Shown: one piece after another, positions 1 through 64,000 of the stretch
Numbering within the stretch: the first letter of the stretch is position 1
Layout of the letters: the number at the start of each line of letters is the position of its first letter
Virus record (IMG/VR): IMGVR_UViG_3300040959_000769
Location: 32,001 to 96,000 of that record
DNA length: 64,000 nucleotides
Reading direction: 5' to 3' (one strand)
Source of the DNA: a virus
Program-made: the position numbers and the translations under genes
The notes under the pieces: generated by a model
Seen by the model: only the letters and a program-made list of their open reading frames with translations
The model's database searches: none
Told to the model about the DNA's origin: nothing

Positions 1-98
1 CCCCAGAACAAAGCTGGACGGACACGGTGGTGACGGCAAGCGGCGATCTTTCTTTCGAGGAGGGTCGCCGTTAGTCGTTCTCGGCTACACTCGATTCC

Positions 99-308
99 AT
101 GTCCACTACTGAACCTTGCCTCAAGTGCGGAAGCCCCGTGAACCTAAATGAAGCCCGTCACATCCACAAAGTCACCGGGTACTGGGAAGTCGACGGAAAA
201 GGACGCCCCAAGAAGCTGATTTCACGCATAGAAGCAGTCGGCGGGGCTTACCACTGGTGGTGCTGGCGTGCCGACCAGGGGTTCGGCGAGCAGCAGTCAA
301 TGTTTTAG
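99..308 (+). CDS. hypothetical protein (69 aa, CxxC)
   Basis: ORF track; phage-like small Cys/His/Trp protein; no family recognised. Confidence 0.5.
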   Translation: MSTTEPCLKCGSPVNLNEARHIHKVTGYWEVDGKGRPKKLISRIEAVGGAYHWWCWRADQGFGEQQSMF

Positions 309-325
309 CCCAACGGGGCTCGCGG

Positions 326-544
326 CTACCGTCGCGGGATGGACCCCCATTTGTTGATCGGGCAGCTCTCGTCTGGTACTCGAGTTTTAGCGGGGAGATA
401 GCAGCGGCATACCCCGCATTGCTGAGATTTGGGTGAGTAGTGGGGGCATGACTCGCAGATGGTGAGTCGGAGCGCACGGGTTTGCCTGTCGGTTGATCCG
501 ATACCGAAGATGGGTGCGAGGTGAGCGAAGGGGAACCTAGACAT
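326..544 (-). CDS. small Cys-rich protein, DUF6171-like
   Basis: R-x-x-ICxxC...CxxCxC...K...CP-x-x-KW pattern (RLTICESC...CGVCRC...KTRVPDESCPINKW). Confidence 0.65.
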   Translation of the reverse strand: MSRFPFAHLAPIFGIGSTDRQTRALRLTICESCPHYSPKSQQCGVCRCYLPAKTRVPDESCPINKWGSIPRR

Positions 545-555
545 GGGTACATAGT

Positions 556-590
556 AAAGGGGGCTCCGCCGTTCAGACGGAACCCCCTTC
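556..590. terminator. hairpin, probable intrinsic terminator
   Basis: AAGGGGG...CCCCCTT inverted repeat in the intergenic gap below ORF 614-931. Confidence 0.45.
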
Positions 591-613
591 TAGGTGTTGG
601 GTGGGTTTATTGG

Positions 614-931
614 TTATGCGTCTACCGGCAGTCCTCGCATCACACATAGGTATGCAGCGATGAGGTGTCGGTCTGCGCTTTTGGTGGTCTTCTCACCTGT
701 TGCGTGGTCCAGGGCATCACATGCGGTTCGTACCATCTCGTAGGCGATGTCGTTGGGGTCAATGGCGTTGTTCTCTACCGCATCCTCAAAGATGAGGTTC
801 AGGTTTGACGCTCCGGCAAGGCACTCCTCGAGGGTTCGCATCTTCTTGTCGGTGTTGTTGTGTCGTTGCTCTGCTTTCGCAACGATGTCAAAAATGTCGG
901 ACTGGGGTTCTGTAGTAGGTGTTTCATCCAT
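614..931 (-). CDS. hypothetical protein, probably leaderless
   Basis: ORF track 614-940; ATG at 931 lies 7 nt below a TAGGAT -10 box. Confidence 0.7.
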   Translation of the reverse strand: MDETPTTEPQSDIFDIVAKAEQRHNNTDKKMRTLEECLAGASNLNLIFEDAVENNAIDPNDIAYEMVRTACDALDHATGEKTTKSADRHLIAAYLCVMRGLPVDA

Positions 932-938
932 AGGTGTC

Positions 939-968
939 ATCCTAATCTATCCGTTTCAGAGATGTCAA
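939..968 (-). promoter_or_regulatory. sigma70/SigA-type promoter
   Basis: minus strand TTGACA-N18-TAGGAT. Confidence 0.7.
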
Positions 969-1055
969 CTCTTTCTTACTTCTTGCCCATCATCATGGTG
1001 ACAATCAGATAGACCAGCCCCATGCCAAGAAAGGCGTTCACCGCCACTTGGAGAA

Positions 1056-1553
1056 TCAGTACCATGCCATCGCTCCTTCACATTGGTCGGCAGTCCACGC
1101 GAGCCAATCTCGCAGATACCAATACTGTCCGGCGACGTTCTCGCCCTCCCAGATGATCCGGGTCTCACGTTCACCAGTCACGGCATCCTTCATGGCGTGA
1201 TCCATATCGTATGCCAACTTTCGAAGCGTGTCGGGAGCGATCTCGCCTTCTTCATCTCCGTACAGTAGTTCGGGGTTGCCGATCCCCAACGATGAGAGCA
1301 TGGCGTAGGCGTACTTCCCCCGATACCAGCATGACGTTCCGAAGATGCCTCCAACGGATTCTGCTCGTCGCTCACCCAGGTCCTTGTACCAAGGGCAACC
1401 GCAAGCATCCTGTGTTGCTTGGCAGTCAATCTGGTCGTGGGTGTCGCCGTCTTCATCAACGAAGACGTTGCCGTCACGATCTTTCATCTTGACAATGACT
1501 GCGGTGCCGTGCGTCTGGCAGGGATAGTTCTTAGGGATGTTGTCTAGACCCAT
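1056..1553 (-). CDS. hypothetical phage protein (165 aa)
   Basis: ORF with GAGAGGA RBS and upstream promoter. Confidence 0.8.
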   Translation of the reverse strand: MGLDNIPKNYPCQTHGTAVIVKMKDRDGNVFVDEDGDTHDQIDCQATQDACGCPWYKDLGERRAESVGGIFGTSCWYRGKYAYAMLSSLGIGNPELLYGDEEGEIAPDTLRKLAYDMDHAMKDAVTGERETRIIWEGENVAGQYWYLRDWLAWTADQCEGAMAWY

Positions 1554-1560
1554 GTCGGGC

Positions 1561-1614
1561 TCCTCTCAGTAGTAGGTGTGAAACATCCTAGTACCTGTGT
1601 CAAGGGGTTCGCAA
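1561..1614 (-). promoter_or_regulatory. early-type promoter with conserved CACACCTACTAC leader
   Basis: minus strand TTGCGA-N18-TAGGAT-GTTT-CACACCTACTACTGAGAGGA. Confidence 0.65.
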
Positions 1615-1690
1615 CTTTGTTCTCCGCAAATCTAAACAGCACCAGAAATAGGCTCCAAACACGATTCTACGAAAAAAATCTTTCGGCTCG

Positions 1691-1713
1691 AAACCCTTAT
1701 GGCGTAAGGGTTT
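1691..1713. repeat. perfect inverted repeat between divergent promoters
   Basis: AAACCCTTA-TGGCG-TAAGGGTTT. Confidence 0.85.
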
Positions 1714-1748
1714 TAGCCCAGAGCTCAGGTTTTGTTCAGATTTAGGGG

Positions 1749-1777
1749 TTGTCAACGCAACACCCATCCATTAGTGT
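1749..1777 (+). promoter_or_regulatory. sigma70-type promoter
   Basis: TTGTCA-N17-TAGTGT, followed by a GCGAGTC/GACTCGC leader hairpin (1790-1808) and a GAGGAAAGGAAGG RBS. Confidence 0.55.
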
Positions 1778-1830
1778 TCATGTCAACAAGCGAGTCACCC
1801 CGACTCGCAAGTGAGGAAAGGAAGGAAACC

Positions 1831-2226
1831 ATGAACCTCACACAAGCAACCAAGACATACCTCGCAGCCAAGCAGGCAGCAGAGGAAGCGGACAAGGCGA
1901 AGAAGATCGCCGAGACCCAGATGAAGGCAGCGTTCGCCGAAGCCGGAATCACCTACAACGTCGTTGACGGTCAGAAGGTGTCGGTCAACTCCAAGGGTCG
2001 TCGCAACGTAGACGTTGCCACCCTCGCCCAGATGATCGGCAAGAGCCTCCTCGCCAAGGTGACCAAGCCTGCCATTGACGCAAAGGCATTTGATGCAGCC
2101 GTCACCATCGGCAAGATCACTCCCGAGGTTGCCGAAGCCGTAACCAAGATCACCGAGTACGACGAGGTTCGGGTCACCAACCTCGCCACCGAGACCGAGG
2201 GGATCGCCACCACAAAGGTGGCGTGA
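1831..2226 (+). CDS. hypothetical phage protein (131 aa; helical N-terminus, possibly Gam/Gp157-like)
   Basis: strong RBS before ATG 1831; C-ending codon bias; family guess is weak. Confidence 0.8.
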   Translation: MNLTQATKTYLAAKQAAEEADKAKKIAETQMKAAFAEAGITYNVVDGQKVSVNSKGRRNVDVATLAQMIGKSLLAKVTKPAIDAKAFDAAVTIGKITPEVAEAVTKITEYDEVRVTNLATETEGIATTKVA

Positions 2227-2267
2227 CCCTACGGTAACCACCCATCGCTCAAAGGAAGGAAACTGCG

Positions 2268-2990
2268 ATGACAAACGAAACCCAGACCCCCGACTGCTGG
2301 AAGAACGTCGAAGACGTACTCGCTTCCGGTGTTGACCGACTCATCCTCTACGGACCCCCCGGAACCGGCAAGACATACGCCGGACTCAACTACGGTGATG
2401 TCTCCCGAGGTGCCTACCGCATCATCTGCAACGAAGACATGACCGCAGCCGACGTAACCGGATACATGAAGCCTATGGGCGAAGGTGTCTGGAAGTGGAT
2501 TGACGGTCAAGCGATCAAGGCATGGGAAGGCGACGGCTTCAACGGCGGTCGCATCGTTGCCGACGAGATTGACCGAGCCTCTGGTGACGTTCTGTCGCTG
2601 CTACTCGCCATGTTTGACTCACCCGAGTCCGCAACATGGGAACACCCTGACAGCGGTCGTATCGTGCGACCCCGAGAAGGCTTCTCAGTCGTCATGACCA
2701 CAAACGTGGAAGACATGCGAGAACTACCTACCGCTCTCCGAGATCGGTTCCCTGTCGCTCTCCGCATTGACCAGCCCCACCCCGAAGCACTCAAGGTTCT
2801 CTCACACGACCTGCGTAGTGCTGCTGCTGCAAGCGCAGATGCCGACCGAAGCCGACGGTTCTCCATCCGAGCCTTCATGGAGTTTGACAAACTGCGGAAA
2901 GGCATCGAAGCCGACCGTGCAGCCAAGATCATTTTCGGCAAGCACGCCGACGACATCATGGATGCGATCAAGGTGGAGGCTCTGGCATGA
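2268..2990 (+). CDS. MoxR/CbbQ/CobS-like AAA+ ATPase
   Basis: Walker A GPPGTGKT, Walker B IVADEIDR, VVMTTN sensor, ALRDRF arginine finger. Confidence 0.9.
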   Translation: MTNETQTPDCWKNVEDVLASGVDRLILYGPPGTGKTYAGLNYGDVSRGAYRIICNEDMTAADVTGYMKPMGEGVWKWIDGQAIKAWEGDGFNGGRIVADEIDRASGDVLSLLLAMFDSPESATWEHPDSGRIVRPREGFSVVMTTNVEDMRELPTALRDRFPVALRIDQPHPEALKVLSHDLRSAAAASADADRSRRFSIRAFMEFDKLRKGIEADRAAKIIFGKHADDIMDAIKVEALA

Positions 2991-4405
2991 CCGCCGGAGC
3001 CCCCACCAAACACGCAGCATTTCCCGAGTGGCTGACCAGACAAGACGACGATCCGACAGCATGGAGCGTTGACGAAGGAACTGGCAACCGAGGCGACGCC
3101 TGGACCAATCTCCAAGAACACAAAATGCGTGTTCCGATGGGAGACGACGAGATCAGCCGAGCGGTTCGGGCGCACGAAATGGTGCATGCCAAAGTGTCAC
3201 CCAAACAAATCTCTGCAAAATACGCCGAGTCCCTGGGGGTAACTCTTCAAGACTTGACGGTGGCGGAAGAGTTCCGAGTCAACATGCTTGCATCCGAAGC
3301 CGGATTCGACATGGACAACCTCCGAGACGGATCAGAAGTACTTTCAGGTGAGATCGCTGGAAAGAACACGAACTGGAACGGAGCGGTTCAGTCCGTTGCA
3401 GCGATGGCAGGCACAAAGGCATGCAACGACTTCATCCGAGGCGTAGGCAAACACAACAAAGAGATGGCTGACTCGCTGCGTGGTGTGCAAGCAGAACTGA
3501 AAAAGCTCTGGCGTAAAGACCTGAAAGAAGGCAACACCGTCAAGATCGGAAGCACCAAGCCCATCGAACTTGAGGCTGAGTGGGAGAAAACCGAAGTCAC
3601 CAAGGGCTTCCATCGGTACACAACGAAGTACGCCAAGTACATCCGTAGTGTTCAGATTCACGAAAGCGAAGATGGCGAACCCGACGACGAAGAGCAGAGA
3701 ATCCCGAGCAAAAGCGATGTCAAGTCGTCAAGCAAGCGTGGGGAGTTCGCTCGCCTCATTGAGTTGCGCCTACCGAAACCTAAGAAGGTTGACGGTCGCA
3801 TCGGTCGCAAGCGTGTACCCACCGACATCGGAAGAAACCCCCGGCGCATCAACCGGCTCCTCACCGACCCTGACAAGCGCATCTTTGACAAGCGAGTCAA
3901 GGGCAAAGGCGGTGTGGTGCTTATTGACCAGTCGGGCTCAATGTCGCTCAGCGACAGAGACATCTGGAACATGATCGAACATGCCCCCGGATGCGTCATC
4001 ATTGGGTACAGCCACCGACCGGGATCAAAGGACATGCCGAATGTCTGGGTTATCGCAGATCGTGGTCAAGTTGCCGAAGAAGTGCCTCGCAGCAACAGCG
4101 GTAACGGTGTGGATGGTCCTGCCATCCGTTTCGCAGCGAAAAAACTACGCACCGGAGAGCCGTTCATCTGGGTATGTGACGGAACAGTCACCGACGGAGC
4201 CTCAGACCATATTTACGCAAATCTGTACAAAGAATGCGCTGAACTGGTAATCAAACATCGCATCCACGTTGTGCCGGATGTAGACGAAGCCGTGCATGCA
4301 CTCAAAAAGGCATCGCGAGGCGAACGCCTAAACATGCGATGCGACACCCGAGATCACACGTTACGAACGGCAGTCCGCAACATCGCCAGCCAGCGAGACA
4401 TCTGA
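2987..4405 (+). CDS. vWA-domain protein with N-terminal HExxH metallopeptidase-like motif
   Basis: HEMVH motif; MIDAS DQSGSMS; ATGA overlap with the AAA+ gene. Confidence 0.85.
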   Translation: MTAGAPTKHAAFPEWLTRQDDDPTAWSVDEGTGNRGDAWTNLQEHKMRVPMGDDEISRAVRAHEMVHAKVSPKQISAKYAESLGVTLQDLTVAEEFRVNMLASEAGFDMDNLRDGSEVLSGEIAGKNTNWNGAVQSVAAMAGTKACNDFIRGVGKHNKEMADSLRGVQAELKKLWRKDLKEGNTVKIGSTKPIELEAEWEKTEVTKGFHRYTTKYAKYIRSVQIHESEDGEPDDEEQRIPSKSDVKSSSKRGEFARLIELRLPKPKKVDGRIGRKRVPTDIGRNPRRINRLLTDPDKRIFDKRVKGKGGVVLIDQSGSMSLSDRDIWNMIEHAPGCVIIGYSHRPGSKDMPNVWVIADRGQVAEEVPRSNSGNGVDGPAIRFAAKKLRTGEPFIWVCDGTVTDGASDHIYANLYKECAELVIKHRIHVVPDVDEAVHALKKASRGERLNMRCDTRDHTLRTAVRNIASQRDI

Positions 4406-4451
4406 CAAGTCTGGGGGAAGGGGACTTCCTTCCCTCCTTCCCTCAACAGAA

Positions 4452-4483
4452 GGAACCTCGAACCGCAAGGTTCGGGGTTCTTT
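4452..4483 (+). terminator. intrinsic terminator (possibly bidirectional)
   Basis: GAACCTCGAACC-GCAA-GGTTCGGGGTTC-TTT between convergent genes. Confidence 0.8.
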
Positions 4484-4488
4484 CGCGT

Positions 4489-4719
4489 TCACCCAGAGTT
4501 CTTAGTGTTTGTCCACGCAGTCTTGTCCATGATTCGCCACGCCACATAGCCAAGACCGATCCACATGCACTCCTGCCACGACAGAGAGAGCGAATCCACC
4601 CGTCGTGCCACGAACCACAGCACAGCAGCATCGAACGCTGCAACCAGGACCAAGCCGATTACTCCCAGTACGAGCAACCCGATGTTCTTTGCTGGATCGT
4701 TGTTCTCCATCTCAGACAC
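4489..4719 (-). CDS. small membrane protein
   Basis: two hydrophobic segments in 76 aa. Confidence 0.7.
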   Translation of the reverse strand: MSEMENNDPAKNIGLLVLGVIGLVLVAAFDAAVLWFVARRVDSLSLSWQECMWIGLGYVAWRIMDKTAWTNTKNSG

Positions 4720-4927
4720 TCCTATCTTCCGCAGGTGACTGAAGCAGTTTAGCCATCTGCTCCTGCCGCCAGTCCGGATGGTCGTCAGCGATAACCGCCG
4801 CAGCCAACCTGACTGTCTCTGCCATCTCTTGATACAGCAGCCGCTCGAGCTTGTCCGCCGCAGCTAATAGATTTAGAAGAGAAACTCCAGGCTCCTCAAT
4901 GGGTGATTCAGATTTATCCGTGTCCAA
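4712..4927 (-). CDS. hypothetical protein (start uncertain, TTG at 4927 assumed)
   Basis: 3' part of ORF 4712-5101 has protein-like composition; overlaps the next gene's start. Confidence 0.5.
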   Translation of the reverse strand: MDTDKSESPIEEPGVSLLNLLAAADKLERLLYQEMAETVRLAAAVIADDHPDWRQEQMAKLLQSPAEDRSV

Positions 4928-4966
4928 GGTCAGTAGCCCCGTTCTTTCTTTTTCTCTGCGGGACTT

Positions 4967-5119
4967 CCGAGCTTCTACTTCGTACGGTGGTGGAAGAGCT
5001 CGGGTTGGCCCTTTGGTTTGGGTGCCCCCGCCGAGCGAAAGGAGGAAACTCTCGACGGGGGCGGAACCCTGTTGCCGAGTCCGCAACGGTCCGACCCGCA
5101 CGGCGCAACAAACCCGAGC
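4967..5119 (-). ncRNA. candidate structured RNA / leader
   Basis: 12-bp stem 5024-5035/5051-5062 (G-U pair only on minus strand), 9-bp long-range pair 4998-5006/5111-5119, alternative pair 4967-4973/4997-5003. Confidence 0.4.
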
Positions 5120-5181
5120 GTACTACATCGGTGTCATTTGTCGGGGTGAATCATTTTCAGAAAGATTTTTCCGATTAGGGG

Positions 5182-5232
5182 TTGACATCGCCTGTCACAT
5201 CATTAGAATAAATCACACCTACTAAAGAAAGG
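5182..5232 (+). promoter_or_regulatory. early-type promoter with conserved leader
   Basis: TTGACA-N16-TAGAAT-AAAT-CACACCTACTAAAGAAAGG. Confidence 0.8.
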
Positions 5233-5241
5233 GGCACCCAA

Positions 5242-5613
5242 ATGGGAGCACGAGCCACTATCAGAATCATCCATCCCACTAGCGACACACCCATCCACCT
5301 CTACACGCATTGGCGTGGCGACGACATTCTTGAGATCCTCGCCGAGGGAATCAGTCGAGCAGATATGGCGGGCAGACTCAGTGACTACTCGTATGCGACT
5401 CGCATCATCTTTGACACACTCACGATGTGTGATGGTGGCGAGACAGGGTTCGGTATCTGTATCGGTGACGAGGGTGAGCCTGGTGACCTGAACTACGACA
5501 CCCCCACGTTGGCGTGGCTACCTAGTGGAACCGTTGAGGTCTACTACAACTCTCTAGTGGTGGATGCCACAGACTTTGTGGAGATGGTCAAGAAATCCTT
5601 GACAGACGCATAA
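5242..5613 (+). CDS. hypothetical phage protein (LYxHW motif family)
   Basis: MGxRxxI...LYTHWRG pattern common in phage early genes; RBS present. Confidence 0.85.
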   Translation: MGARATIRIIHPTSDTPIHLYTHWRGDDILEILAEGISRADMAGRLSDYSYATRIIFDTLTMCDGGETGFGICIGDEGEPGDLNYDTPTLAWLPSGTVEVYYNSLVVDATDFVEMVKKSLTDA

Positions 5614-5650
5614 CGTCACCACTAAGATGAATCTCACCTACTACAGAAAG
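5599..5650 (+). promoter_or_regulatory. early-type promoter with conserved leader
   Basis: TTGACA-N18-TAAGAT-GAAT-CTCACCTACTACAGAAAG. Confidence 0.8.
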
Positions 5651-5658
5651 AACATCTG

Positions 5659-5856
5659 ATGACAACCCTCATTGACGTTGACATTGACAACTGGGAAGGA
5701 ACCTTCCCTGCACGACATGACCTCGTTATCCATGAACGGGGAGAAAACCCCGAAGACGGAATGGTTCTGTACGGCTTTGACGAAATCGGTTTGTTTGACC
5801 ACGAGTTCAGCAAGCCCGCCTACTCATTCGTACCCGACACATTGGAGGACAACTGA
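5659..5856 (+). CDS. hypothetical protein
   Basis: ORF directly below promoter/leader. Confidence 0.75.
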   Translation: MTTLIDVDIDNWEGTFPARHDLVIHERGENPEDGMVLYGFDEIGLFDHEFSKPAYSFVPDTLEDN

Positions 5857-5857
5857 C

Positions 5858-6100
5858 ATGGAAATAACCCAAACCGAGCAAGACCAGTTTCATTTGTTCA
5901 GCGACCACGACGAGACGATGAACATTGACGTCAATCTTCATCTCGATGATGGCGCTGATGGCAACGTCAATGTCGTTCTTTATCAGAAGGTGAAGAGCGG
6001 TGACGACTACGGGTTCATATCGGACGACGGGGATGTGATCGGGGTTATCCGTGTTCCGTATTCACTTATCAAGCAAACCATCAACAAGGAGTACAACTGA
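5858..6100 (+). CDS. hypothetical protein
   Basis: GGAGG RBS, ATG immediately after the previous stop. Confidence 0.75.
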   Translation: MEITQTEQDQFHLFSDHDETMNIDVNLHLDDGADGNVNVVLYQKVKSGDDYGFISDDGDVIGVIRVPYSLIKQTINKEYN

Positions 6101-6101
6101 C

Positions 6102-6482
6102 ATGGGAGCAGACTTCATTCTCGCAATCGTCGAGAAACCTCAGGAAGAAGATAAGGAGTTGTGGCGAACTCGTATCGCCGCACTCACCGTGACCGACATG
6201 GAGCAACTTGATGCCGACTGCTGTCCTCTTGTTCCGACTGAGTTTGACCTCAGCGAAACCGACAAACCTGAGGCGCTCATACGAGAGTTCGCCGATGACC
6301 TCGTTGACACAATCTACGAACTGTCATGGACCCATCCCGGACGAGAAGCCACTTGGCTAAATCTGGGAGATGAGTCCTACATCGCTTCGGGTGGAATGTC
6401 GTGGGGAGACTCGCCGACCGACACCTACGACTACATCATTGCATGGGATGTGGTCACCGAACTTCTCATAGACAGACCTTGA
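6102..6482 (+). CDS. hypothetical protein
   Basis: AAGGAG RBS, ATG 6102. Confidence 0.8.
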   Translation: MGADFILAIVEKPQEEDKELWRTRIAALTVTDMEQLDADCCPLVPTEFDLSETDKPEALIREFADDLVDTIYELSWTHPGREATWLNLGDESYIASGGMSWGDSPTDTYDYIIAWDVVTELLIDRP

Positions 6483-6489
6483 CAAAGAC

Positions 6490-6545
6490 TTGACAGACGT
6501 AAACCAATCCACTAGATTTATTCACACCTACTACAGAAAGGGGGC
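6490..6545 (+). promoter_or_regulatory. early-type promoter with conserved leader
   Basis: TTGACA-N17-TAGATT-TATT-CACACCTACTACAGAAAGGGG. Confidence 0.85.
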
Positions 6546-6549
6546 AGAG

Positions 6550-6819
6550 ATGCCCACTACCAAGACAACCAACCAAATGAAGAAAGAGTGGGGCGAGCGA
6601 GCAAGCAAGCACCTGAAGGGGAAGGTCATCGCCGAAGTGCGATACCTCACCGAAGAAGAAGCCAAGAGCCTGCTCTGGTTCCACTCCACACTCGCCATCT
6701 TCTTCACCGACGGCTCATACATCTTCCCGAGCCGAGATGACGAAGGCAACGACGCTGGAGCGTTGTTCACCTCATTTGAGGACTTGGACACCATCCCCGT
6801 CATTCAGGAAGGGTGGTGA
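6550..6819 (+). CDS. hypothetical phage protein
   Basis: ORF below promoter; ...SRDDEGNDAGALFT motif seen in phage hypothetical proteins. Confidence 0.8.
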   Translation: MPTTKTTNQMKKEWGERASKHLKGKVIAEVRYLTEEEAKSLLWFHSTLAIFFTDGSYIFPSRDDEGNDAGALFTSFEDLDTIPVIQEGW

Positions 6820-6824
6820 GCGAC

Positions 6825-7154
6825 ATGGCTGAGTACGCCACCATCGAAATCGGGAACGCCACCTACATCATGGACGAAAAGAGAGCCATGCGGATGTTCC
6901 ATGAGTTCTGTCACCACTTTGGATGGGTTGGCACGTTCATCACAGAACACGATGTGCGAGAGTCAATCCAGTCTCGGCGAGAAGCCGACGACTTGGAACC
7001 CTTCACCGAAGAGGAGCTCAGCGAGGCTACTCGCAAGGTGACGAGCACGAAGTCGTACCAAGACAATGTTGTCGCATGGATGCAAGAAGAAGGCTGGGAA
7101 ATCATTCACAGCATCATCCACGACGAAGTTGAGTCCGCTCTCTCTACGAGTTGA
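6825..7154 (+). CDS. hypothetical protein
   Basis: ORF track; operon-like spacing. Confidence 0.75.
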   Translation: MAEYATIEIGNATYIMDEKRAMRMFHEFCHHFGWVGTFITEHDVRESIQSRREADDLEPFTEEELSEATRKVTSTKSYQDNVVAWMQEEGWEIIHSIIHDEVESALSTS

Positions 7155-7203
7155 CATACATAAATCAAACCACTATCATCTTTCACACCTACTACAAGAA
7201 AGA
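7151..7203 (+). promoter_or_regulatory. early-type promoter with conserved leader
   Basis: TTGACA-N17-TATCAT-CTTT-CACACCTACTACAAGAAAG. Confidence 0.85.
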
Positions 7204-7211
7204 GACACGCC

Positions 7212-7886
7212 ATGCCTAACTGGTGCTACAACAACTTGACCATTGACGGAACCCGAGAGAACATCAGCGAGTTCCTCACCGCCATCACCAGCGACCTGCC
7301 CGAGGGCGGGTTCGACCTCACCATTCCTTTCCCCTGCCCTGAAGAACTGCAAATCACTGCACGATTCCTCACGCCGGACGACAGCAACGACGACGAAGAG
7401 ACAAAGGCGCTCCGTCAGCAGTACACAACCAACAAGGAAAAGTACGGCGCTACCAACTGGTACGACTGGCAGATTGAGAACTGGGGAACCAAATGGTCAC
7501 CCGACATTGACGACCTTGATGTTCAGGATGACGGCAAACGTATCTGGGCACGTTTTGATTCGGCATGGGCACCGCCCTCACAACTCATCCAGAAACTGTC
7601 AGGACTGTTCCCCACCCTACAGTTCGTAATCTCCTACGAAGAAGGCGGAATGTGTTTCGCCGGAGCCGAAGGTTTCTACGCCGGAGAGATGGTTTACAAC
7701 GGTTACTTCCAGTACGACTCCATCCCCATTCTCAACGTCATTCAGGAAAAACTCGACAACCTTCCTGAGGGCACAGAAGAAGACGACGTATGGGACGAAT
7801 ACAACGAAGCCCTCCGTACCATCATTGACCAACGGTGGGATGAAGCGGACTGCGTTGTCGCAGAGAAAGCGAAGGCAACACTATGA
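7212..7886 (+). CDS. DUF1281/YubB-like ferredoxin-fold protein
   Basis: MPNWCYN start, P-C-P-E-E-L, WYDWQIENWGTKW, FDSAWAPP motifs. Confidence 0.8.
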   Translation: MPNWCYNNLTIDGTRENISEFLTAITSDLPEGGFDLTIPFPCPEELQITARFLTPDDSNDDEETKALRQQYTTNKEKYGATNWYDWQIENWGTKWSPDIDDLDVQDDGKRIWARFDSAWAPPSQLIQKLSGLFPTLQFVISYEEGGMCFAGAEGFYAGEMVYNGYFQYDSIPILNVIQEKLDNLPEGTEEDDVWDEYNEALRTIIDQRWDEADCVVAEKAKATL

Positions 7887-8122
7887 CCACGGCATACACC
7901 ACCCGAGTCCACACATCTCCCTGCCCTATCTGTAGGGAGACAAGCATCGTTCACGCCCCCTCAGACGGCGTGGAACGCTACAAGAAAGGGGAATACATCC
8001 AAGATGCTTTCCCCACCCTCAGCATCGCTGACCGTGAACTCATCATGACCGGCACTCACCAAGAGTGCTGGGACTTGATGGTTGGAACCGAAGAACAGGA
8101 GAACGAAGAGGCAACATCATGA
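7883..8122 (+). CDS. hypothetical zinc-binding phage protein
   Basis: CPIC...IQDAFPTLS...RELIMTGTHQECW pattern. Confidence 0.75.
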   Translation: MTTAYTTRVHTSPCPICRETSIVHAPSDGVERYKKGEYIQDAFPTLSIADRELIMTGTHQECWDLMVGTEEQENEEATS

Positions 8123-8301
8123 GCAAACTTCTCTACCACACCGGCACAGACACCTACTTCGGTCTAGACGACGACGTAGTAGTCATTGACCTGGACCACT
8201 GCTCAGAAGACGACATAGCCGACTTGTACGAGCAAGAGAACCCGAACGGGGTGCTCCGGCATGCCCGACACATCCACGCAATCATTGAGGAACAGGAATG
8301 A
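8119..8301 (+). CDS. hypothetical protein
   Basis: GAGG RBS, ATGA overlap. Confidence 0.7.
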   Translation: MSKLLYHTGTDTYFGLDDDVVVIDLDHCSEDDIADLYEQENPNGVLRHARHIHAIIEEQE

Positions 8302-8570
8302 TGCTGTCCAAAACAACGCCTATCGTCTACTGGGTCTCTGACCGTTTCGACAACGAATACCAAGTCAAGGCTCGGGTTACAGAAGACTTACTTATTGCGT
8401 ACACAATCACCGACAAGACAGGCTCCCCTACGGGGGCCACGTCCATACACGCCGACTTCTACCGGCAACGTCCCAACGTCGCCACGCAAGACTGGCAGGA
8501 CGACCTGACGTCGCTCCTCCAGAACCTACAGAACGTCACCGTCATATCAGCGGAGACACCGAAGGACTGA
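8298..8570 (+). CDS. hypothetical protein
   Basis: ATGA overlap, RBS. Confidence 0.7.
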   Translation: MMLSKTTPIVYWVSDRFDNEYQVKARVTEDLLIAYTITDKTGSPTGATSIHADFYRQRPNVATQDWQDDLTSLLQNLQNVTVISAETPKD

Positions 8571-8576
8571 TTCACC

Positions 8577-8789
8577 GTGGCACCACGGAAACACCGGCAC
8601 AGCGACAACCCAGACTGGGAATACACACGAGCAACCATTGAGGCTGCACTCGTGGCGTACGACAACTGGCTACGCAAAACCGGAAGACTCAATGACCACG
8701 AGATGGTTGGCGTACTCGGCGAAGCTCTCGCTGACTGCGCTGACCATCTCCGCATATCTGTACTCGTGTACGGAAAGGAACAACCATGA
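8577..8789 (+). CDS. hypothetical protein
   Basis: GTG start after GAAGGA. Confidence 0.65.
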   Translation: MAPRKHRHSDNPDWEYTRATIEAALVAYDNWLRKTGRLNDHEMVGVLGEALADCADHLRISVLVYGKEQP

Positions 8790-8798
8790 ACAACACGC

Positions 8799-8825
8799 CT
8801 CAACCGTTGACGGTGGCGGAAGAGA
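8799..8825 (+). repeat. 27-bp dispersed repeat copy 1
   Basis: CTCAACCGTTGACGGTGGCGGAAGAGA. Confidence 0.9.
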
Positions 8826-8832
8826 GCCACCC

Positions 8833-9027
8833 ATGCTGAGCATCATCATCGAATGCGACGACTGCACAGCACGCTCCTCCGGGGAGCACGAATCGTTAAC
8901 TTCAGCCATTGATCAATGGACACGTGAAGGCGGAGTGATCTCCCCATTCACCAAAGAAGCTCTCTGTCCTCGCTGCTACTCCAAACTTGCCCACCCAGCC
9001 ATGAGAGGCAGAACCCATCATGAATAA
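8833..9027 (+). CDS. small zinc-finger protein
   Basis: CDDC...CPRC. Confidence 0.65.
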   Translation: MLSIIIECDDCTARSSGEHESLTSAIDQWTREGGVISPFTKEALCPRCYSKLAHPAMRGRTHHE

Positions 9028-9325
9028 GAACACCATCGAAATCGCCGACGTGTTGGACTTCAGTTACTACACGCCAGGAGCGAACGGCAAAGAAGCATTA
9101 CTTAAAATGCTTGCGGCAGCTTACTCGCAGCTCGCCGCGCTGCCAATTGACTCGCCTGGAACTGACTGGTTGGCCAACCCGGACGGATCAGAAGGCACCA
9201 TTGCCGACGTACTCGACGGGGTAGCTCTTGTTGCACGCCGCTACGTAGACGAAGATCTTCTTGACGTTGACGCATCCGACTACGGTTCCGAATCCGCCCG
9301 CCCCTCAGGGAGCCTCAACCTTTGA
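9020..9325 (+). CDS. hypothetical protein
   Basis: GAGAGG RBS, ORF track. Confidence 0.7.
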   Translation: MNKNTIEIADVLDFSYYTPGANGKEALLKMLAAAYSQLAALPIDSPGTDWLANPDGSEGTIADVLDGVALVARRYVDEDLLDVDASDYGSESARPSGSLNL

Positions 9326-9340
9326 CGGTGGTGGAAGACA
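9314..9340 (+). repeat. 27-bp dispersed repeat copy 2
   Basis: CTCAACCTTTGACGGTGGTGGAAGACA. Confidence 0.9.
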
Positions 9341-9398
9341 GCAACAAATGTCAATGTTTACTACCTACAGCAACCCGGCAGTGTGATAAATATGGAGC

Positions 9399-9905
9399 GT
9401 GACCACAGAATTCGAAACTTGGGACTCCGCAGCCGCTCACTTCGTCGGAACAATCTACGACCAGGTCCGATCAAAACCGAAAGTTTCAATACCCGACCTC
9501 CGGAAAGAACTCGACACTTTCATTTCGTCCCTGTGGTCATCCCCCGGTGGGAACTCGGCAGCGACGGCACGATGGTCCAATCTTGGCGCGAATGCTTTCG
9601 AGCTATCCGAAAAAACGTCTCAACCCTTGACGGTGGCGGAAGTGACTGAAACTTTGTGGCGCAAACAACACGACTACGGTCCAGAGAACGTCGCCCGGTT
9701 CGGACGGCAAGGACTGATGGTTCGCATGCACGACAAAGTTGCCCGCCTAGAAAACCTGATCGAAAACGACCGTATGCCCGCAGTCGCAGGCGAAGCAGAA
9801 CGCGACACCCTGATGGACATCGTCGGATACTCCGCCATCGGCATGATGTGGGAAAGCCACACATTCCTTCTGCCTCTTGAATGGCGTCCCCGGAAAGCAT
9901 CCTGA
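9399..9905 (+). CDS. nucleotide modification associated domain 1 (DUF1599/Nmad1-like) protein
   Basis: KQHDYG...GLMVRMHDKVARLENL...DTLMDIVGYSAI pattern. Confidence 0.75.
   Translation: MTTEFETWDSAAAHFVGTIYDQVRSKPKVSIPDLRKELDTFISSLWSSPGGNSAATARWSNLGANAFELSEKTSQPLTVAEVTETLWRKQHDYGPENVARFGRQGLMVRMHDKVARLENLIENDRMPAVAGEAERDTLMDIVGYSAIGMMWESHTFLLPLEWRPRKAS
9619..9645 (+). repeat. 27-bp dispersed repeat copy 3 (intragenic)
   Basis: CTCAACCCTTGACGGTGGCGGAAGTGA. Confidence 0.9.
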
Positions 9906-9912
9906 AAACTTC

Positions 9913-9939
9913 CTCAACCTTTGACGGTGGTGGAAGAGA
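9913..9939 (+). repeat. 27-bp dispersed repeat copy 4
   Basis: CTCAACCTTTGACGGTGGTGGAAGAGA. Confidence 0.9.
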
Positions 9940-10453
9940 GGGAACCGGCGGGGGCAGAACCAAACATTCGCCCGAGTATTGAGTCACCCGCCCCCGCCAG
10001 CTCAACCTTCCTGCGGCTCAGGGGTACAACCCACAGGACAATAAATATACTAACACACAACTTGTCAACAGACCGGAAAAGTTTTTCCACATGTGCGTTG
10101 GAAGCCCCGCACTGCTGATATAGTCGCATCAACAAATACCAGCCCTGGGTATCGAGTCATAACTGAGAACAACACCCCAAAAGCGAGGTGCTGTTTGTCA
10201 TGCCCGGAAAAGAGCCCCGGCGGAGGATTTTGGTTCCCCCTAGAACCCCCTCCAGAATCACTCTTAACTACCTTGGTATGTCAAACTGAACCCAGTGGGG
10301 AATACCCTGTCACTTTCTCCTTCGTCGAAAGAGACGATTGAAATGTTCTTACCTACCAGGTAGAGTTGACCGTGGAAATCAAGTAATAACTCTTCTCTCC
10401 ACGTTGAGTAACTACTACGGTGGTAGAAGTAAGTATCTAGCAAGGGGTGAACT

Positions 10454-10831
10454 ATGTCTTGGGAAGAAGTTCAGTTGTTCGAAACACACGATTCGGTACC
10501 AGAACCACAAAACGACTTTAAAACGCCTCAGAGCGTCCCTGAGGGGGTAATCAGCTCGATTTGGGATCACTATGTGACCACGATGTGGGTGAAAGGTCGT
10601 AAACCGGTGTTCACCCCCGAACGAGAAGCCCTCATTCGACGCTCCGTTTCCCGACACGGAATCGCAGACGTCAAAGCAGCGATCTCAGGCTGCGCCAACA
10701 GCGACTGGCACATGGGCAGCAACCCTCAAGGCAAAAAATACAACTCCATTGAACTCATCCTGCGTAACGCACAAAAAATAGAGTTCTTTCTGGAGTACGC
10801 CACAGACAGCACCGACGGAGATCCGTTCTGA
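10454..10831 (+). CDS. phage replication initiator / replisome organiser-like protein
   Basis: TPEREALIR...DVKAAI...SDWHMG.N...KYNSIELILRN...IEFF resembles initiator C-terminal domains; coupled to a loader-like gene. Confidence 0.6.
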   Translation: MSWEEVQLFETHDSVPEPQNDFKTPQSVPEGVISSIWDHYVTTMWVKGRKPVFTPEREALIRRSVSRHGIADVKAAISGCANSDWHMGSNPQGKKYNSIELILRNAQKIEFFLEYATDSTDGDPF

Positions 10832-11310
10832 TGAACAAACACGAAACAGTAGAAGTTGTGGAACGAGTGTACGCCTCCTGGAACCAGCAACTCCCCTCAG
10901 TCAAAGCAAAGTGGGACACCGTAATGAACGCATGGCACCAGATCCTCGCAAATCTAAACAAACAGGATGTGGATAACACTGTGAACAAACTCATCCTCGA
11001 AGACAACAACTACATGCCCAGACCCGGCACCATCTACAAACAAACAATACGCACCACCCACAACTACAACCCACCCACACCCGCCGAAGCCTGGGACCAA
11101 CTCCGACAAGCAGCACAAGCAGCCCACAACGGAACCCACACCAACATCACCATCCACCCCACAGTCCGCAAAACCATCGACCAACTCGGCGGAACCAACG
11201 CCTACCAACTACACACAAACGGCGACAGAGAACTCTTCACCACCCACTACACCCGCAACATCCAAAACGAAGAAAACGAACTCTTCAACCAACAACCGTT
11301 GACACAATAA
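10831..11310 (+). CDS. replicative helicase loader/inhibitor-like (G39P-like) protein
   Basis: MNKHETVEVV...Y...AWHQIL...VDNTV...YMPRPGTI pattern; position after initiator. Confidence 0.55.
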   Translation: MNKHETVEVVERVYASWNQQLPSVKAKWDTVMNAWHQILANLNKQDVDNTVNKLILEDNNYMPRPGTIYKQTIRTTHNYNPPTPAEAWDQLRQAAQAAHNGTHTNITIHPTVRKTIDQLGGTNAYQLHTNGDRELFTTHYTRNIQNEENELFNQQPLTQ

Positions 11311-11324
11311 GTAAACTACCCCAC

Positions 11325-11492
11325 ATGCGCGGACGACCCCCCAAACAAGCAACCGGACCAACCACCCTCACCCTCAAACTCCAACCCCACATCAAAAACC
11401 ACATCACCCAACAAGCACAAGCCTACGACCTCACAATCACCGACTACATACTCACACTCGTCAACCGAGATGCCGAAATCCCCAAACCCTAA
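11325..11492 (+). CDS. small RHH-like DNA-binding protein (55 aa, not in ORF track)
   Basis: hand translation MRGRPPKQATGPTTLTLKLQPHIKNHITQQAQAYDLTITDYILTLVNRDAEIPKP; TAAACT -10 box 7 nt upstream. Confidence 0.6.
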   Translation: MRGRPPKQATGPTTLTLKLQPHIKNHITQQAQAYDLTITDYILTLVNRDAEIPKP

Positions 11493-11823
11493 CCTCAACC
11501 CCGACAACAACTACAACCTGAACGTCCGCATACCAGGCTGGATGAAACTCGAAATCATTGAGCTTTGCGAGAAAAACGGATGGTCAATACAGCAGTGGGC
11601 TTCTGTCCGTTTGTTGGTGGCGTTGCGTGAGGGGCAGGGTGTGCCTCCTGCGCCGAGGGGTTTGGTGCCTTTGCCGACTACTGCGGATCAGATTCGTGCG
11701 TATGCTCAGGGGGAGCGTTTGTTGGGTCCTTGTGGTGGGGTGTGGCCGTGTGGGTTTGTTGAGTCTGATGTGACTGTTGTGTCGGGTGTGGAGTTTTGTG
11801 GTTCGTGTGGGGTGCGTGTGTAG
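11470..11823 (+). CDS. RHH-like protein with C-terminal Cys motifs
   Basis: LNVRIPGWMKLEIIELCEKNGWSIQQW beta-alpha-alpha pattern; CxxC at C-terminus. Confidence 0.7.
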   Translation: MPKSPNPNLNPDNNYNLNVRIPGWMKLEIIELCEKNGWSIQQWASVRLLVALREGQGVPPAPRGLVPLPTTADQIRAYAQGERLLGPCGGVWPCGFVESDVTVVSGVEFCGSCGVRV

Positions 11824-12183
11824 TTATTGGTTGTCGTTCCACATTTGGGCGAGTGTGGGTCGTGTGGCTTTGATGCCGAGTTCTTTTTGTTTGGCTGCTA
11901 GTTGTCTGCTGGTCATGCCTGCCCATACTCCGTGCATGTCTGCTGGGGGGAATTCGAGTGCGTAGTTGAGGCATTGTTTTTTGACTGGGCAGTTGGAGCA
12001 TATTTGTCTGGCTTGTGTGATGTAGGTGATGTCTTTGTGGTGTTGGGGGAACATGAGGTGGGTTAAGCCTTTGCAGTTGGCTTTGTTTGTCCAGTGTTGT
12101 GGGTTGGGGTTGGGTGTTGTTTGTTTGTCTGTGTGTTTGGGTTTGTCGGGGGTTTTGGTTTTGAGTTTTTTGATTGGGTTCAT
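11824..12183 (-). CDS. whiB: WhiB-family Fe-S transcriptional regulator
   Basis: four conserved Cys (ANCKG...ICSNCPVKKQC) and GVWAG turn; start M65 of ORF 11824-12375. Confidence 0.9.
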   Translation of the reverse strand: MNPIKKLKTKTPDKPKHTDKQTTPNPNPQHWTNKANCKGLTHLMFPQHHKDITYITQARQICSNCPVKKQCLNYALEFPPADMHGVWAGMTSRQLAAKQKELGIKATRPTLAQMWNDNQ

Positions 12184-12563
12184 TTGGTGTTGTTTGGGGG
12201 GTTTAGGTGGGTGATTTTGGTGATGCATCCGTTTGGTATGAGGATTCCTCCTCCGATGTGTTGTGTGTTGATTGTGGATGCGAGGGTGTGGTGTGTGGGT
12301 GTTTTGTGGATTAGGTAGCCGATTGAGATTGTGGGTTCTGGGGTGGTTTGTTGGGTTTGTTGGGGGGTTTCCCATTCGTTGCCTACGGTGATGGCGTCTT
12401 CCCAGGTGATGGCGACTATGGGGGGTGTTTTGGTTTGGGGTTGGTCGGTGTTGATTCCGTATTTTTGGGCTTGTTTGTCGCCTATGTGTGTTCTGATGAT
12501 TTGGTCTGGTTTGATGGGGGTGTTGTTGTTTGTTTTGGGGGGTTTGTTTGTTCTGGCTGTCAT
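12180..12563 (-). CDS. conserved phage hypothetical protein
   Basis: VAITWEDA...W...SIGYLI...TLAST...IPNGCI pattern. Confidence 0.75.
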   Translation of the reverse strand: MTARTNKPPKTNNNTPIKPDQIIRTHIGDKQAQKYGINTDQPQTKTPPIVAITWEDAITVGNEWETPQQTQQTTPEPTISIGYLIHKTPTHHTLASTINTQHIGGGILIPNGCITKITHLNPPNNTK

Positions 12564-12626
12564 GGTGTTTCCCCCTGTAGGGTTTGTTGTGTCTCTATAG
12601 GTGTGTTTGGACACTTTGGGTTTTGT

Positions 12627-12773
12627 TTACGTGGATTTGTTTGATGCGGGCTTTTGGTTCTGTTGGTGTTGTTTGCCTTGTTCGATGGCTTCTTTGACGG
12701 TGAGTTCGGGGTGGTGTGTGTCGATGAGCCAGATGAGTGCGTGTAGGAGTTGTAGTTGGATGTGTTCAGACAT
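12627..12773 (-). CDS. small hypothetical protein (48 aa, not in ORF track)
   Basis: hand translation MSEHIQLQLLHALIWLIDTHHPELTVKEAIEQG...; fills the gap in the operon. Confidence 0.45.
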   Translation of the reverse strand: MSEHIQLQLLHALIWLIDTHHPELTVKEAIEQGKQHQQNQKPASNKST

Positions 12774-13236
12774 TTAGTGCTTCGATTTGTCCGTAGTGTT
12801 CTGGGCAGATGTAGCGGACGATGCCTCTGATGAAGATTCCGACGTCGTTGTTGAGGGCGGGGTCGATGTCTTCTGCCATGTACATGGTTTCGATGAGTAC
12901 TCGGTCGATGCTGGTGCCTGCGTCTAGCCATTCGCAGAGGCTGAGTCCGAGGTTGAGGAGGTTTTCGTCGGTGTAGCTGTAGTACCAGTAGGGGGTGTTG
13001 TTTTTGGTGTAGTCAAGGAATGTGTCGGGTTGGTAGCCGTTCATGGCTGGTTCTTGTGGTTCGGGTGGGAGTGTTGGGCGTGTTTCTGGTGGTGCGAGTT
13101 GTGTTGTTGTGGTGGGGGTTGCGGTTGTTGTGGGTGTTTGTGTTGTTGGGGTTGGTTCTGCTTCGACGTATACGATTTCTTTGCCGCATGCGGTGAGTGT
13201 GAGTGCTGCGAGGGTGGTTGCGATGATGGTTTTCAT
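12766..13236 (-). CDS. lipoprotein, DUF732-like
   Basis: signal peptide with lipobox LTAC, Pro/Thr linker, DENLLNLGLSLCEWLDAG...YICP domain. Confidence 0.75.
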   Translation of the reverse strand: MKTIIATTLAALTLTACGKEIVYVEAEPTPTTQTPTTTATPTTTTQLAPPETRPTLPPEPQEPAMNGYQPDTFLDYTKNNTPYWYYSYTDENLLNLGLSLCEWLDAGTSIDRVLIETMYMAEDIDPALNNDVGIFIRGIVRYICPEHYGQIEALNV

Positions 13237-14021
13237 GGGGTGTTGCTTTCTGTGGGGAGTGTTGCGATTTGTGTGTTCCGGATGTATGTGTTGAGGAAGG
13301 TTTGGGCGAAGTGGATTTGGTCGTGTAGTCCGCCGTGTTGGTTGTCGTAACTGTTGTTCCACCATTGTTGTTGGTGTTTGTTTTGGGGTGTGTGTCCGCA
13401 TTGTGTGCTGATTGGGGTGTATCCGGGGTATTGGAGTTTGGTGAGTGTGTTGTGTGTGGGTTTCCACCAAGTGCTGTGTGTGAATTTGATGTTGTTGTGT
13501 TGTGTGTGGTGGTGGAGGTTGTCGAGTGCGGTGAGGTTGGTGTGTGTGGCTAGGGCTGTGTTGATTGGGATGGTTTTGCCGTTGTGTGCGGTGATGCGGG
13601 CTTTTTTGCCTCCCCAGTCGGTGTAGTCGTTGCTTTTGTGTTGCCAGTTGAGTTGGTGGTCGTTGTTCGGGTTGAGGTTTTGGTTGGATTTAAATCGGAT
13701 GCGGCGTAGGTCTGGGGTGAGGAGGTATACCTGTGTGGGGTTGCCGTATTCGGTGACGAACCGTATGTAGTTGCTCCATAGCCAGTTGAGTCCGACTCCT
13801 GTTGCTGAGATGACTGCAATGTTTTGCTGCGTGAGGTGTTCAATGATGTTTGGCCATATGTATCCGGATGGCAGGATTTGGGTTGATGTGAAGGAGCAGC
13901 CGAGTGCTATCGCATCATGGTTGTGATGTATGAATGCCGATTTGAAGCCGTCATGGATGGTTTCGTCGTCGTGGTCGGTTTCGTCAAACCCGTTGTTGTA
14001 CTGGGGTGAATACTGTTCCAT
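13233..14021 (-). CDS. hypothetical protein, SGNH-like N-terminal motif
   Basis: ALGCSFT...WPNII motif; C-terminal HGGLHDQIH. Confidence 0.6.
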   Translation of the reverse strand: MEQYSPQYNNGFDETDHDDETIHDGFKSAFIHHNHDAIALGCSFTSTQILPSGYIWPNIIEHLTQQNIAVISATGVGLNWLWSNYIRFVTEYGNPTQVYLLTPDLRRIRFKSNQNLNPNNDHQLNWQHKSNDYTDWGGKKARITAHNGKTIPINTALATHTNLTALDNLHHHTQHNNIKFTHSTWWKPTHNTLTKLQYPGYTPISTQCGHTPQNKHQQQWWNNSYDNQHGGLHDQIHFAQTFLNTYIRNTQIATLPTESNTP

Positions 14022-14030
14022 CGTTTAGAT

Positions 14031-15257
14031 TTACAGAAGAGTGAGATCTGTCCATCCGTCGGCGTCTACCACCATGGTGAGCGTCCCTGCTCTTGTTGAA
14101 ACCCCATAGGAGTCTTGGAAGTATTCGCCTACTGGAACAATTGATGGCGCGACGATGACGGTACGCCCTTGCTGCTCTTTGATGTTCAAGTGATGGAAGT
14201 GCCCTGTCACCAAGATGTTGGCATCAGCAACGCCTTCATGGGCTCTACCCATTGCCTGCTTTTCCCACCAGTTCCAAATCGCTTGACCGGCGTTACCTGT
14301 TGGTTTTGCCAGGTGTCCGTGTGTGAACGCGATGATTTGCCCGTGCAGGTTGATCGATACCGACAGTTTCTCTAACGGCAACCGGAACCCAACATGACCA
14401 AATGCGTCTGGATTTACCTGAAACACTTCTGCGATCTGCTCAAAGATCGCCACATCGTCATTATCCCCCGTAGTGGTAAACGCTTTACCGTTCAAACCCC
14501 TGTTCTCACCGTGGTTTCCACCTACGGCGGTGACTGTCATCTGGTTGCAGTGTGGAGCCGTGGAAACAATGATGTCTCTGATTGCGCGCCGCACAAGCTT
14601 TACCTGCTCACGACGGTCAAGTTCAATGCGGTATTGCTGCGCTGGATAATGCCCGCAGGTGCCTTCCACCAGGTCTCCGAGACCGGCGATCAACACGTGA
14701 TCAATCTTGCGTCCTGCGCGTCGAAGATCGGCAAGTCGTTGAGGGATGCTTTCGGGCAGTTCAGCAATCTTTTGTATTTGCTTTTCTACTCCACCCCCGT
14801 CTCTGTTGCCTGTTTGCCAGTCTGACAGAGCAACGACAAAAGTTGAGTCCCCTCCAGAAGCCTTTTTTGCCCCTCTTTTGACCTTCCTGACGGACTGATA
14901 TAACCCGGCTAAATCGGGCTGATTTTCGGACTTGAGTCGTATCTCCGCACGGTACGAATAACAGATGGTGCTATACGTCTCCCCGGACTCGTCTTTCTTC
15001 CATCCGTCAAACGATGTCCACTTGATGGAATCCCCAATGATTTCGTACTTTTCGGGGTCTAAACCACGTTCTCTAAGGAGGTCCGACCAGTCGTTTGGTG
15101 CGGTTTCAAGGCTTCCAGTGGTGATGGAGCCGCGTCCGGTGGATCCATCGTAGGTAACTCCAGGTTCCCATCCGGCTGGTGCCTTCTTGGCACGTATATC
15201 ATCCTCGTGTGCGGCTTGTCCTTCAACCGCTGCAAGACGTTTTGAAAGTTCACTCAT
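14031..15257 (-). CDS. calcineurin-like metallophosphoesterase
   Basis: SDWQ, GDLVEG, GNHGE, HGH, GHFH motifs. Confidence 0.85.
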   Translation of the reverse strand: MSELSKRLAAVEGQAAHEDDIRAKKAPAGWEPGVTYDGSTGRGSITTGSLETAPNDWSDLLRERGLDPEKYEIIGDSIKWTSFDGWKKDESGETYSTICYSYRAEIRLKSENQPDLAGLYQSVRKVKRGAKKASGGDSTFVVALSDWQTGNRDGGGVEKQIQKIAELPESIPQRLADLRRAGRKIDHVLIAGLGDLVEGTCGHYPAQQYRIELDRREQVKLVRRAIRDIIVSTAPHCNQMTVTAVGGNHGENRGLNGKAFTTTGDNDDVAIFEQIAEVFQVNPDAFGHVGFRLPLEKLSVSINLHGQIIAFTHGHLAKPTGNAGQAIWNWWEKQAMGRAHEGVADANILVTGHFHHLNIKEQQGRTVIVAPSIVPVGEYFQDSYGVSTRAGTLTMVVDADGWTDLTLL

Positions 15258-15511
15258 TCTGATTTCCCTTCTTCAAAAAAGCATTGGCATCGCTTCTTGC
15301 GATGAAGGGTGATTGATGCGCGATCAATCGAGTGGTTCGCACCCCTAAGTGCTTGATGAATGGATCTGGTAGATGCGTTGCTTTGGAGCACTGCTGACAG
15401 TGCGTTCCTGTCTTCATCGTCAAGCGAACTGAAAACTCTTACAACTGGACACGCCCCAATTAGGGACGATTGGTCTGTGATATTTGATAGTGTCTCTGAC
15501 AACTCGCTCAT
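15254..15511 (-). CDS. hypothetical protein
   Basis: AAGGGAGG RBS, ATG 15511; CPV...HRKKRCQC. Confidence 0.7.
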   Translation of the reverse strand: MSELSETLSNITDQSSLIGACPVVRVFSSLDDEDRNALSAVLQSNASTRSIHQALRGANHSIDRASITLHRKKRCQCFFEEGKSE

Positions 15512-15597
15512 ATCATGTCCTCCCTTGGTTGACCACTGGACGCGCTGTGGACGAACATGTGTACGATTGTACATCATTAGTTAAGCCGAGGTAACAG

Positions 15598-16014
15598 ATG
15601 CCACTAAGCGAAGATCACCCTATTGCAAATGAACTTGAAACAATTGTTGCTCGGCACATAAGTGACGGTGACAAAGCAGGAAAAATCGCAGACGAAGTAT
15701 TGAAACTTTTAGACAGAGAGAAGTTGCTGTACTACTCGGATCCAGGACGGGTGCCAGTGATGAACAGTAACGGTCGAGTGCTACTTGCAATACTTGAAGA
15801 CCCAGGCATCACACAACGAGCACTGGCGGTCTACTTGAGAATGTCAGAGTCCGCTGTCCAGAAATGTGTACGAGCTCTGCTCAAAGACGGTGTGATCGTC
15901 AAAAAGATGAAAGGCAAACGGAACCATTACGAGTTCAACAAGCAGAAAGGGATGTCACACCCTGACGTCAGTCGTCTGCTGGGGACTCTTCTTCCGCTGC
16001 TGTCTGGGTCATAA
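15598..16014 (+). CDS. winged helix-turn-helix (MarR-like) regulator
   Basis: PGITQRALAVYLRMSESAVQKCVRALLKDGVI...GKRNHY. Confidence 0.8.
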   Translation: MPLSEDHPIANELETIVARHISDGDKAGKIADEVLKLLDREKLLYYSDPGRVPVMNSNGRVLLAILEDPGITQRALAVYLRMSESAVQKCVRALLKDGVIVKKMKGKRNHYEFNKQKGMSHPDVSRLLGTLLPLLSGS

Positions 16015-16324
16015 GCCAAGCAGAGAACGCCTCGTCAGCGATTGGGATTACCCACACTTGGCACAGATCCGGGTCGTCAGTGTCGCCACTTACCATCCAT
16101 GCGATCTCCATGTCTGATGAAACTTCAGAGACACCTACGTTGCAGTCCAACCCGTAACGGTCAAGGAACCATTCAACGATGCAGTCAAACTTGCCAACCT
16201 GACATTCTCTTCCCTCTTCCCCTCGGCACGTAACTACTTGGATTGAGAGTTCGTTGCGGTTGAGTTGCATGTACATGCGATGACCGTCGCTATGCCACAC
16301 GCTTTCGGAGGAAATGTCAATCAT
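15968..16324 (-). CDS. hypothetical protein
   Basis: ORF track; RBS upstream. Confidence 0.65.
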   Translation of the reverse strand: MIDISSESVWHSDGHRMYMQLNRNELSIQVVTCRGEEGRECQVGKFDCIVEWFLDRYGLDCNVGVSEVSSDMEIAWMVSGDTDDPDLCQVWVIPIADEAFSAWLMTQTAAEEESPADD

Positions 16325-16437
16325 TTGGATAAATCCTAAAAATAGGGTTCGGCTTCTTTAAATCCCCCGGTATCCATATACATTATCTCACATCACTATT
16401 GCGCATGAGGAACCCTCGCCTGTTCTAAGATAGGTTC

Positions 16438-16557
16438 ATGGAAGACCCTGTAGAGAAGGTTGAAACAGACGACAAGCTTGACTTGTACTGCATTGAGTGC
16501 GGAATGTTGCTGGCTCGAAGCGACGAGCGATGCCACCAATGTGGAGCGTTTCAGTAA
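16438..16557 (+). CDS. small zinc-ribbon protein (39 aa, not in ORF track)
   Basis: hand translation MEDPVEKVETDDKLDLYCIECGMLLARSDERCHQCGAFQ; TAAGAT -10 box 6 nt upstream. Confidence 0.55.
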   Translation: MEDPVEKVETDDKLDLYCIECGMLLARSDERCHQCGAFQ

Positions 16558-16564
16558 GACGCCT

Positions 16565-17335
16565 CTAGTTTCTCTCTGTACCGCCAAACATCAAAAAACT
16601 TTCCTCAGGTAAAAACATTTTACCTATCTCAAAATACGCATCAAGTGTGTATTTCGTAGCGTAGTGACCAACGAAAACGTAGCGTTCGCCGCTAATCACT
16701 GGCTTTATGCCATGTTTGTACATTTCTGACGATGGCCAGCCGTACACCTCGCCTGCTTCTTGATCAATAACTAACGTCGGGTTGCTGTCAGGGGCTCCGT
16801 TAGCACAAAAGTAAATCTCGCCACCGTCAAAATCTTCGTTCAGTAGCAGCGAGCAACTTGAATCAAGAAGGAAAAGCGGGAAGGGTCGATTTCTAAAGAA
16901 GCCCCCAATATTTTCTAGTTGGTCGTTACTGAACCAACGTGAAACGATAGGTTGATCTGAATGTTGATTCATAAACGAACCAACTGGGTACTTTTTGATT
17001 GAGAACGACAAGCAGTGCATTTGATGTCCCCTGCTTTCCGTCATGAACTTTTCAGTTGGCTCAACTAGCTCATCCAGAATGAATTTCGCTGATGGATCGT
17101 CAACACCTAAGCCAGCCAGATGTGCCATAGGATCCCCAACTCGCAAACCGGATATGGGAAGCCAAGGCGACAAAACACTCATATTGAGTGTTCCACATTT
17201 CTGGTCAAAGGTGCGGTGGAGGGGAGAACTCTCACCAAGATCAGCGTTTTCAAATAGTTCAATAGCGTTTAGACACGTATCTTCAGATATGAGATTTTTT
17301 CTGGAAGCGAGTAAAGGAAATTCAGAACCGCTCAT
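16565..17335 (-). CDS. Fe(II)/2-oxoglutarate oxygenase (P4H-like)
   Basis: HSD...LNEDFDGGEI...HGIKPVISGERY facial triad and Arg. Confidence 0.85.
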   Translation of the reverse strand: MSGSEFPLLASRKNLISEDTCLNAIELFENADLGESSPLHRTFDQKCGTLNMSVLSPWLPISGLRVGDPMAHLAGLGVDDPSAKFILDELVEPTEKFMTESRGHQMHCLSFSIKKYPVGSFMNQHSDQPIVSRWFSNDQLENIGGFFRNRPFPLFLLDSSCSLLLNEDFDGGEIYFCANGAPDSNPTLVIDQEAGEVYGWPSSEMYKHGIKPVISGERYVFVGHYATKYTLDAYFEIGKMFLPEESFLMFGGTERN

Positions 17336-17349
17336 TCAGAAATAGTAAC

Positions 17350-17619
17350 TTAACTAGATTGCTTCGGAGGGCGTCCTCGCTTCTTCGGAGCAGGAGCCGC
17401 CTGATTCATATGCCACTCAATGTGGTCATCAACACGCTCACTAACCCGCCTGACGTCTGTCTTGACGTCTTCAACATCTCCGTGGATGTCTTTAAGGATG
17501 TCTCTCACCATTCCATGGTCGCGGTTGTTGTCTCTGCGTAGTTTCTCAATGAGGACTGTAAGTAATGTCCCAAGTCCGACTGCAACCGCTGCTACTGCTT
17601 CGCCCATGGAAATGTCCAT
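17350..17619 (-). CDS. small membrane protein with coiled coil (DUF2746-like)
   Basis: N-terminal TM, RDNNRDHG, basic tail. Confidence 0.7.
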   Translation of the reverse strand: MDISMGEAVAAVAVGLGTLLTVLIEKLRRDNNRDHGMVRDILKDIHGDVEDVKTDVRRVSERVDDHIEWHMNQAAPAPKKRGRPPKQSS

Positions 17620-17718
17620 GATCTTCCCTCTTCATCTAGAGATCTAGTGAGAGGGAACTTTTCCCTCGGTTACATTTTACAACAACTGCTTACACGTTTT
17701 AGTAAACGTTGACAGTTT

Positions 17719-18063
17719 TCACATTGATTTAGGCAACAAAAGACCTGCATCAACCAAGGAATCATTTAGGCATGAAGTCATCTTTATGTCACTGAAAAGA
17801 TAGCCGTAGAAAATTTCAGGTTCGCCTGATGACAGAACTGTCCCCACATAAACGACTGTATGTCCAGCAAACCAGTCATAGATGTAGTCGATCGCAGTTT
17901 GCCAACCAGGGGCATCGCTCATGGGGCTCGGTTCAGCCGGAGCCTCAACACCATGTAAATGCAAGCGTATCCGAGTAGATACACCAAACCCCAACTCAAT
18001 AAGAAGATCAATGGTCGTTGAGTCAACAATCTTGACAAGTTTGGCTTCATGGAGTGTCCTCAT
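17719..18063 (-). CDS. SNase/thermonuclease-fold protein, catalytic residues degenerate
   Basis: KIVDSTTIDLLIELGF...RLHLHGVEAP versus canonical VDGDT...RLxGIDTPE. Confidence 0.65.
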   Translation of the reverse strand: MRTLHEAKLVKIVDSTTIDLLIELGFGVSTRIRLHLHGVEAPAEPSPMSDAPGWQTAIDYIYDWFAGHTVVYVGTVLSSGEPEIFYGYLFSDIKMTSCLNDSLVDAGLLLPKSM

Positions 18064-18113
18064 AACCTTCCCCGATTATTGTTGAATCTCCACAGAGATG
18101 TCAATAGCGGAAA

Positions 18114-18245
18114 CTATTTGTCCCACTCTTTAGCAGTAGGTTCAGGCTTGCGCTTGGCAGGCACAGTTTTTGCTCTCAAAACGTTTTTGTCTGAGAACCT
18201 TTGGCGGTCTTCTTTTGACCATTTTGATTTAGTAGATGACGACAT
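18114..18245 (-). CDS. small basic protein (43 aa, not in ORF track)
   Basis: hand translation MSSSTKSKWSKEDRQRFSDKNVLRAKTVPAKRKPEPTAKEWDK. Confidence 0.55.
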   Translation of the reverse strand: MSSSTKSKWSKEDRQRFSDKNVLRAKTVPAKRKPEPTAKEWDK

Positions 18246-18255
18246 GATGGGATCC

Positions 18256-18348
18256 TTAGTTATTGAAAAAACTATTCAGTATTAAACCAGCCATCAAGAT
18301 ACCAGACATGAAAGAAATTATTGTGGCTACCCACAAGATTATCTTCAT
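18256..18348 (-). CDS. 30-aa single-TM peptide (not in ORF track)
   Basis: hand translation MKIILWVATIISFMSGILMAGLILNSFFNN. Confidence 0.4.
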   Translation of the reverse strand: MKIILWVATIISFMSGILMAGLILNSFFNN

Positions 18349-18363
18349 TAATGACTTCAAAGT

Positions 18364-18597
18364 TCAGTCGTCATCCTTCTTGGAACCCTTGGCACCGAAG
18401 TATCCACCGATGATACCGATGACACCGCCAAGAGCAGTCTGGACAAGCGTCATCACGTCAGAAGAAACTTCAACAGCCTCGCCAGTTGTTCGAGTCTCAA
18501 TAGCAGCAACGAGATAGTCGCCGACAATGGCAACGAGGATTGCTGCCATGACACCGACGGCAAGCACGTACATGGTTCTTTCTTTCATGTCTTTCAT
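18364..18597 (-). CDS. two-TM membrane protein
   Basis: two hydrophobic helices; GGYFG plus charged tail. Confidence 0.75.
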   Translation of the reverse strand: MKDMKERTMYVLAVGVMAAILVAIVGDYLVAAIETRTTGEAVEVSSDVMTLVQTALGGVIGIIGGYFGAKGSKKDDD

Positions 18598-20039
18598 TTC
18601 GATGCAGCTTTTCTGCGGATTGAGGAGATCCCGATAGTCAGAATCCCGGCGTTGATCATGATTACTGCAAGTATCAATCTGCTATTGGTTGAGCCACCTG
18701 TGACCGGAAGGACGCCGTGATCATGGCTTGAATGATCATGTTCTGTCGTCGTTGTAACAACTTCGGTTGTGGTGGGAGACTCGGTAGTCGCAGGCGCTGG
18801 TGCTGGAGCTTCAGTCGTTTCAGGAACTGGCGCTTCAGTAGTGGTTGGCGCTTCAGTAGTGGTTGGCGCTGCGGTCGTGGTAGGCGCTTGAGTCGTAGTC
18901 GGTGCTGCAGTAGTAGTTGGCGCTGCGGTCGTCGTAGGAGCCTCAGTGGTCGTAGTCGGAGGATTCCATGAAACAGTCGCGGAAACGGTCTTCTCAACAC
19001 CATTAACTGTTGCGGTCGCCGTGTAGACAGCAGTACCTTCGCTCTCAGTTCTCACCGTGATTGTGGCAACACCACTAGCGTCGGTGGTAGCCGTGAGCAC
19101 TTCGCCAGCATCTGGACCAGAACTAACCGTCACGGTAACTTCCACACCTTCCTGCGGCGTGCCATCAAGTGTTTGGGCTACCGCAGTGATAATGAGATCT
19201 TCCCCGGCATTCGGGTTCTCTGGGGAAATCGTCAAAGTGAAAGAACTTGGCAGTGAAACTTCGCCACCGCCGATGGACACTGCCACGATGCTTGATGATC
19301 CAGTTGGGTATTCCCATTCTGCAAGTGTCCTCAAACCACCAAGATCTCCGGTGAAGTATCCGTGCCAACAGGCGACAACGTCAGCGTTAGTCAAACCGAA
19401 ATCAGTAGTGCCATCAGCGGTAGCGTCTGGACCACCATTACACCCACCATCGTTGAATACAGCGTCAGGCAACAGGGCGGTAAGCCACCCGAAGGTGTTG
19501 TAGTTAGCAAACAAACCACCACCAGAGTTCACATAGTCAGCAATCTTCTCGGCGTTATCAGTGAACTTGCCGCTGATAGCCCCACTACGTCCCCAGTCGT
19601 CAGGAATCCAGATAACACGCGGCGGATCAGAAACAATGTTCGTCCCAAAGAATGTGTCAATTTCTGCTTCCGTATTGAAGAACTCGACTTCAGGGGCAGT
19701 ATCAAAAGATGAAAGGAAGATAGGAATCTGGGTGTCCCAGTCGCTACCGCACCCACCGACCGACGAACCAACACCCAGAATCGCAATTTTTCCGTTGTTG
19801 CCCGGCATCAAAGACTGCGAGTAAACACTGTCCAACACCTTGGCAATATAGTTTTCTGTTCCCTCTCCATACACGGCGTGACACGCAGGGTCCATGCCGT
19901 CCAAAACCATAGGTCCGCCACCGCTACCGGAGGCAAAAGCAGGCGTGCTAAACGATGGTGTCGGAACGACACTTAGGCATCCAATAGCAATTAGAGCAAC
20001 GCCAATGACATTCGCAACATTTCTCCGAACGAAACCCAT
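18594..20039 (-). CDS. secreted Ig-like (Big_1-type) Thr-rich protein with LPXTG sorting signal
   Basis: signal peptide, Ig-like block, TTT(A/E)AP repeats, LPVTG plus hydrophobic stretch plus RRK tail. Confidence 0.8.
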   Translation of the reverse strand: MGFVRRNVANVIGVALIAIGCLSVVPTPSFSTPAFASGSGGGPMVLDGMDPACHAVYGEGTENYIAKVLDSVYSQSLMPGNNGKIAILGVGSSVGGCGSDWDTQIPIFLSSFDTAPEVEFFNTEAEIDTFFGTNIVSDPPRVIWIPDDWGRSGAISGKFTDNAEKIADYVNSGGGLFANYNTFGWLTALLPDAVFNDGGCNGGPDATADGTTDFGLTNADVVACWHGYFTGDLGGLRTLAEWEYPTGSSSIVAVSIGGGEVSLPSSFTLTISPENPNAGEDLIITAVAQTLDGTPQEGVEVTVTVSSGPDAGEVLTATTDASGVATITVRTESEGTAVYTATATVNGVEKTVSATVSWNPPTTTTEAPTTTAAPTTTAAPTTTQAPTTTAAPTTTEAPTTTEAPVPETTEAPAPAPATTESPTTTEVVTTTTEHDHSSHDHGVLPVTGGSTNSRLILAVIMINAGILTIGISSIRRKAASK

Positions 20040-20072
20040 TTTTTAAGCCCCCTATTGGCTTTGCTGATTTTT

Positions 20073-21107
20073 TCAGCCAAACATTGCTTTCCAAGTGCGA
20101 GGACCGACAACACCATCAGCCGGACCACACTGAGCACGGTTTTGACGCTGGAAACGACGAACTGCTTCCAATGTGCGAGGACCAAACTTTCCGTCGGTCG
20201 CAACACCCACACGATTCTGGATTTGCTCAACAACGGGTCCTGAAGAAAGACGCTTGACTGGCGAACCAGGATAAGGCAACAACTTTGCCTCGGAACCGTC
20301 ATCGCCACCATCATCCGGCACAACAACCTTGGCGGCAGGCTTTTTCGCTGGAGCCTTGGGAGCAGGGGCTGAACCGCCATCATGATCGCAACCCTCAGCG
20401 GCGTGACCGGCAGACCCTGGTCCCCAAATGCCATCAACATGGAGATCATGCGTTGACTGCCAAGCACGCACAGCCTCTTCGGTCTTTGAACCAAAGTCAC
20501 CGTCAGCCGTAGCGCCAACAATCTCTTGCATTTCCTTGACTTCGTCACCTTTTGAACCCTTGGTCAGCCACGGCTTTTTGCCTCGTGGAGCCTTCGGCGC
20601 AGGAGCAGAAGCAGACGCTTTCACCTCAACGGGGGCGTCACCAAGGAGTTCTTTGAATGCGTCAATGTAGAACTGGGCGTCATCGGCTTTTTCATTCGAT
20701 ATCTCGACGTGTACCCAATCTCCGTTAGGTGCGCCGCTGAACGCCTTTTTGTCATAGACCTGCCAAGCATCTCGGTCGCATTTGTATCCGCGACCCCAAG
20801 GCTTTGGGTAGTAGTCAAAGACTGCTTCAATGTGAAGTGCGTCGGCGTTCTCCACGAGGAAGTCCATCATTTTGCAAGCGTCTTCGTAGTTACCAGTTCC
20901 ACGGTATGGCTTACCTCGCCAAGAAAGGTCCGCCCCTCGACCCGTCGCATGGACGCTGTACGAGGATTTTCCTCTTTTCTTACGAACGCCAAAGCTTCCG
21001 TTATTCCAAAGCCCAAAATGTGCTTCAAGAAGGTCAATGAGTGCTTCCATTCCAGCACGCTTGCCTGAAGCGATTTCGTCAAATCCGGTGTACGGGCGCT
21101 TAGCCAT
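20073..21107 (-). CDS. endolysin: M15-like Zn peptidase plus two peptidoglycan-binding domains
   Basis: H-x6-D (HATGRGAD) and WVHVE; two DG.FG..T..AV..(W/F)Q...DG..GP repeats. Confidence 0.85.
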   Translation of the reverse strand: MAKRPYTGFDEIASGKRAGMEALIDLLEAHFGLWNNGSFGVRKKRGKSSYSVHATGRGADLSWRGKPYRGTGNYEDACKMMDFLVENADALHIEAVFDYYPKPWGRGYKCDRDAWQVYDKKAFSGAPNGDWVHVEISNEKADDAQFYIDAFKELLGDAPVEVKASASAPAPKAPRGKKPWLTKGSKGDEVKEMQEIVGATADGDFGSKTEEAVRAWQSTHDLHVDGIWGPGSAGHAAEGCDHDGGSAPAPKAPAKKPAAKVVVPDDGGDDGSEAKLLPYPGSPVKRLSSGPVVEQIQNRVGVATDGKFGPRTLEAVRRFQRQNRAQCGPADGVVGPRTWKAMFG

Positions 21108-21179
21108 TACAAACTCCTTGGTTGTGGATGCTTCTATTTTAGCATTGTGAAGTTATGTGCTGTGGCTGAATGCCTTTAT

Positions 21180-21428
21180 TCACTTAGTCATGACTGGAGC
21201 TGCGGAAAAAACCTCGTTGATCTCTTCCTGATCAAGTTGACCGTCACCGACATAAGCGCGAGCCAAGCCTTCAACGACTTTTGCGACACCCGTAACGCCT
21301 GCCATCACAGCAGCCTGCCAAACTTCTATGCCGACAAGAGTTCCTGTGCCGATCATTCCGAGGGCAGTCATTACGAAATATGCAAATATCCTTTTTGCAA
21401 TTCCCCACCACATGTCCATATCATTCAT
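21180..21428 (-). CDS. holin-like membrane protein
   Basis: two TMs, acidic DGQLDQEEINEVF tail; directly upstream of the endolysin. Confidence 0.7.
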   Translation of the reverse strand: MNDMDMWWGIAKRIFAYFVMTALGMIGTGTLVGIEVWQAAVMAGVTGVAKVVEGLARAYVGDGQLDQEEINEVFSAAPVMTK

Positions 21429-21621
21429 CTCCTGAACTTGAAATAATTACCAGTAAATGGATCACCAAAGCAGAGATAGACATGTAAAGACCCCATTTGA
21501 GTGTGTCTCCACTCAAAGTGATCAAAACTAGACCCGTCCCAGCGAGTGTCCATGCAAGATCGCCCAACTCAAACCAAAGTTGAACAATCTTCTTTTTTAT
21601 TAGAGATAGTGCTTTCTTCAT
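21421..21621 (-). CDS. small two-TM membrane protein
   Basis: hydrophobic profile; lysis-cassette position. Confidence 0.7.
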   Translation of the reverse strand: MKKALSLIKKKIVQLWFELGDLAWTLAGTGLVLITLSGDTLKWGLYMSISALVIHLLVIISSSGDE

Positions 21622-21623
21622 TT

Positions 21624-23678
21624 TTATTTCCTCCCCCCTCGGGATGAAGATTTTGATTTGCTCACACCTCCAGCGGAACCACCGCCAGAAGTAGGGATAA
21701 CGACGGCAATTGTTGTTACCGCAGTGATGACGCGACGTGTTCCCACGTCAACTAGAGAGTCCTGAGGCACATAGTCGTCAAATCCGCCTTCGAAGATGTT
21801 GACTTCTTCCTCAAATGTCTCTTTGATCTCTTTAGATTCATCTGAAAGCTCTTTGGCGATAGCTTGTTTCACGCCGTCGTCAAGCGTTTCAAAGTTTTCA
21901 GATTGAACGATCTCGGTGATTTCTTCAACAGAGACTTCGCCGTCCAGAACGTGGGCTACGTCTTCGGCGAGTTCTTGATCTTCAATCTTTGAAATCAGGA
22001 GAACTTCGTCAGGCTCAACGTTCTTCAGATCCTCAATATCCAGAACCCCTTCTTCTGGTTCTGTCTGAATTACAACGTCATCAGGTAGCAGAGCCAGGTT
22101 TTCTGGAACGGTAGTAGGCGTCGGCGCTACGGTGGTCGTCGGGCTCGTCGTTGCAGGCAGGACAGTTGAGGTGGTCGTAGACGACGACGTCGTTGTCGGT
22201 GGCAACGATGTAGTGGTGGTTGTAGTTGGAGCGGTAGTGGTAGGTGCGACTGTCGTTGTTGTTGGCGGCGCTGTTGATGTGGTGGTTGTCGTGGAAGTGC
22301 TCGTAGTTGGGGGAACCGTAGTCGTCGAAGTAGTTGTTGATGGCGGCACCTCCGTTGTAGTCGTCGTTGTAGACGTTGTGGTGGGTATGGTTGTTGTAGA
22401 TGTTGTGGAAGTCGTTGTTGTTGGCGGCAGCGTTGTCGTTGTTGTCGTCGTTGATGTTGTGGTGGTTGTTGTCGTTGTCGTTGTGGTTGTTGTGGTTGTC
22501 GTTGGTGGCGGTGGTGCTGAAACCTCAATTTCCATCGTTTCACCGATGTGGCAGTCCCCTTCAGAACCACACGCCAGAATATTAAAATATTTAACACCAC
22601 TACCAATATCTTCGTATGCAACTGTGTAAGAAGTTTGAGAAAAAGTCCCAGTGCTGGAGATAGCACCTTCGTCTTCTAGTTCCCACATGTTCCCGGTGTC
22701 GTTCCAAGCGATTTGGTAATGAGATGGATCCACAAATCCGTCGGAAGAAGCGTCCCAACTAAACGTCAGATCCCCGGTCGCTCTGTCCACCACGTACGTT
22801 TGGTTGTCAACAACGTCGGGCATGTTCATGATTGTCGTTGACTGGACAGGCGTCCAGGAGGAGTACCTGGCTTCCGTGTCATTATCTGATCTGATAGCTA
22901 CGTTAAATAGCCCGTGAGCCTCGTTGAAAAGAGTTTCTATATATGAGGCGTCAAATGTGTATGCGGTGTTCAATGCGTTTTCGTCACCGACATTTCCCGT
23001 CGCCACTCCGTATGGACCGGCGTTGCCGTCATCGTTGAGACCAAATCCGATTGCGTATCGTTCAGGATCGAGTGTGCCACTGGTTGGTGCATCCCAGTCG
23101 GCGGTAACGGTTCCGTTGAAGTAGTCAACGGTCAGGGTGAGGTTTGTTGGTGCTCCGATTGTTTGCGGAACAGTTGTGGTCGTCGTCGTGGTCGTCGTGG
23201 TCGGTGTTCCACCAGTCAACTGAACATCTGTAATGACAAGTTCATAATCACTTGTCCCCCACTCGGGCGTGTTCCCAAGCCCTAACTGCTCAGGGTAATA
23301 TCCTGCGCGTAGGCGGTAGTCGCCAGCGTCCAGCGTCGTGTAAATCTTCGACGACACGCACTGGTCTTGATCGTTGAAGTTGCCGTCGTCGTCGTATGCG
23401 ATCAGTGTGTCTTTGTCGTCATACAACCATAGGTGTGGGTCAACTGTTGCCTCTTCGCACGACTGGTTACTGTTGCCGTAGATGACGACATCAGTGCCGT
23501 CCTGCTCAACTTCAAAGTACCAGTCGGATTCCTCGGTGACCGTGTAGGACGAGGCGTTGGCGGTAGGGGTGCCAGAAATAAACGCCAATATTGCTACAGG
23601 CGCAAATATTCCCCAAATCCCACGACGCCTATTACGAGACAAAAGCCCACCTCCACATAAATAATAGCAGGGAGTCAA
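21624..23678 (-). CDS. large surface protein: signal peptide, PPC-like and FN3-like domains, poly-Thr linker, C-terminal TM
   Basis: DPHLWLYD...DDDG (PPC-like), APTNLT...WDAP (FN3-like), long Thr run; start codon uncertain. Confidence 0.75.
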   Translation of the reverse strand: MTPCYYLCGGGLLSRNRRRGIWGIFAPVAILAFISGTPTANASSYTVTEESDWYFEVEQDGTDVVIYGNSNQSCEEATVDPHLWLYDDKDTLIAYDDDGNFNDQDQCVSSKIYTTLDAGDYRLRAGYYPEQLGLGNTPEWGTSDYELVITDVQLTGGTPTTTTTTTTTTVPQTIGAPTNLTLTVDYFNGTVTADWDAPTSGTLDPERYAIGFGLNDDGNAGPYGVATGNVGDENALNTAYTFDASYIETLFNEAHGLFNVAIRSDNDTEARYSSWTPVQSTTIMNMPDVVDNQTYVVDRATGDLTFSWDASSDGFVDPSHYQIAWNDTGNMWELEDEGAISSTGTFSQTSYTVAYEDIGSGVKYFNILACGSEGDCHIGETMEIEVSAPPPPTTTTTTTTTTTTTTTTSTTTTTTTLPPTTTTSTTSTTTIPTTTSTTTTTTEVPPSTTTSTTTVPPTTSTSTTTTTSTAPPTTTTVAPTTTAPTTTTTTSLPPTTTSSSTTTSTVLPATTSPTTTVAPTPTTVPENLALLPDDVVIQTEPEEGVLDIEDLKNVEPDEVLLISKIEDQELAEDVAHVLDGEVSVEEITEIVQSENFETLDDGVKQAIAKELSDESKEIKETFEEEVNIFEGGFDDYVPQDSLVDVGTRRVITAVTTIAVVIPTSGGGSAGGVSKSKSSSRGGRK

Positions 23679-23701
23679 ATAGTGCTATGTCCATAAAAGA
23701 G

Positions 23702-23731
23702 AAAACCCCCCGGCTCCGAAGAGCCGAGGGG
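23702..23731 (-). terminator. intrinsic terminator after major capsid gene
   Basis: minus strand CCCCTCGGCTC-TTCG-GAGCCGGGGGG-TTTT. Confidence 0.85.
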
Positions 23732-23754
23732 CAATCTCTACTGAGTGTTTATGT

Positions 23755-25116
23755 TCAGCTGGTGGGGGCTGCGTCAAACGAAACCTTGACGAATGCCTCC
23801 GGACGCTTCACCGCGAGGGCGAGGCGCTGCTCAGCAAGGACGACGATCGCGTTGCGAACGAAGAAGTCCGAGTGCTGCTCGCTGATACGGATGCTGGCCT
23901 GCTCACGGTCATACAACTGTGCGCCGGTTCCGAACGCTCCGACGAGAGCGGTGCCCTCGGCGATAGCAGGAGTCTCAATGACGGGGATCCGCCAGATGCG
24001 AGGCTCGCCACCCATGGCGACGGAGACAGCAACGAGGTACTGACCGTTGGCGTCCTTCGACAACTCAATCTCTTCCCAGTCGTTCGGGTGCATCACGACG
24101 CCGGTTGGCTCGTAGTACGAAAGGAACGAGAGGGTAGCGGCACGACGGATCGCATCAACCTTCTTATCGGTGAGGGCTGCGTTTGAAGCGTCGTAGTTGC
24201 CGTCAGACCAGTTGTAGGTCTGGATGTCGCTGGTCTGGAGGATACCGGTGAGGTTCTCACCAGTTCCGTCACCGTTGAGGAGCTGATCGTCCTCTTCAAG
24301 ACGGAGACCGTACATGAGCTCGTTGTCGATGATCGAGCGGAGTTGCGGCTCGTCAGCGAGAACGTTGCGGTGTGCGGCTTCCCAGTGAGCCAACGTGCGG
24401 ACAGGAGCCTGCTCGCCGATGAACTGCATCGAGGACTGCGGCTTCAAGTGGAAGTCCGAGCCGTTACGCTCAGCAACCGACGAAGCAGCGTTGACCGCAG
24501 AAGTGCCGGGGGTGGTGAACCCGATCATGCGGAAGTACTCGATGACCGCAGCGGTGGTGGTGCGAGCCGGGAACAGGTCGCGAACGCGACGGGTCCGGGT
24601 CGGCTGGTCCACAATCGGATCGCGCTGGATAGCGCCGAATGAACCAGGGGTACCGCTGGGGAGCGCCGAGTAGACGTCCTTGACGTTGTAACCGGTGAAG
24701 TCAGAGGTCTTGAGCTGCCAAGGCGACGGCATGTTCGCACCGTTACGACCCTGATTGAGGCTCTTGAACTCCTCCGAGGCAATGAAGAGCTCGCCGAGAG
24801 ACTTGGCGCTTGCACCCTTGCGGACGGCGTCGGCAACCTCGGTGGCGAACGCCTGGGCGTCAGCCTTCATGGCAACCGAGTCGGCGGCAGGAGCTTCGCT
24901 CCAACGCTCAACTTCGCGCATTCCCTCAATGCCCTCAATGAGGCTCTTGATTTCCTTGATGTCGGTCATGTTCTTGTCGAACGCCGACTTCTGCTCAGCA
25001 GTTACCTGCATGACGCCGTCTTCCATCTTGAAAGAATCGGCGATTTCCTTGTTGTCAGCCATCTTCTGGCGGAGTGCGCCTTGAAGTTCGCTGAGACGTG
25101 ATTCGTCTACTGACAT
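23755..25116 (-). CDS. HK97-fold major capsid protein with N-terminal delta domain
   Basis: LEEDDQLLNGDG, VMHPNDW...KDANGQYL, RIWRIPV, EQRLALAVKRPEAF; GAGGAG RBS; C-rich codon use. Confidence 0.93.
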   Translation of the reverse strand: MSVDESRLSELQGALRQKMADNKEIADSFKMEDGVMQVTAEQKSAFDKNMTDIKEIKSLIEGIEGMREVERWSEAPAADSVAMKADAQAFATEVADAVRKGASAKSLGELFIASEEFKSLNQGRNGANMPSPWQLKTSDFTGYNVKDVYSALPSGTPGSFGAIQRDPIVDQPTRTRRVRDLFPARTTTAAVIEYFRMIGFTTPGTSAVNAASSVAERNGSDFHLKPQSSMQFIGEQAPVRTLAHWEAAHRNVLADEPQLRSIIDNELMYGLRLEEDDQLLNGDGTGENLTGILQTSDIQTYNWSDGNYDASNAALTDKKVDAIRRAATLSFLSYYEPTGVVMHPNDWEEIELSKDANGQYLVAVSVAMGGEPRIWRIPVIETPAIAEGTALVGAFGTGAQLYDREQASIRISEQHSDFFVRNAIVVLAEQRLALAVKRPEAFVKVSFDAAPTS

Positions 25117-25261
25117 TGTTCCTACTCCTCGTAGAGTTGTGGTTGGGTTTTCTGGATGTTGTTTAGGACATCTAGGCTCAGGTAAGCACCCAGCCACTTG
25201 CTGTCTTGATTTACATGATAAACGATTGACATTTGCATCTAGTGGAACTAGATACTTTTAG

Positions 25262-26371
25262 TTAAAAATCCGCCTCGTTGATATGACGCAAACTTTTTGA
25301 TCCACCCTTGCGAGGATGACCCTTTGGAAGCAGATCGTTATCAGTCGTGTAGCGAGAATTACGTGGTTTACCTTTATCTAACAGGTACAAAAATGCGTTC
25401 ACCCGAGCAAATGCCCAACGGGAACGAGTCATTCCCGGTCGATGGGAAGAAGAAAACGCTCCTGCTCCACGACGCCAAACCGACTTCAAGCGACCAAGAC
25501 TCGCCATCGTGTGCTGCGGTTTGTTCTTCTTACGCATCTTCTCGTTATGTTCTTTGACCTTATTACGCAATGCGTTGATGGTTTCATCGCTCAGAGTAAT
25601 TTTGGAAGCAGACGACGCCGAACTAGCACTCCCCTTCGGATTCCGAGACGAACCACTGATTCTTTCACTAGGCAAAGCCGGAGTTGCTGCGGCACGGTCA
25701 GAGCGAGCCTTTCGGACTTTCTTAACCTGAGTCAAAGAAGAATCATTTAGATCCTTCTGAAGAGATTCTAGTTCTCCCAGCAAACTGTTATCCGTTGTTT
25801 CTTTGCGAGACAAACGACGCAATCGGCGGAGCAAGCGACGTTCGGCACGTTCGCGATCACGCCGAGCCTGCGGTCCGACACCTGTCCGACGCCGATAATC
25901 AGACATATTCGTGCAAGGAGTCCATACAACATCACCATCTGGGGTTTGGCGACGCGCAATACCAACGCACCCCAACTGCCGAGACCGTAAACGGGCACCA
26001 TCCGGAGAGGTAAAAACATCAGGGTCACCTAAGCGAGGCTTTGCTCGACCGTATAGAAATCCCTTCACGGCTTTACCGCCAACACCAGTGCCAGAAACAA
26101 GACCGCCACCAGGAAGGGTGTCAATGCTTCCGACACCTCCTTCGCCTAGCTCTTCCCAGTCTTTTCCACGCTTTTTGCGGCGACGACGTTTCTTCTCAGG
26201 CTCAACAATCATTGACTTTTTCTGTGGTTCTGCCCGTTCCGACAGTCGCATTAGTTCTTCAGGCGACTTGCAAGGCATCCAGACGCCGTCGTCGTTCTGA
26301 TGAACACCGGAACAGCCCATGTAGCGAGCCATCCGGTAAGCCATTTTCTTTGGATCCTCTTGCTTAGCCAT
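25262..26371 (-). CDS. head-associated protein with two GCxG...WxPC repeats and a DUF5824-like C-terminal domain
   Basis: MGCSG...WMPC and LGCVG...WTPC; RRGAGAFSSSHRPG...WAFARVNAFL. Confidence 0.7.
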   Translation of the reverse strand: MAKQEDPKKMAYRMARYMGCSGVHQNDDGVWMPCKSPEELMRLSERAEPQKKSMIVEPEKKRRRRKKRGKDWEELGEGGVGSIDTLPGGGLVSGTGVGGKAVKGFLYGRAKPRLGDPDVFTSPDGARLRSRQLGCVGIARRQTPDGDVVWTPCTNMSDYRRRTGVGPQARRDRERAERRLLRRLRRLSRKETTDNSLLGELESLQKDLNDSSLTQVKKVRKARSDRAAATPALPSERISGSSRNPKGSASSASSASKITLSDETINALRNKVKEHNEKMRKKNKPQHTMASLGRLKSVWRRGAGAFSSSHRPGMTRSRWAFARVNAFLYLLDKGKPRNSRYTTDNDLLPKGHPRKGGSKSLRHINEADF

Positions 26372-26711
26372 CTTTTTTCCTCTTCGCGTTATCAAAGTTG
26401 CGTGAGGACAACTTGTTAAACATGTCGTCCGCCATTTCTTTGCCTTCGCCTTCATAGTCAACGACAAAGGATTGTGCGGTGTAGCCAGGAGCGGCTGGTG
26501 TGTACTCGTCAAAAATCATGCGAGCAGCATCTTCGGACTCTTTAGCAGTCAAAGCCGCGAAAGTGTTCCTGAGTGAAGTTGCCTGCATTGAACCACCCAT
26601 CGTTAGTTCATTGCCGACGATTTTGACTTCACCGTCATTATAAATGAAAACTGTTTGCGGAATTTGTTCACCGTTCTTGACGAGGTCAAAATACAGAAGA
26701 GCTTTCTTCAC
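26364..26711 (-). CDS. hypothetical protein
   Basis: ORF track; operon-packed. Confidence 0.75.
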   Translation of the reverse strand: MKKALLYFDLVKNGEQIPQTVFIYNDGEVKIVGNELTMGGSMQATSLRNTFAALTAKESEDAARMIFDEYTPAAPGYTAQSFVVDYEGEGKEMADDMFNKLSSRNFDNAKRKKDG

Positions 26712-26716
26712 TTAAA

Positions 26717-27157
26717 TCACTCTTCCTCGTCGTCAGGGGTACGAATAAAATCAACATAGGCTTTAACCGACTTGCGGTGTTTAGCAGGAACCGGCAAAGA
26801 CGCAAGATCTGATCGATCAAACTTCCGGACATGAATCAAGCCGTGGTACAAGGTGGGCACAGCGATGCGCTTATCGTCCATGTACACGGTGCCATCCAAA
26901 ATGATCGGATGAACACGAGAGCCATCCGACACCGACATCATCTTGTCGTCACCCATATTAATGAAAGAAACCATCATTGGAGTTTCGTAGTCAGACAGCC
27001 ACTTACGATTATCTGAAGTAGTTCCAGATAAAACGACAGGTCCAGCGATGACAACACCGGCTGACTTCATTTCATCGGTCAGGTACTTGTCCATGACGTC
27101 AAAATCCTTGAAGGTTTCTTCGCCAACCTTTACCCAAACCGGGATTTGGCGCATCAT
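26717..27157 (-). CDS. hypothetical protein
   Basis: ORF track; ATGA-type overlap with the giant gene. Confidence 0.75.
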   Translation of the reverse strand: MMRQIPVWVKVGEETFKDFDVMDKYLTDEMKSAGVVIAGPVVLSGTTSDNRKWLSDYETPMMVSFINMGDDKMMSVSDGSRVHPIILDGTVYMDDKRIAVPTLYHGLIHVRKFDRSDLASLPVPAKHRKSVKAYVDFIRTPDDEEE

Positions 27158-30100
27158 GCGATGATCCCTTCTGCTTTCAAACGACTAAGCAACTTCTGGT
27201 AAGCTGCATCCGCTTCCGCCGGAGTGACAACTATGTCAGAAACTGGGACGCCGTCAATTTCGGTAATACCAATCGCCTGCAAATTTTGAATCACAGAACT
27301 AGCAGTACTTGTGACATAGATTGACGACGACGCTGGGACGCTATCCCGAACCATCATCTGGTTACCGCCAGCAGTGGCTTGGAACGCTTTATCGTGACCC
27401 CATCGAGCATTCAACTCGCCCCAAGCATCATTTTGCTGGGTGTACATGTCGGCATACGCCATCATCAACTCTGGTGGCGTATAAACCTTTCCATTACTGT
27501 ACGAACCAGCAGAAGTCTCAGAGGTAGTACCCAAAAACACATAGTCAGCGCTACCTTTGTTCTTAGCGTCTGCCGCTGATGAGCCACCCGCTTTGCCAAT
27601 GCCTCCGTTGAAGCGAGTCGTTGTTGAACCCAAAGACCCAGTTGCCAAAATTGACAAGAATTTTTCGTCAACTGATGAGTCAGACTTGTACATCACATCG
27701 TGATACAACGGACCAAGTTTGTACTTCTCTTTCAGTTTCTTTGCATCCTCCGGAGAAAACATAACTTTCAACTCGCCAGTAGTTGTCGGTCGCATTGAGA
27801 TACCCTCTGGGTCAATACCGGCTTTAGTCAAGGCATCAAGCATGTCGTCAATGTCCTCATTGCCAGTCAGATTTGATGCACCCAACACTGCGCGACCGGC
27901 AGTCATAACGCCATAATTGCGAACATCCTCCGGTGTTGGATTGCCATGGTTCTTGACACCCAAGTTTGAAAGAGCCGACGTCACGTTTGCATCATTGAGT
28001 ACGTCATCCGACTTTCCGGGCAAAATGACCGAATACGTCGCATGGTACGAAGATTTAGTATTAGACGTTTTTGTCGCCAAAATGACAGTGCCATCAGGCA
28101 TCACTTTCCGATACGTCATTACATCTTCATCACCAGGGGAGGTCTTCGGGTTGTTGAAGTTGAAACTCTTGGATTCGCCTGCCTTGGCTCCAAGTTGGGT
28201 TGAGTACCGAGCAGTTGCTTTGCCCTGAACCAAGTACGTCCAGCCATTTGCTTCAGGATTTTCAAGTTCTGACTGCATCTTGGCGTGAGCGTCACCACGG
28301 AGTTTCAAGTTGAGCATCGTTGCGATCTTGCCAGAACCACCAACATTTCCATCCGCATCAGGCATCCCAGTGGTCTTGATGTCTTGGGCTCGAACAGCGA
28401 AACCTTCAATATCTTCGCCGTCCCACAACATGACGTGCCCAAAGTTACGTGTACCAGACTTGGCTTTCATTTTCTCAACCGCTGTAGCAGCAGGGCTATC
28501 ACCCTGATTCACTGCAAATTTCTTGACTGCTGGTCCACCAGTGAGAATGTCAGAAATCTCTTCTTGGCTGTAGCCAGCCTTCGCCAAAGCAGATGTGGTC
28601 ATGGCATCCCAGTCAAGGTTTGACTGTTTCGTCTTCAAGTACGCGATGTGCTTGTCTAGGCGCTGCACATCCTCGTTACCGACGACGTTCCCGGACGTCA
28701 ACTTGGCTTTCAAAGCGGAATCCATGTCCAACTTTGCAACCTTCCGTGACGCCTTGTTGAGAGCGTTTGCCCATTTCTCTTTCTCTTCAGGAGACAACTT
28801 GGCAACAAGACCCATGAGGTCAACGTTGTCGCCCTTCGTGACCTTCGTGAAGCCAGCGCCTTGTTCTGCACCTGAACCACCCCAGTCACGGAAAGCATTA
28901 CCGTGGTCAATCGGATGCAGATTCCACTTACCGTCAGACCCTTTAACTACAAACATGTTGCCGGGCGTGCGATCAAAGTAGTTCATTGTCCTGTCAAGAA
29001 CCATCATCCGAGCAATTGATTCTCCGGTCAACTGCGCATCCGCAGGGATCTGATGGAGAGACTTGACCTCATTATTGGGGAACTGGTTCTCAAGGTGTTC
29101 AATGACCATTGTTCGACCGCGACCCTGGGTGACACCTTCCGCAGATTGCTGTGGACCAGGGAGGTTCGTGTCTTTTACTGCTGAACCAAATCGGATACCA
29201 GCAGTTGGGAACCCGAGTTCGTTCGCCAAGTGCGCCCCAAGAGCTTCTTGGATGTGACCCATGTGGTTGCGATCTTCGGTTTTGATGATGTACTTCTTGC
29301 CTGTCACTGAATCAACAACAGCGAAGTTGTCGGGGTTGAATCCTTGAGTGATCGCAAATGGCTGGAACCTCTTGTTCTCGCCGAGGTTGGCAACAATTGA
29401 GTCCTTCAAGAAATCGTCTGGGACTTGAGACAAAGCGCCACCCGTGGAAACATGCGTTGCAGCGTCTTCAACGTCAAAGAGTCCGGCGTTGCCAACTGGG
29501 ATTGTTTGTGCGACAGCGTCACCAGTGTCAGATGTTGAACCGAGAAGAACAGGATCAAAATCTGGAGTGGAAAGCATTCCAGAGCCGGTGTTTTTGTCGG
29601 ATGGTTTTGACTGCACATCTTTGATGTTCAGCATTCCCTGCTTGAAGGCTAAGCGCTTGTCCTCTGGGACAAAGTCGGCGTACTTCTTAAGTTCTTGATA
29701 GACAAGTTTCTTCTCGCTGTCAGGAAGTGAAGGATCTGACATTCGAGCAGACAGCGCAGCGATGTACTTGTTACGAGCAGTGCTTACATCACGCATAGCG
29801 CGCAACTTCAAGATCTCGTCGTTAGCAGCACCAAGTTTGTCAGTTGCTGCGTCAAGATCGGATGCGGCGACATCAATAGCGTCCTGCAACGAGTTTGTTC
29901 CAGTTGCTTGCAGGATCTGAGTTACAAGGTTTTGATCGCTTGGGTTGTCAATGCCTGTTTGGAGTATCTGAAGACTTTCCTTGTCTCCGTTGGCACGGAG
30001 AATGTAGGTCTTGTAAATCTCACCCAATGCAGAGTTCGGGTTGTTTTTACCAGTCAGGTTTTGGAGGACGTCAATCTGTTCCTGAGCGGAAAGATCGTAG

Positions 30101-33100
30101 AAGTCAACCGGAAGGGAGTCAAGCAAGTCGGTGCCATAGTCAGCGTTTGAGATCTGACCCTGCATTGTCTTGCCCTTGGCTTCTTGCTTTTCTTTCTGCG
30201 TGTCATATTTGAAGTCAGGAGCAGAAGCCTTCAAGTGAGAGAGAATGTGGCCAGCCGCGTCACCTGGTGAATCAGGATTTATCGTCTTCGGCTTGTCAGG
30301 CGCATCAGTGTTCTCAGAGTCAGCAAGCGACTCTATGGCGCTGATACGAGATACTTTGACCCACTTCTCCAACGCCTTTTTGTGCTTGTGAACAGCGAGA
30401 GCATGGTTGAACTCTTCTTCACTTCCGAAATGAGCGTTCAGCGCCTCATAGTTCGGCTCATCAGCAACAGCAACAATTTCAAACGGTGCCGACAAGCCAG
30501 CAATTCGTGCTTCTAAGTAATCGTAGTAAGCGTTGACGTCATCTTCCGTCTTGAGGTCGTTGAACTCTGCGTCTGAAATCAGTTTTGATTTAGCGGAGGC
30601 AATAGTTGCTTTGGTCGGAGTGAAGTTATCAATCGAGTCCTTGATCGCAGACTCCATGTTGTCAACTTCAGGGAGACCGTCGGTTAGATCATCTGGAAGA
30701 TCAGCATCCGGCATCAAATCTGGAGTTGTCAGGCTGTCATCTTCGTTTTTCTTCTTCAACTCAGCGTTAATTGCGTAAGACCGAGTGAGAGCATGTTTAG
30801 TTTTCTCAATCTCGGCCATAGCCAGATACTTCAACTCAAGATCGTTAGGGCTTAACTCTCCAGAACCCATCTTTTGCAGGTTCGCCGCATTTATCCCGTC
30901 ATACGCCTTGCCGAGCTCGCCTAACTTGTCAAGAATTGCTTTCTCGTCAACAGTTCCATCTTCTTTACCGAACCTCGCAACGATGCTTCCGTCTTTTTCA
31001 CCCGCCGAGTGAGCGTTCGCATCTTTAATCTTTGCATCAACAAATAGTTGGTCAAGTTTCTTCTGATACGCAGAACGATCCGCAAACGTGTCAAAAGGAG
31101 TGGTGTCACCTTCATAGGTGTCAAAGTCTGCACGGAACGGGTTGAACTCTGCGCTGTCGCCGTCATCACTGTCTGACGGGAACAACGTGCCAGCCGCCGA
31201 CTTCTTCTTCAGGGCTTCCACGACCTCAGCCAACTTCTGGACTTCAGCATGCTTAGCGAGAGCCGACTGAATGTCGTCCTCCGTAGCAGTTCCCTCAGAC
31301 ACCTTCACGTGCATCTCAGCCAATCCTGCGTTGACTTCAAATTTCTTTGAACTCAAGTCGTCATCAAGTGCAGCAATGTATGCGTCTGGGTCAGCCTTCA
31401 ATTCGTCAACGTCGTCAACATTTGACAGAAGTTTCTCGTTGTCTAACTCAAAAGAAGCACCTAGTTGAGCAGCCTCTGTGAAATTTTTCTGCTGAGTGAG
31501 TTGAACGTTGGTCTTGTCTGCATCAATCTTGGCTTGCAAAGCAGCCACTTGGGCTTCTTGTGCCTTAACGCTCGCCTCATATACTTCGTTATCTTGATCC
31601 ACCGCTGTCTGGTAGTAGCGAACTTTATTCTCTGCTCGGATCAACTTGATGACATCGTTTTCAGTGACCGTCTCACCATTCGTTATCTTCTTTGACAACT
31701 CCCCACGAAGTTCAGACAAATTCTCCTGTTCAGACTCCAAATTCAAAACGTGCAACTCAGGAGCTTGAGCATTCAGTTTCGCTGCTGCATCAATTTCGTC
31801 ATTGCTCTTATAGAGAATGTCATTTTTATTCTTCTTATCTTCAGGCAAGTTCTCAATAGTTGAACGCAACCCCTGCTTATACGACATGACATACTTGCCA
31901 GGGTTTTCACCAAGGTTCAAAACCTTGTCAGGCTCCACGTCTTTACCTGGCACTGAAAGTTGCTTAGGCGCATCCGGAGGTTTTGGTGCTTCAGGCGCAT
32001 CAGCCTCAGGGACAACAGATTTATCCGGATTGATAGGCGCATCAACATTCGGCGTCTTCGGCTTATCAGCCTTCTTCTTCTTGCCAACCAGCATTTCGCC
32101 AACATTTGCTTGCTGAATAATCGCCTGACGCCGCTTCGGATTCACATAGTTAAAGCGCTCATAGAAATTGACTTCGTCCATTCCATCATCAGGAACCCAC
32201 ATAGCCAAAAAGTTTTTACGCTCAGCACGCAACATGCCAAGCAGCGCCTCGTCAATAGGCTCAGTTTTTGAAACCTTCTCGTAGTGAGCGTCAATGAGAG
32301 CCAACGCTCCCTTAGCGTCAGTGACATCTTCAAACTTGTCGTCACCGACTTGATTTTTCCAGAACGACCAGTTCTTCAACCGTTGCTCGTGGAACGCCTT
32401 ACGGAAATCGGCGTCAGCACCCTTCCGATGGTTTTCCAACATGATTGAGTTCAAAGCATCAGGCAAGAAAGAACCTGTCTTTGACTTCTTCAACTCAAGG
32501 TCAAGATCTTCAACCGGAACAGGTTTCAGTTCCTCAATGATGTCTTTTTCTTCAAGATCAATTGCAGCCTTGACAACCTTCATGTTGTCGTCGAACGACA
32601 GGTCGTTGTCCCATTCAACAAAGCCACCCTCAGGAGTAACAGCAAACATCGCCATCAAGGAGTCGTCGTCATTCAAACGGTCAGCGTCCACGATTCGGAA
32701 CTTGTCGTCATCGCCACGAACCACAACAAGCGACTGGCCAGTCTCCATGGAACGCTCAACGGCTTTAGCCTTAGCGTTGTCGCCGTTCTTGAAGGCACCA
32801 CCGTACTGCTTACCGGCTTTTGCTTTTGAAGGTGCAGCAGGCTTAACCTTCTTAGGCTTATCAGGACTTGGAATATCCTGAGGCATCGGATCGGCGGACT
32901 CAAGTTTCGCTCTCTCAACGAGCAGAGCTGAGCGTTCCTTCTCAATCTCTTTTAGTCGCGCATTCTCTTTCTGGGTGAAAGCGCCTTCCTTAGATTCAAT
33001 TGACATCCGCTCTTGGCTAAGTTTTTTCAGTTCGTCATTGATCTCAGCGACGCGATCCTTTTTCTTTGGCTTCTGGGCGCGAGGCTTCTTCGCTGGGGTC

Positions 33101-34413
33101 TTCTTCGCCGGGGTCTTCTTACCAGAAGGCTTCTTAGCGGGAGTCGGAACTTTCTTCGCAACCTCACGGCGACGACGATCACGACGAGGAGAGATTCCCT
33201 CCAACGGCTCATAGTCGCCGATCAACCGAGAAACGAAACGCTCAATAGCATCTTGAATCCGCTGAATTACCGTTCTCTGATCACCGTCAGACCGACGAGA
33301 CCGTCGCGGACGACCTTCAATTCCTTCAAGTGGTTCGTAGTCGCCAACGAGACGTTGAGCAAGACTTTCAGTCAACTTACGAACCCGAGGAGTCAACTCT
33401 GTCGGCTTAGCCTCAGCGCCACGCTTTTTTCGACCTGAAGGCTTCTTCTTCAAATCATCAGCAACAACTGTCCGCTTTGGCTTAGAAGGAACTAACTTCC
33501 GACGGCGCGCACGAGGCACGTCTGTATCTGGAAGATCCCCATCAACAACACCAGCGCCACGACGACGCTTACGTCTAGGAGTAATACCTTCCAACGGCTG
33601 ATAATCACCAACCAGTGCCTGAGCCAAAGACTCAAGAGAGTCGCTGACACGCTGGATCTTTTTCGCTGCACGCTCACGTCGATCTGCTTGACGCTCAACC
33701 CGAGCCGCTCGACGAACAGCACGACGCTGATCCATCGTTTCGCCAAGATCGTCAAGACGACGACCAGCATTCATGATTGCGCGACCGATACGGCGAGTTA
33801 GACCCCCACCACATCCACGACCAAAACGGTCAGTGATGCGACCGCCGTAAAGTGATCCGTCAGGACAACGCCATCCACCACCTGGACCAATGTTCGGGTC
33901 AAAAACAGCCCGGTTTTTCTTTACCTGAATATTCAGCGTTGAATACTTCTGTTGAGTCTCAGCAAATACTGCTTTGTATTCCATCGCAGCCTTACGGTCA
34001 GCGAGGGAGAACGAACTCAATGGTCGTGAAGCAACACCTTGGTAAGGATGTTTATGCTGGCTCACAGACTTACTGATAAACCTGGCACCCATCGTCTTGT
34101 GACGAGTCCCACGAATAATCATTGCCTCATCATCAGCGTTATCAACAATCTGATCAAACAAGTTACGTGGGAGACGAGACTTGAGAACCTCAAGACGCTT
34201 AGTGTTCAAGTCAAAGGACTCAGACTTTTGCAACGTCACATCAAGTGACTTGGTCATCTGGTCAGACAACATCTTTGAGTGATTTGCCCAACTAGCCCAA
34301 GTTTTAGCGTGTGGCGTAGCGCCGATAGCGGTAGCGCGATCTCCGTCACGGATAATGAAACCGTACAGATCCCCAGTCTCAACATCTTTAACAAAACTGA
34401 TTTGTTTCATCAC
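27154..34413 (-). CDS. giant (2419 aa) head-cluster protein with HipA/PI3K-like kinase domain and possible ART-fold C-terminal domain
   Basis: YIIK...EALGAHLANELG...DRTPGN...IDHGNAF kinase motifs; basic N-terminus; acidic helical middle. Confidence 0.8.
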   Translation of the reverse strand: MMKQISFVKDVETGDLYGFIIRDGDRATAIGATPHAKTWASWANHSKMLSDQMTKSLDVTLQKSESFDLNTKRLEVLKSRLPRNLFDQIVDNADDEAMIIRGTRHKTMGARFISKSVSQHKHPYQGVASRPLSSFSLADRKAAMEYKAVFAETQQKYSTLNIQVKKNRAVFDPNIGPGGGWRCPDGSLYGGRITDRFGRGCGGGLTRRIGRAIMNAGRRLDDLGETMDQRRAVRRAARVERQADRRERAAKKIQRVSDSLESLAQALVGDYQPLEGITPRRKRRRGAGVVDGDLPDTDVPRARRRKLVPSKPKRTVVADDLKKKPSGRKKRGAEAKPTELTPRVRKLTESLAQRLVGDYEPLEGIEGRPRRSRRSDGDQRTVIQRIQDAIERFVSRLIGDYEPLEGISPRRDRRRREVAKKVPTPAKKPSGKKTPAKKTPAKKPRAQKPKKKDRVAEINDELKKLSQERMSIESKEGAFTQKENARLKEIEKERSALLVERAKLESADPMPQDIPSPDKPKKVKPAAPSKAKAGKQYGGAFKNGDNAKAKAVERSMETGQSLVVVRGDDDKFRIVDADRLNDDDSLMAMFAVTPEGGFVEWDNDLSFDDNMKVVKAAIDLEEKDIIEELKPVPVEDLDLELKKSKTGSFLPDALNSIMLENHRKGADADFRKAFHEQRLKNWSFWKNQVGDDKFEDVTDAKGALALIDAHYEKVSKTEPIDEALLGMLRAERKNFLAMWVPDDGMDEVNFYERFNYVNPKRRQAIIQQANVGEMLVGKKKKADKPKTPNVDAPINPDKSVVPEADAPEAPKPPDAPKQLSVPGKDVEPDKVLNLGENPGKYVMSYKQGLRSTIENLPEDKKNKNDILYKSNDEIDAAAKLNAQAPELHVLNLESEQENLSELRGELSKKITNGETVTENDVIKLIRAENKVRYYQTAVDQDNEVYEASVKAQEAQVAALQAKIDADKTNVQLTQQKNFTEAAQLGASFELDNEKLLSNVDDVDELKADPDAYIAALDDDLSSKKFEVNAGLAEMHVKVSEGTATEDDIQSALAKHAEVQKLAEVVEALKKKSAAGTLFPSDSDDGDSAEFNPFRADFDTYEGDTTPFDTFADRSAYQKKLDQLFVDAKIKDANAHSAGEKDGSIVARFGKEDGTVDEKAILDKLGELGKAYDGINAANLQKMGSGELSPNDLELKYLAMAEIEKTKHALTRSYAINAELKKKNEDDSLTTPDLMPDADLPDDLTDGLPEVDNMESAIKDSIDNFTPTKATIASAKSKLISDAEFNDLKTEDDVNAYYDYLEARIAGLSAPFEIVAVADEPNYEALNAHFGSEEEFNHALAVHKHKKALEKWVKVSRISAIESLADSENTDAPDKPKTINPDSPGDAAGHILSHLKASAPDFKYDTQKEKQEAKGKTMQGQISNADYGTDLLDSLPVDFYDLSAQEQIDVLQNLTGKNNPNSALGEIYKTYILRANGDKESLQILQTGIDNPSDQNLVTQILQATGTNSLQDAIDVAASDLDAATDKLGAANDEILKLRAMRDVSTARNKYIAALSARMSDPSLPDSEKKLVYQELKKYADFVPEDKRLAFKQGMLNIKDVQSKPSDKNTGSGMLSTPDFDPVLLGSTSDTGDAVAQTIPVGNAGLFDVEDAATHVSTGGALSQVPDDFLKDSIVANLGENKRFQPFAITQGFNPDNFAVVDSVTGKKYIIKTEDRNHMGHIQEALGAHLANELGFPTAGIRFGSAVKDTNLPGPQQSAEGVTQGRGRTMVIEHLENQFPNNEVKSLHQIPADAQLTGESIARMMVLDRTMNYFDRTPGNMFVVKGSDGKWNLHPIDHGNAFRDWGGSGAEQGAGFTKVTKGDNVDLMGLVAKLSPEEKEKWANALNKASRKVAKLDMDSALKAKLTSGNVVGNEDVQRLDKHIAYLKTKQSNLDWDAMTTSALAKAGYSQEEISDILTGGPAVKKFAVNQGDSPAATAVEKMKAKSGTRNFGHVMLWDGEDIEGFAVRAQDIKTTGMPDADGNVGGSGKIATMLNLKLRGDAHAKMQSELENPEANGWTYLVQGKATARYSTQLGAKAGESKSFNFNNPKTSPGDEDVMTYRKVMPDGTVILATKTSNTKSSYHATYSVILPGKSDDVLNDANVTSALSNLGVKNHGNPTPEDVRNYGVMTAGRAVLGASNLTGNEDIDDMLDALTKAGIDPEGISMRPTTTGELKVMFSPEDAKKLKEKYKLGPLYHDVMYKSDSSVDEKFLSILATGSLGSTTTRFNGGIGKAGGSSAADAKNKGSADYVFLGTTSETSAGSYSNGKVYTPPELMMAYADMYTQQNDAWGELNARWGHDKAFQATAGGNQMMVRDSVPASSSIYVTSTASSVIQNLQAIGITEIDGVPVSDIVVTPAEADAAYQKLLSRLKAEGIIA

Positions 34414-36479
34414 TGAATACCCAAGATCGCTAGCAGTGCTTCACGAGAGTTCTCTAACTTATTCAGACGATCATTGAAAAGAGTTTCAACAATCTCCAAG
34501 TGTTGCTCTTCGCCTTCACTTAGTTTACCGTCAACAGCTAATTTCTCGCGGTACTCCGTCCAATCAAATTCACGTGCTCTATCAATAAGAGCATTGAGAA
34601 CCTGGATCAGAATGTCACGTTGCTGATCTGTCGCCTCAGAGAAATCTTGACCGTAAGAGGTTTTCGTTGACTCAAAGAAAGCCGGGATATCCAAAGATCG
34701 ACGCTCTTCCAACTCTTCAGCACTCAACCCAATCAGGGCAGAAGCAGGACCAATACCTGCAACGAGATCAAACTCATCCTCATTTTCCTCTTGGCGAACG
34801 CCGATGATTGAGGCAGGAGAACGGTCACGGGTGTCGGACAGCCAGTCCGCAATCTGAACGCCAATAATTCGCTCAGGAGGAAGATCACCAGGGCTCAAGT
34901 TTCTGTCAATAAACGTGCCTTCAATCACCCCGTCAGGAGAACGGTAAGCAAATGGCTTGTCGTCACCTTCGCCAGCGAACTTGACTGCTGGAGCCTGCAC
35001 ACCAAGCGACCGCAATACCTCTGATGAGAAGTGTGCGCTCAGATGTTCAAAATCAGTGTTGTTGGTTTTGACAATAATCTTTGCGCCTTCTTCAGGTTCA
35101 AACAAAGTGATGTCTTCACGAAGTTCGCGCTCCTTGTACCGGTCGCTTCTCTTCAATGCTTCAAACACGACAGAAGGATCTAACTGAGACAGAAGACCAC
35201 CGTTATTCAAATGCTCTACAGCGCCTTTAACCGTGGCAATCCGCTCCTCAGTATCCGGAGCAACTGCATCACCATCCGCAGTTGGTACAGCAGCAGTGAC
35301 CTCTCCATCATCATCAACAGCATCTTCAACTCGTTCATCCGGCTGCTCTACAAACGCACCAACAGCCCAACGAGGCATGCCCTTGTTTTTACCTGACGAG
35401 ATAGTTTCATCCCCGTCTTTGACGTCACCGATATCTTGACTGAATTCAAATGACCCGTCAGTTTTCTCAGCAATAAACTTCAGTCGAGCCGTAGGATCTG
35501 TAGAGACATCCTGCTTCTTCGCATCAGCCACGTCCTTACCCAACTGACGACGCTCACCCGTGGACAGATCACGTTTCTTATCCAAACGCAACTGCACCCC
35601 GTTAGGAGTCACGTACACCAGAGATGTGACACCCGTGTTTGACAAGAACTTCAGCTCGTCGCCACCAAGTTGTTCGGCAGAGCGTGCCGACATCACGTAC
35701 GCCGCTTCTTCCATGTTCCTGTTATCAGGAACATCACGCAGTTCCTGAGCAGAAACCACAGGAACCATCAAAAATCCGTCACGACGTACCAACACGCCCG
35801 ATTCGGCATCTTGATTCGCAACAGCATCAACAGCCTGTTTGATACCTTCAGAACGAGCCTTGTTATCCTCGTTCCCAACACGAGGAACATTTGCGGCACG
35901 TTGAACCATCAACTGTGCTGTAGCGTCATCCGCTCCACCTTCAATAACCTCAGCGTCAGTAGACGTAGAGGGAGCACCAGATCCAACGGAACGAGTGCCA
36001 CGGGTACGGTAAATCGCCTGAGCGAGAGTTTCCCGTAATGAAGGAATGTCAAACAACTGCTTACCGCAAGTTGTGAAGTTCTCATCAGTGAAACGTCCAC
36101 CAAACTGGAAACCTTCTGGGCAACGGTAGCCGCGCTCAGGTTTCTGTGGGACAGATCCACGTCCACGACCACCACCAGGGGTCAAAGCTCGAGAAATTCC
36201 AGACCTAATAGGCGAACGAGCAGGACTCACGTTCCCTGGAGCAAGCATTGAGCCAGCGGCTTGAGCAGCCTGCGATGCCCGCCCACCTCCGAGTGCCCCA
36301 ACACGCTTAACGCTTTGGTTGCGGTACAAGCGACCCTTATGCTCAGCCAACACCTTAGAACCGAGCAAAGGGAAATAAAACAACCCCGTTGCTGGCTTCC
36401 GCTCGTCGTCAAGAACGAAATGACGAATGAAAGAAAGCGGGCGAGGCAGACGATCAGCCATCGCCGCACCCGCAGCCAC
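34410..36479 (-). CDS. head-cluster protein with degenerate HipA-like kinase domain
   Basis: IIVK...AHFSSEVLRSLGV...ADWLSDTRDRSPAS; shares RCPxG..GG..TD...CG with the giant protein. Confidence 0.7.
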   Translation of the reverse strand: MAAGAAMADRLPRPLSFIRHFVLDDERKPATGLFYFPLLGSKVLAEHKGRLYRNQSVKRVGALGGGRASQAAQAAGSMLAPGNVSPARSPIRSGISRALTPGGGRGRGSVPQKPERGYRCPEGFQFGGRFTDENFTTCGKQLFDIPSLRETLAQAIYRTRGTRSVGSGAPSTSTDAEVIEGGADDATAQLMVQRAANVPRVGNEDNKARSEGIKQAVDAVANQDAESGVLVRRDGFLMVPVVSAQELRDVPDNRNMEEAAYVMSARSAEQLGGDELKFLSNTGVTSLVYVTPNGVQLRLDKKRDLSTGERRQLGKDVADAKKQDVSTDPTARLKFIAEKTDGSFEFSQDIGDVKDGDETISSGKNKGMPRWAVGAFVEQPDERVEDAVDDDGEVTAAVPTADGDAVAPDTEERIATVKGAVEHLNNGGLLSQLDPSVVFEALKRSDRYKERELREDITLFEPEEGAKIIVKTNNTDFEHLSAHFSSEVLRSLGVQAPAVKFAGEGDDKPFAYRSPDGVIEGTFIDRNLSPGDLPPERIIGVQIADWLSDTRDRSPASIIGVRQEENEDEFDLVAGIGPASALIGLSAEELEERRSLDIPAFFESTKTSYGQDFSEATDQQRDILIQVLNALIDRAREFDWTEYREKLAVDGKLSEGEEQHLEIVETLFNDRLNKLENSREALLAILGIQ

Positions 36480-37065
36480 AGCCGTCAGAGTCGGCTTTCA
36501 TCCATTCATGCTCTACTTCGTTGCCGTTTTCGTCTTCACCAATATGGATCCAGTTTTTGTCATCTCGCAGATAGTCAACAAAACCTTTCTCCATCTCCAT
36601 GAACTCGCTCAGGACTTTCATGGCGTAGGTGTAGTCACCTTCAGTGACAACATAATTCTCTTGAGGGGTCAACGCCCCTTTTTTGCCCCGACGGAAACGG
36701 CGAGCCAAACGACGCTCCCACTCTTTGTCCGTCCACAAAGAACCACGACGACCCTTGCGAGGCTTGCCTCGACAGTTCTTCATGCCAGGATGATGGCATC
36801 CCTCATTTGGCCACAAGCCAGTTGTTTCGTGGTGGAGCCAAGCGCAGATCCGCTCCAACGGGTACAACTCGGGGTGATTTGCAAGAATTCGGCGACAGCG
36901 ACGGAAACCGCCAGGTTTACGCATAATCGGACGCCAGTAGCGGAGAAGACGCTCCAAGTTTCCACGACGAGGTCCATAGCCACGAAGAATGTCACCAGAG
37001 ATCCGCTCTTGGGGCAGATCTAAAACCGACTGCAACGCCGGAGGGGTAGGAGCTTTTTCTTCCAT
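36454..37065 (-). CDS. head-associated hypothetical protein
   Basis: PGGFRRC...ICAWLHHETTGLWP motif seen in actinophage head proteins. Confidence 0.7.
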   Translation of the reverse strand: MEEKAPTPPALQSVLDLPQERISGDILRGYGPRRGNLERLLRYWRPIMRKPGGFRRCRRILANHPELYPLERICAWLHHETTGLWPNEGCHHPGMKNCRGKPRKGRRGSLWTDKEWERRLARRFRRGKKGALTPQENYVVTEGDYTYAMKVLSEFMEMEKGFVDYLRDDKNWIHIGEDENGNEVEHEWMKADSDGCGCGCGDG

Positions 37066-37073
37066 CGGTTACC

Positions 37074-37358
37074 TCAACTCTCGCATCCGCAATCGTCATC
37101 GCTCGCAAATTGAGAACGCAAACGTTCGTAAATATCTGCACGAGAAGCGGCAATAGCATTTCTTACCTTGTTAGCCAGTTCACGCTCGGGATCAGCAATG
37201 ACCCTTTTTACGTGAGTGCCGCGAAACTCGTAAGGCGTGTAGACGTACTCTGGCTCCCTATGCCGGTCAAGAAGTGGGTGTGCCTTCGCTGATGCGCTTA
37301 GATCTTTGGCACGACGAATAGCAATATTCACTTTTTGACTAGCAGTAACAGGGTCCAT
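37074..37358 (-). CDS. hypothetical protein
   Basis: ORF track; ends DDDCGCES. Confidence 0.7.
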   Translation of the reverse strand: MDPVTASQKVNIAIRRAKDLSASAKAHPLLDRHREPEYVYTPYEFRGTHVKRVIADPERELANKVRNAIAASRADIYERLRSQFASDDDCGCES

Positions 37359-37387
37359 GTCCCCATACCTCTTTTAAATTGTAGAGG

Positions 37388-39007
37388 TCAGACTTCGCCG
37401 ATTTCGTCCTCAACGGAAAGCATTTCAAACTCCATGATCTTTGCCATGAAGTCGTCTTCTGCGCTCTTCTCGTCGGACTCGGCAGCCTCAGCCTCTTCAG
37501 CGATCTTCTTTGGCACCCAGTTCTCTGGGATGAGGTCAGCAGAGTCAAGATCCATCGCACGCTTGATGATGTGTGCTTTAGCCTTGTCTTTGTCCTTGGC
37601 TCGACCATACGCTTGAATAGCGTTCTTCAAGTCCTCAACGTCCTTGATTGGGAACGAACCGTCTTCCATCGCCATGCCGCTCTCAGCGAGTTTCTCACGC
37701 TCGTCGTCTGAATACATCCGCTTCAGCGCAAGTTCAGCCGCTTCGGCTTCAATATCAACAACTTCAGAGGCGTCGTACTCGTCGTAGCCGAAACGCTCAC
37801 CGCCGAGACCAACGAAAGCGTCGTACGACTTGCCGTTCTCGCCGTCAATCTCAAAGACGTACGAGTCATACCCCTCAAAGAGGTCGGAGTCGGCTTCAAG
37901 AACTTTGCCTTCAATTCCCAGTTCGTCTTTCAGCATCTCCAAAGCAATACGCTCGGCGCTCTTGATATCAACCAAGGCGCTCTCTGCGTCTTCAAGAGAC
38001 TTCTGACCCATGGCGCTCTCAAGATCAGACGTTGTCAGGCGATGGAAGTTAACAACTTCACCAGTCTGACCGTCAGCGAGGATCTCAAATGCTCGCCCGT
38101 CCTTGCCCATCACGTCAACGATGAACAGATCCGCTTCGTCTGCATAGCCAGAAGAAAGAACTTTGCCGCCGAACATGTCAAGAGCGACACCTTCAATATC
38201 AAGGATTCCGGGCATGCCCTCTTCGGGGGCGCAACCGCCAGGGCAGTTGGCGCAGACGTCGTCTTTGGCTGAGTAAACCTTACGTTCCATTTGGCAGAGG
38301 AACACGTCCTCTTCCTCGGCAACGCCAAGTGACTTCATCGCCATGCGACGTGAACGCTTGCCGGGCTTCATCATCCCGTAACCCTTGCCGTCCTCGTCGT
38401 CTTCGTCTTCCATCTCTGCGTCAGGAGCAGCCTCTTCAGCTTCGTCCTCTTCCTCGTCCTCGTCCTCGTCGCCGCGAACAGGAGCGGGCGCACCGAATGC
38501 CTTCTCCTCAACGTCAGCAGCGTCAACGATTTCAATTTCAATGCTGTCAGCGCTTTTCTCCTCGGCATCAGCCTCGGTTGCCTCTTCGGCATCAGCGTCG
38601 TCTTCTTCAGCAGGAGCATCTTCGGATTTTGCTTCGATGATCTCTTCTGCGTCCTTCTCAGAAATCTCTAGCTCGGCGACCTCTGTCGCATCTTCAGCCA
38701 GATCTTGAGAATCGTCTTTAGCCTCAACAGCCATGGCTCCACAAGCGCCACATACTTTGCCGCCCTTGTAACCACACTCTTTGATGTCCATGCCTTTGGC
38801 ACATTTCATAACATCGCCATCTGCACTGATCTTGACGACGGCTTTTTCTTCGGTGCTTTCCATTTCCTCTGTCTCCTTGTACTGCATTGCTCGTGACAAG
38901 CAGCCTTTGGGATTAGAGCACCCAGAACATGGTTCCATTCGTTTCTGACCTGAAACCATGCAAAGGTACTTGTTGGTGATTTTCACTAAAGACTTTTCTC
39001 TGTCCAT
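37388..39007 (-). CDS. acidic scaffold-like head protein with two PepSY-like repeats
   Basis: Cys-rich N-terminus, acidic linker, two A..IAL...GKVL.....YVF.I...G repeats, GSFPI...DLKNAIQAYGRA...IP..W C-terminal domain. Confidence 0.65.
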   Translation of the reverse strand: MDREKSLVKITNKYLCMVSGQKRMEPCSGCSNPKGCLSRAMQYKETEEMESTEEKAVVKISADGDVMKCAKGMDIKECGYKGGKVCGACGAMAVEAKDDSQDLAEDATEVAELEISEKDAEEIIEAKSEDAPAEEDDADAEEATEADAEEKSADSIEIEIVDAADVEEKAFGAPAPVRGDEDEDEEEDEAEEAAPDAEMEDEDDEDGKGYGMMKPGKRSRRMAMKSLGVAEEEDVFLCQMERKVYSAKDDVCANCPGGCAPEEGMPGILDIEGVALDMFGGKVLSSGYADEADLFIVDVMGKDGRAFEILADGQTGEVVNFHRLTTSDLESAMGQKSLEDAESALVDIKSAERIALEMLKDELGIEGKVLEADSDLFEGYDSYVFEIDGENGKSYDAFVGLGGERFGYDEYDASEVVDIEAEAAELALKRMYSDDEREKLAESGMAMEDGSFPIKDVEDLKNAIQAYGRAKDKDKAKAHIIKRAMDLDSADLIPENWVPKKIAEEAEAAESDEKSAEDDFMAKIMEFEMLSVEDEIGEV

Positions 39008-39114
39008 GTGTTGCTCATTTAGTTTAGTCTACGCAACCAGTGTTCTGAAGTAACGACTTCATTTCGCTGTGACGTAAAATCCGACTTTACTGATATTCCC
39101 TAAGAACTTGCTTG

Positions 39115-40758
39115 TCAACTATTCTTGGAGATGTACGACTCGGTTGCTGTCTTGAGCGCATTCTTGAAGTTCGCCACGTCACCGTCAATAGATTTGATAG
39201 CGATTCCGTCTTCGTGAACCTCAGTAATTGCCGAGTAATGCTGCAAAACGGGATCAATGTGAGACTTGATTGCAAACAACTTCTCTGCTGGCGCTCGAAG
39301 TTTCATTTCAATCTCTGCACGACCACCAGCGGCGATCACTTCTTGCAACAGATTCATTGCCGTCTGGAGTTTCTCAAGATTGCCCGCGCTGATGACACGT
39401 CCGACCTTTTCCTCCAATTCATCGGACACGTCAGACTTGATGAGGTCAAGCATTTGACGCACACGAGACATGGTGTCTCCTGAGCCACTGCCCCCACATC
39501 CGCAGCCACAATCTTTTTCAGTGGGAGAACTTCCGTAAGTATCAGGAGTTGGGGTTTCGCCCTCTTCTGTCGGGTTCCCGCCTTCGTCGTCGCCGTCTTC
39601 GGCAGTCACATAAATCGTTCGGACAACAACTTTTTCAGGCTCTCCGAACATCCACTCCCCATCAACGTAACGGAATCCGACACGCATTGTCATTGGTTCG
39701 CCATCATGCATGTGATCAAACGTGACTTTCCCGCCACGGATTTCACGAACACGGATGGGGCCACCAAAACGCTTGGCGAGCTCTACTTTCAGCGAGTGAT
39801 ACTCCATCCCGCCATGACCTTTTTCTTCAGCCATCACGGTTTCAAGTTCATCTAGATCGTCAAGAGCATCTTTCTTTTTGCGCTCATCAACTTTCTTCAT
39901 CGCTTCCCGGACTACGTTCTTCATGTAGTCCTCGCCCCTGCCCCCTATCGCTAACCACTTGATCTGAGCGATCACGCCTGGAAGGCGAAAGTCTCCCTCG
40001 TGGCGGGCCACCCACGCCTCGCGCAATTCGAGAGCGTTGATCTGATCTTGAGTCTTTGCGACCCCGCCCTCTTCTGCGATTTTTGTCAGAATCGCATATT
40101 GAGCGTTGCCTTTGATGTTCCCGCCTTTTTTCCAAATCTCTGGGTAGTCCTCTTTGATCCGAGCGGCAAATTCCCTATCAAACATCTTCCATTTGCTTTT
40201 ACCAAACGAAGATACTTCATCGTCAGTTTTATCTGACTTGATAGAAATGGTACCAGTTAGCTGGTTCGCTCCGTGAAGGACTGGGGAAACTTCATAAAGT
40301 TCAACTTCCCGCAACAAATTCGCTTTGCGCTCGTTGTCGTACGTGGCTTCAAGCGTCTTGTAGCCGATTGACCACTCCTGCTCTTCTCCGTAGAAAGACA
40401 CGTTGGTGAAAGCCTCTCGCCCCTTTTCGGACTTGAGGTTGAATTGGACGCGAGCGTAGAGACCGCCAATTCCTGCTTGCTTCATTTTTGATGGCAAACG
40501 CCTGTCGGCTGGTCCAACTTCGTAAATCTCAAGAACTTTCCCAATTGGGTGGTTCCAGTCGTGTCCCCACACCACGCGAGGCTTGCGACGCTTCAAACTT
40601 TCAGTAAAAGCGCCAGGAAGGACAATGTCGCCGACGCTGTCCTTGTTGCCAACTCCGGAAACGAAGCACTCAACGATTCCCTGTGCTTCGTCTACATTGA
40701 TTTGTCCAGAGATCGCCTTGAATTCTGTGGCATGTGCGGATGCATTTGAGATCTGCAT
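39115..40758 (-). CDS. HK97-family prohead (capsid maturation) protease with C-terminal extension
   Basis: DSVGDIVLPGAF, WGHDWNHPIG (His), EWSIGY (Ser), LYEVSPVLHGAN. Confidence 0.9.
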   Translation of the reverse strand: MQISNASAHATEFKAISGQINVDEAQGIVECFVSGVGNKDSVGDIVLPGAFTESLKRRKPRVVWGHDWNHPIGKVLEIYEVGPADRRLPSKMKQAGIGGLYARVQFNLKSEKGREAFTNVSFYGEEQEWSIGYKTLEATYDNERKANLLREVELYEVSPVLHGANQLTGTISIKSDKTDDEVSSFGKSKWKMFDREFAARIKEDYPEIWKKGGNIKGNAQYAILTKIAEEGGVAKTQDQINALELREAWVARHEGDFRLPGVIAQIKWLAIGGRGEDYMKNVVREAMKKVDERKKKDALDDLDELETVMAEEKGHGGMEYHSLKVELAKRFGGPIRVREIRGGKVTFDHMHDGEPMTMRVGFRYVDGEWMFGEPEKVVVRTIYVTAEDGDDEGGNPTEEGETPTPDTYGSSPTEKDCGCGCGGSGSGDTMSRVRQMLDLIKSDVSDELEEKVGRVISAGNLEKLQTAMNLLQEVIAAGGRAEIEMKLRAPAEKLFAIKSHIDPVLQHYSAITEVHEDGIAIKSIDGDVANFKNALKTATESYISKNS

Positions 40759-40824
40759 TTCAACTCCTCTTGTCGTAACGCTCTTAAATAATAGTTCACA
40801 AAGAGCACCAACAAGTGGACATAT

Positions 40825-40850
40825 TTTACTGAAAAACTACTTTCAGTAAA
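40825..40850. promoter_or_regulatory. perfect inverted repeat upstream of the protease gene
   Basis: TTTACTGAAA-N6-TTTCAGTAAA; a related half-site TTTACTGATA at 39086-39095. Confidence 0.55.
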
Positions 40851-43067
40851 TCAGGAGTCAAAATTCAACTTGCAACGGCAGTTGATCGTCAAATGAGGCG
40901 GAGCCAAAGGATCTCCAGGGAAACGAAGAACCGTATCCCCGGCAGCAAACCCATCAGCGATGCCAACGGTCTTGTTATCTAGCAGCGAGTGCGCCTGCCG
41001 AACTCGAGCATCCTTACGGGTCTTCCACGTCTTTGTAGGAGCACCAATCATTCTGCTACCGAAATAAGTACCGGCATTCATAGCCGTCTGAGTCTCATGC
41101 TCCGCAGCAATACGCTTTCTTTTACCAAGCAAGTTGGCGAAGATTGCAGTAATAGCCGCACGCAACAAACTTGACCGATCCTCATCAGAATCAGCGGTCA
41201 AAGCCATCGCCACAATGAGAGCCGCTGCAACCTCTTCACGGGTTGACTCGTTCACCTTCTGGGAGCGAGCGACCTGATTGTCAAGGTATTCCTTAACCTC
41301 ATCAGCATCAGGCGTAGCGTCCATGCCTGACTCCTCAGAGATCAACCCCACAGACTCCTCTAGCACCGCACGGAAAAGCGGCTCAAGATCATCTTTCAAC
41401 TGGCGATCCCAAACATCAAGATCAAAAATCTGATCCACAGTCAAAGACCCATCAGCCATAGCACGACGTGCCTTCACTCCCATGGCTTTCTCAATCACCA
41501 CACGTTGCTGACGCTCAAATAGACGCTCAAACGCCCGATCAATAATGTCCGTCCAACGCTCAGTTGCCTTATCCGACTTTGAATCCCAATCGGAAAGCGC
41601 TTGGGTGTTCATTTTCGTGGCGTACGATCCATGTCCAGAAGCAGAAAGTTGTCCCTCCGGAACGGGCTCAACGGCAGCGACTACGCCCTCTTCGGGTGCG
41701 GCGGGTTGTTGCTCGCCAGGGGCACCAGCAGGAGCGCTCTCCGCTGGAGCACCCTGCTCAGGAGCTGCACCTTCAGGTCCAGCAGGAACAGCGCCACCAG
41801 CAGCAACAGGTTGCTGTTCCTCCACAGCAAAAGGCTTCTCGGTGTTAGCAATCGGAACCAAGTTCGGATTCGACAACAACTGATCGGCAATCTCGGACTC
41901 AACCTTATTGCGACCAGTCTGCTCACGGAACTCGTTGACGCTAATCAGACCTTGCTGGAACTCATCCATCAAATAACGCTGACGTTCCTGCTTGGAGATA
42001 ATCAGGATTGGAACCGTTGACGTATCAAAGTCCAAGTAGTACTGCGGATCAAGCTCATCCAAACCTCGAGCAATTGGCTCTAAGTGGGGAAGCATTGTCT
42101 CCATCCAGAAGACACGCAGTTCTTCAGCGGCATTTGAGAAAGTTCGCCCAGCAGCATTGCCAATCACTGACTCGGGGACACCGAAAGAGGCAAGGATTTC
42201 CTCTTTGGTCAACTGACGCATCTGAGCGTAAGCAGCATCACGAGGGTTGCTTCCGGTATCTACGAAATCAACACCGTCATCGGCAGCAATGACACTAACA
42301 GCGCCTGCTTTGTTTAGATTTCCACGGAAACGACTACGGAGTTCGTCTTTGTCGTCGTCGTCAATCTCTCCTCGAACGACGAGCAATCCACCTGGGCGAC
42401 CATCATTTAGAAGGAAATTGCGGTTGTAGACCCGAGCAAGGTTCTCAATTTCAATTGCAATACCAGCAGACTCCATCGGGGTCATTGACAAGTAAGGATC
42501 CAGAGGGTGGGGGCGTCGCAACCAGATCACGTCTTCTGGCTTCAGCCGAACAGTTTTCCCTTGGGAAAGAGAAACCTCAAAACCTGAAACAAACGTCTTT
42601 GGGTCTGGGATTGGAGCCGTGCTTTGTGGTGGAAGCAGTTGAAGGGCGATGATTCGTCCGTCCCTGCCGCGAACTTTCTCAATGAAAACACCACGGCTCG
42701 ACATCAAAAGTTGGCTGGATAGACGATACCTAAACACAAAAGAGTTTTCCGCAGGGTTGCTCTTTGTATTCAGAATGTCAAGAATGCTGTTGTCCTTGTC
42801 AATAACTTGACCAACAGGACTGTTGTTGTCGCGGAGAATCATCGGGAGGCGCGCTTGGTTGCCCGAAATGGCGTCAATGCAACGGGAAACCCAAACAACA
42901 CGCTGCATTCCTTCTCGGTATGCACGCTCAATATCCCATGAATCACGATATGGCTTACCGGCAACTGCCGTGTTGTAGGCGACTGGAGCCCCCGGACTCA
43001 GGGATGCGGCTTTCATATCAGGAGAACCTGATGCCAAATCCTTGGTCTGTCTAGAATTCCATGCCAT
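40851..43067 (-). CDS. portal protein fused to C-terminal MuF (minor head) domain
   Basis: HK97-type portal motifs (DPYLSMTP, NDGRPGG, FGVPES); C-terminal IAEHET-like...KTW...DARVRQAH...GDP...INCRC. Confidence 0.9.
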   Translation of the reverse strand: MAWNSRQTKDLASGSPDMKAASLSPGAPVAYNTAVAGKPYRDSWDIERAYREGMQRVVWVSRCIDAISGNQARLPMILRDNNSPVGQVIDKDNSILDILNTKSNPAENSFVFRYRLSSQLLMSSRGVFIEKVRGRDGRIIALQLLPPQSTAPIPDPKTFVSGFEVSLSQGKTVRLKPEDVIWLRRPHPLDPYLSMTPMESAGIAIEIENLARVYNRNFLLNDGRPGGLLVVRGEIDDDDKDELRSRFRGNLNKAGAVSVIAADDGVDFVDTGSNPRDAAYAQMRQLTKEEILASFGVPESVIGNAAGRTFSNAAEELRVFWMETMLPHLEPIARGLDELDPQYYLDFDTSTVPILIISKQERQRYLMDEFQQGLISVNEFREQTGRNKVESEIADQLLSNPNLVPIANTEKPFAVEEQQPVAAGGAVPAGPEGAAPEQGAPAESAPAGAPGEQQPAAPEEGVVAAVEPVPEGQLSASGHGSYATKMNTQALSDWDSKSDKATERWTDIIDRAFERLFERQQRVVIEKAMGVKARRAMADGSLTVDQIFDLDVWDRQLKDDLEPLFRAVLEESVGLISEESGMDATPDADEVKEYLDNQVARSQKVNESTREEVAAALIVAMALTADSDEDRSSLLRAAITAIFANLLGKRKRIAAEHETQTAMNAGTYFGSRMIGAPTKTWKTRKDARVRQAHSLLDNKTVGIADGFAAGDTVLRFPGDPLAPPHLTINCRCKLNFDS

Positions 43068-43069
43068 CT

Positions 43070-43249
43070 TTAATCAGACCCCAGTAGGTAGCCGAAAACA
43101 CCACAGGCGACACCTGCGGTTATAAAACCAGCAGCAGGCAACAACAAAGCAGCACCTACCGATGTCAATAGTATAAATGACAGCATCATGATATTGGCGG
43201 TTGCTGCACGTAAATCTCGTGATTTCAGCCAGCTGAACAGTTTCTTCAC
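43070..43249 (-). CDS. small membrane protein preceding portal (59 aa, not in ORF track)
   Basis: hand translation VKKLFSWLKSRDLRAATANIMMLSFILLTSVGAALLLPAAGFITAGVACGVFGYLLGSD; GAGG RBS. Confidence 0.65.
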   Translation of the reverse strand: MKKLFSWLKSRDLRAATANIMMLSFILLTSVGAALLLPAAGFITAGVACGVFGYLLGSD

Positions 43250-43306
43250 ATTGACCTCTATTCCAACAACCTATACTACTTCATAGATCAAGTAGTGGAG
43301 CACCGC

Positions 43307-44611
43307 ATGAGTGACTGGAAAAAAGTCTTAGAATACTTAGAACCAAAAATGTCGGAGTTCTGCCCAGAAGACGCCTCTGTCACTCAAAAAGTTTTCCTTC
43401 GAACCTACGCCCTTGAAGCACTTTTCGGCGGAGCCGCAGGTGGTGGCAAGTCATCCGCCCTTCTGATGGCAGCACTTCAGTACGTTGACGTACCCAACTA
43501 CTCTGCGATCCTGTTCAGGCGCACCTACGCCGACCTGGCTCTCCCCGGAGCAATCATGGACCGTTTTGTATCGTGGATGGCCCCCTACTCTGACGTTCGC
43601 TGGAACAGCAACAACTACACCGCTGTTTTCCCATCTGGTGCTCGCATATCTTTTGGATACCTCAACAACAGCCAAGACTACTTGCGCTACAAAGGTGCCG
43701 AGTTCCAATTCATCGGGATGGACGAGGTTACCGAAATCAGAGAGTCCGATTACCGCTACCTATTCTCTCGTCTCCGTCGCCCAGCGTCTGGTCCACTGTC
43801 TCAGGTTCCTCTCCGCATGCGAGCCGCATCAAACCCAGCCCCCAACTGGGTTAGGCAACGATTCATTGTTGAGGGAAGAGAACACGGTCGCATTTTTGTG
43901 CCGTCCAAGTTGACCGACAACCCAGGCATCGACGCCAGTTCATACCGTCAGTCGCTACAAGCACTGGATCCAGTTGAACGCCGCCGTCTTGAAGAAGGTG
44001 ACTGGTGGACAACCAGTCTCGGAAGTCTCTTTGAAAGAGAATCATTCATCATCATTGACCCGCTAGATGTACCTGAAGTCACCAACGCTGCCCGAGTCGT
44101 ACGTTTCTGGGACTTAGCAGCCACGGAGCCATCTCAATCAAACCCTGACCCTGACTGGACAGTCGGAACACTAATGCTTTTTGACCAAGGCGTTGCATAC
44201 ATCTTGGATGTCAAAAAGGCGCGAGTTAACGGTCACCAAGTGGAGCACCTCATCTCTCAAACAGCCTACGAAGACGGACATGCGGTTGCCATCAGGATGG
44301 AGCAAGAGCCAGGTTCATCAGGCAAAGCCCTACTTGATCAATATGCCCGCTACGTACTTCCAGGATACGACTTCGCTGGCATCCGATCAACTGGCGACAA
44401 AGTCACACGCTCTCGCCCATTCGCCGCAGCGGTAGCAAATGGGAACGTCAGAGTTGTACGTGGATCATGGCTAACAGAATGGTTGGACGAGTTTGCGTCA
44501 TTCCCAGAGGCAGCAAACCACGACGACCAAGTTGACTCCGCCGTAGGAGCATTCACACACCTCACCGGACTAGGATTGCCTCAACGGAAAAGAGCCGCTA
44601 TCATCATCTGA
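43307..44611 (+). CDS. terL: terminase large subunit
   Basis: Walker A GGAAGGGKS, Walker B FIGMDE, ASNP coupling motif, nuclease WDLA...DDQVDS. Confidence 0.93.
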   Translation: MSDWKKVLEYLEPKMSEFCPEDASVTQKVFLRTYALEALFGGAAGGGKSSALLMAALQYVDVPNYSAILFRRTYADLALPGAIMDRFVSWMAPYSDVRWNSNNYTAVFPSGARISFGYLNNSQDYLRYKGAEFQFIGMDEVTEIRESDYRYLFSRLRRPASGPLSQVPLRMRAASNPAPNWVRQRFIVEGREHGRIFVPSKLTDNPGIDASSYRQSLQALDPVERRRLEEGDWWTTSLGSLFERESFIIIDPLDVPEVTNAARVVRFWDLAATEPSQSNPDPDWTVGTLMLFDQGVAYILDVKKARVNGHQVEHLISQTAYEDGHAVAIRMEQEPGSSGKALLDQYARYVLPGYDFAGIRSTGDKVTRSRPFAAAVANGNVRVVRGSWLTEWLDEFASFPEAANHDDQVDSAVGAFTHLTGLGLPQRKRAAIII

Positions 44612-44643
44612 CATACATGTCCACCAATTATTAAGGTGATGAG

Positions 44644-45147
44644 TTGACTACTGAAAATATCCCTAACTGGCTACAAGAACACAAACGTCACGTGATGGCT
44701 CTCTACGATCACGTCAAGGAAGTGAACTCCGAAGACTTTGACCTTGCACAGATGTGCGAGATCTTGGTGTCGTTGAGCATTGTCCGATCAGACATGGGCA
44801 TCATCTTTGAAGAGATGTCCAAGAAAACTCAAGCAGCGATGGCCGAACAGGAGATCGTTGACCTTGATAACGGCTACACCGTTGAACGGCGATGGTCGAA
44901 GCCGAGAAAAGCATGGCAACATGACGAACTAGCAAACGTCGTAGCGTCACGCATTAGCAGATCCGCCATTGACCTAGACACTGGCGAAGTAACCATGTCA
45001 AACGAAGACATGATGAAAGAGATGCTCAAATATGTTCAACCTTCCTACTGGAGGGTCGGCGCTTTGTCTTCTCTTGGAATCCTTGCAGATGAATACTGTG
45101 AAACCGGCGAGCCGGTAGAGAAAATCAACATCCGTAATAACAAGTAG
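44644..45147 (+). CDS. hypothetical protein
   Basis: ORF track; recombination-operon position. Confidence 0.75.
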   Translation: MTTENIPNWLQEHKRHVMALYDHVKEVNSEDFDLAQMCEILVSLSIVRSDMGIIFEEMSKKTQAAMAEQEIVDLDNGYTVERRWSKPRKAWQHDELANVVASRISRSAIDLDTGEVTMSNEDMMKEMLKYVQPSYWRVGALSSLGILADEYCETGEPVEKINIRNNK

Positions 45148-45158
45148 AAAGCAAGAAA

Positions 45159-45833
45159 ATGACTGATTCCAGTAAGCATATCTACGAGAAACTGTCTGAA
45201 CCTTTTCCCGAGGAAATGGAAAAGACACTCAGCAAGGGCGGAGCACGCCTCACCTACATTCCTGTATCCGAAGTCATCACACGCTTGAATCGCGTGTTGG
45301 GTGTGGAGAACTGGAACAGCACAATTGTTTCCTGCTACCGCGATCAACTAGATCCCGACTACATCGTCGCCCACGTCCGGGTTGATGCCGTCATCGGTGG
45401 CCGAGTCGTGGAGAAGGACGGCATCGGTGGTCAAAAGATCAAGCGAACCAAAAGCGGTGACATCGTAGATCTCGGCGACGAAATGAAAGGTGCCGTATCT
45501 GATGCTTTGAAGAAAGCAGTTCAACAGTTCGGCGTCGGCTTGTATTTGGCTCGCGACATTGACGCCATTGAGCTTGAGTACGCTCAAGATGAAGCAGAAC
45601 AACAGCCCGCCGTCAACCCCAAGTACGAAGAGTTCCTGAAGTATCGCAACGAGTTTGATGACGACCAGGTCAGTCAGATCCGAGAATTCTGGAACGACTA
45701 CAGCGGGGGCAAGCCTGTACCTAAGGCGCATGAGTTCACCGAAGAGCAACTTGACGCTCTTCTCGTTGAGTGCATCCGCATAGCGTTTGATGCAAAAATC
45801 ATCATTCGAGGTGAGGAAGAGTCAGAGGCGTGA
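45159..45833 (+). CDS. Rad52/Sak-like single-strand annealing protein
   Basis: YIPVSEVITRLNRVLG..NW...KGAVSDALKKA...FGVGLYL. Confidence 0.85.
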   Translation: MTDSSKHIYEKLSEPFPEEMEKTLSKGGARLTYIPVSEVITRLNRVLGVENWNSTIVSCYRDQLDPDYIVAHVRVDAVIGGRVVEKDGIGGQKIKRTKSGDIVDLGDEMKGAVSDALKKAVQQFGVGLYLARDIDAIELEYAQDEAEQQPAVNPKYEEFLKYRNEFDDDQVSQIREFWNDYSGGKPVPKAHEFTEEQLDALLVECIRIAFDAKIIIRGEEESEA

Positions 45834-46588
45834 CATTCACCCCTCCCCCTCATCTCTCCCCTTCTTCAATAGGTACTTGGAAGCAGTGTCCACTGAAATT
45901 CAAGTATCAAAAGATTGACGGTCTCAGAGAACCTCCGACAGAAGCAACCCTGATGGGAAACTTCGTCCACGAGGTCTTTGAAGAACTGTATGCAACTGAC
46001 CCCGATGACAGGACGCTTGACACAGCGCGCATGCTGTCACGGAAGTTATGGAACGAAAAGTACGAAGAAGAAGTTGCGTTCATCCTCAGTAAGGACAAGC
46101 ACAACACCTTCCGGTGGAATTCTTGGTTTTGCATTGAAAATCTCTGGGGCATTGAAGAACCCACCGAGACGACAGTTGATGAGATCGAACTTGAACTCAA
46201 CGGAAAACTAGGAGGAGTTCAACTTAAAGGTTTCATTGACCGGCTGTGCTTTGACGATGATGGTTCAATCATTATCGGCGACTACAAGACAGGAAAAGTT
46301 CCTGCACCGAAATGGGAAGACGACAAATTCTCACAGTTGTTTATTTATGCTGCGCTTTGCCGTGAGTTAGAAATAGGTGAAGCAAAACGTCTAGACCTTA
46401 TCTATCTGAAAGCACCGAAAGTAATCAGTAGAAAAGTAACAGACGACAAAATTGAAGCAATCACGGCTGATGTCGTGCAAGTAAAGAAAGAAATAGATGA
46501 GTCCTGTAACAACGAACAATTTGAAGCACGAAAAGCGTTCCTATGCAACTGGTGTTACTTCAAGAAGCAGTGCCCTGCGTGGAGGTGA
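45830..46588 (+). CDS. RecB-family PD-(D/E)XK exonuclease
   Basis: HLSPSS..TWKQCP, GFIDRL, IGDYKTG, QLFIYA, LCNWC...CP Fe-S cysteines. Confidence 0.88.
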   Translation: MTFTPPPHLSPSSIGTWKQCPLKFKYQKIDGLREPPTEATLMGNFVHEVFEELYATDPDDRTLDTARMLSRKLWNEKYEEEVAFILSKDKHNTFRWNSWFCIENLWGIEEPTETTVDEIELELNGKLGGVQLKGFIDRLCFDDDGSIIIGDYKTGKVPAPKWEDDKFSQLFIYAALCRELEIGEAKRLDLIYLKAPKVISRKVTDDKIEAITADVVQVKKEIDESCNNEQFEARKAFLCNWCYFKKQCPAWR

Positions 46589-46589
46589 A

Positions 46590-47099
46590 ATGAAAACCCT
46601 CACTGACGACGCATTCGCTAAGTTTGTTGCTGAAGAGGTCAAGAACCGAGTAAGCGCAGACGTACGGGAAACTCTTTTCCAGCAGGAAAACTGGGATCGC
46701 TGGGAGCGCGCTCTCATTGCCCTAGTCCAGAACCTTGAGAGTCAACTTGAACGCATTCAGGCGGACATTGACTCGGATACCGAAAGGTACTCAGCGATTG
46801 ACGGCGGCGAAGCTTTGCTTAGCGAAGCGCTTGCGTATTACGAGAAGCAAACAAAGAAGATTGAGCGCTTCAAGTTCCACGTCAACTCGCGCCTAACCCA
46901 AGTCAGCAAAATGATCGTGACAGGCGCACGATTTGAAGATGACATGGCAAAGCAAATCATCATGCTAAAAAATGGCATTAAGCGACACCGAGAAATGCTT
47001 GAAGAGCACGACTTGGAAGACACAGCAATTGACCGGGCTCTCTGGGATCTCCTGGATGGCAAATGGACATTCGACTCAATTAAAGAAAGTGACATCTGA
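46590..47099 (+). CDS. hypothetical coiled-coil protein
   Basis: GGAGG RBS, ATG 46590. Confidence 0.75.
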   Translation: MKTLTDDAFAKFVAEEVKNRVSADVRETLFQQENWDRWERALIALVQNLESQLERIQADIDSDTERYSAIDGGEALLSEALAYYEKQTKKIERFKFHVNSRLTQVSKMIVTGARFEDDMAKQIIMLKNGIKRHREMLEEHDLEDTAIDRALWDLLDGKWTFDSIKESDI

Positions 47100-47100
47100 A

Positions 47101-47265
47101 ATGACTGAACCAACTAAGCACAGCCGAACCGGCTACGTACGAGGATGCCGTTGCGAAATCTGCGTTGACGCAAATAACCAGTATCAGAAGGAATACATGC
47201 GTCAGTGGCGTATTCGGAAACGGACACAACGTCGAGCATTAGCCGAGACTCCTGCTACTCAATGA
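47101..47265 (+). CDS. small GCRCxxC zinc-binding protein
   Basis: HSRTGYVRGCRCEIC motif. Confidence 0.6.
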   Translation: MTEPTKHSRTGYVRGCRCEICVDANNQYQKEYMRQWRIRKRTQRRALAETPATQ

Positions 47266-47624
47266 AAAGGCGCAAACCGCTTCAGCAGAAAACTCCCCTG
47301 AAACGGTCTGGCAAACTGAATCAACGCTCCGCAAAAACAAAAAAAGTTTACGAGGAGCGACGACCTCTAGTACAACGACTGTTGCAAGAGCGTCCGGTTT
47401 GTGAAGCGTGCAGAGTTTTCGCTGTCCACGACGGCAAAGTCACGTACGTCTCAAACGCCAGCGTAGACATACACGAAATAGTACGAAGGAGCCAAGGTGG
47501 TTCGATTCTTGAAGAAGACAATCTTATGGCTGTGTGCCGCCCTTGCCATCGGCGTATTGGGGATTATCCTGCGCTGGCTTTCTCGCTAGGTTTAGCGAAA
47601 CGGAGTTGGGAAAATGAGCAGTAA
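47262..47624 (+). CDS. HNH endonuclease-like protein
   Basis: CEAC...DIHE..RRSQGG...NLMAVCRPCH. Confidence 0.8.
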   Translation: MKRRKPLQQKTPLKRSGKLNQRSAKTKKVYEERRPLVQRLLQERPVCEACRVFAVHDGKVTYVSNASVDIHEIVRRSQGGSILEEDNLMAVCRPCHRRIGDYPALAFSLGLAKRSWENEQ

Positions 47625-48144
47625 GCCAATTGCTGGTGTTGATCTGTCGTTGACTTCCACGGGTCTGTCCTGCGGAGACGACCGCACAGTAATTAACTCC
47701 AAACTCAAAGAAACGGCAAGATTATTTGAGATACAGTCATATTTCAGAACATGGATAAGCAGCAACGACTTTCCATTTTGTGTGATTGAGGGCTACTCGT
47801 TTGCAAGCAAAAATTCGCAGGCACACAAAATTGGTGAACTGGGCGGAGTTATTCGTTTGCAATTACATATGTTAGGAGTTGGGTATGTCGAAGTACCACC
47901 AACAGTTCGGGCAAAGTTTGCAACAGGGAAAGGTAACGCCAGCAAAAACGAAGTTGTTTCAGCAGTATCGGCAAGAACAGGAATCGTTTGGAGCGGAGCA
48001 GGAGCAGACGACCTTTGCGACGCATTCATCCTTGAGGAGATGGGGCGTACCGTCGTCGGTGATAACCGATACGACTGGCCATCCGAAAACAAGAAAGCCC
48101 TTGACAAAATCAACTGGTCAGAATTGGAGAAATACTATGGCTAG
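47614..48144 (+). CDS. RuvC-like Holliday junction resolvase
   Basis: GVDLSLTSTG, VIEGYSF, KFATGKGNASK, DDLCDA. Confidence 0.85.
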   Translation: MSSKPIAGVDLSLTSTGLSCGDDRTVINSKLKETARLFEIQSYFRTWISSNDFPFCVIEGYSFASKNSQAHKIGELGGVIRLQLHMLGVGYVEVPPTVRAKFATGKGNASKNEVVSAVSARTGIVWSGAGADDLCDAFILEEMGRTVVGDNRYDWPSENKKALDKINWSELEKYYG

Positions 48145-48475
48145 AAATGCGCCAATTAGTCAAGTGGAGATTGAGCAGGAAATAATCCGGCTCACATCAA
48201 TGCTTGAAGACGAAACGGAAACCTTTGAAGCTCTTGCAGTTGACGCAGCGGAAAAAGAAGCCAATTATAAAAACCTATGGGCAAGAGAGTACCTGTCGGC
48301 TAAAGGTTCAATCAAAGAACGCGAAGCCTGGTCTGACTACAAGTTGGAAGCAGAAATACATCAGCACAAGATCGCAGAAGCCCTAGTGAAGGCTAAACGT
48401 GAACGGCTGTCCTCTTTGCGAACCTCGATTGACGCTTTGCGTACACTGGCAGCAAATGTGAGGGCGCAAACCTGA
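48137..48475 (+). CDS. hypothetical helical protein
   Basis: GGAG RBS; ORF track (3' part of 47879-48475). Confidence 0.7.
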   Translation: MARNAPISQVEIEQEIIRLTSMLEDETETFEALAVDAAEKEANYKNLWAREYLSAKGSIKEREAWSDYKLEAEIHQHKIAEALVKAKRERLSSLRTSIDALRTLAANVRAQT

Positions 48476-48565
48476 CAATGATTCAGGTCAAAGAAGTTAA
48501 CCTCATCAACCTCAACGCCTACTGGAGCGTCTACCACGCCCGCCCTACTCTTGAAATTGACTGAC

Positions 48566-49066
48566 ATGAACCATGATATTGTCACTGACGTGAACCGTCG
48601 TGAGATCAAATGGCTTCAAGTATTGCCTGAGATTGCGGCGACGTTCTCGACTTGCGCTAAAAGGCAATATGGTGCGGTGATCCTGAACGAAGAAGGCAGG
48701 GTTCTTGGATTCGGTTACAACGGTTCCCCACCCGGAATGAAGCATTGCAATGAAGGGCACTGCCCCCGACTTCATGAACAGTCACCGAATGGAGCGGTCT
48801 ACGACAACTGCATTGCTCAACATGCGGAAGCGAACGCATTACTGTGGAGTGACCCTGCTCAAAGAAAAGACGCGACACTGATCGTGAATGGTCCCCCCTG
48901 TTTCGGATGCGCAAAGCAAATTGCGTCAAGTGGGATAAAAAGGGTGGTCTGCTTTTCGGACGACAGTTATGAGGACTGGTTTACCGTTAGGCAATTTTTA
49001 CTTTCCGCAGGCATAAAAGTAATTGAAGTAAATAAAGAAGTGGTATTGAACAATGGAAAAAATTGA
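48566..49066 (+). CDS. dCMP/cytidine deaminase family protein
   Basis: GYNG, HAEANA, PPCFGC zinc motifs. Confidence 0.9.
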   Translation: MNHDIVTDVNRREIKWLQVLPEIAATFSTCAKRQYGAVILNEEGRVLGFGYNGSPPGMKHCNEGHCPRLHEQSPNGAVYDNCIAQHAEANALLWSDPAQRKDATLIVNGPPCFGCAKQIASSGIKRVVCFSDDSYEDWFTVRQFLLSAGIKVIEVNKEVVLNNGKN

Positions 49067-49847
49067 CAAGTCTCTAAAAAACCTTTTGGTCAACCTTGAT
49101 GACCTGGTTCCACTTGATGGCAATCCACGTAAAGGCAACGTAGACGCCATCATGGCTTCCTACGAACAGTTCGGACAGGTCAAGCCCGTTGTCGTTCGTC
49201 CCAATGACGACTCCACATACACCGTCATTGCTGGAAACCATCAAGTCGAAGCAGCACGACGCTTAGGATGGAGCAAAATCGCAGCAGTACAAATGAAAGT
49301 TGATGAATCAACTGCTGTCGCATTCGCTCTTGCCGACAACCGCACCACAGAGATGGGTCATACGGATCCTGAACTTCTGAACGAACTGTTGAGCGAAGTT
49401 GTTTCTGATTTCTCCGACTTGTGGGACGGTTTGGGTTGGGACGAATTTGAACTAGCGGCTCTTGACGAACAGGCGGCACGTCTGACAGCAATTTCTGAAG
49501 AGGAATCTGGCTACATCGCTCCTGTCATCATTAATCCCGAACTTGAGGAACCAGAACGCGACAAGCAAGCAAACCTCACCCCAACTGTTGACAATAGTTC
49601 TGGGGAGAGTAGACTTGTCCCATCTGGGGAAGTTGACCAGAAAGAAGCAGTAGTAAGCGGCAGCACTGCAATTGGGCAATCAGGCTCAAGCAAAGCAGTC
49701 GTTCAATACACGCTTGTTTTTGATGACCCAGATCAACAAAGAAAATGGTACTCGTTTATTAGATGGCTGAGGATGGATCCAGGTTATGACGGATCCACAA
49801 CGGCTGAAAGGCTCATGAGCTTCATTGATGCTCACTCAAACTTTTAA
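49053..49847 (+). CDS. ParB N-terminal domain protein
   Basis: NPRKG...FGQVKPVVV...VIAGNHQ...ADNRT. Confidence 0.85.
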   Translation: MEKIDKSLKNLLVNLDDLVPLDGNPRKGNVDAIMASYEQFGQVKPVVVRPNDDSTYTVIAGNHQVEAARRLGWSKIAAVQMKVDESTAVAFALADNRTTEMGHTDPELLNELLSEVVSDFSDLWDGLGWDEFELAALDEQAARLTAISEEESGYIAPVIINPELEEPERDKQANLTPTVDNSSGESRLVPSGEVDQKEAVVSGSTAIGQSGSSKAVVQYTLVFDDPDQQRKWYSFIRWLRMDPGYDGSTTAERLMSFIDAHSNF

Positions 49848-49849
49848 CT

Positions 49850-50449
49850 ATGGCTAACACAAGACCCAAATCACCACATGGAACTCACAGCAGATACTCA
49901 GGTGGTTGTAGATGCGACGAATGTAGAGAAGGTCACCGGATCTACATTCGTGAACGTAAGCGGAAAATCAGCAGAGCGAAGCAAGGAACCGGACCTCCCG
50001 TAGAACCTCGTTTAATTTCAGCGGAAGGTTCCCGTAGACACATCAACTACCTGAGAGAACATGGAATTGGGTATCGAGCAATTGAACAAAAGATGGGTTT
50101 CTCTCGGGCGAACCTATCGAAGATCGCAAACGGACAACAGAAAAAAGTTCTCCCCAGCACGGAGCAAAAACTTCTAGCGATCACAGCCGACTCGTACTCC
50201 AAGGATCACACTGTTCCTTCTGACTACGCCAAAGAAGTTGCCCAGGAAATATTTGACGCCGGTTACACACTCAGGCAGATAAACGAAATTCTCGGCAACA
50301 AAATGCCACACCAAAAACTGGTAAACGGAAAACGAATCCGCCTCAAGCAAGAACGTAAGATTGAGGCGCTCCACTTCTATTTGCTCCGTAGGCCAATCAA
50401 AGCAGAGAAGCCGAAGGGTTCACGCAGGAAGGGATACTACGCAATATGA
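49850..50449 (+). CDS. GCRCxxC plus HTH DNA-binding protein
   Basis: HGTHSRYSGGCRCDEC; HTH-like IGYRAIEQKMGFSRANLSKI. Confidence 0.7.
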   Translation: MANTRPKSPHGTHSRYSGGCRCDECREGHRIYIRERKRKISRAKQGTGPPVEPRLISAEGSRRHINYLREHGIGYRAIEQKMGFSRANLSKIANGQQKKVLPSTEQKLLAITADSYSKDHTVPSDYAKEVAQEIFDAGYTLRQINEILGNKMPHQKLVNGKRIRLKQERKIEALHFYLLRRPIKAEKPKGSRRKGYYAI

Positions 50450-51615
50450 CACGCCAACGAATGTTTCTTGACATGACATGTGTTGACGCTGCACGCGAGC
50501 GTATCCGACACGTCTACGACACCTTTGACACAGTATGCGTCCAGTTTTCAGGAGGCAAAGATTCAACTGCCGTCCTGTACCTAGCGAAAGAAATCCACGA
50601 AGAACGAAACCTCGGACCAGTCAAAGTCATCTTCAGAGATGAAGAAATGGTCTCACCCGTGGTGGTTAAATATCTTGAAGAAGTAAGAAATTACGACTGG
50701 GTGGACATGGAGTGGTACTGCTTGCCACAGGGTCAAGAGATCTGGGTTCTAGGTCGAAGAGAGTACTGCTTGCTTTGGTCAGAAAAACGCGCAAAAGAAG
50801 GTCGCCTGTACCGGGAGATGCCGGATTGGGCTATCCGCGCAGAACACTTCGGTCTGGATCCGAGTAAAACCATCACTCAATCAATTGACTACTACACGAT
50901 GCAGGGGAAGAAGGGAAGAACCGCATTCCTCACTGGTGTTCGTGCGAATGAGTCCATGATTAGGTACAGGTCATGTGTTCAGAAACTCCACGAAAACTAC
51001 ATCAACATCCCTTACAGGATGAAAAAATCAATACCGCTTCGGTTCGCCAAAATCATTTATGACTGGACTACAGATGATGTGTTGAAATTCATCAGTGAAG
51101 AACACAATGCTTCCTACTGCGAATACTACGACCTTGCTGCGATCACCAAATCAAATACTCGTGTTGGTATCCCTCTGCATGCAGTAGCAATCCGGCGGAT
51201 AGGCGATGTGGTCGCCACCGAGCCCGAATTCTACGACCGGCTATACGAATGCTTCCCGCAAATTGACACGCAACGTCGCTGGTGGCCAGAGTTTGACATT
51301 GAGAACATGATAAAAACGTATGCAACTCTCGGGTGGGAGGGCGTCAAGTTATGCATTGACGACAACATGCTCACGCCAGGCATCAGGAAACGAGCTTTAG
51401 CGTTTTCTGCCGAATTTAGAAAGAAGCACACAAAGGATCCGTACTCGTATCCGATCTCTTGGCTGATTCGCAACCTGCTTCTCAACGAGTTCAACATCTC
51501 ATCAGTGAGCCCTGTTGGACCAAAAACTCGAGCCCATACCGTACGAATCGCAGAAGAGGAAGCCAACGAACTCGCAGCCTTGGATGCACTTGACTATCAG
51601 GATGACAGCCGATGA
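50446..51615 (+). CDS. ibrA: PAPS-reductase-family protein (IbrA/YbdN-like)
   Basis: PP-loop FSGGKDS, FRDEE, GVRANES, IYDW..DDV. Confidence 0.8.
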   Translation: MTRQRMFLDMTCVDAARERIRHVYDTFDTVCVQFSGGKDSTAVLYLAKEIHEERNLGPVKVIFRDEEMVSPVVVKYLEEVRNYDWVDMEWYCLPQGQEIWVLGRREYCLLWSEKRAKEGRLYREMPDWAIRAEHFGLDPSKTITQSIDYYTMQGKKGRTAFLTGVRANESMIRYRSCVQKLHENYINIPYRMKKSIPLRFAKIIYDWTTDDVLKFISEEHNASYCEYYDLAAITKSNTRVGIPLHAVAIRRIGDVVATEPEFYDRLYECFPQIDTQRRWWPEFDIENMIKTYATLGWEGVKLCIDDNMLTPGIRKRALAFSAEFRKKHTKDPYSYPISWLIRNLLLNEFNISSVSPVGPKTRAHTVRIAEEEANELAALDALDYQDDSR

Positions 51616-52169
51616 ATATGTTAGAAATTCAATGGGTTAACGGACAAGACCTTAACGCCGCAGAGTGGCGAGCAAACTACGTTTTGCAACCAGATCTTCG
51701 CGTGCTCTACCAAAGCATGAAAGATTACGGCTGGATCCAACCAATCATTGTCCAAAAGAAAACCAACGTGATCATTGACGGTCACTACAGGTGGGAAATT
51801 GCTGGCTCCCTGAAACCGTTTGAAAAGAAATACAAGTCCCTTGTACCCGTGGTCTACGAAGACTGTAGTGACACAGAGGCAATGATGATGCACCTGCGAC
51901 TCAACAGGGGTCGGGGGTCTGTTGCAGGCAAACAGATGGCACGAATCATCAGAAAAGTAAAAATGTCACGCAAGTACGATGAAAAAGATTTCAAGCGTTT
52001 ACTTGCAATGCACTATGACGAAATTGACATTATGGTTGATGGAACCCTTCTGAAGAGTAGGAATATCGCTGATCACAAGTATTCAAACGCTTGGATACCA
52101 GTTGAAGCGCCCGCAGATGCAACCGAAACGGCATCAATTATTGAACGCCCACCAAATGCGGATAGATGA
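51612..52169 (+). CDS. ibrB: ParB-like protein (IbrB/YbdM-like)
   Basis: GWIQPII...IIDGHYR...HLRLNRGRG; coupled to ibrA-like gene. Confidence 0.78.
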   Translation: MNMLEIQWVNGQDLNAAEWRANYVLQPDLRVLYQSMKDYGWIQPIIVQKKTNVIIDGHYRWEIAGSLKPFEKKYKSLVPVVYEDCSDTEAMMMHLRLNRGRGSVAGKQMARIIRKVKMSRKYDEKDFKRLLAMHYDEIDIMVDGTLLKSRNIADHKYSNAWIPVEAPADATETASIIERPPNADR

Positions 52170-52184
52170 TAAAATTTAGAAGTT

Positions 52185-52373
52185 ATGCCAACTCCATCCT
52201 TTTTACCTGACGAAGAAGTAAGCCCAGGAGATCGACGTCGTCGTCCTTCTTGGTGGCGTCGTGCCCTTGCAGCACTTCTGCGTTCACTTGGCAGAACAAG
52301 TCGCCCAGGTCAGTTCCGAGATCTCGCCCCCCGCAGATTCGGCGGTGCAGGTCGCGGTGGCGACGAAATCTGA
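52185..52373 (+). CDS. small Arg-rich protein
   Basis: ORF track; RRRRPSWWRR. Confidence 0.55.
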   Translation: MPTPSFLPDEEVSPGDRRRRPSWWRRALAALLRSLGRTSRPGQFRDLAPRRFGGAGRGGDEI

Positions 52374-52414
52374 TGCTAAGGTGATTTGATACTCGCACCT
52401 GAAAGCATTGGTTA

Positions 52415-53482
52415 ATGAAAATTGGGATTGCATCCAACGACTGGTCGCGAACAGTCTTCAATCAGTACGGAAACGTTCCAGGCGGAGCTAACTACATCCG
52501 CCTACAGCAATGGCAACGCCACTCTGAACACAAGTATGTCTCTGGACTTTTAGCAACTCACCCGAACAAAGGTTTCGGAATTGTTGACCATCGAGGAACT
52601 CAGCACTACGACATTGATGTAGTGATCATGCAGCGAATCATGCATCGTCAATTGACAGAAGATCTAATGAGCCCCAAAAACAGAAATAAATTAGTTATCA
52701 ATGATTTAGATGACTGGTACTGGGGTTTGCATCGCGACAATCTTGCTTATCAAAGACTGCAAGAAAATGCTGACAGCGACGAAACACTTGACTACTACAA
52801 AAGCAATATAAAACTCTCAGATGTAGTGGTTGTCTCAACACCTTTCCTGTTTTCAAAGATGGCACACGAATTCAGTATTGGATCAGACAAAGTCCACATG
52901 ATTGAAAACAGAGTTGATACCGACAAGTACAAGAGAAAACCAATTTCATCAAAGAAGCCAATCCTTGGATGGGTCGGGTCAACGCTACACCGTTCCATGG
53001 ATCTGGAGATATTGCAGGATTCACTATCCGACGGGGAATACCGCATGCACCACACCGGCTACGCTGGTGGACCAACAATGGCAAGCAAAATAGGCATTGA
53101 TCCAGGAAGAGTCACAACATCACCGATGTTCGATCCGTATCAGTATGGTCAGAAAGCCTTCACATCCTTTGATGTCGGGCTTGCACCTCTTAACGATGTT
53201 CCGTTCAATCACGCCAAGTCATGGATCAAAGCGATCGAATATGCCGCCGCAGGAATCCCATTCGTATGTTCGGACATCAGCGAATACCGGCGTCTGCAAA
53301 CCACATACGGAATAGGTCGTCTAGCTTCAACATCAGACGAGTGGAAACAACACCTCGCGGAACTAAAGAACCACTCAGTCAGGAAAGAAGAATCAGAAAA
53401 GGTCTACAAAACGGTACGTGAGCATCTTGACGTTCGTGAAATGGCCAAAGATTGGGATGCTTTAATTAGCAACTACACGTAG
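52415..53482 (+). CDS. glycosyltransferase (GT-B, GT4-like)
   Basis: DLDDW, GWVGS, DVGLAPL...KSWIKAIEYAAAGIP. Confidence 0.85.
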   Translation: MKIGIASNDWSRTVFNQYGNVPGGANYIRLQQWQRHSEHKYVSGLLATHPNKGFGIVDHRGTQHYDIDVVIMQRIMHRQLTEDLMSPKNRNKLVINDLDDWYWGLHRDNLAYQRLQENADSDETLDYYKSNIKLSDVVVVSTPFLFSKMAHEFSIGSDKVHMIENRVDTDKYKRKPISSKKPILGWVGSTLHRSMDLEILQDSLSDGEYRMHHTGYAGGPTMASKIGIDPGRVTTSPMFDPYQYGQKAFTSFDVGLAPLNDVPFNHAKSWIKAIEYAAAGIPFVCSDISEYRRLQTTYGIGRLASTSDEWKQHLAELKNHSVRKEESEKVYKTVREHLDVREMAKDWDALISNYT

Positions 53483-53483
53483 G

Positions 53484-54236
53484 TCACAAGAAATACAAAG
53501 CCCCCGACCCGCCGTGGCGAGCATATCTATCCTTCATCGTTTCACTCTCCATCTCTGACTTCCTCACCTCGTAAGGAGGTAAAGGTCCGCGATGAAATTC
53601 GTGAGAATAAGTCCCACAGTAATGACCGATCAAAGTTGGCCGATGTGGGTTTGATCTAACTCGAGATCCACGGTGGTAGGTCTGGGAGTGCCAACCTACG
53701 ACATCACCCTTGCTGCCTTCAAAACGATAAATCTTTGGCTTCTTCTCCGCAATTTCAACCAAGATTCTTTGATTGACAATCTCGTCCTCAGCGTCTTTGT
53801 GATTTTCTCCGTCAAAAGAAATATGTTCCCACTTGTGAGAACCAACGATCAACTCAAAAGGTCCAGACTGGTCGTCAAGTTCACCCAAAGCGACAATCAC
53901 GCCAACATAAGTTGAGTTGGCATGAGGATCAGGCAGCAAAGCGTCCTTGTGCCAGCCGCACTGGGTGGATCTCTGCATGGTCATTTCTACGTGCAGAGCT
54001 GCCGCCATCTCAATTTCTTCAAAGGCACTTTCAATGGCTTGATGGCAAAGCACGTCAAGAATTTCCGGGTGCTCCAAGTATTTCGTGCTACGTCCCCATC
54101 CGTCAAGAGATTCACCATGGTTATGTTGGTACATCTCCAAATATGAATCAATAACCTCCCCAGGGATAGCGCTTTGCAACACAAAAAATCCGTCTTGCTC
54201 GTACTGCTCCGCAACGCTTCTTTTGTCGTTCATCAT
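53484..54236 (-). CDS. phytanoyl-CoA dioxygenase (PhyH)-like 2OG oxygenase
   Basis: GWHKDA...GPFELIVGSH...GDV..WH...HRG. Confidence 0.85.
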   Translation of the reverse strand: MMNDKRSVAEQYEQDGFFVLQSAIPGEVIDSYLEMYQHNHGESLDGWGRSTKYLEHPEILDVLCHQAIESAFEEIEMAAALHVEMTMQRSTQCGWHKDALLPDPHANSTYVGVIVALGELDDQSGPFELIVGSHKWEHISFDGENHKDAEDEIVNQRILVEIAEKKPKIYRFEGSKGDVVGWHSQTYHRGSRVRSNPHRPTLIGHYCGTYSHEFHRGPLPPYEVRKSEMESETMKDRYARHGGSGALYFL

Positions 54237-55018
54237 TCTCCCGAGTTATGCATGTTGGCTCGATACCAGCCGGAACCGTGCCACCGCATATCTGGATCGC
54301 GTTCCATTGATTCGACTACTTCACTAAGTTGTGGTCGTTCTGTTGACTCTGACCAAGTCCAATGATTGGAAAAATGCCCAATCAATGCTGGTCTCGGAAT
54401 GTTCCTACGTGGCGGAGAACCGCGATGAATTACCCTGCTGTTCCAGAACAGTGCATCGCCCTTCTTCGGCATGAAAGTTGTGACCTCATGTTCGTTATTA
54501 TCCATCGCCATTTGACACATGTGGAGCATCCCCAAGCGATTGTCTTTGCCGAACGATATGTCAAGATCCCAGCGATGAGAACCCTTCAGGTATTGGAATG
54601 GACCTGAACCCTCATCAATGTCAGCCAAAGCGATCCACACTCCAAGATATTGATCTGCACCGTTGGGATTGTCGTTGAGTTCATCAACGTGCCATCCGGT
54701 GTTTGACGATCTCCAGTAGGTCAGATCGGAGTGCAAGGCAAGGCACATGTCAAGTTTTGTGAAGGTGTCCGAAATTGACTGATGAAGAAGCAGATCTCGA
54801 ATCTCCGGATACTCCAAGTACATCTGGTCAATGCCGGTGAAGCGCTGATGGTTATCGTCAAAGGTGAAGGTTTTGTGCCAAAAGTTGTTGACGTAGTCAT
54901 CAATGACCGCATGCGGCACCAAACCAGGGCATTCAACTACCCCGTTTTTTTGAAATGTTTGGAGAAGTGTTTCAGTTTTGCCTGTCAAGGTGGACGATTG
55001 CGACAATTTTTTCTCCAT
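54233..55018 (-). CDS. PhyH-like 2OG oxygenase (start uncertain)
   Basis: GWHVDE...GPFQYLKGSH...GDALFWN...HRG; paralog of the adjacent gene. Confidence 0.85.
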   Translation of the reverse strand: MEKKLSQSSTLTGKTETLLQTFQKNGVVECPGLVPHAVIDDYVNNFWHKTFTFDDNHQRFTGIDQMYLEYPEIRDLLLHQSISDTFTKLDMCLALHSDLTYWRSSNTGWHVDELNDNPNGADQYLGVWIALADIDEGSGPFQYLKGSHRWDLDISFGKDNRLGMLHMCQMAMDNNEHEVTTFMPKKGDALFWNSRVIHRGSPPRRNIPRPALIGHFSNHWTWSESTERPQLSEVVESMERDPDMRWHGSGWYRANMHNSGE

Positions 55019-56537
55019 CGGTGCATGCGAGAGATTCGTACACGAGACTACCATCAATCAACATTGCATCCCCAGAGCAGGGCTTATCTAAAATTGTTGT
55101 GCCTTCTTTTTCGCGTATCACAATGTTTCCATTTTTGTAATCGTCGTTCAAGAAGAAAATCAGTGTCGTCGTTCCCGCCATCTCAACGTTATATGTTTCA
55201 CCTTCTGGCGCACCAGCACCAGATCCTTCAACGAACTTCATGTGCGACAAGGAATTACCCAGGTCGTAAGCAAGATGCCTACATCCAAAGAATTCATCTG
55301 CATGTTTGATTACTTGAGCTATTGAATCGCCGATGTTTTCATACAAAACATTTGAGTAATGCGCTTCGTTTACGAGGTGTAGATGTGTTGACTCGGGAGG
55401 TGAGTCCGGACGCAGATTTTGCCATTCTGCTGATTTTAGGTTTGGGTAAATCTCTGAAGAGTCAAAGCATTCCTCAATGATGAGTACGCCTTCAACTTCA
55501 GGTGTCTTTAAACGCATTGTTTTGTCTTTCTTCACAAGAGATGAATCAACAAGTCGTCTTTCCATCGGATCCGCCTGTGTGCCAACAGCGAAACACCAGT
55601 TTCCACGGAAGCGTCGTTGCCCCTCCTGCATTCCACCCCTGACTCCGTGAGCCATTCGGAACAGGTCAGGCAACGCAAAATCACCTTCATCCCATTTATG
55701 CCACATCTGGATGTCGTTGTTGTAAGTAATTTCTTCAGTGATCTTCACCATCAGGCGATCGAAAAATTCAATTTCTTCTTTTGTGGGTTGCCTGCCGTCA
55801 AAGAGAACTAGATGATCTTGGATGCCCCAAGGCGCACTACATGGGCAAACGCGCAGCGTGTCTCTGCCTGATGCGGGGTGAGGGTCTACGGCTTGCCTGG
55901 AGTAAGAATTGATGTAAGAGTCGCCATCAATCATGGTGACTTTGTCGCGTTTTGCCTGCACAAAAAGATCTGCCATGGACAGGTTTTCGTCATAGGGGGC
56001 TTCATAAATTGCCTCTATGAATTTTCGACTCAGTTTGTAGGGGTCGCCTTGTTGCCAGTTGGGAACGTGAATGATCCTGGACTTTTTTAGGAATTCTTTT
56101 TCCGGCTCAGCAAGATCGTCGTACATCTTGCACATATCAACGAGCCCGGTTTTCCCGAATTCGCTACTGCACGCAAAAAGCTCCATGTTCCACCCGGCGG
56201 CATACTGTGGCCACCGCATAGCAACGCCTTCTACATGCCATTGGATTAGATCTTTTTCAGGTGAGTTGACGCCATCCTCTTCGTCCTGCCTGATCGCCTT
56301 ATCGTGATCCTGCATGTATGGCCAACTAAGAGTGTCTTCGCGAGGTCCGTTGTCATCAGTTGCGAAAGCAGTGAAGTTCAACTCGGGGCCAAGCGCTCTA
56401 AAGATTTTCACTACTTCAGCGTCAGAGAAGTACGCTTTTTTGAAAACGATCATTCCATGCTGCTTGTAAGCAGCGGCGTACAAAGATGGGTTTTCAACTA
56501 CTTGCTCAACTGTGTGTTGATCAAATTCAACAATCAT
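54972..56537 (-). CDS. TauD-like dioxygenase fused to a degenerate 2OG-oxygenase domain
   Basis: WHVEG...HKWDEGD...MAHG; C-terminal FLNDDYKNGNI without HxD. Confidence 0.75.
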   Translation of the reverse strand: MIVEFDQHTVEQVVENPSLYAAAYKQHGMIVFKKAYFSDAEVVKIFRALGPELNFTAFATDDNGPREDTLSWPYMQDHDKAIRQDEEDGVNSPEKDLIQWHVEGVAMRWPQYAAGWNMELFACSSEFGKTGLVDMCKMYDDLAEPEKEFLKKSRIIHVPNWQQGDPYKLSRKFIEAIYEAPYDENLSMADLFVQAKRDKVTMIDGDSYINSYSRQAVDPHPASGRDTLRVCPCSAPWGIQDHLVLFDGRQPTKEEIEFFDRLMVKITEEITYNNDIQMWHKWDEGDFALPDLFRMAHGVRGGMQEGQRRFRGNWCFAVGTQADPMERRLVDSSLVKKDKTMRLKTPEVEGVLIIEECFDSSEIYPNLKSAEWQNLRPDSPPESTHLHLVNEAHYSNVLYENIGDSIAQVIKHADEFFGCRHLAYDLGNSLSHMKFVEGSGAGAPEGETYNVEMAGTTTLIFFLNDDYKNGNIVIREKEGTTILDKPCSGDAMLIDGSLVYESLACTDGEKIVAIVHLDRQN

Positions 56538-57202
56538 TTTTCGTCGTCGTATTCCTCAGCCAAGAAGTACTCAATCGCTGCTCGAATACGTTTCAACCCT
56601 TCTTTTGGACCGTATTCGTCGTAGCCGGTCTCAAAGTTTGCTGGCAGCAGGCACCCGTTAGTGAATCGTGCTCGCCGCTTGCCGTCACGGGAAACAATAA
56701 ACTTCTCAAAGTTGCCCAAAATCAACGAACCTGGATCAATACCAAGCCTCTTATAGATGGGGTGTGGCTCAAATGAGCGGTCGTCGTCTTCTCGGCTGTA
56801 ACGAGATTTAACCAACTCGGTGAACGGTAGACGGACTCGGTAGTTGTAAAAGGCGTAGTTGTAAGCCTCTTCAGCCGTGCTCGTCGAGTTGTTTGCAAAG
56901 TCGCCATACGCGAACTCGCAATAGTCGTTAGTTGGCACGCAAACAATTTGAAAACCCTGATCTTCATAGTCGTATTGCAGAACCTGAAGCATCGGATACT
57001 GCATTGAGTTTCCGCACTCTCCTGTCACGTTGACAATCATGGTGACGTTACCGCGTTGATTAGTGATCAGATCGCCTTCTTCGCTGTCAAAAGGCAAAAG
57101 CGGAATGTCGTAAACGCTTTCCCCGTCAGCAGTTGGGCCAAGATCATGTTCGGAGACGAGTAGATCCATCATTTCTTGTGAAATTGACTCAATTTTCGCC
57201 AT
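56534..57202 (-). CDS. glutathione peroxidase-like (thioredoxin-fold) protein
   Basis: IVNVTGECG..MQY..L..L...Y...GFQIVCVPTN...HPIYKRL...NFEKFIVSRDG. Confidence 0.8.
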   Translation of the reverse strand: MAKIESISQEMMDLLVSEHDLGPTADGESVYDIPLLPFDSEEGDLITNQRGNVTMIVNVTGECGNSMQYPMLQVLQYDYEDQGFQIVCVPTNDYCEFAYGDFANNSTSTAEEAYNYAFYNYRVRLPFTELVKSRYSREDDDRSFEPHPIYKRLGIDPGSLILGNFEKFIVSRDGKRRARFTNGCLLPANFETGYDEYGPKEGLKRIRAAIEYFLAEEYDDEK

Positions 57203-57293
57203 GCAGGGATAATACCATTCCCTTGCTCCTCGGCGATAAAACCCCAAAATATGCTACAATCGGTGTTGCACCAGTGTTCTGTAGGAGACGAAG

Positions 57294-57545
57294 ATGGTAG
57301 CTCTCAACAATATCAACAATGACCAAAAACTCTATCATTTGAATCTTATCAAAGAGTCTGCTGAAGAGTTGATTATCGTTGCAGCGCTTCACGCTGGAGT
57401 AAACCCAGAAACCATTGACACTGGCACGCACCCACTGCCCGACAGTTTTGACACAGAGGCAGAAGACTTCAACCAACTGGACGTCAACCTGGCGGAACGG
57501 GTCAAGCAGTACAACGATCTCGTCACGCGAATCAACTCACTCTGA
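57294..57545 (+). CDS. small hypothetical protein (paralog set member 1)
   Basis: AGGAG RBS; shares pattern with the next two ORFs. Confidence 0.7.
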   Translation: MVALNNINNDQKLYHLNLIKESAEELIIVAALHAGVNPETIDTGTHPLPDSFDTEAEDFNQLDVNLAERVKQYNDLVTRINSL

Positions 57546-57552
57546 GGTCAAA

Positions 57553-57765
57553 ATGATTTTCTCAATCTCCAACGAAAAGAAAAGAAGCGCCGCACTCAAT
57601 GGTGTTGCCGCATGCGAAGAAGACGTATTCATGGCTTGCATGTCACTCAACATCGATCCAGTATCAGTTGCTGACGACTATTCCAGCGATGACCCCTCCT
57701 ACGAAGTATTGTCAGATGCAATGCAAAAACTCCGAGACGCAAAGGCGTACTTGGCAGCACTCTGA
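57553..57765 (+). CDS. small hypothetical protein (paralog set member 2)
   Basis: GAGG RBS, ATG 57553. Confidence 0.7.
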   Translation: MIFSISNEKKRSAALNGVAACEEDVFMACMSLNIDPVSVADDYSSDDPSYEVLSDAMQKLRDAKAYLAAL

Positions 57766-57780
57766 CGCTAGGAGCACAAA

Positions 57781-57993
57781 ATGGCATTGTCAGCAGCTCA
57801 AATCGCTCAAGCGAGAAGCGAAGCCCAAGACTTCTTGGAGTACTCAATCTTCGTGCTTTGCACGTTTCTGGAAGTTGACCCAGAAACAGCAACGTCCGCA
57901 ATGGAAATCCCCGTTTCCGAAGCAGATCTAAACTATTACAACTACGTCTCGCTGAAGCGACAATTGTCGGCATTTGAGGCTCTAACGGCATGA
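57781..57993 (+). CDS. small hypothetical protein (paralog set member 3)
   Basis: AGGAG RBS. Confidence 0.7.
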   Translation: MALSAAQIAQARSEAQDFLEYSIFVLCTFLEVDPETATSAMEIPVSEADLNYYNYVSLKRQLSAFEALTA

Positions 57994-58220
57994 AGTTTTC
58001 GTCACCTCACCTTCGAGCCGTTCTGGATGGGGATGATCGACATCCAAGCGAAATCGCTACATCAACTGGACGCTTCGTGCCTGAGGAAGAAACACCCGAA
58101 TCGGAAAGCGTCAACAACAACATGGGAGCCGCAATCACCTTCAACCCTTCCGTTGGAGCGCTTGAACTTGCCGAAGAAGGTGCAGTCATCATCTGCGAAA
58201 AAGTTAGAAAAGACACCTAA
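57990..58220 (+). CDS. hypothetical protein
   Basis: ATGA overlap. Confidence 0.65.
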   Translation: MKFSSPHLRAVLDGDDRHPSEIATSTGRFVPEEETPESESVNNNMGAAITFNPSVGALELAEEGAVIICEKVRKDT

Positions 58221-58555
58221 TGGCCATCAGGACCTCAACTCCAACATCAGGCAAGGTTTATAGCCCTCAGGCGGAACTTGACTGGACAAGCACACACTTG
58301 CTGTCATGCTTCTACATCTTGGGTCTCACAGAAGATGATATGGATACATACACCATTGACGACCTGGTTGATCGTTGCACTTGGATGTTTGAGCCACACA
58401 CCCTTGAGGCTTACCTGACTGTCTTAGGTAAAGAAAGATCATACGACCCCGGATTTTCTTTCGGCAGAAAACAGCGCAGTTGGATGGTTCTCCTAGTCAG
58501 AAGGTTCTGGCGTCGTCGCCATATTTCGCAGTACGAGGTGAACAGCGGTGTCTAG
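58220..58555 (+). CDS. hypothetical protein
   Basis: TAATG overlap. Confidence 0.7.
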   Translation: MAIRTSTPTSGKVYSPQAELDWTSTHLLSCFYILGLTEDDMDTYTIDDLVDRCTWMFEPHTLEAYLTVLGKERSYDPGFSFGRKQRSWMVLLVRRFWRRRHISQYEVNSGV

Positions 58556-59321
58556 CAGCATTTTCCATAAAGGCGTCGTTGCTCGAAGCCTTTCCACTAA
58601 CCAAACTGGAACCACTTGGGAAGACGAGTTGAGCGTTGTGCGCGACTACTCCCGCCTCGCCGATGCGGCAATTACTGCCGCCAACGCTGACATGCGACAA
58701 GCTGCCGTTGGTCGAGACTGGTACTTCTGGAAATATTCCACGTGGCTAGGTGAACAAGACAACACATGGCTTGAATACGCTTGGCGCAACTACGTAGCAG
58801 TTAAATCTCTATATGGCGTTCTGAAGCCAAGAGACTTGGAAACAACTGAGAAAATTCTCATCTCTGGATCTTTCCCCATCCAGATGCACACGGCACACAT
58901 GCAGGCAGGGACAAAAGATTATTACTGGTTGAACTCACTTGAAACCAGAATCATGGAAGACACGCTGAACGAGAACGGAACCATCCCCAATCAACCAGAG
59001 TGCTCCTACAAAATCATTGACTTTGAAGACTTTGAGCAAGGCACAGTAACGGAATTTTTTGATTCAGCCCGCCTGCACACCCATGACTTCCTGACCCCGA
59101 ACCTAAATCTGGTTGACAACATGCTTGACTCAATCAGGGTAGGCGGAATCATGATGATTTACGATCTTGCTGAATTCGGCGCTTTGTACGAAGACGGCAT
59201 GCGCGCCCACGAAGAGCGAATGCACCGGATCAACCGCCGTATTGCCCAACGTGAAGACTACGAGGTGTATCACTTGGCACACGACGAGATCGGTACAGTT
59301 CTTGCCTACCGCATCGGCTAA
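58548..59321 (+). CDS. hypothetical protein, possible SAM-methyltransferase-like fold
   Basis: GAGG RBS, GTG start; FFD...L..GGIMMIYD resembles Rossmann MTase C-terminal strands (weak). Confidence 0.55.
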   Translation: MSSSIFHKGVVARSLSTNQTGTTWEDELSVVRDYSRLADAAITAANADMRQAAVGRDWYFWKYSTWLGEQDNTWLEYAWRNYVAVKSLYGVLKPRDLETTEKILISGSFPIQMHTAHMQAGTKDYYWLNSLETRIMEDTLNENGTIPNQPECSYKIIDFEDFEQGTVTEFFDSARLHTHDFLTPNLNLVDNMLDSIRVGGIMMIYDLAEFGALYEDGMRAHEERMHRINRRIAQREDYEVYHLAHDEIGTVLAYRIG

Positions 59322-59330
59322 TATAAATAC

Positions 59331-60329
59331 ATGCCCGCAAGATTCGGACCTCCAACTCGAGACAAGTACGCCTATTACAGTCTTGACGAAAACGACTGCA
59401 AAACTGTCAACGAGATTGAGTACACAAATTACAAAGGTGGAGTAATCCACTTCCACAACGTTTTCAACGTTGACCGAGACGTAATTTTGCCATACATTGA
59501 CGAAATGGCATACGTGCCATCATGTGGTCTTGAAATCATCAAAGACGACGAAGGCAACATGCTCCACGGCGAAACTTTTGACGGCAAAATCGTGGACATG
59601 AAAGATCTACTCGCACTACCAATGCGGGTCGGCGGTATGGGGATGCCTGAACCAGTCAACCCAAGCACGCCACACGACGTCAGAAACTTTTTTGAGGGTG
59701 TTGAGGAAAGTTTGTATCACTGCCTAATCAGGTACTGTGATATTTACCCACTTATCGTCAACTCAATTTGGTGGCGAATGAGAGGACACTGTCTCAAGTA
59801 CATGCCAGGAGCGAATCTGGGTCTCCACAACGACAACGACACCAACACCTTCACCATTGATGGGCAGAGGTACTACAGCGAACGAGAGATCGCTATGTAC
59901 CAAGTCGTGAACGGTCTGGCTTATTTCAACGATGACTATGAAGGTGGAGAAATGCACTTCCCCTACTTAGACATCACGGTAAAACCAAAAACCGGAGACA
60001 TCATTCTTTTCCCTGCCAACTATGTTGGAACTCATGGAGTGGCGCAAGTTGGAGAAGGAGCACCTCGATACACCTACCTGACGCAGTTCGGTCATGGCGG
60101 AGAGCACAAATACGAAGTACTGGAGCCTCAGGAAAGCGACATGTGGCTAGCTCCGGTGTATGTGCCTTACCTGTACCAAGATCACGTCAAGTTCTCCCAT
60201 TCGGGCTACTCGCACCTGGACACGTCAAAAGACTCAGCGTTAGGTTTCCACGCCTCAACTATTGAGACGCAGCAACGCTCAAAAGAGGGCGCTCCAGTCG
60301 GAACTAAGATTCCGTACGAAGAGGAGTGA
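59331..60329 (+). CDS. P4H-like Fe(II)/2OG oxygenase
   Basis: LHNDN...YFNDDYEGGE...THGV...RY. Confidence 0.85.
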   Translation: MPARFGPPTRDKYAYYSLDENDCKTVNEIEYTNYKGGVIHFHNVFNVDRDVILPYIDEMAYVPSCGLEIIKDDEGNMLHGETFDGKIVDMKDLLALPMRVGGMGMPEPVNPSTPHDVRNFFEGVEESLYHCLIRYCDIYPLIVNSIWWRMRGHCLKYMPGANLGLHNDNDTNTFTIDGQRYYSEREIAMYQVVNGLAYFNDDYEGGEMHFPYLDITVKPKTGDIILFPANYVGTHGVAQVGEGAPRYTYLTQFGHGGEHKYEVLEPQESDMWLAPVYVPYLYQDHVKFSHSGYSHLDTSKDSALGFHASTIETQQRSKEGAPVGTKIPYEEE

Positions 60330-60975
60330 AAGGAATAGTTCCTATCAGAGTTCCATGACCAAAGAACTCCAGATAGGAAATACGTTCCCCTGACGTTACT
60401 GGCACAACTTCGTGAGTGCCTAAGAAACCGGCAGGATAAACAAATGCTGTTCCCGCTTCGGGGGCGAAATGCTTGTCGATGTATTTGAATCCAAGATCGC
60501 CACCGACGCAATCATCTTTCAGAATCAGAGATCCGGTCAGGACGCTGTAGATCGCTTTTTCGCTTTCCGAACCAGCACCAACTAAGTTGTCGTTGTGATA
60601 TCCCATGTATCCACCCGGTTTGTAGGTAGCGACATGAGGCACGGCTCTCCACCAAATGTTTTCTTTTGCGTCAGGGAAGAAATTGAAATATTTGGTGACA
60701 CATTCACCCATTGATTTTTCAAGAAGTTCTGCAAACTTCAGATCGTCGTCAGTGGTGTTCACTTTAAGTTGCAGAAGACGACCTGGGGAAGCATTGACCT
60801 GCTCCTCTGTGAAGATGTAGCCACCCCTATTCATGTACGTGCCATCATCCTGCAAGGTGTAGTCGCTTGGTTCTTGTTCGCGACGGCGTTCAAGCCATCC
60901 TTCAAAAAACGAAGCATCAATGTCTAGGACATTTCGATACTCAACGATCCCAAAGCCGTGATGGATTGCTTCCAT
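60304..60975 (-). CDS. P4H-like Fe(II)/2OG oxygenase
   Basis: YHNDN...GGDLGF...THEVVPVTSGER. Confidence 0.85.
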   Translation of the reverse strand: MEAIHHGFGIVEYRNVLDIDASFFEGWLERRREQEPSDYTLQDDGTYMNRGGYIFTEEQVNASPGRLLQLKVNTTDDDLKFAELLEKSMGECVTKYFNFFPDAKENIWWRAVPHVATYKPGGYMGYHNDNLVGAGSESEKAIYSVLTGSLILKDDCVGGDLGFKYIDKHFAPEAGTAFVYPAGFLGTHEVVPVTSGERISYLEFFGHGTLIGTIPFTPLRTES

Positions 60976-61556
60976 TACTTCTCGTCAGGGAATTCGGTTC
61001 CACGCTCGCGGTCATTGCGGAGACGCTTCACCTCTTTGGCTGAGGTTTCATGAACCTCGGGTGTCCAGTACCCGTCAGTGAAAAGATCAGCAACCTCCTG
61101 AGCCCTATCTCCTGACAGGTACAGGGTGTGCTCATTTGTGTAGCCTTCACGACCGGGATATGGCCATCCATAAAGTCCGGCTTCAACATAATCAATGCCT
61201 GCTCCGGTGATGATGGATGCAATTTCCTGTTCGGACTCTTCGCCCCAGAGACCGTTGGCGTCAACGTAAAGTCCGTTGTAGCCACGAGATGCAACATAGT
61301 TCGCAATCTCAAGTGGAGCGCCACCAAAAGCAATGCAGAAAATGATGTCGCATTTTGCGAGCATCGCATCAAGGGTCACGAGATCAGTGAGATCAAACTC
61401 TGCTGCACGTTCGTGTGTTGCCTCAGAGCGATCAGCCGATGCCCAGACAACCCTGTGCCCGCTCTTACACAAAGCATAGGCAAGGGTGCCGCCCATCTTT
61501 CCTGGGTGGGCAATTCCAATTGTTTTATCCGACTGGGGGGAGTATTGAGTATCCAT
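60975..61556 (-). CDS. NAD(P)-binding domain protein (6PGD/HIBADH-like N-terminal domain)
   Basis: IGIAHPGKMGGTLA Rossmann motif, YVDAN, YVEAGL. Confidence 0.75.
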   Translation of the reverse strand: MDTQYSPQSDKTIGIAHPGKMGGTLAYALCKSGHRVVWASADRSEATHERAAEFDLTDLVTLDAMLAKCDIIFCIAFGGAPLEIANYVASRGYNGLYVDANGLWGEESEQEIASIITGAGIDYVEAGLYGWPYPGREGYTNEHTLYLSGDRAQEVADLFTDGYWTPEVHETSAKEVKRLRNDRERGTEFPDEK

Positions 61557-62355
61557 CTTCCATGTACACATTCGTTGAGATTCGGGCAAGGGTAGGGTGT
61601 TCTTGTGGGTCAACCACATTTTCGCAAACATCAGGGTTTGGCGTACCTTGACAATACCACCCCAAGTAAGAGTAGCGCCACCCGCCAGTCACGGGCTGCA
61701 CTTCATGCGCTGCAACATAATTAGACGGGAAGAAAAGCATGTCGCCTTTCTTTATGTCTTCGTGTTTGATATCTAGGTATTCGAAGTTATGAGCACCACC
61801 AGTGAAGTTCGTTCCGTCAAGCTCATCCTCCGACTTGACGTTGTCGTTCAGGTAAGCCACAACCGAAACGCTGTTGCGAGTGGCCAACTGATCACGAGGA
61901 TGAGGCTTGCCGTACTCGTAGTCAGTACTCACATCTGCGTGCATTCCTAAAAACCCGCCAACCGGATAAGCAACAATGTGGCTTTTGATCTTCCACCAAA
62001 TGCACTTACCGGCAATTGGGAACATTTCTAGATACGAGAGAAGACACGCATCTCGGCGCTCCTCAATGTAGTCAAGGACATCAATTACTTCAGAGCGGCT
62101 GTCCTGATGAACGAAACTCCCACGCCACGGCATCTCATCCAACGAATCTTTCTTAAAGAAATATCCGCTCCGATTGATGTAGCCGTCCTCACCAGTAATC
62201 GGGTCAACACCTGGCGTGTACATGGTCTCGCGCTCTGCCTGCAAAACGTCCTTGCAGTATTCACGCATCCAATCCCAGTCAAGGTTGAACACGTTCTCAA
62301 AGAGGACGACACCACCACCGAGGTGTGTACCAACAGGATTATCGCTCATATTCAT
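61525..62355 (-). CDS. P4H-like Fe(II)/2OG oxygenase
   Basis: MHAD...YLND...TGG...AHEVQPVTGGWRY. Confidence 0.85.
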   Translation of the reverse strand: MNMSDNPVGTHLGGGVVLFENVFNLDWDWMREYCKDVLQAERETMYTPGVDPITGEDGYINRSGYFFKKDSLDEMPWRGSFVHQDSRSEVIDVLDYIEERRDACLLSYLEMFPIAGKCIWWKIKSHIVAYPVGGFLGMHADVSTDYEYGKPHPRDQLATRNSVSVVAYLNDNVKSEDELDGTNFTGGAHNFEYLDIKHEDIKKGDMLFFPSNYVAAHEVQPVTGGWRYSYLGWYCQGTPNPDVCENVVDPQEHPTLARISTNVYMEDGYSILPPVG

Positions 62356-63850
62356 GTTCCCCCAGTTCAAGCATGTATCCAACATAGTCGTGGATGCGCT
62401 CAATGATCCGCTTCCGGTCATCGTTATCTCGAAGATGATTGAAACAACCGTAGATGGTGTCAATAGCAAACTGAACCAAGAAATCCTCGGGAGGATCGTG
62501 ACCCCTGAAGCCTTCGTATGTCATGAAAGACAAATTATGGAAGTCCCATGGGCGAAACTGCAAAGGCTGGTGTGGGAACCAATCGGGATAATGCCATGCA
62601 TGTCCGGCGTGCCGCATGTCTGGATGCCAACGCAGATACGCACGAACCTTCTCAATGACTGTCAACGTGTCGTCGTCATTTGGTGCTTGCTTCATGAAGT
62701 CTTGATGCGGAGGGAACCCGCCATGCATGTCCCCGTTGCGAGAAAACAGGAACGACTGACCCTCAAGATCAAACCCTTCCATGTGGGCTTTGCTGTAACG
62801 CATCAAGTTAGCGAAAATTCGATCCTCCGGATCCATCTTCACTGGGTAGACATGGAAGTCCTCGCCAAACGGTTCATTGTCAAAAAACTCTTTCAACTTG
62901 ACGCCACGCTCAGGAATGTTCCCATCCTTGGTGAAGATGAAAAGCGTTACCTTCTGAAATAGACACTCAAGTCCCTCAAGGGCATAGATTCCCTTTGTGA
63001 AGACAAGAGGAATGTGGTCAGGGTTCGGACCTTTTGACTTGTCCTTATCAACGCCAGGGTATGACTGTACGTCACCAAAGTTCTCGTTACCATCAACCTT
63101 GTACTCGGGATCGTAGAAAGGCTTCTCCTTCCCTACCTCTACCCGCTGGAAGACCCTATCCTCTCGCTCCCAGCCATTGTAAAAACCGTGCATTACGGCA
63201 CGATTGTCCCAGATGACTACGTCGCCTTCTTGCCACGTCCACTTGTAACGATTAGCTTCTGTTCGGCAATACTCCTCAACCCAGTCGTAGAGTTCTTCAA
63301 ACCATGGGGTGCTCCCCCCGTCAAGTTGGGTGCCTGGTCCGGTCCAGTAAAGAAGAGTTTCTCCAGTATCCGGATGTGTTCGCAAGGCGGGATGGCTGAC
63401 AACGTCACGTCCTGCGGCTCCAGTCTCCGCCACGAAACGAGCCGTCGGCAGGTGTTCCTTAATGTGCTCAGGACACTCTTCGTACAGATTTACAAGACTC
63501 ACCCAGAATGTGTGACCGAAATCTTTATCAACACGGTAGGTCGTCATATGGATGGAAGTAACCGCAGGAGGAGCTTCCAAGAACGGGTTATCTACATGCC
63601 AGTTCTCTTTCAGAAACTGTTCAGGATCCGTTTTATCTTCAACATTCTTGACCGTTGGGTGATTTACGCCCGCAAGAAGACCACCGTTGAAATCTTCATC
63701 AACTTCGCCTGTGTAGATAGCGTTGACCAGTTTCATGTGCTCCTGGTCGGTTGGGTTCATGCCGATGAAACCAACCATCTTGTTCTTGTTGAAAATCAAC
63801 TTGAAATACTCTGGGTCATCAAGAACTTGCCGGGCAGTGATGCCTCTCAT
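62339..63850 (-). CDS. TauD-like dioxygenase with C-terminal extension
   Basis: WHVDN, HPALRTHPDTG, WQEGDVVIWDNRAVMHG. Confidence 0.88.
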   Translation of the reverse strand: MRGITARQVLDDPEYFKLIFNKNKMVGFIGMNPTDQEHMKLVNAIYTGEVDEDFNGGLLAGVNHPTVKNVEDKTDPEQFLKENWHVDNPFLEAPPAVTSIHMTTYRVDKDFGHTFWVSLVNLYEECPEHIKEHLPTARFVAETGAAGRDVVSHPALRTHPDTGETLLYWTGPGTQLDGGSTPWFEELYDWVEEYCRTEANRYKWTWQEGDVVIWDNRAVMHGFYNGWEREDRVFQRVEVGKEKPFYDPEYKVDGNENFGDVQSYPGVDKDKSKGPNPDHIPLVFTKGIYALEGLECLFQKVTLFIFTKDGNIPERGVKLKEFFDNEPFGEDFHVYPVKMDPEDRIFANLMRYSKAHMEGFDLEGQSFLFSRNGDMHGGFPPHQDFMKQAPNDDDTLTVIEKVRAYLRWHPDMRHAGHAWHYPDWFPHQPLQFRPWDFHNLSFMTYEGFRGHDPPEDFLVQFAIDTIYGCFNHLRDNDDRKRIIERIHDYVGYMLELGEHEYER

Positions 63851-63903
63851 CTTGAAACCGAGGTTGCCTAGTTTCAGTCCTAAGGCGATTCCGCCAAAAC
63901 CTT

Positions 63904-63999
63904 TCATGAAGGCTCCTTCAGTTGTGGGTGACCCTCAAATGCGGGGCCAATACGATTACCGTTTTCGTCTAGCCCAGTTCGGATGCCACCCATCCAAGT
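63904..63999 (-). CDS. 3' end of a gene truncated by the window edge
   Basis: hand translation TWMGGIRTGLDENGNRIGPAFEGHPQLKEPS-stop, ATGA overlap. Confidence 0.5.
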   Translation of the reverse strand, partial: TWMGGIRTGLDENGNRIGPAFEGHPQLKEPS

Positions 64000-64000
64000 C

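Follow-up and report, generated by a model that had tools for sequence, protein, structure and literature searches.

Gene content of the locus

The window analysed here, meaning the whole stretch of 64,000 nucleotides (positions 32,001 to 96,000 of IMG/VR record IMGVR_UViG_3300040959_000769), belongs to a genome of 137 kb whose source is an uncultured estuarine phage of actinobacteria. The locus was found to open with two plus-strand genes, one (10454..10831) encoding a replication-initiator-like protein of 125 aa (phrog_16167 'replication initiation protein', E=1.3e-9; phrog_18020, O-like, E=2e-4) and the other (10831..11310) a helicase-loader-like protein of 159 aa (phrog_9804, E=5.9e-13; phrog_2289 'helicase loader', E=1.9e-6), both assigned from remote PHROG profiles only. 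The profile matches of the initiator-like gene cover only the C-terminal part of the families, and the loader-like family has 104 representatives. These family matches agree with the sequence-only reading of this DNA, which had placed the composition switch described below beside initiator and loader-like genes.

The next genes on the same strand are one for a small ribbon-helix-helix-like protein of 55 aa (11325..11492; weak TacA1 match, E=0.003), kept in the related lineages L002, L003 and L021, and ORF117 (11470..11823), whose product has a ribbon-helix-helix-like N-terminus and a four-cysteine C-terminus. ORF117 is a real conserved gene, with homologues of 117 aa in L002 (95%), L003 (75%) and L021 (47%) and of 113 aa in L019 (38%). 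It is intact in all of them and nowhere two unrelated pieces, an outcome against which the sequence-only reading had asked that it be checked. Differences among the homologues are mostly synonymous third-position G<->T changes, and the C-terminus tracks the local skew, being rich in either G/V/W/F or K/T/N/Q/H.

Convergent with ORF117, the minus strand carries a gene for a WhiB-like transcription factor (11824..12183; PF02467, E=9.5e-15; phrog_472, E=2.6e-18). Also on the minus strand are genes for a predicted protein of 127 aa (12180..12563; 89% identity in L002 and 82% in L003), a small protein of 48 aa (12627..12773; 81% identity in L002), a probable lipoprotein (12766..13236) with a weak DUF732 match (PF05305, E=0.0015, under the curated cut-off) and with a signal peptide and a lipobox-like LTAC read off its translation, and p262, a protein of 262 aa (13233..14021; homologues P0001, 90%, and P0002, 47%). 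Beyond p262 lies a minus-strand gene for an MRE11/SbcD-like exonuclease (14031..15257; phrog_284, E=2.7e-60).

Composition switch within ORF117

Segmentation with a three-state HMM gave a left arm (10,984-11,518; 535 bp) in which A+C makes up 80% of the plus strand, the minus strand being G+T-rich, and a right arm (11,595-13,755; 2,161 bp) in which G+T makes up 78% of the plus strand. They are joined by a switch zone of mixed composition (11,518-11,595; 77 nt), and the GC content at the switch is 0.50-0.58. The flip from C/A to G/T within one intact ORF, first noticed by inspection, is thus borne out by the HMM tracts and equally by the skew profile and the four-fold sites given below. The island had originally been drawn from 10,830 to 13,900; its right end matches, and the left tract was found to start about 150 nt later, at 10,984, near codon 50 of the loader-like gene.

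In a 200-nt sliding profile the GC skew is -0.54 to -0.64 and the AT skew +0.54 to +0.70 at 11,000-11,500, with corresponding values of +0.42 to +0.73 and -0.45 to -0.78 at 11,600-13,700. The (G+T-A-C) skew over 500 nt ranges from -0.59 to +0.66 in islands of this type, compared with -0.065 +/- 0.09 outside them. Within islands, 150-nt windows give a mean |GC| skew of 0.43 and a mean |TA| skew of 0.52, and the two skews are correlated at r = 0.96, against 0.16 elsewhere.

The switch falls at about codon 41 of ORF117. Codons 1-40 end in A/C in 29/40 cases and in G/T in 11/40, whereas 76/77 of codons 41-117 end in G/T (Fisher p = 2.5e-17), and the hand counts made earlier prove to be exact. At four-fold sites between 11,700 and 13,650 the G/T share of the plus strand is 92-100% in individual 150-nt bins and 98-100% over two kilobases, A or C occupying about 7 of some 330 sites; in the left arm, G/T occupies only 0-14% of four-fold sites. 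On the sense strand, third positions are 86-98% A/C in eight island genes besides ORF117 (96% of codons in the 55-aa gene and 98% in the 127-aa gene end in A/C, and the third-position A+C share of the WhiB-like gene is 0.93). The codon bias of the islands is 86-98% at third positions and 60-76% at positions 1 and 2, and non-coding stretches within islands are biased to only about 70-74%. In the window the skew forms a saturated plateau, falling off in the outermost ~400 nt of both arms; the right arm fades over 13,650-14,100 and runs out inside p262, the first ~90 codons of which are less biased. The initiator-like gene is of normal composition (third-position A+C share 0.65), and the exonuclease gene (0.55) is the first normal one rightward. 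The observations are those of a strong, place-bound and strand-specific bias on the DNA itself and not on genes or messages. The strand that runs outward 5'->3' has been stripped of nearly every A and C dispensable for protein function, and protein sequences have been dragged along.

Over the whole genome, A+C makes up about 0.6-0.68 of third positions in plus-strand genes and about 0.25-0.45 in most minus-strand genes. A plus strand that is C/A-rich elsewhere regardless of gene direction, as had been supposed, is therefore present but weak.

At a distance of 26 kb the genome has a second island of the same type, and it also holds a third G+T tract without a partner arm. The second island includes a less biased, unsaturated patch within its methyltransferase gene, and its switch adjoins a repeat-rich non-coding stretch with short direct repeats in three lineages. 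Self-BLAST of the 137-kb genome detected no second copy of either island, and the two share only composition-driven matches of 17 nt or less.

The motif AAATCTAAAC is present in four copies in the window compared with 0.14 expected, and four copies were reached in 0/100 shuffles. One copy (10950..10959, plus strand) lies where the left tract begins and faces the island, the A+C share rising from ~0.55 upstream to 0.78 downstream of it. Another (14023..14032, minus strand), also pointing inward, lies between the exonuclease stop codon and the p262 start and is kept in L002, L003 and L004. The motif contains a -10-like AAATCT, so positioned that p262 could be translated from a leaderless message.

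Conservation and polarity in related lineages

The same switch was found in L002, L003, L019/L020, L021, L022 and L024, between the initiator/loader and convergent WhiB modules, and its site is kept whatever genes fill the arms. Loader proteins of five other lineages sharing the switch are 32-49% identical to that of the window, and the initiator/loader synteny is kept in all relatives fetched. The switch point shifts by ~35 nt among close relatives and by up to ~260 nt among lineages. An outward decay was seen in the less saturated lineages, the skew of L019, L021 and L024 peaking at the switch and decaying over 1-2 kb. One syntenic relative of the same convergent architecture, L023, has no skew at all.

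Assembly chimera, sequencing artefact and recent foreign insertion are refuted as sources of the pattern. In Logan assemblies of four independent runs and studies, contigs 12.5-26 kb long read straight through the switch, which disposes of the misassembly that the sequence-only reading had wished to see excluded. At least half of the stretch's words occur in each of thirteen runs, the listed runs coming from 18 studies, and diverged relatives show the pattern again in assemblies from ENA, JGI, NCBI and Logan. The tract edges, moreover, lie inside conserved genes.

On both sides of the switch the 5'->3' direction of the G+T-rich strand is outward, in the window as in six related lineages. This polarity is set by position and not by gene direction, since in three conserved genes the coding strand has the opposite composition, as had been argued at first from ORF117 only. 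These are the ORF117 tail, a minus-strand phosphatase-like gene in the left arm of L021 (DSPc, E=1.8e-6; HCxxGxxRS motif) with 90% G/T-ending codons, and, in L011 and L017, a plus-strand gene that is ~92% G/T-ending immediately upstream of plus-strand genes that are ~90% A/C-ending. The same genes count against a transcription-linked cause, in which the sense strand of the dominant transcript turns A+C-rich, through selection for G/U-poor unstructured RNA or through template-strand bias, and the switch marks the end of two convergent units. Such a cause would suit the A+C-rich strand being the sense strand in ~12/14 island genes, the position of the switch at, or within 270 nt of, a convergent gene junction in every lineage, and the -10-like hexamer in the tract-start motif, with p262 as a possibly leaderless gene. 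However, transcription-associated mutation makes the sense strand G+T-rich, which is the opposite polarity, a promoter scan of the island gave no sigma-70-like site, and the convergent architecture of L023 comes without skew. A transcription-linked cause is considered very improbable.

Present-day differences are nearly all G<->T or A<->C, and 62/75 recent polarised changes are G<->T within class, class-changing events being too few to orient. The rate of A<->C and G<->T change at four-fold sites is 0.123 in the island compared with 0.088 in the near flanks (p = 0.13), a value that fits unchanged mutation with strong filtering and is equally compatible with a mutation-bias model, which predicts 0.088-0.149. 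Filtering of this kind would be expected if base composition were under selection instead of being shaped by mutation bias. Strands of A+C only or G+T only exclude palindromes, hairpins, -10/-35 promoter hexamers and stop codons and stay unfolded when single-stranded, and the benefit selected could be origin unwinding, R-loop control, escape from restriction enzymes or escape from enzymes attacking G or T in ssDNA. Consistent with selection, saturation is as full as the genetic code permits, synonymous sites stand above non-coding DNA, and protein divergence in the island is not raised. We know of no function, however, that requires kilobases of A+C-only or G+T-only DNA; a need for composition alone leaves the fixed polarity, the switch and the decay with distance without account, and the syntenic L023 does without skew. 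Selection is regarded as improbable.

Local replication start and GRINS-type tracts as candidate causes

The most likely cause, which is proposed tentatively, is recurrent local initiation of DNA synthesis at the switch, beside the initiator and loader genes. Synthesis of two strands would proceed outward from the switch, each displacing its parental counterpart of like polarity as long-lived ssDNA before copy-back, an asymmetry like that of vertebrate mitochondrial DNA at a scale of 0.6 + 2.2 kb. Single-stranded exposure with deamination would then be the cause and the switch an origin, with C->T and A->G as the candidate generating changes that would build the G+T excess on the exposed strand. 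Loss of A and C may further prolong the exposure, because an A/C-poor strand cannot fold and may lack priming sites.

Polarity, location beside replication genes and outward decay all fit this proposal, the last because exposure time would fall with distance from the start. The repeat-rich non-coding stretch beside the switch of the second island, seen in three lineages, also speaks for it. A G+T-rich strand pointing away from the switch, the polarity of a bidirectional origin that had been noted from the first, is that of bacterial origins and of mammalian skew jumps; it suits a replication start but does not prove one. The same polarity is seen in vertebrate mitochondrial DNA, where C->T and A->G changes on the displaced strand (PMC1794132) give a G+T-rich strand and A/C-ending codons in most genes, and where decay with distance and a dragging along of protein composition are likewise described (PMC1794132, PMC2779903).

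The likeness to known replication starts is incomplete. In a lambda-type module, with initiator O and loader P, the origin lies within or beside the initiator gene. The phage resembles it in having initiator-like and loader-like genes directly upstream of, and transcribed toward, the candidate site, but here the site falls within a different gene, ~0.7 kb downstream from the initiator gene, and has neither iterons nor an AT-rich stretch. Among the marks of a bidirectional origin, the polarity of the skew switch and the adjacent initiator and loader genes are present; binding repeats or an AT-rich element at the site and a genome-wide change of background sign are not. The only repeats found in a search of 10.5-14.3 kb are composition-driven; iterons, tandem repeats and an AT-rich unwinding element are all lacking at the switch. 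The background skew keeps its sign, the plus strand being weakly A+C-rich at third positions on both sides, and therefore the switch is not the start of bidirectional copying for the whole genome; the genome-wide extremum that had been anticipated proves to be a local one. Unlike replication asymmetry elsewhere, the phage bias covers only ~3 kb of the 137-kb genome, at more than one site, and its saturation is far above any replication skew known to us.

Also against an origin are the presence of at least two islands, the partnerless G+T tract and the skew-free L023, as well as the unsaturated methyltransferase patch and the weaker bias of non-coding DNA. By a rough estimate, saturation of ~98-100% for A as well as for C requires a bias of ~50-100 to 1. 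From published deamination rates, the same estimate suggests that minutes of exposure per replication round would give less than this, above all for adenine, and near-total saturation would then exceed the likely yield of spontaneous deamination in ordinary replication. Transcription of all arm genes would, in addition, meet the forks head-on.

The closest published description is that of GRINS (Nivina 2021, PNAS, PMC8256042), which are defined as tracts of >500 bp with mean |GC| and |TA| skew >0.15 and >80% DNA identity to another copy. They have been linked to gene conversion and are commonest in actinobacteria, with reports also from phage and from replication/recombination genes (PMC8256042). 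The phage tracts share with them positively correlated GC and TA skews (r = 0.96), abrupt sign changes on one strand within a gene (here within 77 nt), a third-position peak (86-98% bias in conserved genes) and functional proteins shifted between Gly/Val/Cys/Trp and Pro/Thr/His/Gln, and at 535 and 2,161 bp, with |GC| 0.43 and |TA| 0.52, they exceed the size and skew limits. They differ in being single-copy by self-BLAST of the 137-kb genome, in being far more intense than the 0.15 cut-off, and in forming one ordered pair of arms about a switch that is fixed beside replication genes across lineages. Polyketide synthase genes carry the same skews without being origins (PMC8256042), which counts against an origin here.

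It is possible, if doubtful, that the tracts are likewise products of a recombination- or repair-linked process with no origin, the switch being where two opposite tracts meet. If fixed tracts underwent repeated repair synthesis or gene conversion, the polymerase's uncorrected errors would lie on the keto/amino axis, and the host mismatch endonuclease NucS/EndoMS may serve as the error filter. This enzyme acts on G/T, G/G and T/T mismatches and is not known to act on A/C. There is a literature on NucS and asymmetric replication errors in actinobacteria. The GRINS description matches in its correlated intense skews, within-gene sign changes, third-position peak, amino-acid shifts and actinobacterial setting, and GRINS carriers include phage and replication/recombination/repair genes. 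Three long tracts start at AAATCTAAAC copies on the A+C-rich strand, the pattern expected of a priming site or of site-specific nicking, and in all four runs the assembly graph splits into variants of different strains between 10,530 and 10,900, at the island's left edge. However, neither island has a second copy in the genome to act as gene-conversion partner, the arms of L019 and L021 are not bounded by AAATCTAAAC, and four copies in the genome are without any tract. A process started at the motif should peak there, whereas the skew is weakest at the motif and sharpest at the switch, and a fixed site beside replication genes across lineages is not predicted.

A local replication start and GRINS may also be connected. 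It is conceivable, though unlikely, that programmed long-lived ssDNA bubbles, similar to the mitochondrial D-loop, form at fixed sites beside the replication genes and that their keto/amino hypermutation is the process that makes the GRINS of Streptomyces. The hypermutation may be shaped in turn by NucS of actinobacteria and archaea, with its G/T-only mismatch specificity. If true, this phage would be the first case in which the start point, direction and extent of the GRINS process can be read from sequence.

Strand composition of the island and its source genome

The extreme inversion of strand composition that had been noticed from the sequence alone was borne out, the + strand being 80% A+C at 10,984–11,518 and 78% G+T at 11,595–13,755 of the window, with a mixed-composition zone of 77 nt between these two arms of the island. 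The keto skew (500-nt) reaches extremes of −0.59 and +0.66 compared with a background of −0.065 ± 0.09. Third codon positions, read in the sense of the respective island gene, are 86–98% A or C, and four-fold degenerate sites on the + strand between 11,700 and 13,650 are 92–100% G/T in every 150-nt bin. Codon positions 1 and 2 are shifted as well (60–76%), with the result that Thr, Asn, Gln, His, Pro and Lys are abundant in the island proteins. As a stop codon requires an A as well as a T, all six reading frames stay open through the skewed tracts. Automatic gene calls in the skewed tracts of four relatives' loci (L002, L003, L017 and L019) were found to be on the wrong strand or over-extended, a WhiB gene of 119 aa, for example, being called as 183 aa.

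Tract edges lie inside genes, both here and in a second island of the same genome. The switch between the arms falls within ORF117 (11,470–11,823, + strand), for which the earlier codon counts proved exact, with 29 of the first 40 codons ending in A/C and 76 of the following 77 in G/T (p = 2.5e-17). This is a real gene rather than two unrelated pieces, as homologues of 113–117 residues were found in five other assemblies, and these retain a ribbon-helix-helix (RHH)-like N-terminus and a four-cysteine C-terminus. Among close relatives, most differences in ORF117 are G↔T changes at third positions, synonymous when read in this frame. In homologues with the C-terminus coded on the other side of the switch, Gly/Val/Trp/Phe/Ser residues give way to Lys/Thr/Asn/Gln/His around unchanged cysteines.

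A misassembly or chimeric junction at ~11,590 is contradicted by Logan contigs of 12.5–26 kb which cross the switch unbroken and come from four runs, each of a different study. The pattern also recurs in diverged relatives from independent ENA, JGI, NCBI and Logan assemblies, and an artefact is excluded. Short alternative unitigs with several variants were observed at 10,530–10,900 in the assemblies of all four runs; this stretch, in which the initiator-like gene ends and which forms the left island edge, is thus a hot spot of strain diversity or recombination.

The virus record has a length of 137,166 bp (completeness estimate 92%), of which the window is bases 32,001–96,000. Its termini (genome 1–298 and 136,869–137,166) share a 298-bp overlap with 96.6% identity, and the record is probably a complete genome, circularly closing or terminally redundant, assembled from mixed strains. 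The gene content (a WhiB regulator, a DUF732-like lipoprotein and an MRE11-like exonuclease) points to actinobacteria as the host group, the nearest cultured relatives of the exonuclease being proteins of Streptomyces, Mycobacterium and Cutibacterium phages at no more than 33% identity. Searches of cultured phages gave no DNA match to the window and no protein match to ORF117 or to the helicase-loader-like protein (the loader), and no cultured phage is close. Streptomyces phage Gilgamesh was ruled out as a comparable genome, having neither the synteny nor the island. Nothing was found when the exonuclease and ORF117 were scanned against viral and metagenome contigs. At least half of the sampled words of a 4-kb stretch around the switch are present in 13 public runs, mostly labelled estuary metagenome, and the public runs listed for this stretch come from 18 studies, with no RNA run among them.

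Conservation, polarity and substitution pattern of the switch

The loader-like protein family comprises 104 representatives. Seven further syntenic loci (L018 to L024) were compared with the window, their common gene order being initiator, loader, small RHH protein, ORF117-like protein and convergent WhiB, on to the exonuclease. A switch from A+C to G+T was found at the equivalent place in L019/L020 (36% loader identity to the window), L021 (49%), L022 (44%) and L024 (32%), despite differing gene content in their right arms, while L018 (35%) is a short contig which terminates within the A+C arm. In the window, L002, L003 and L021, the switch is inside the ORF117 homologue; in L019 and L024, it coincides with the end of that homologue, which is the convergent junction. 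In less saturated lineages, the skew peaks at the switch and falls off with distance over 1–2 kb. The remaining locus, L023 (35%; positions 2900–7100), has the same replication/WhiB/exonuclease order with zero skew and a sense third-position A+C of 0.37–0.54. It is a natural control, in which gene order and convergent transcription are each insufficient to produce the pattern.

The A+C-rich strand is the sense strand for most island genes, and a cause at the level of transcription or message was therefore the main rival to one acting on DNA. This explanation fails on three conserved genes coded in the opposite composition: the last two thirds of ORF117; a − strand gene in the left arm of L021 which matches dual-specificity phosphatases (E = 1.8e-6), carries the catalytic HCxxGxxRS motif and has G/T at the end of 90% of its codons; and a + strand gene of L011 and L017 with ~92% G/T-ending codons, located directly 5′ of tRNA-Lys and of + genes which are ~90% A/C-ending. 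The sequence-only reading was thus correct that transcription direction does not set the polarity, which follows place and not gene direction, and a transcription-linked cause is considered very improbable.

Comparison of the window with the ~90% identical L002 showed that substitutions in the island are almost solely A↔C or G↔T, so that the class of each site is retained, and that transitions, dominant in the flanks, are nearly absent from the island. At four-fold sites, total divergence is 0.139 in the island and 0.258 in the near flanks, made up of within-class transversions (0.123 and 0.088, respectively), transitions (0.013 and 0.109) and cross-class transversions (0.003 and 0.061). A 4–5-fold rise of within-class transversions in the arms was considered and dropped, as all four-fold sites give a 1.4-fold excess (p = 0.13). 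Protein divergence of the island was compared and is not raised. The four-fold figures fit strong mutation bias and also strong selection, and do not separate the two. Selection on composition is on the whole considered improbable.

A second island and an associated motif

A second island was identified outside the window in the same genome, at genome 14,704–18,196. It begins with a G+T tract (genome 14,704–15,129) followed by tRNA-Lys and an A+C tract (genome 15,392–17,969) which spans genes for a 2OG-Fe(II) oxygenase and a C5 DNA methyltransferase, with an unknown gene between them, and a small gene. At genome 17,969/17,970, the composition switches sharply, and the 227 nt that follow are G+T-rich and non-coding, are densely packed with short direct repeats and end at a consensus sigma-70-like promoter (TTGACA-17-TAAGAT). 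This layout is kept in relatives, even in those lacking the oxygenase and methyltransferase. The bias is weaker midway through the methyltransferase gene, in a patch whose sequence is almost the same in two lineages. Matches of the three-state HMM at genome 21,017, 54,189 and 118,071 were rejected as further islands, as they reflect low-complexity amino-acid sequence (Ala/Lys repeats, poly-Thr linker) whose codons have mixed third positions. The second of these (window 22,189–22,519) is a poly-threonine/proline linker of a 684-aa − strand protein which imitates a G+T island, its mixed third positions identifying it as low complexity.

Genes related to nucleotide or DNA modification were observed at window 9,399–9,905, 16,565–17,335 and 48,551–51,615. 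Their products are proteins with a DUF1599 'nucleotide modification associated domain 1', a ParB_N or a PAPS-reductase domain, as well as a dCMP-deaminase-like protein and a second 2OG-Fe(II) oxygenase. Combined with the second island's oxygenase and methyltransferase, this gene set suggests hypermodified phage DNA. A phage-encoded DNA deaminase was rejected, as the sole deaminase-fold protein resembles dCMP deaminase, sits beside nucleotide-modification genes and carries no mark of a DNA deaminase.

The motif AAATCTAAAC has four copies in the window against 0.14 expected, and with close variants is ~30-fold over-represented. Copies and variants are located at window 1628, 10950 (+), 14032 and 42321 (−) and at genome 15301, 17763, 17919, 28576 and 31459, and copies often span a stop codon and intergenic spacer. 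The island is bracketed by an inverted pair at 10,950 (+) and 14,032 (−), each at the 5′ end of the A+C-rich strand, and in the second island a variant precedes the long A+C tract; all three long A+C tracts have a copy or variant where they start on the 5′ side. In L019 and L021, the arms are not bounded by the motif, and other copies have no tract. Its presence at tract starts is reported as an association only, a promoter, priming site or nick site being possibilities.

Possible causes of the switch

The results support a directional and place-bound process which acts on the DNA and is centred on the switch, where the sequence-only reading had placed a candidate bidirectional origin. A start of DNA synthesis at this point with long-lived displaced strands would fit the polarity and location, and is tentatively held at slightly under an even chance. 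The replication-associated strand-displacement asymmetry of vertebrate mitochondrial DNA, as described in two reports (PMC1794132, PMC2779903), involves the same base-class pair, decays with distance and drags protein composition along. However, no origin elements were found at the window's switch. Neither a search for an element common to both switches nor one for arm-to-arm inverted repeats gave more than composition-driven matches, folding of the switch regions was no better than that of shuffles, and window 9–16 kb had no Rfam match.

The + strand third positions are A+C-rich whichever strand codes over most of genome 57–137 kb and 3–13 kb, as had been proposed for most of the window beyond ~19 kb, but weakly so (about 0.55–0.75). 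This excess would fit one-directional copying of the genome. As the background skew has the same sign on both sides of the island, the predicted skew extremum at the switch holds locally and is not a genome-wide turning point, which also counts against a synthesis start there. Further points against it are the second island, a third tract without a partner arm, the unskewed L023 with the same gene order, and a saturation exceeding our own rough estimate of what ordinary replication exposure could give.

It has been reported that actinobacterial genes contain regions, termed GRINS, where GC and TA skews are intense and correlated, with abrupt sign changes, a maximum at third positions and altered amino-acid use, described in 2021 without a mechanism (PMC8256042). 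The tracts found here share all of these compositional features at values far above the threshold; however, GRINS are defined by repeats, and the present tracts are single-copy. Single-copy skewed regions are mentioned by the GRINS authors in passing (PMC8256042). A repair- or recombination-linked process of this kind is considered a possible but rather unlikely cause.

The GRINS-type signature is seen here in its simplest form, single-copy, in a small genome and with two arms around one point. The extent to which a DNA-level bias can rewrite proteins is illustrated by one cysteine scaffold, which is Gly/Val/Trp-rich or Lys/Thr/Asn-rich according to the side of the switch, and for annotation the consequence is that gene callers chose the wrong strand for genes at several skewed loci among those examined. 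The signature is tied to the replication module across deep divergence and is missing from one syntenic relative. With the process located, its direction given and a natural control at hand, its cause becomes testable.
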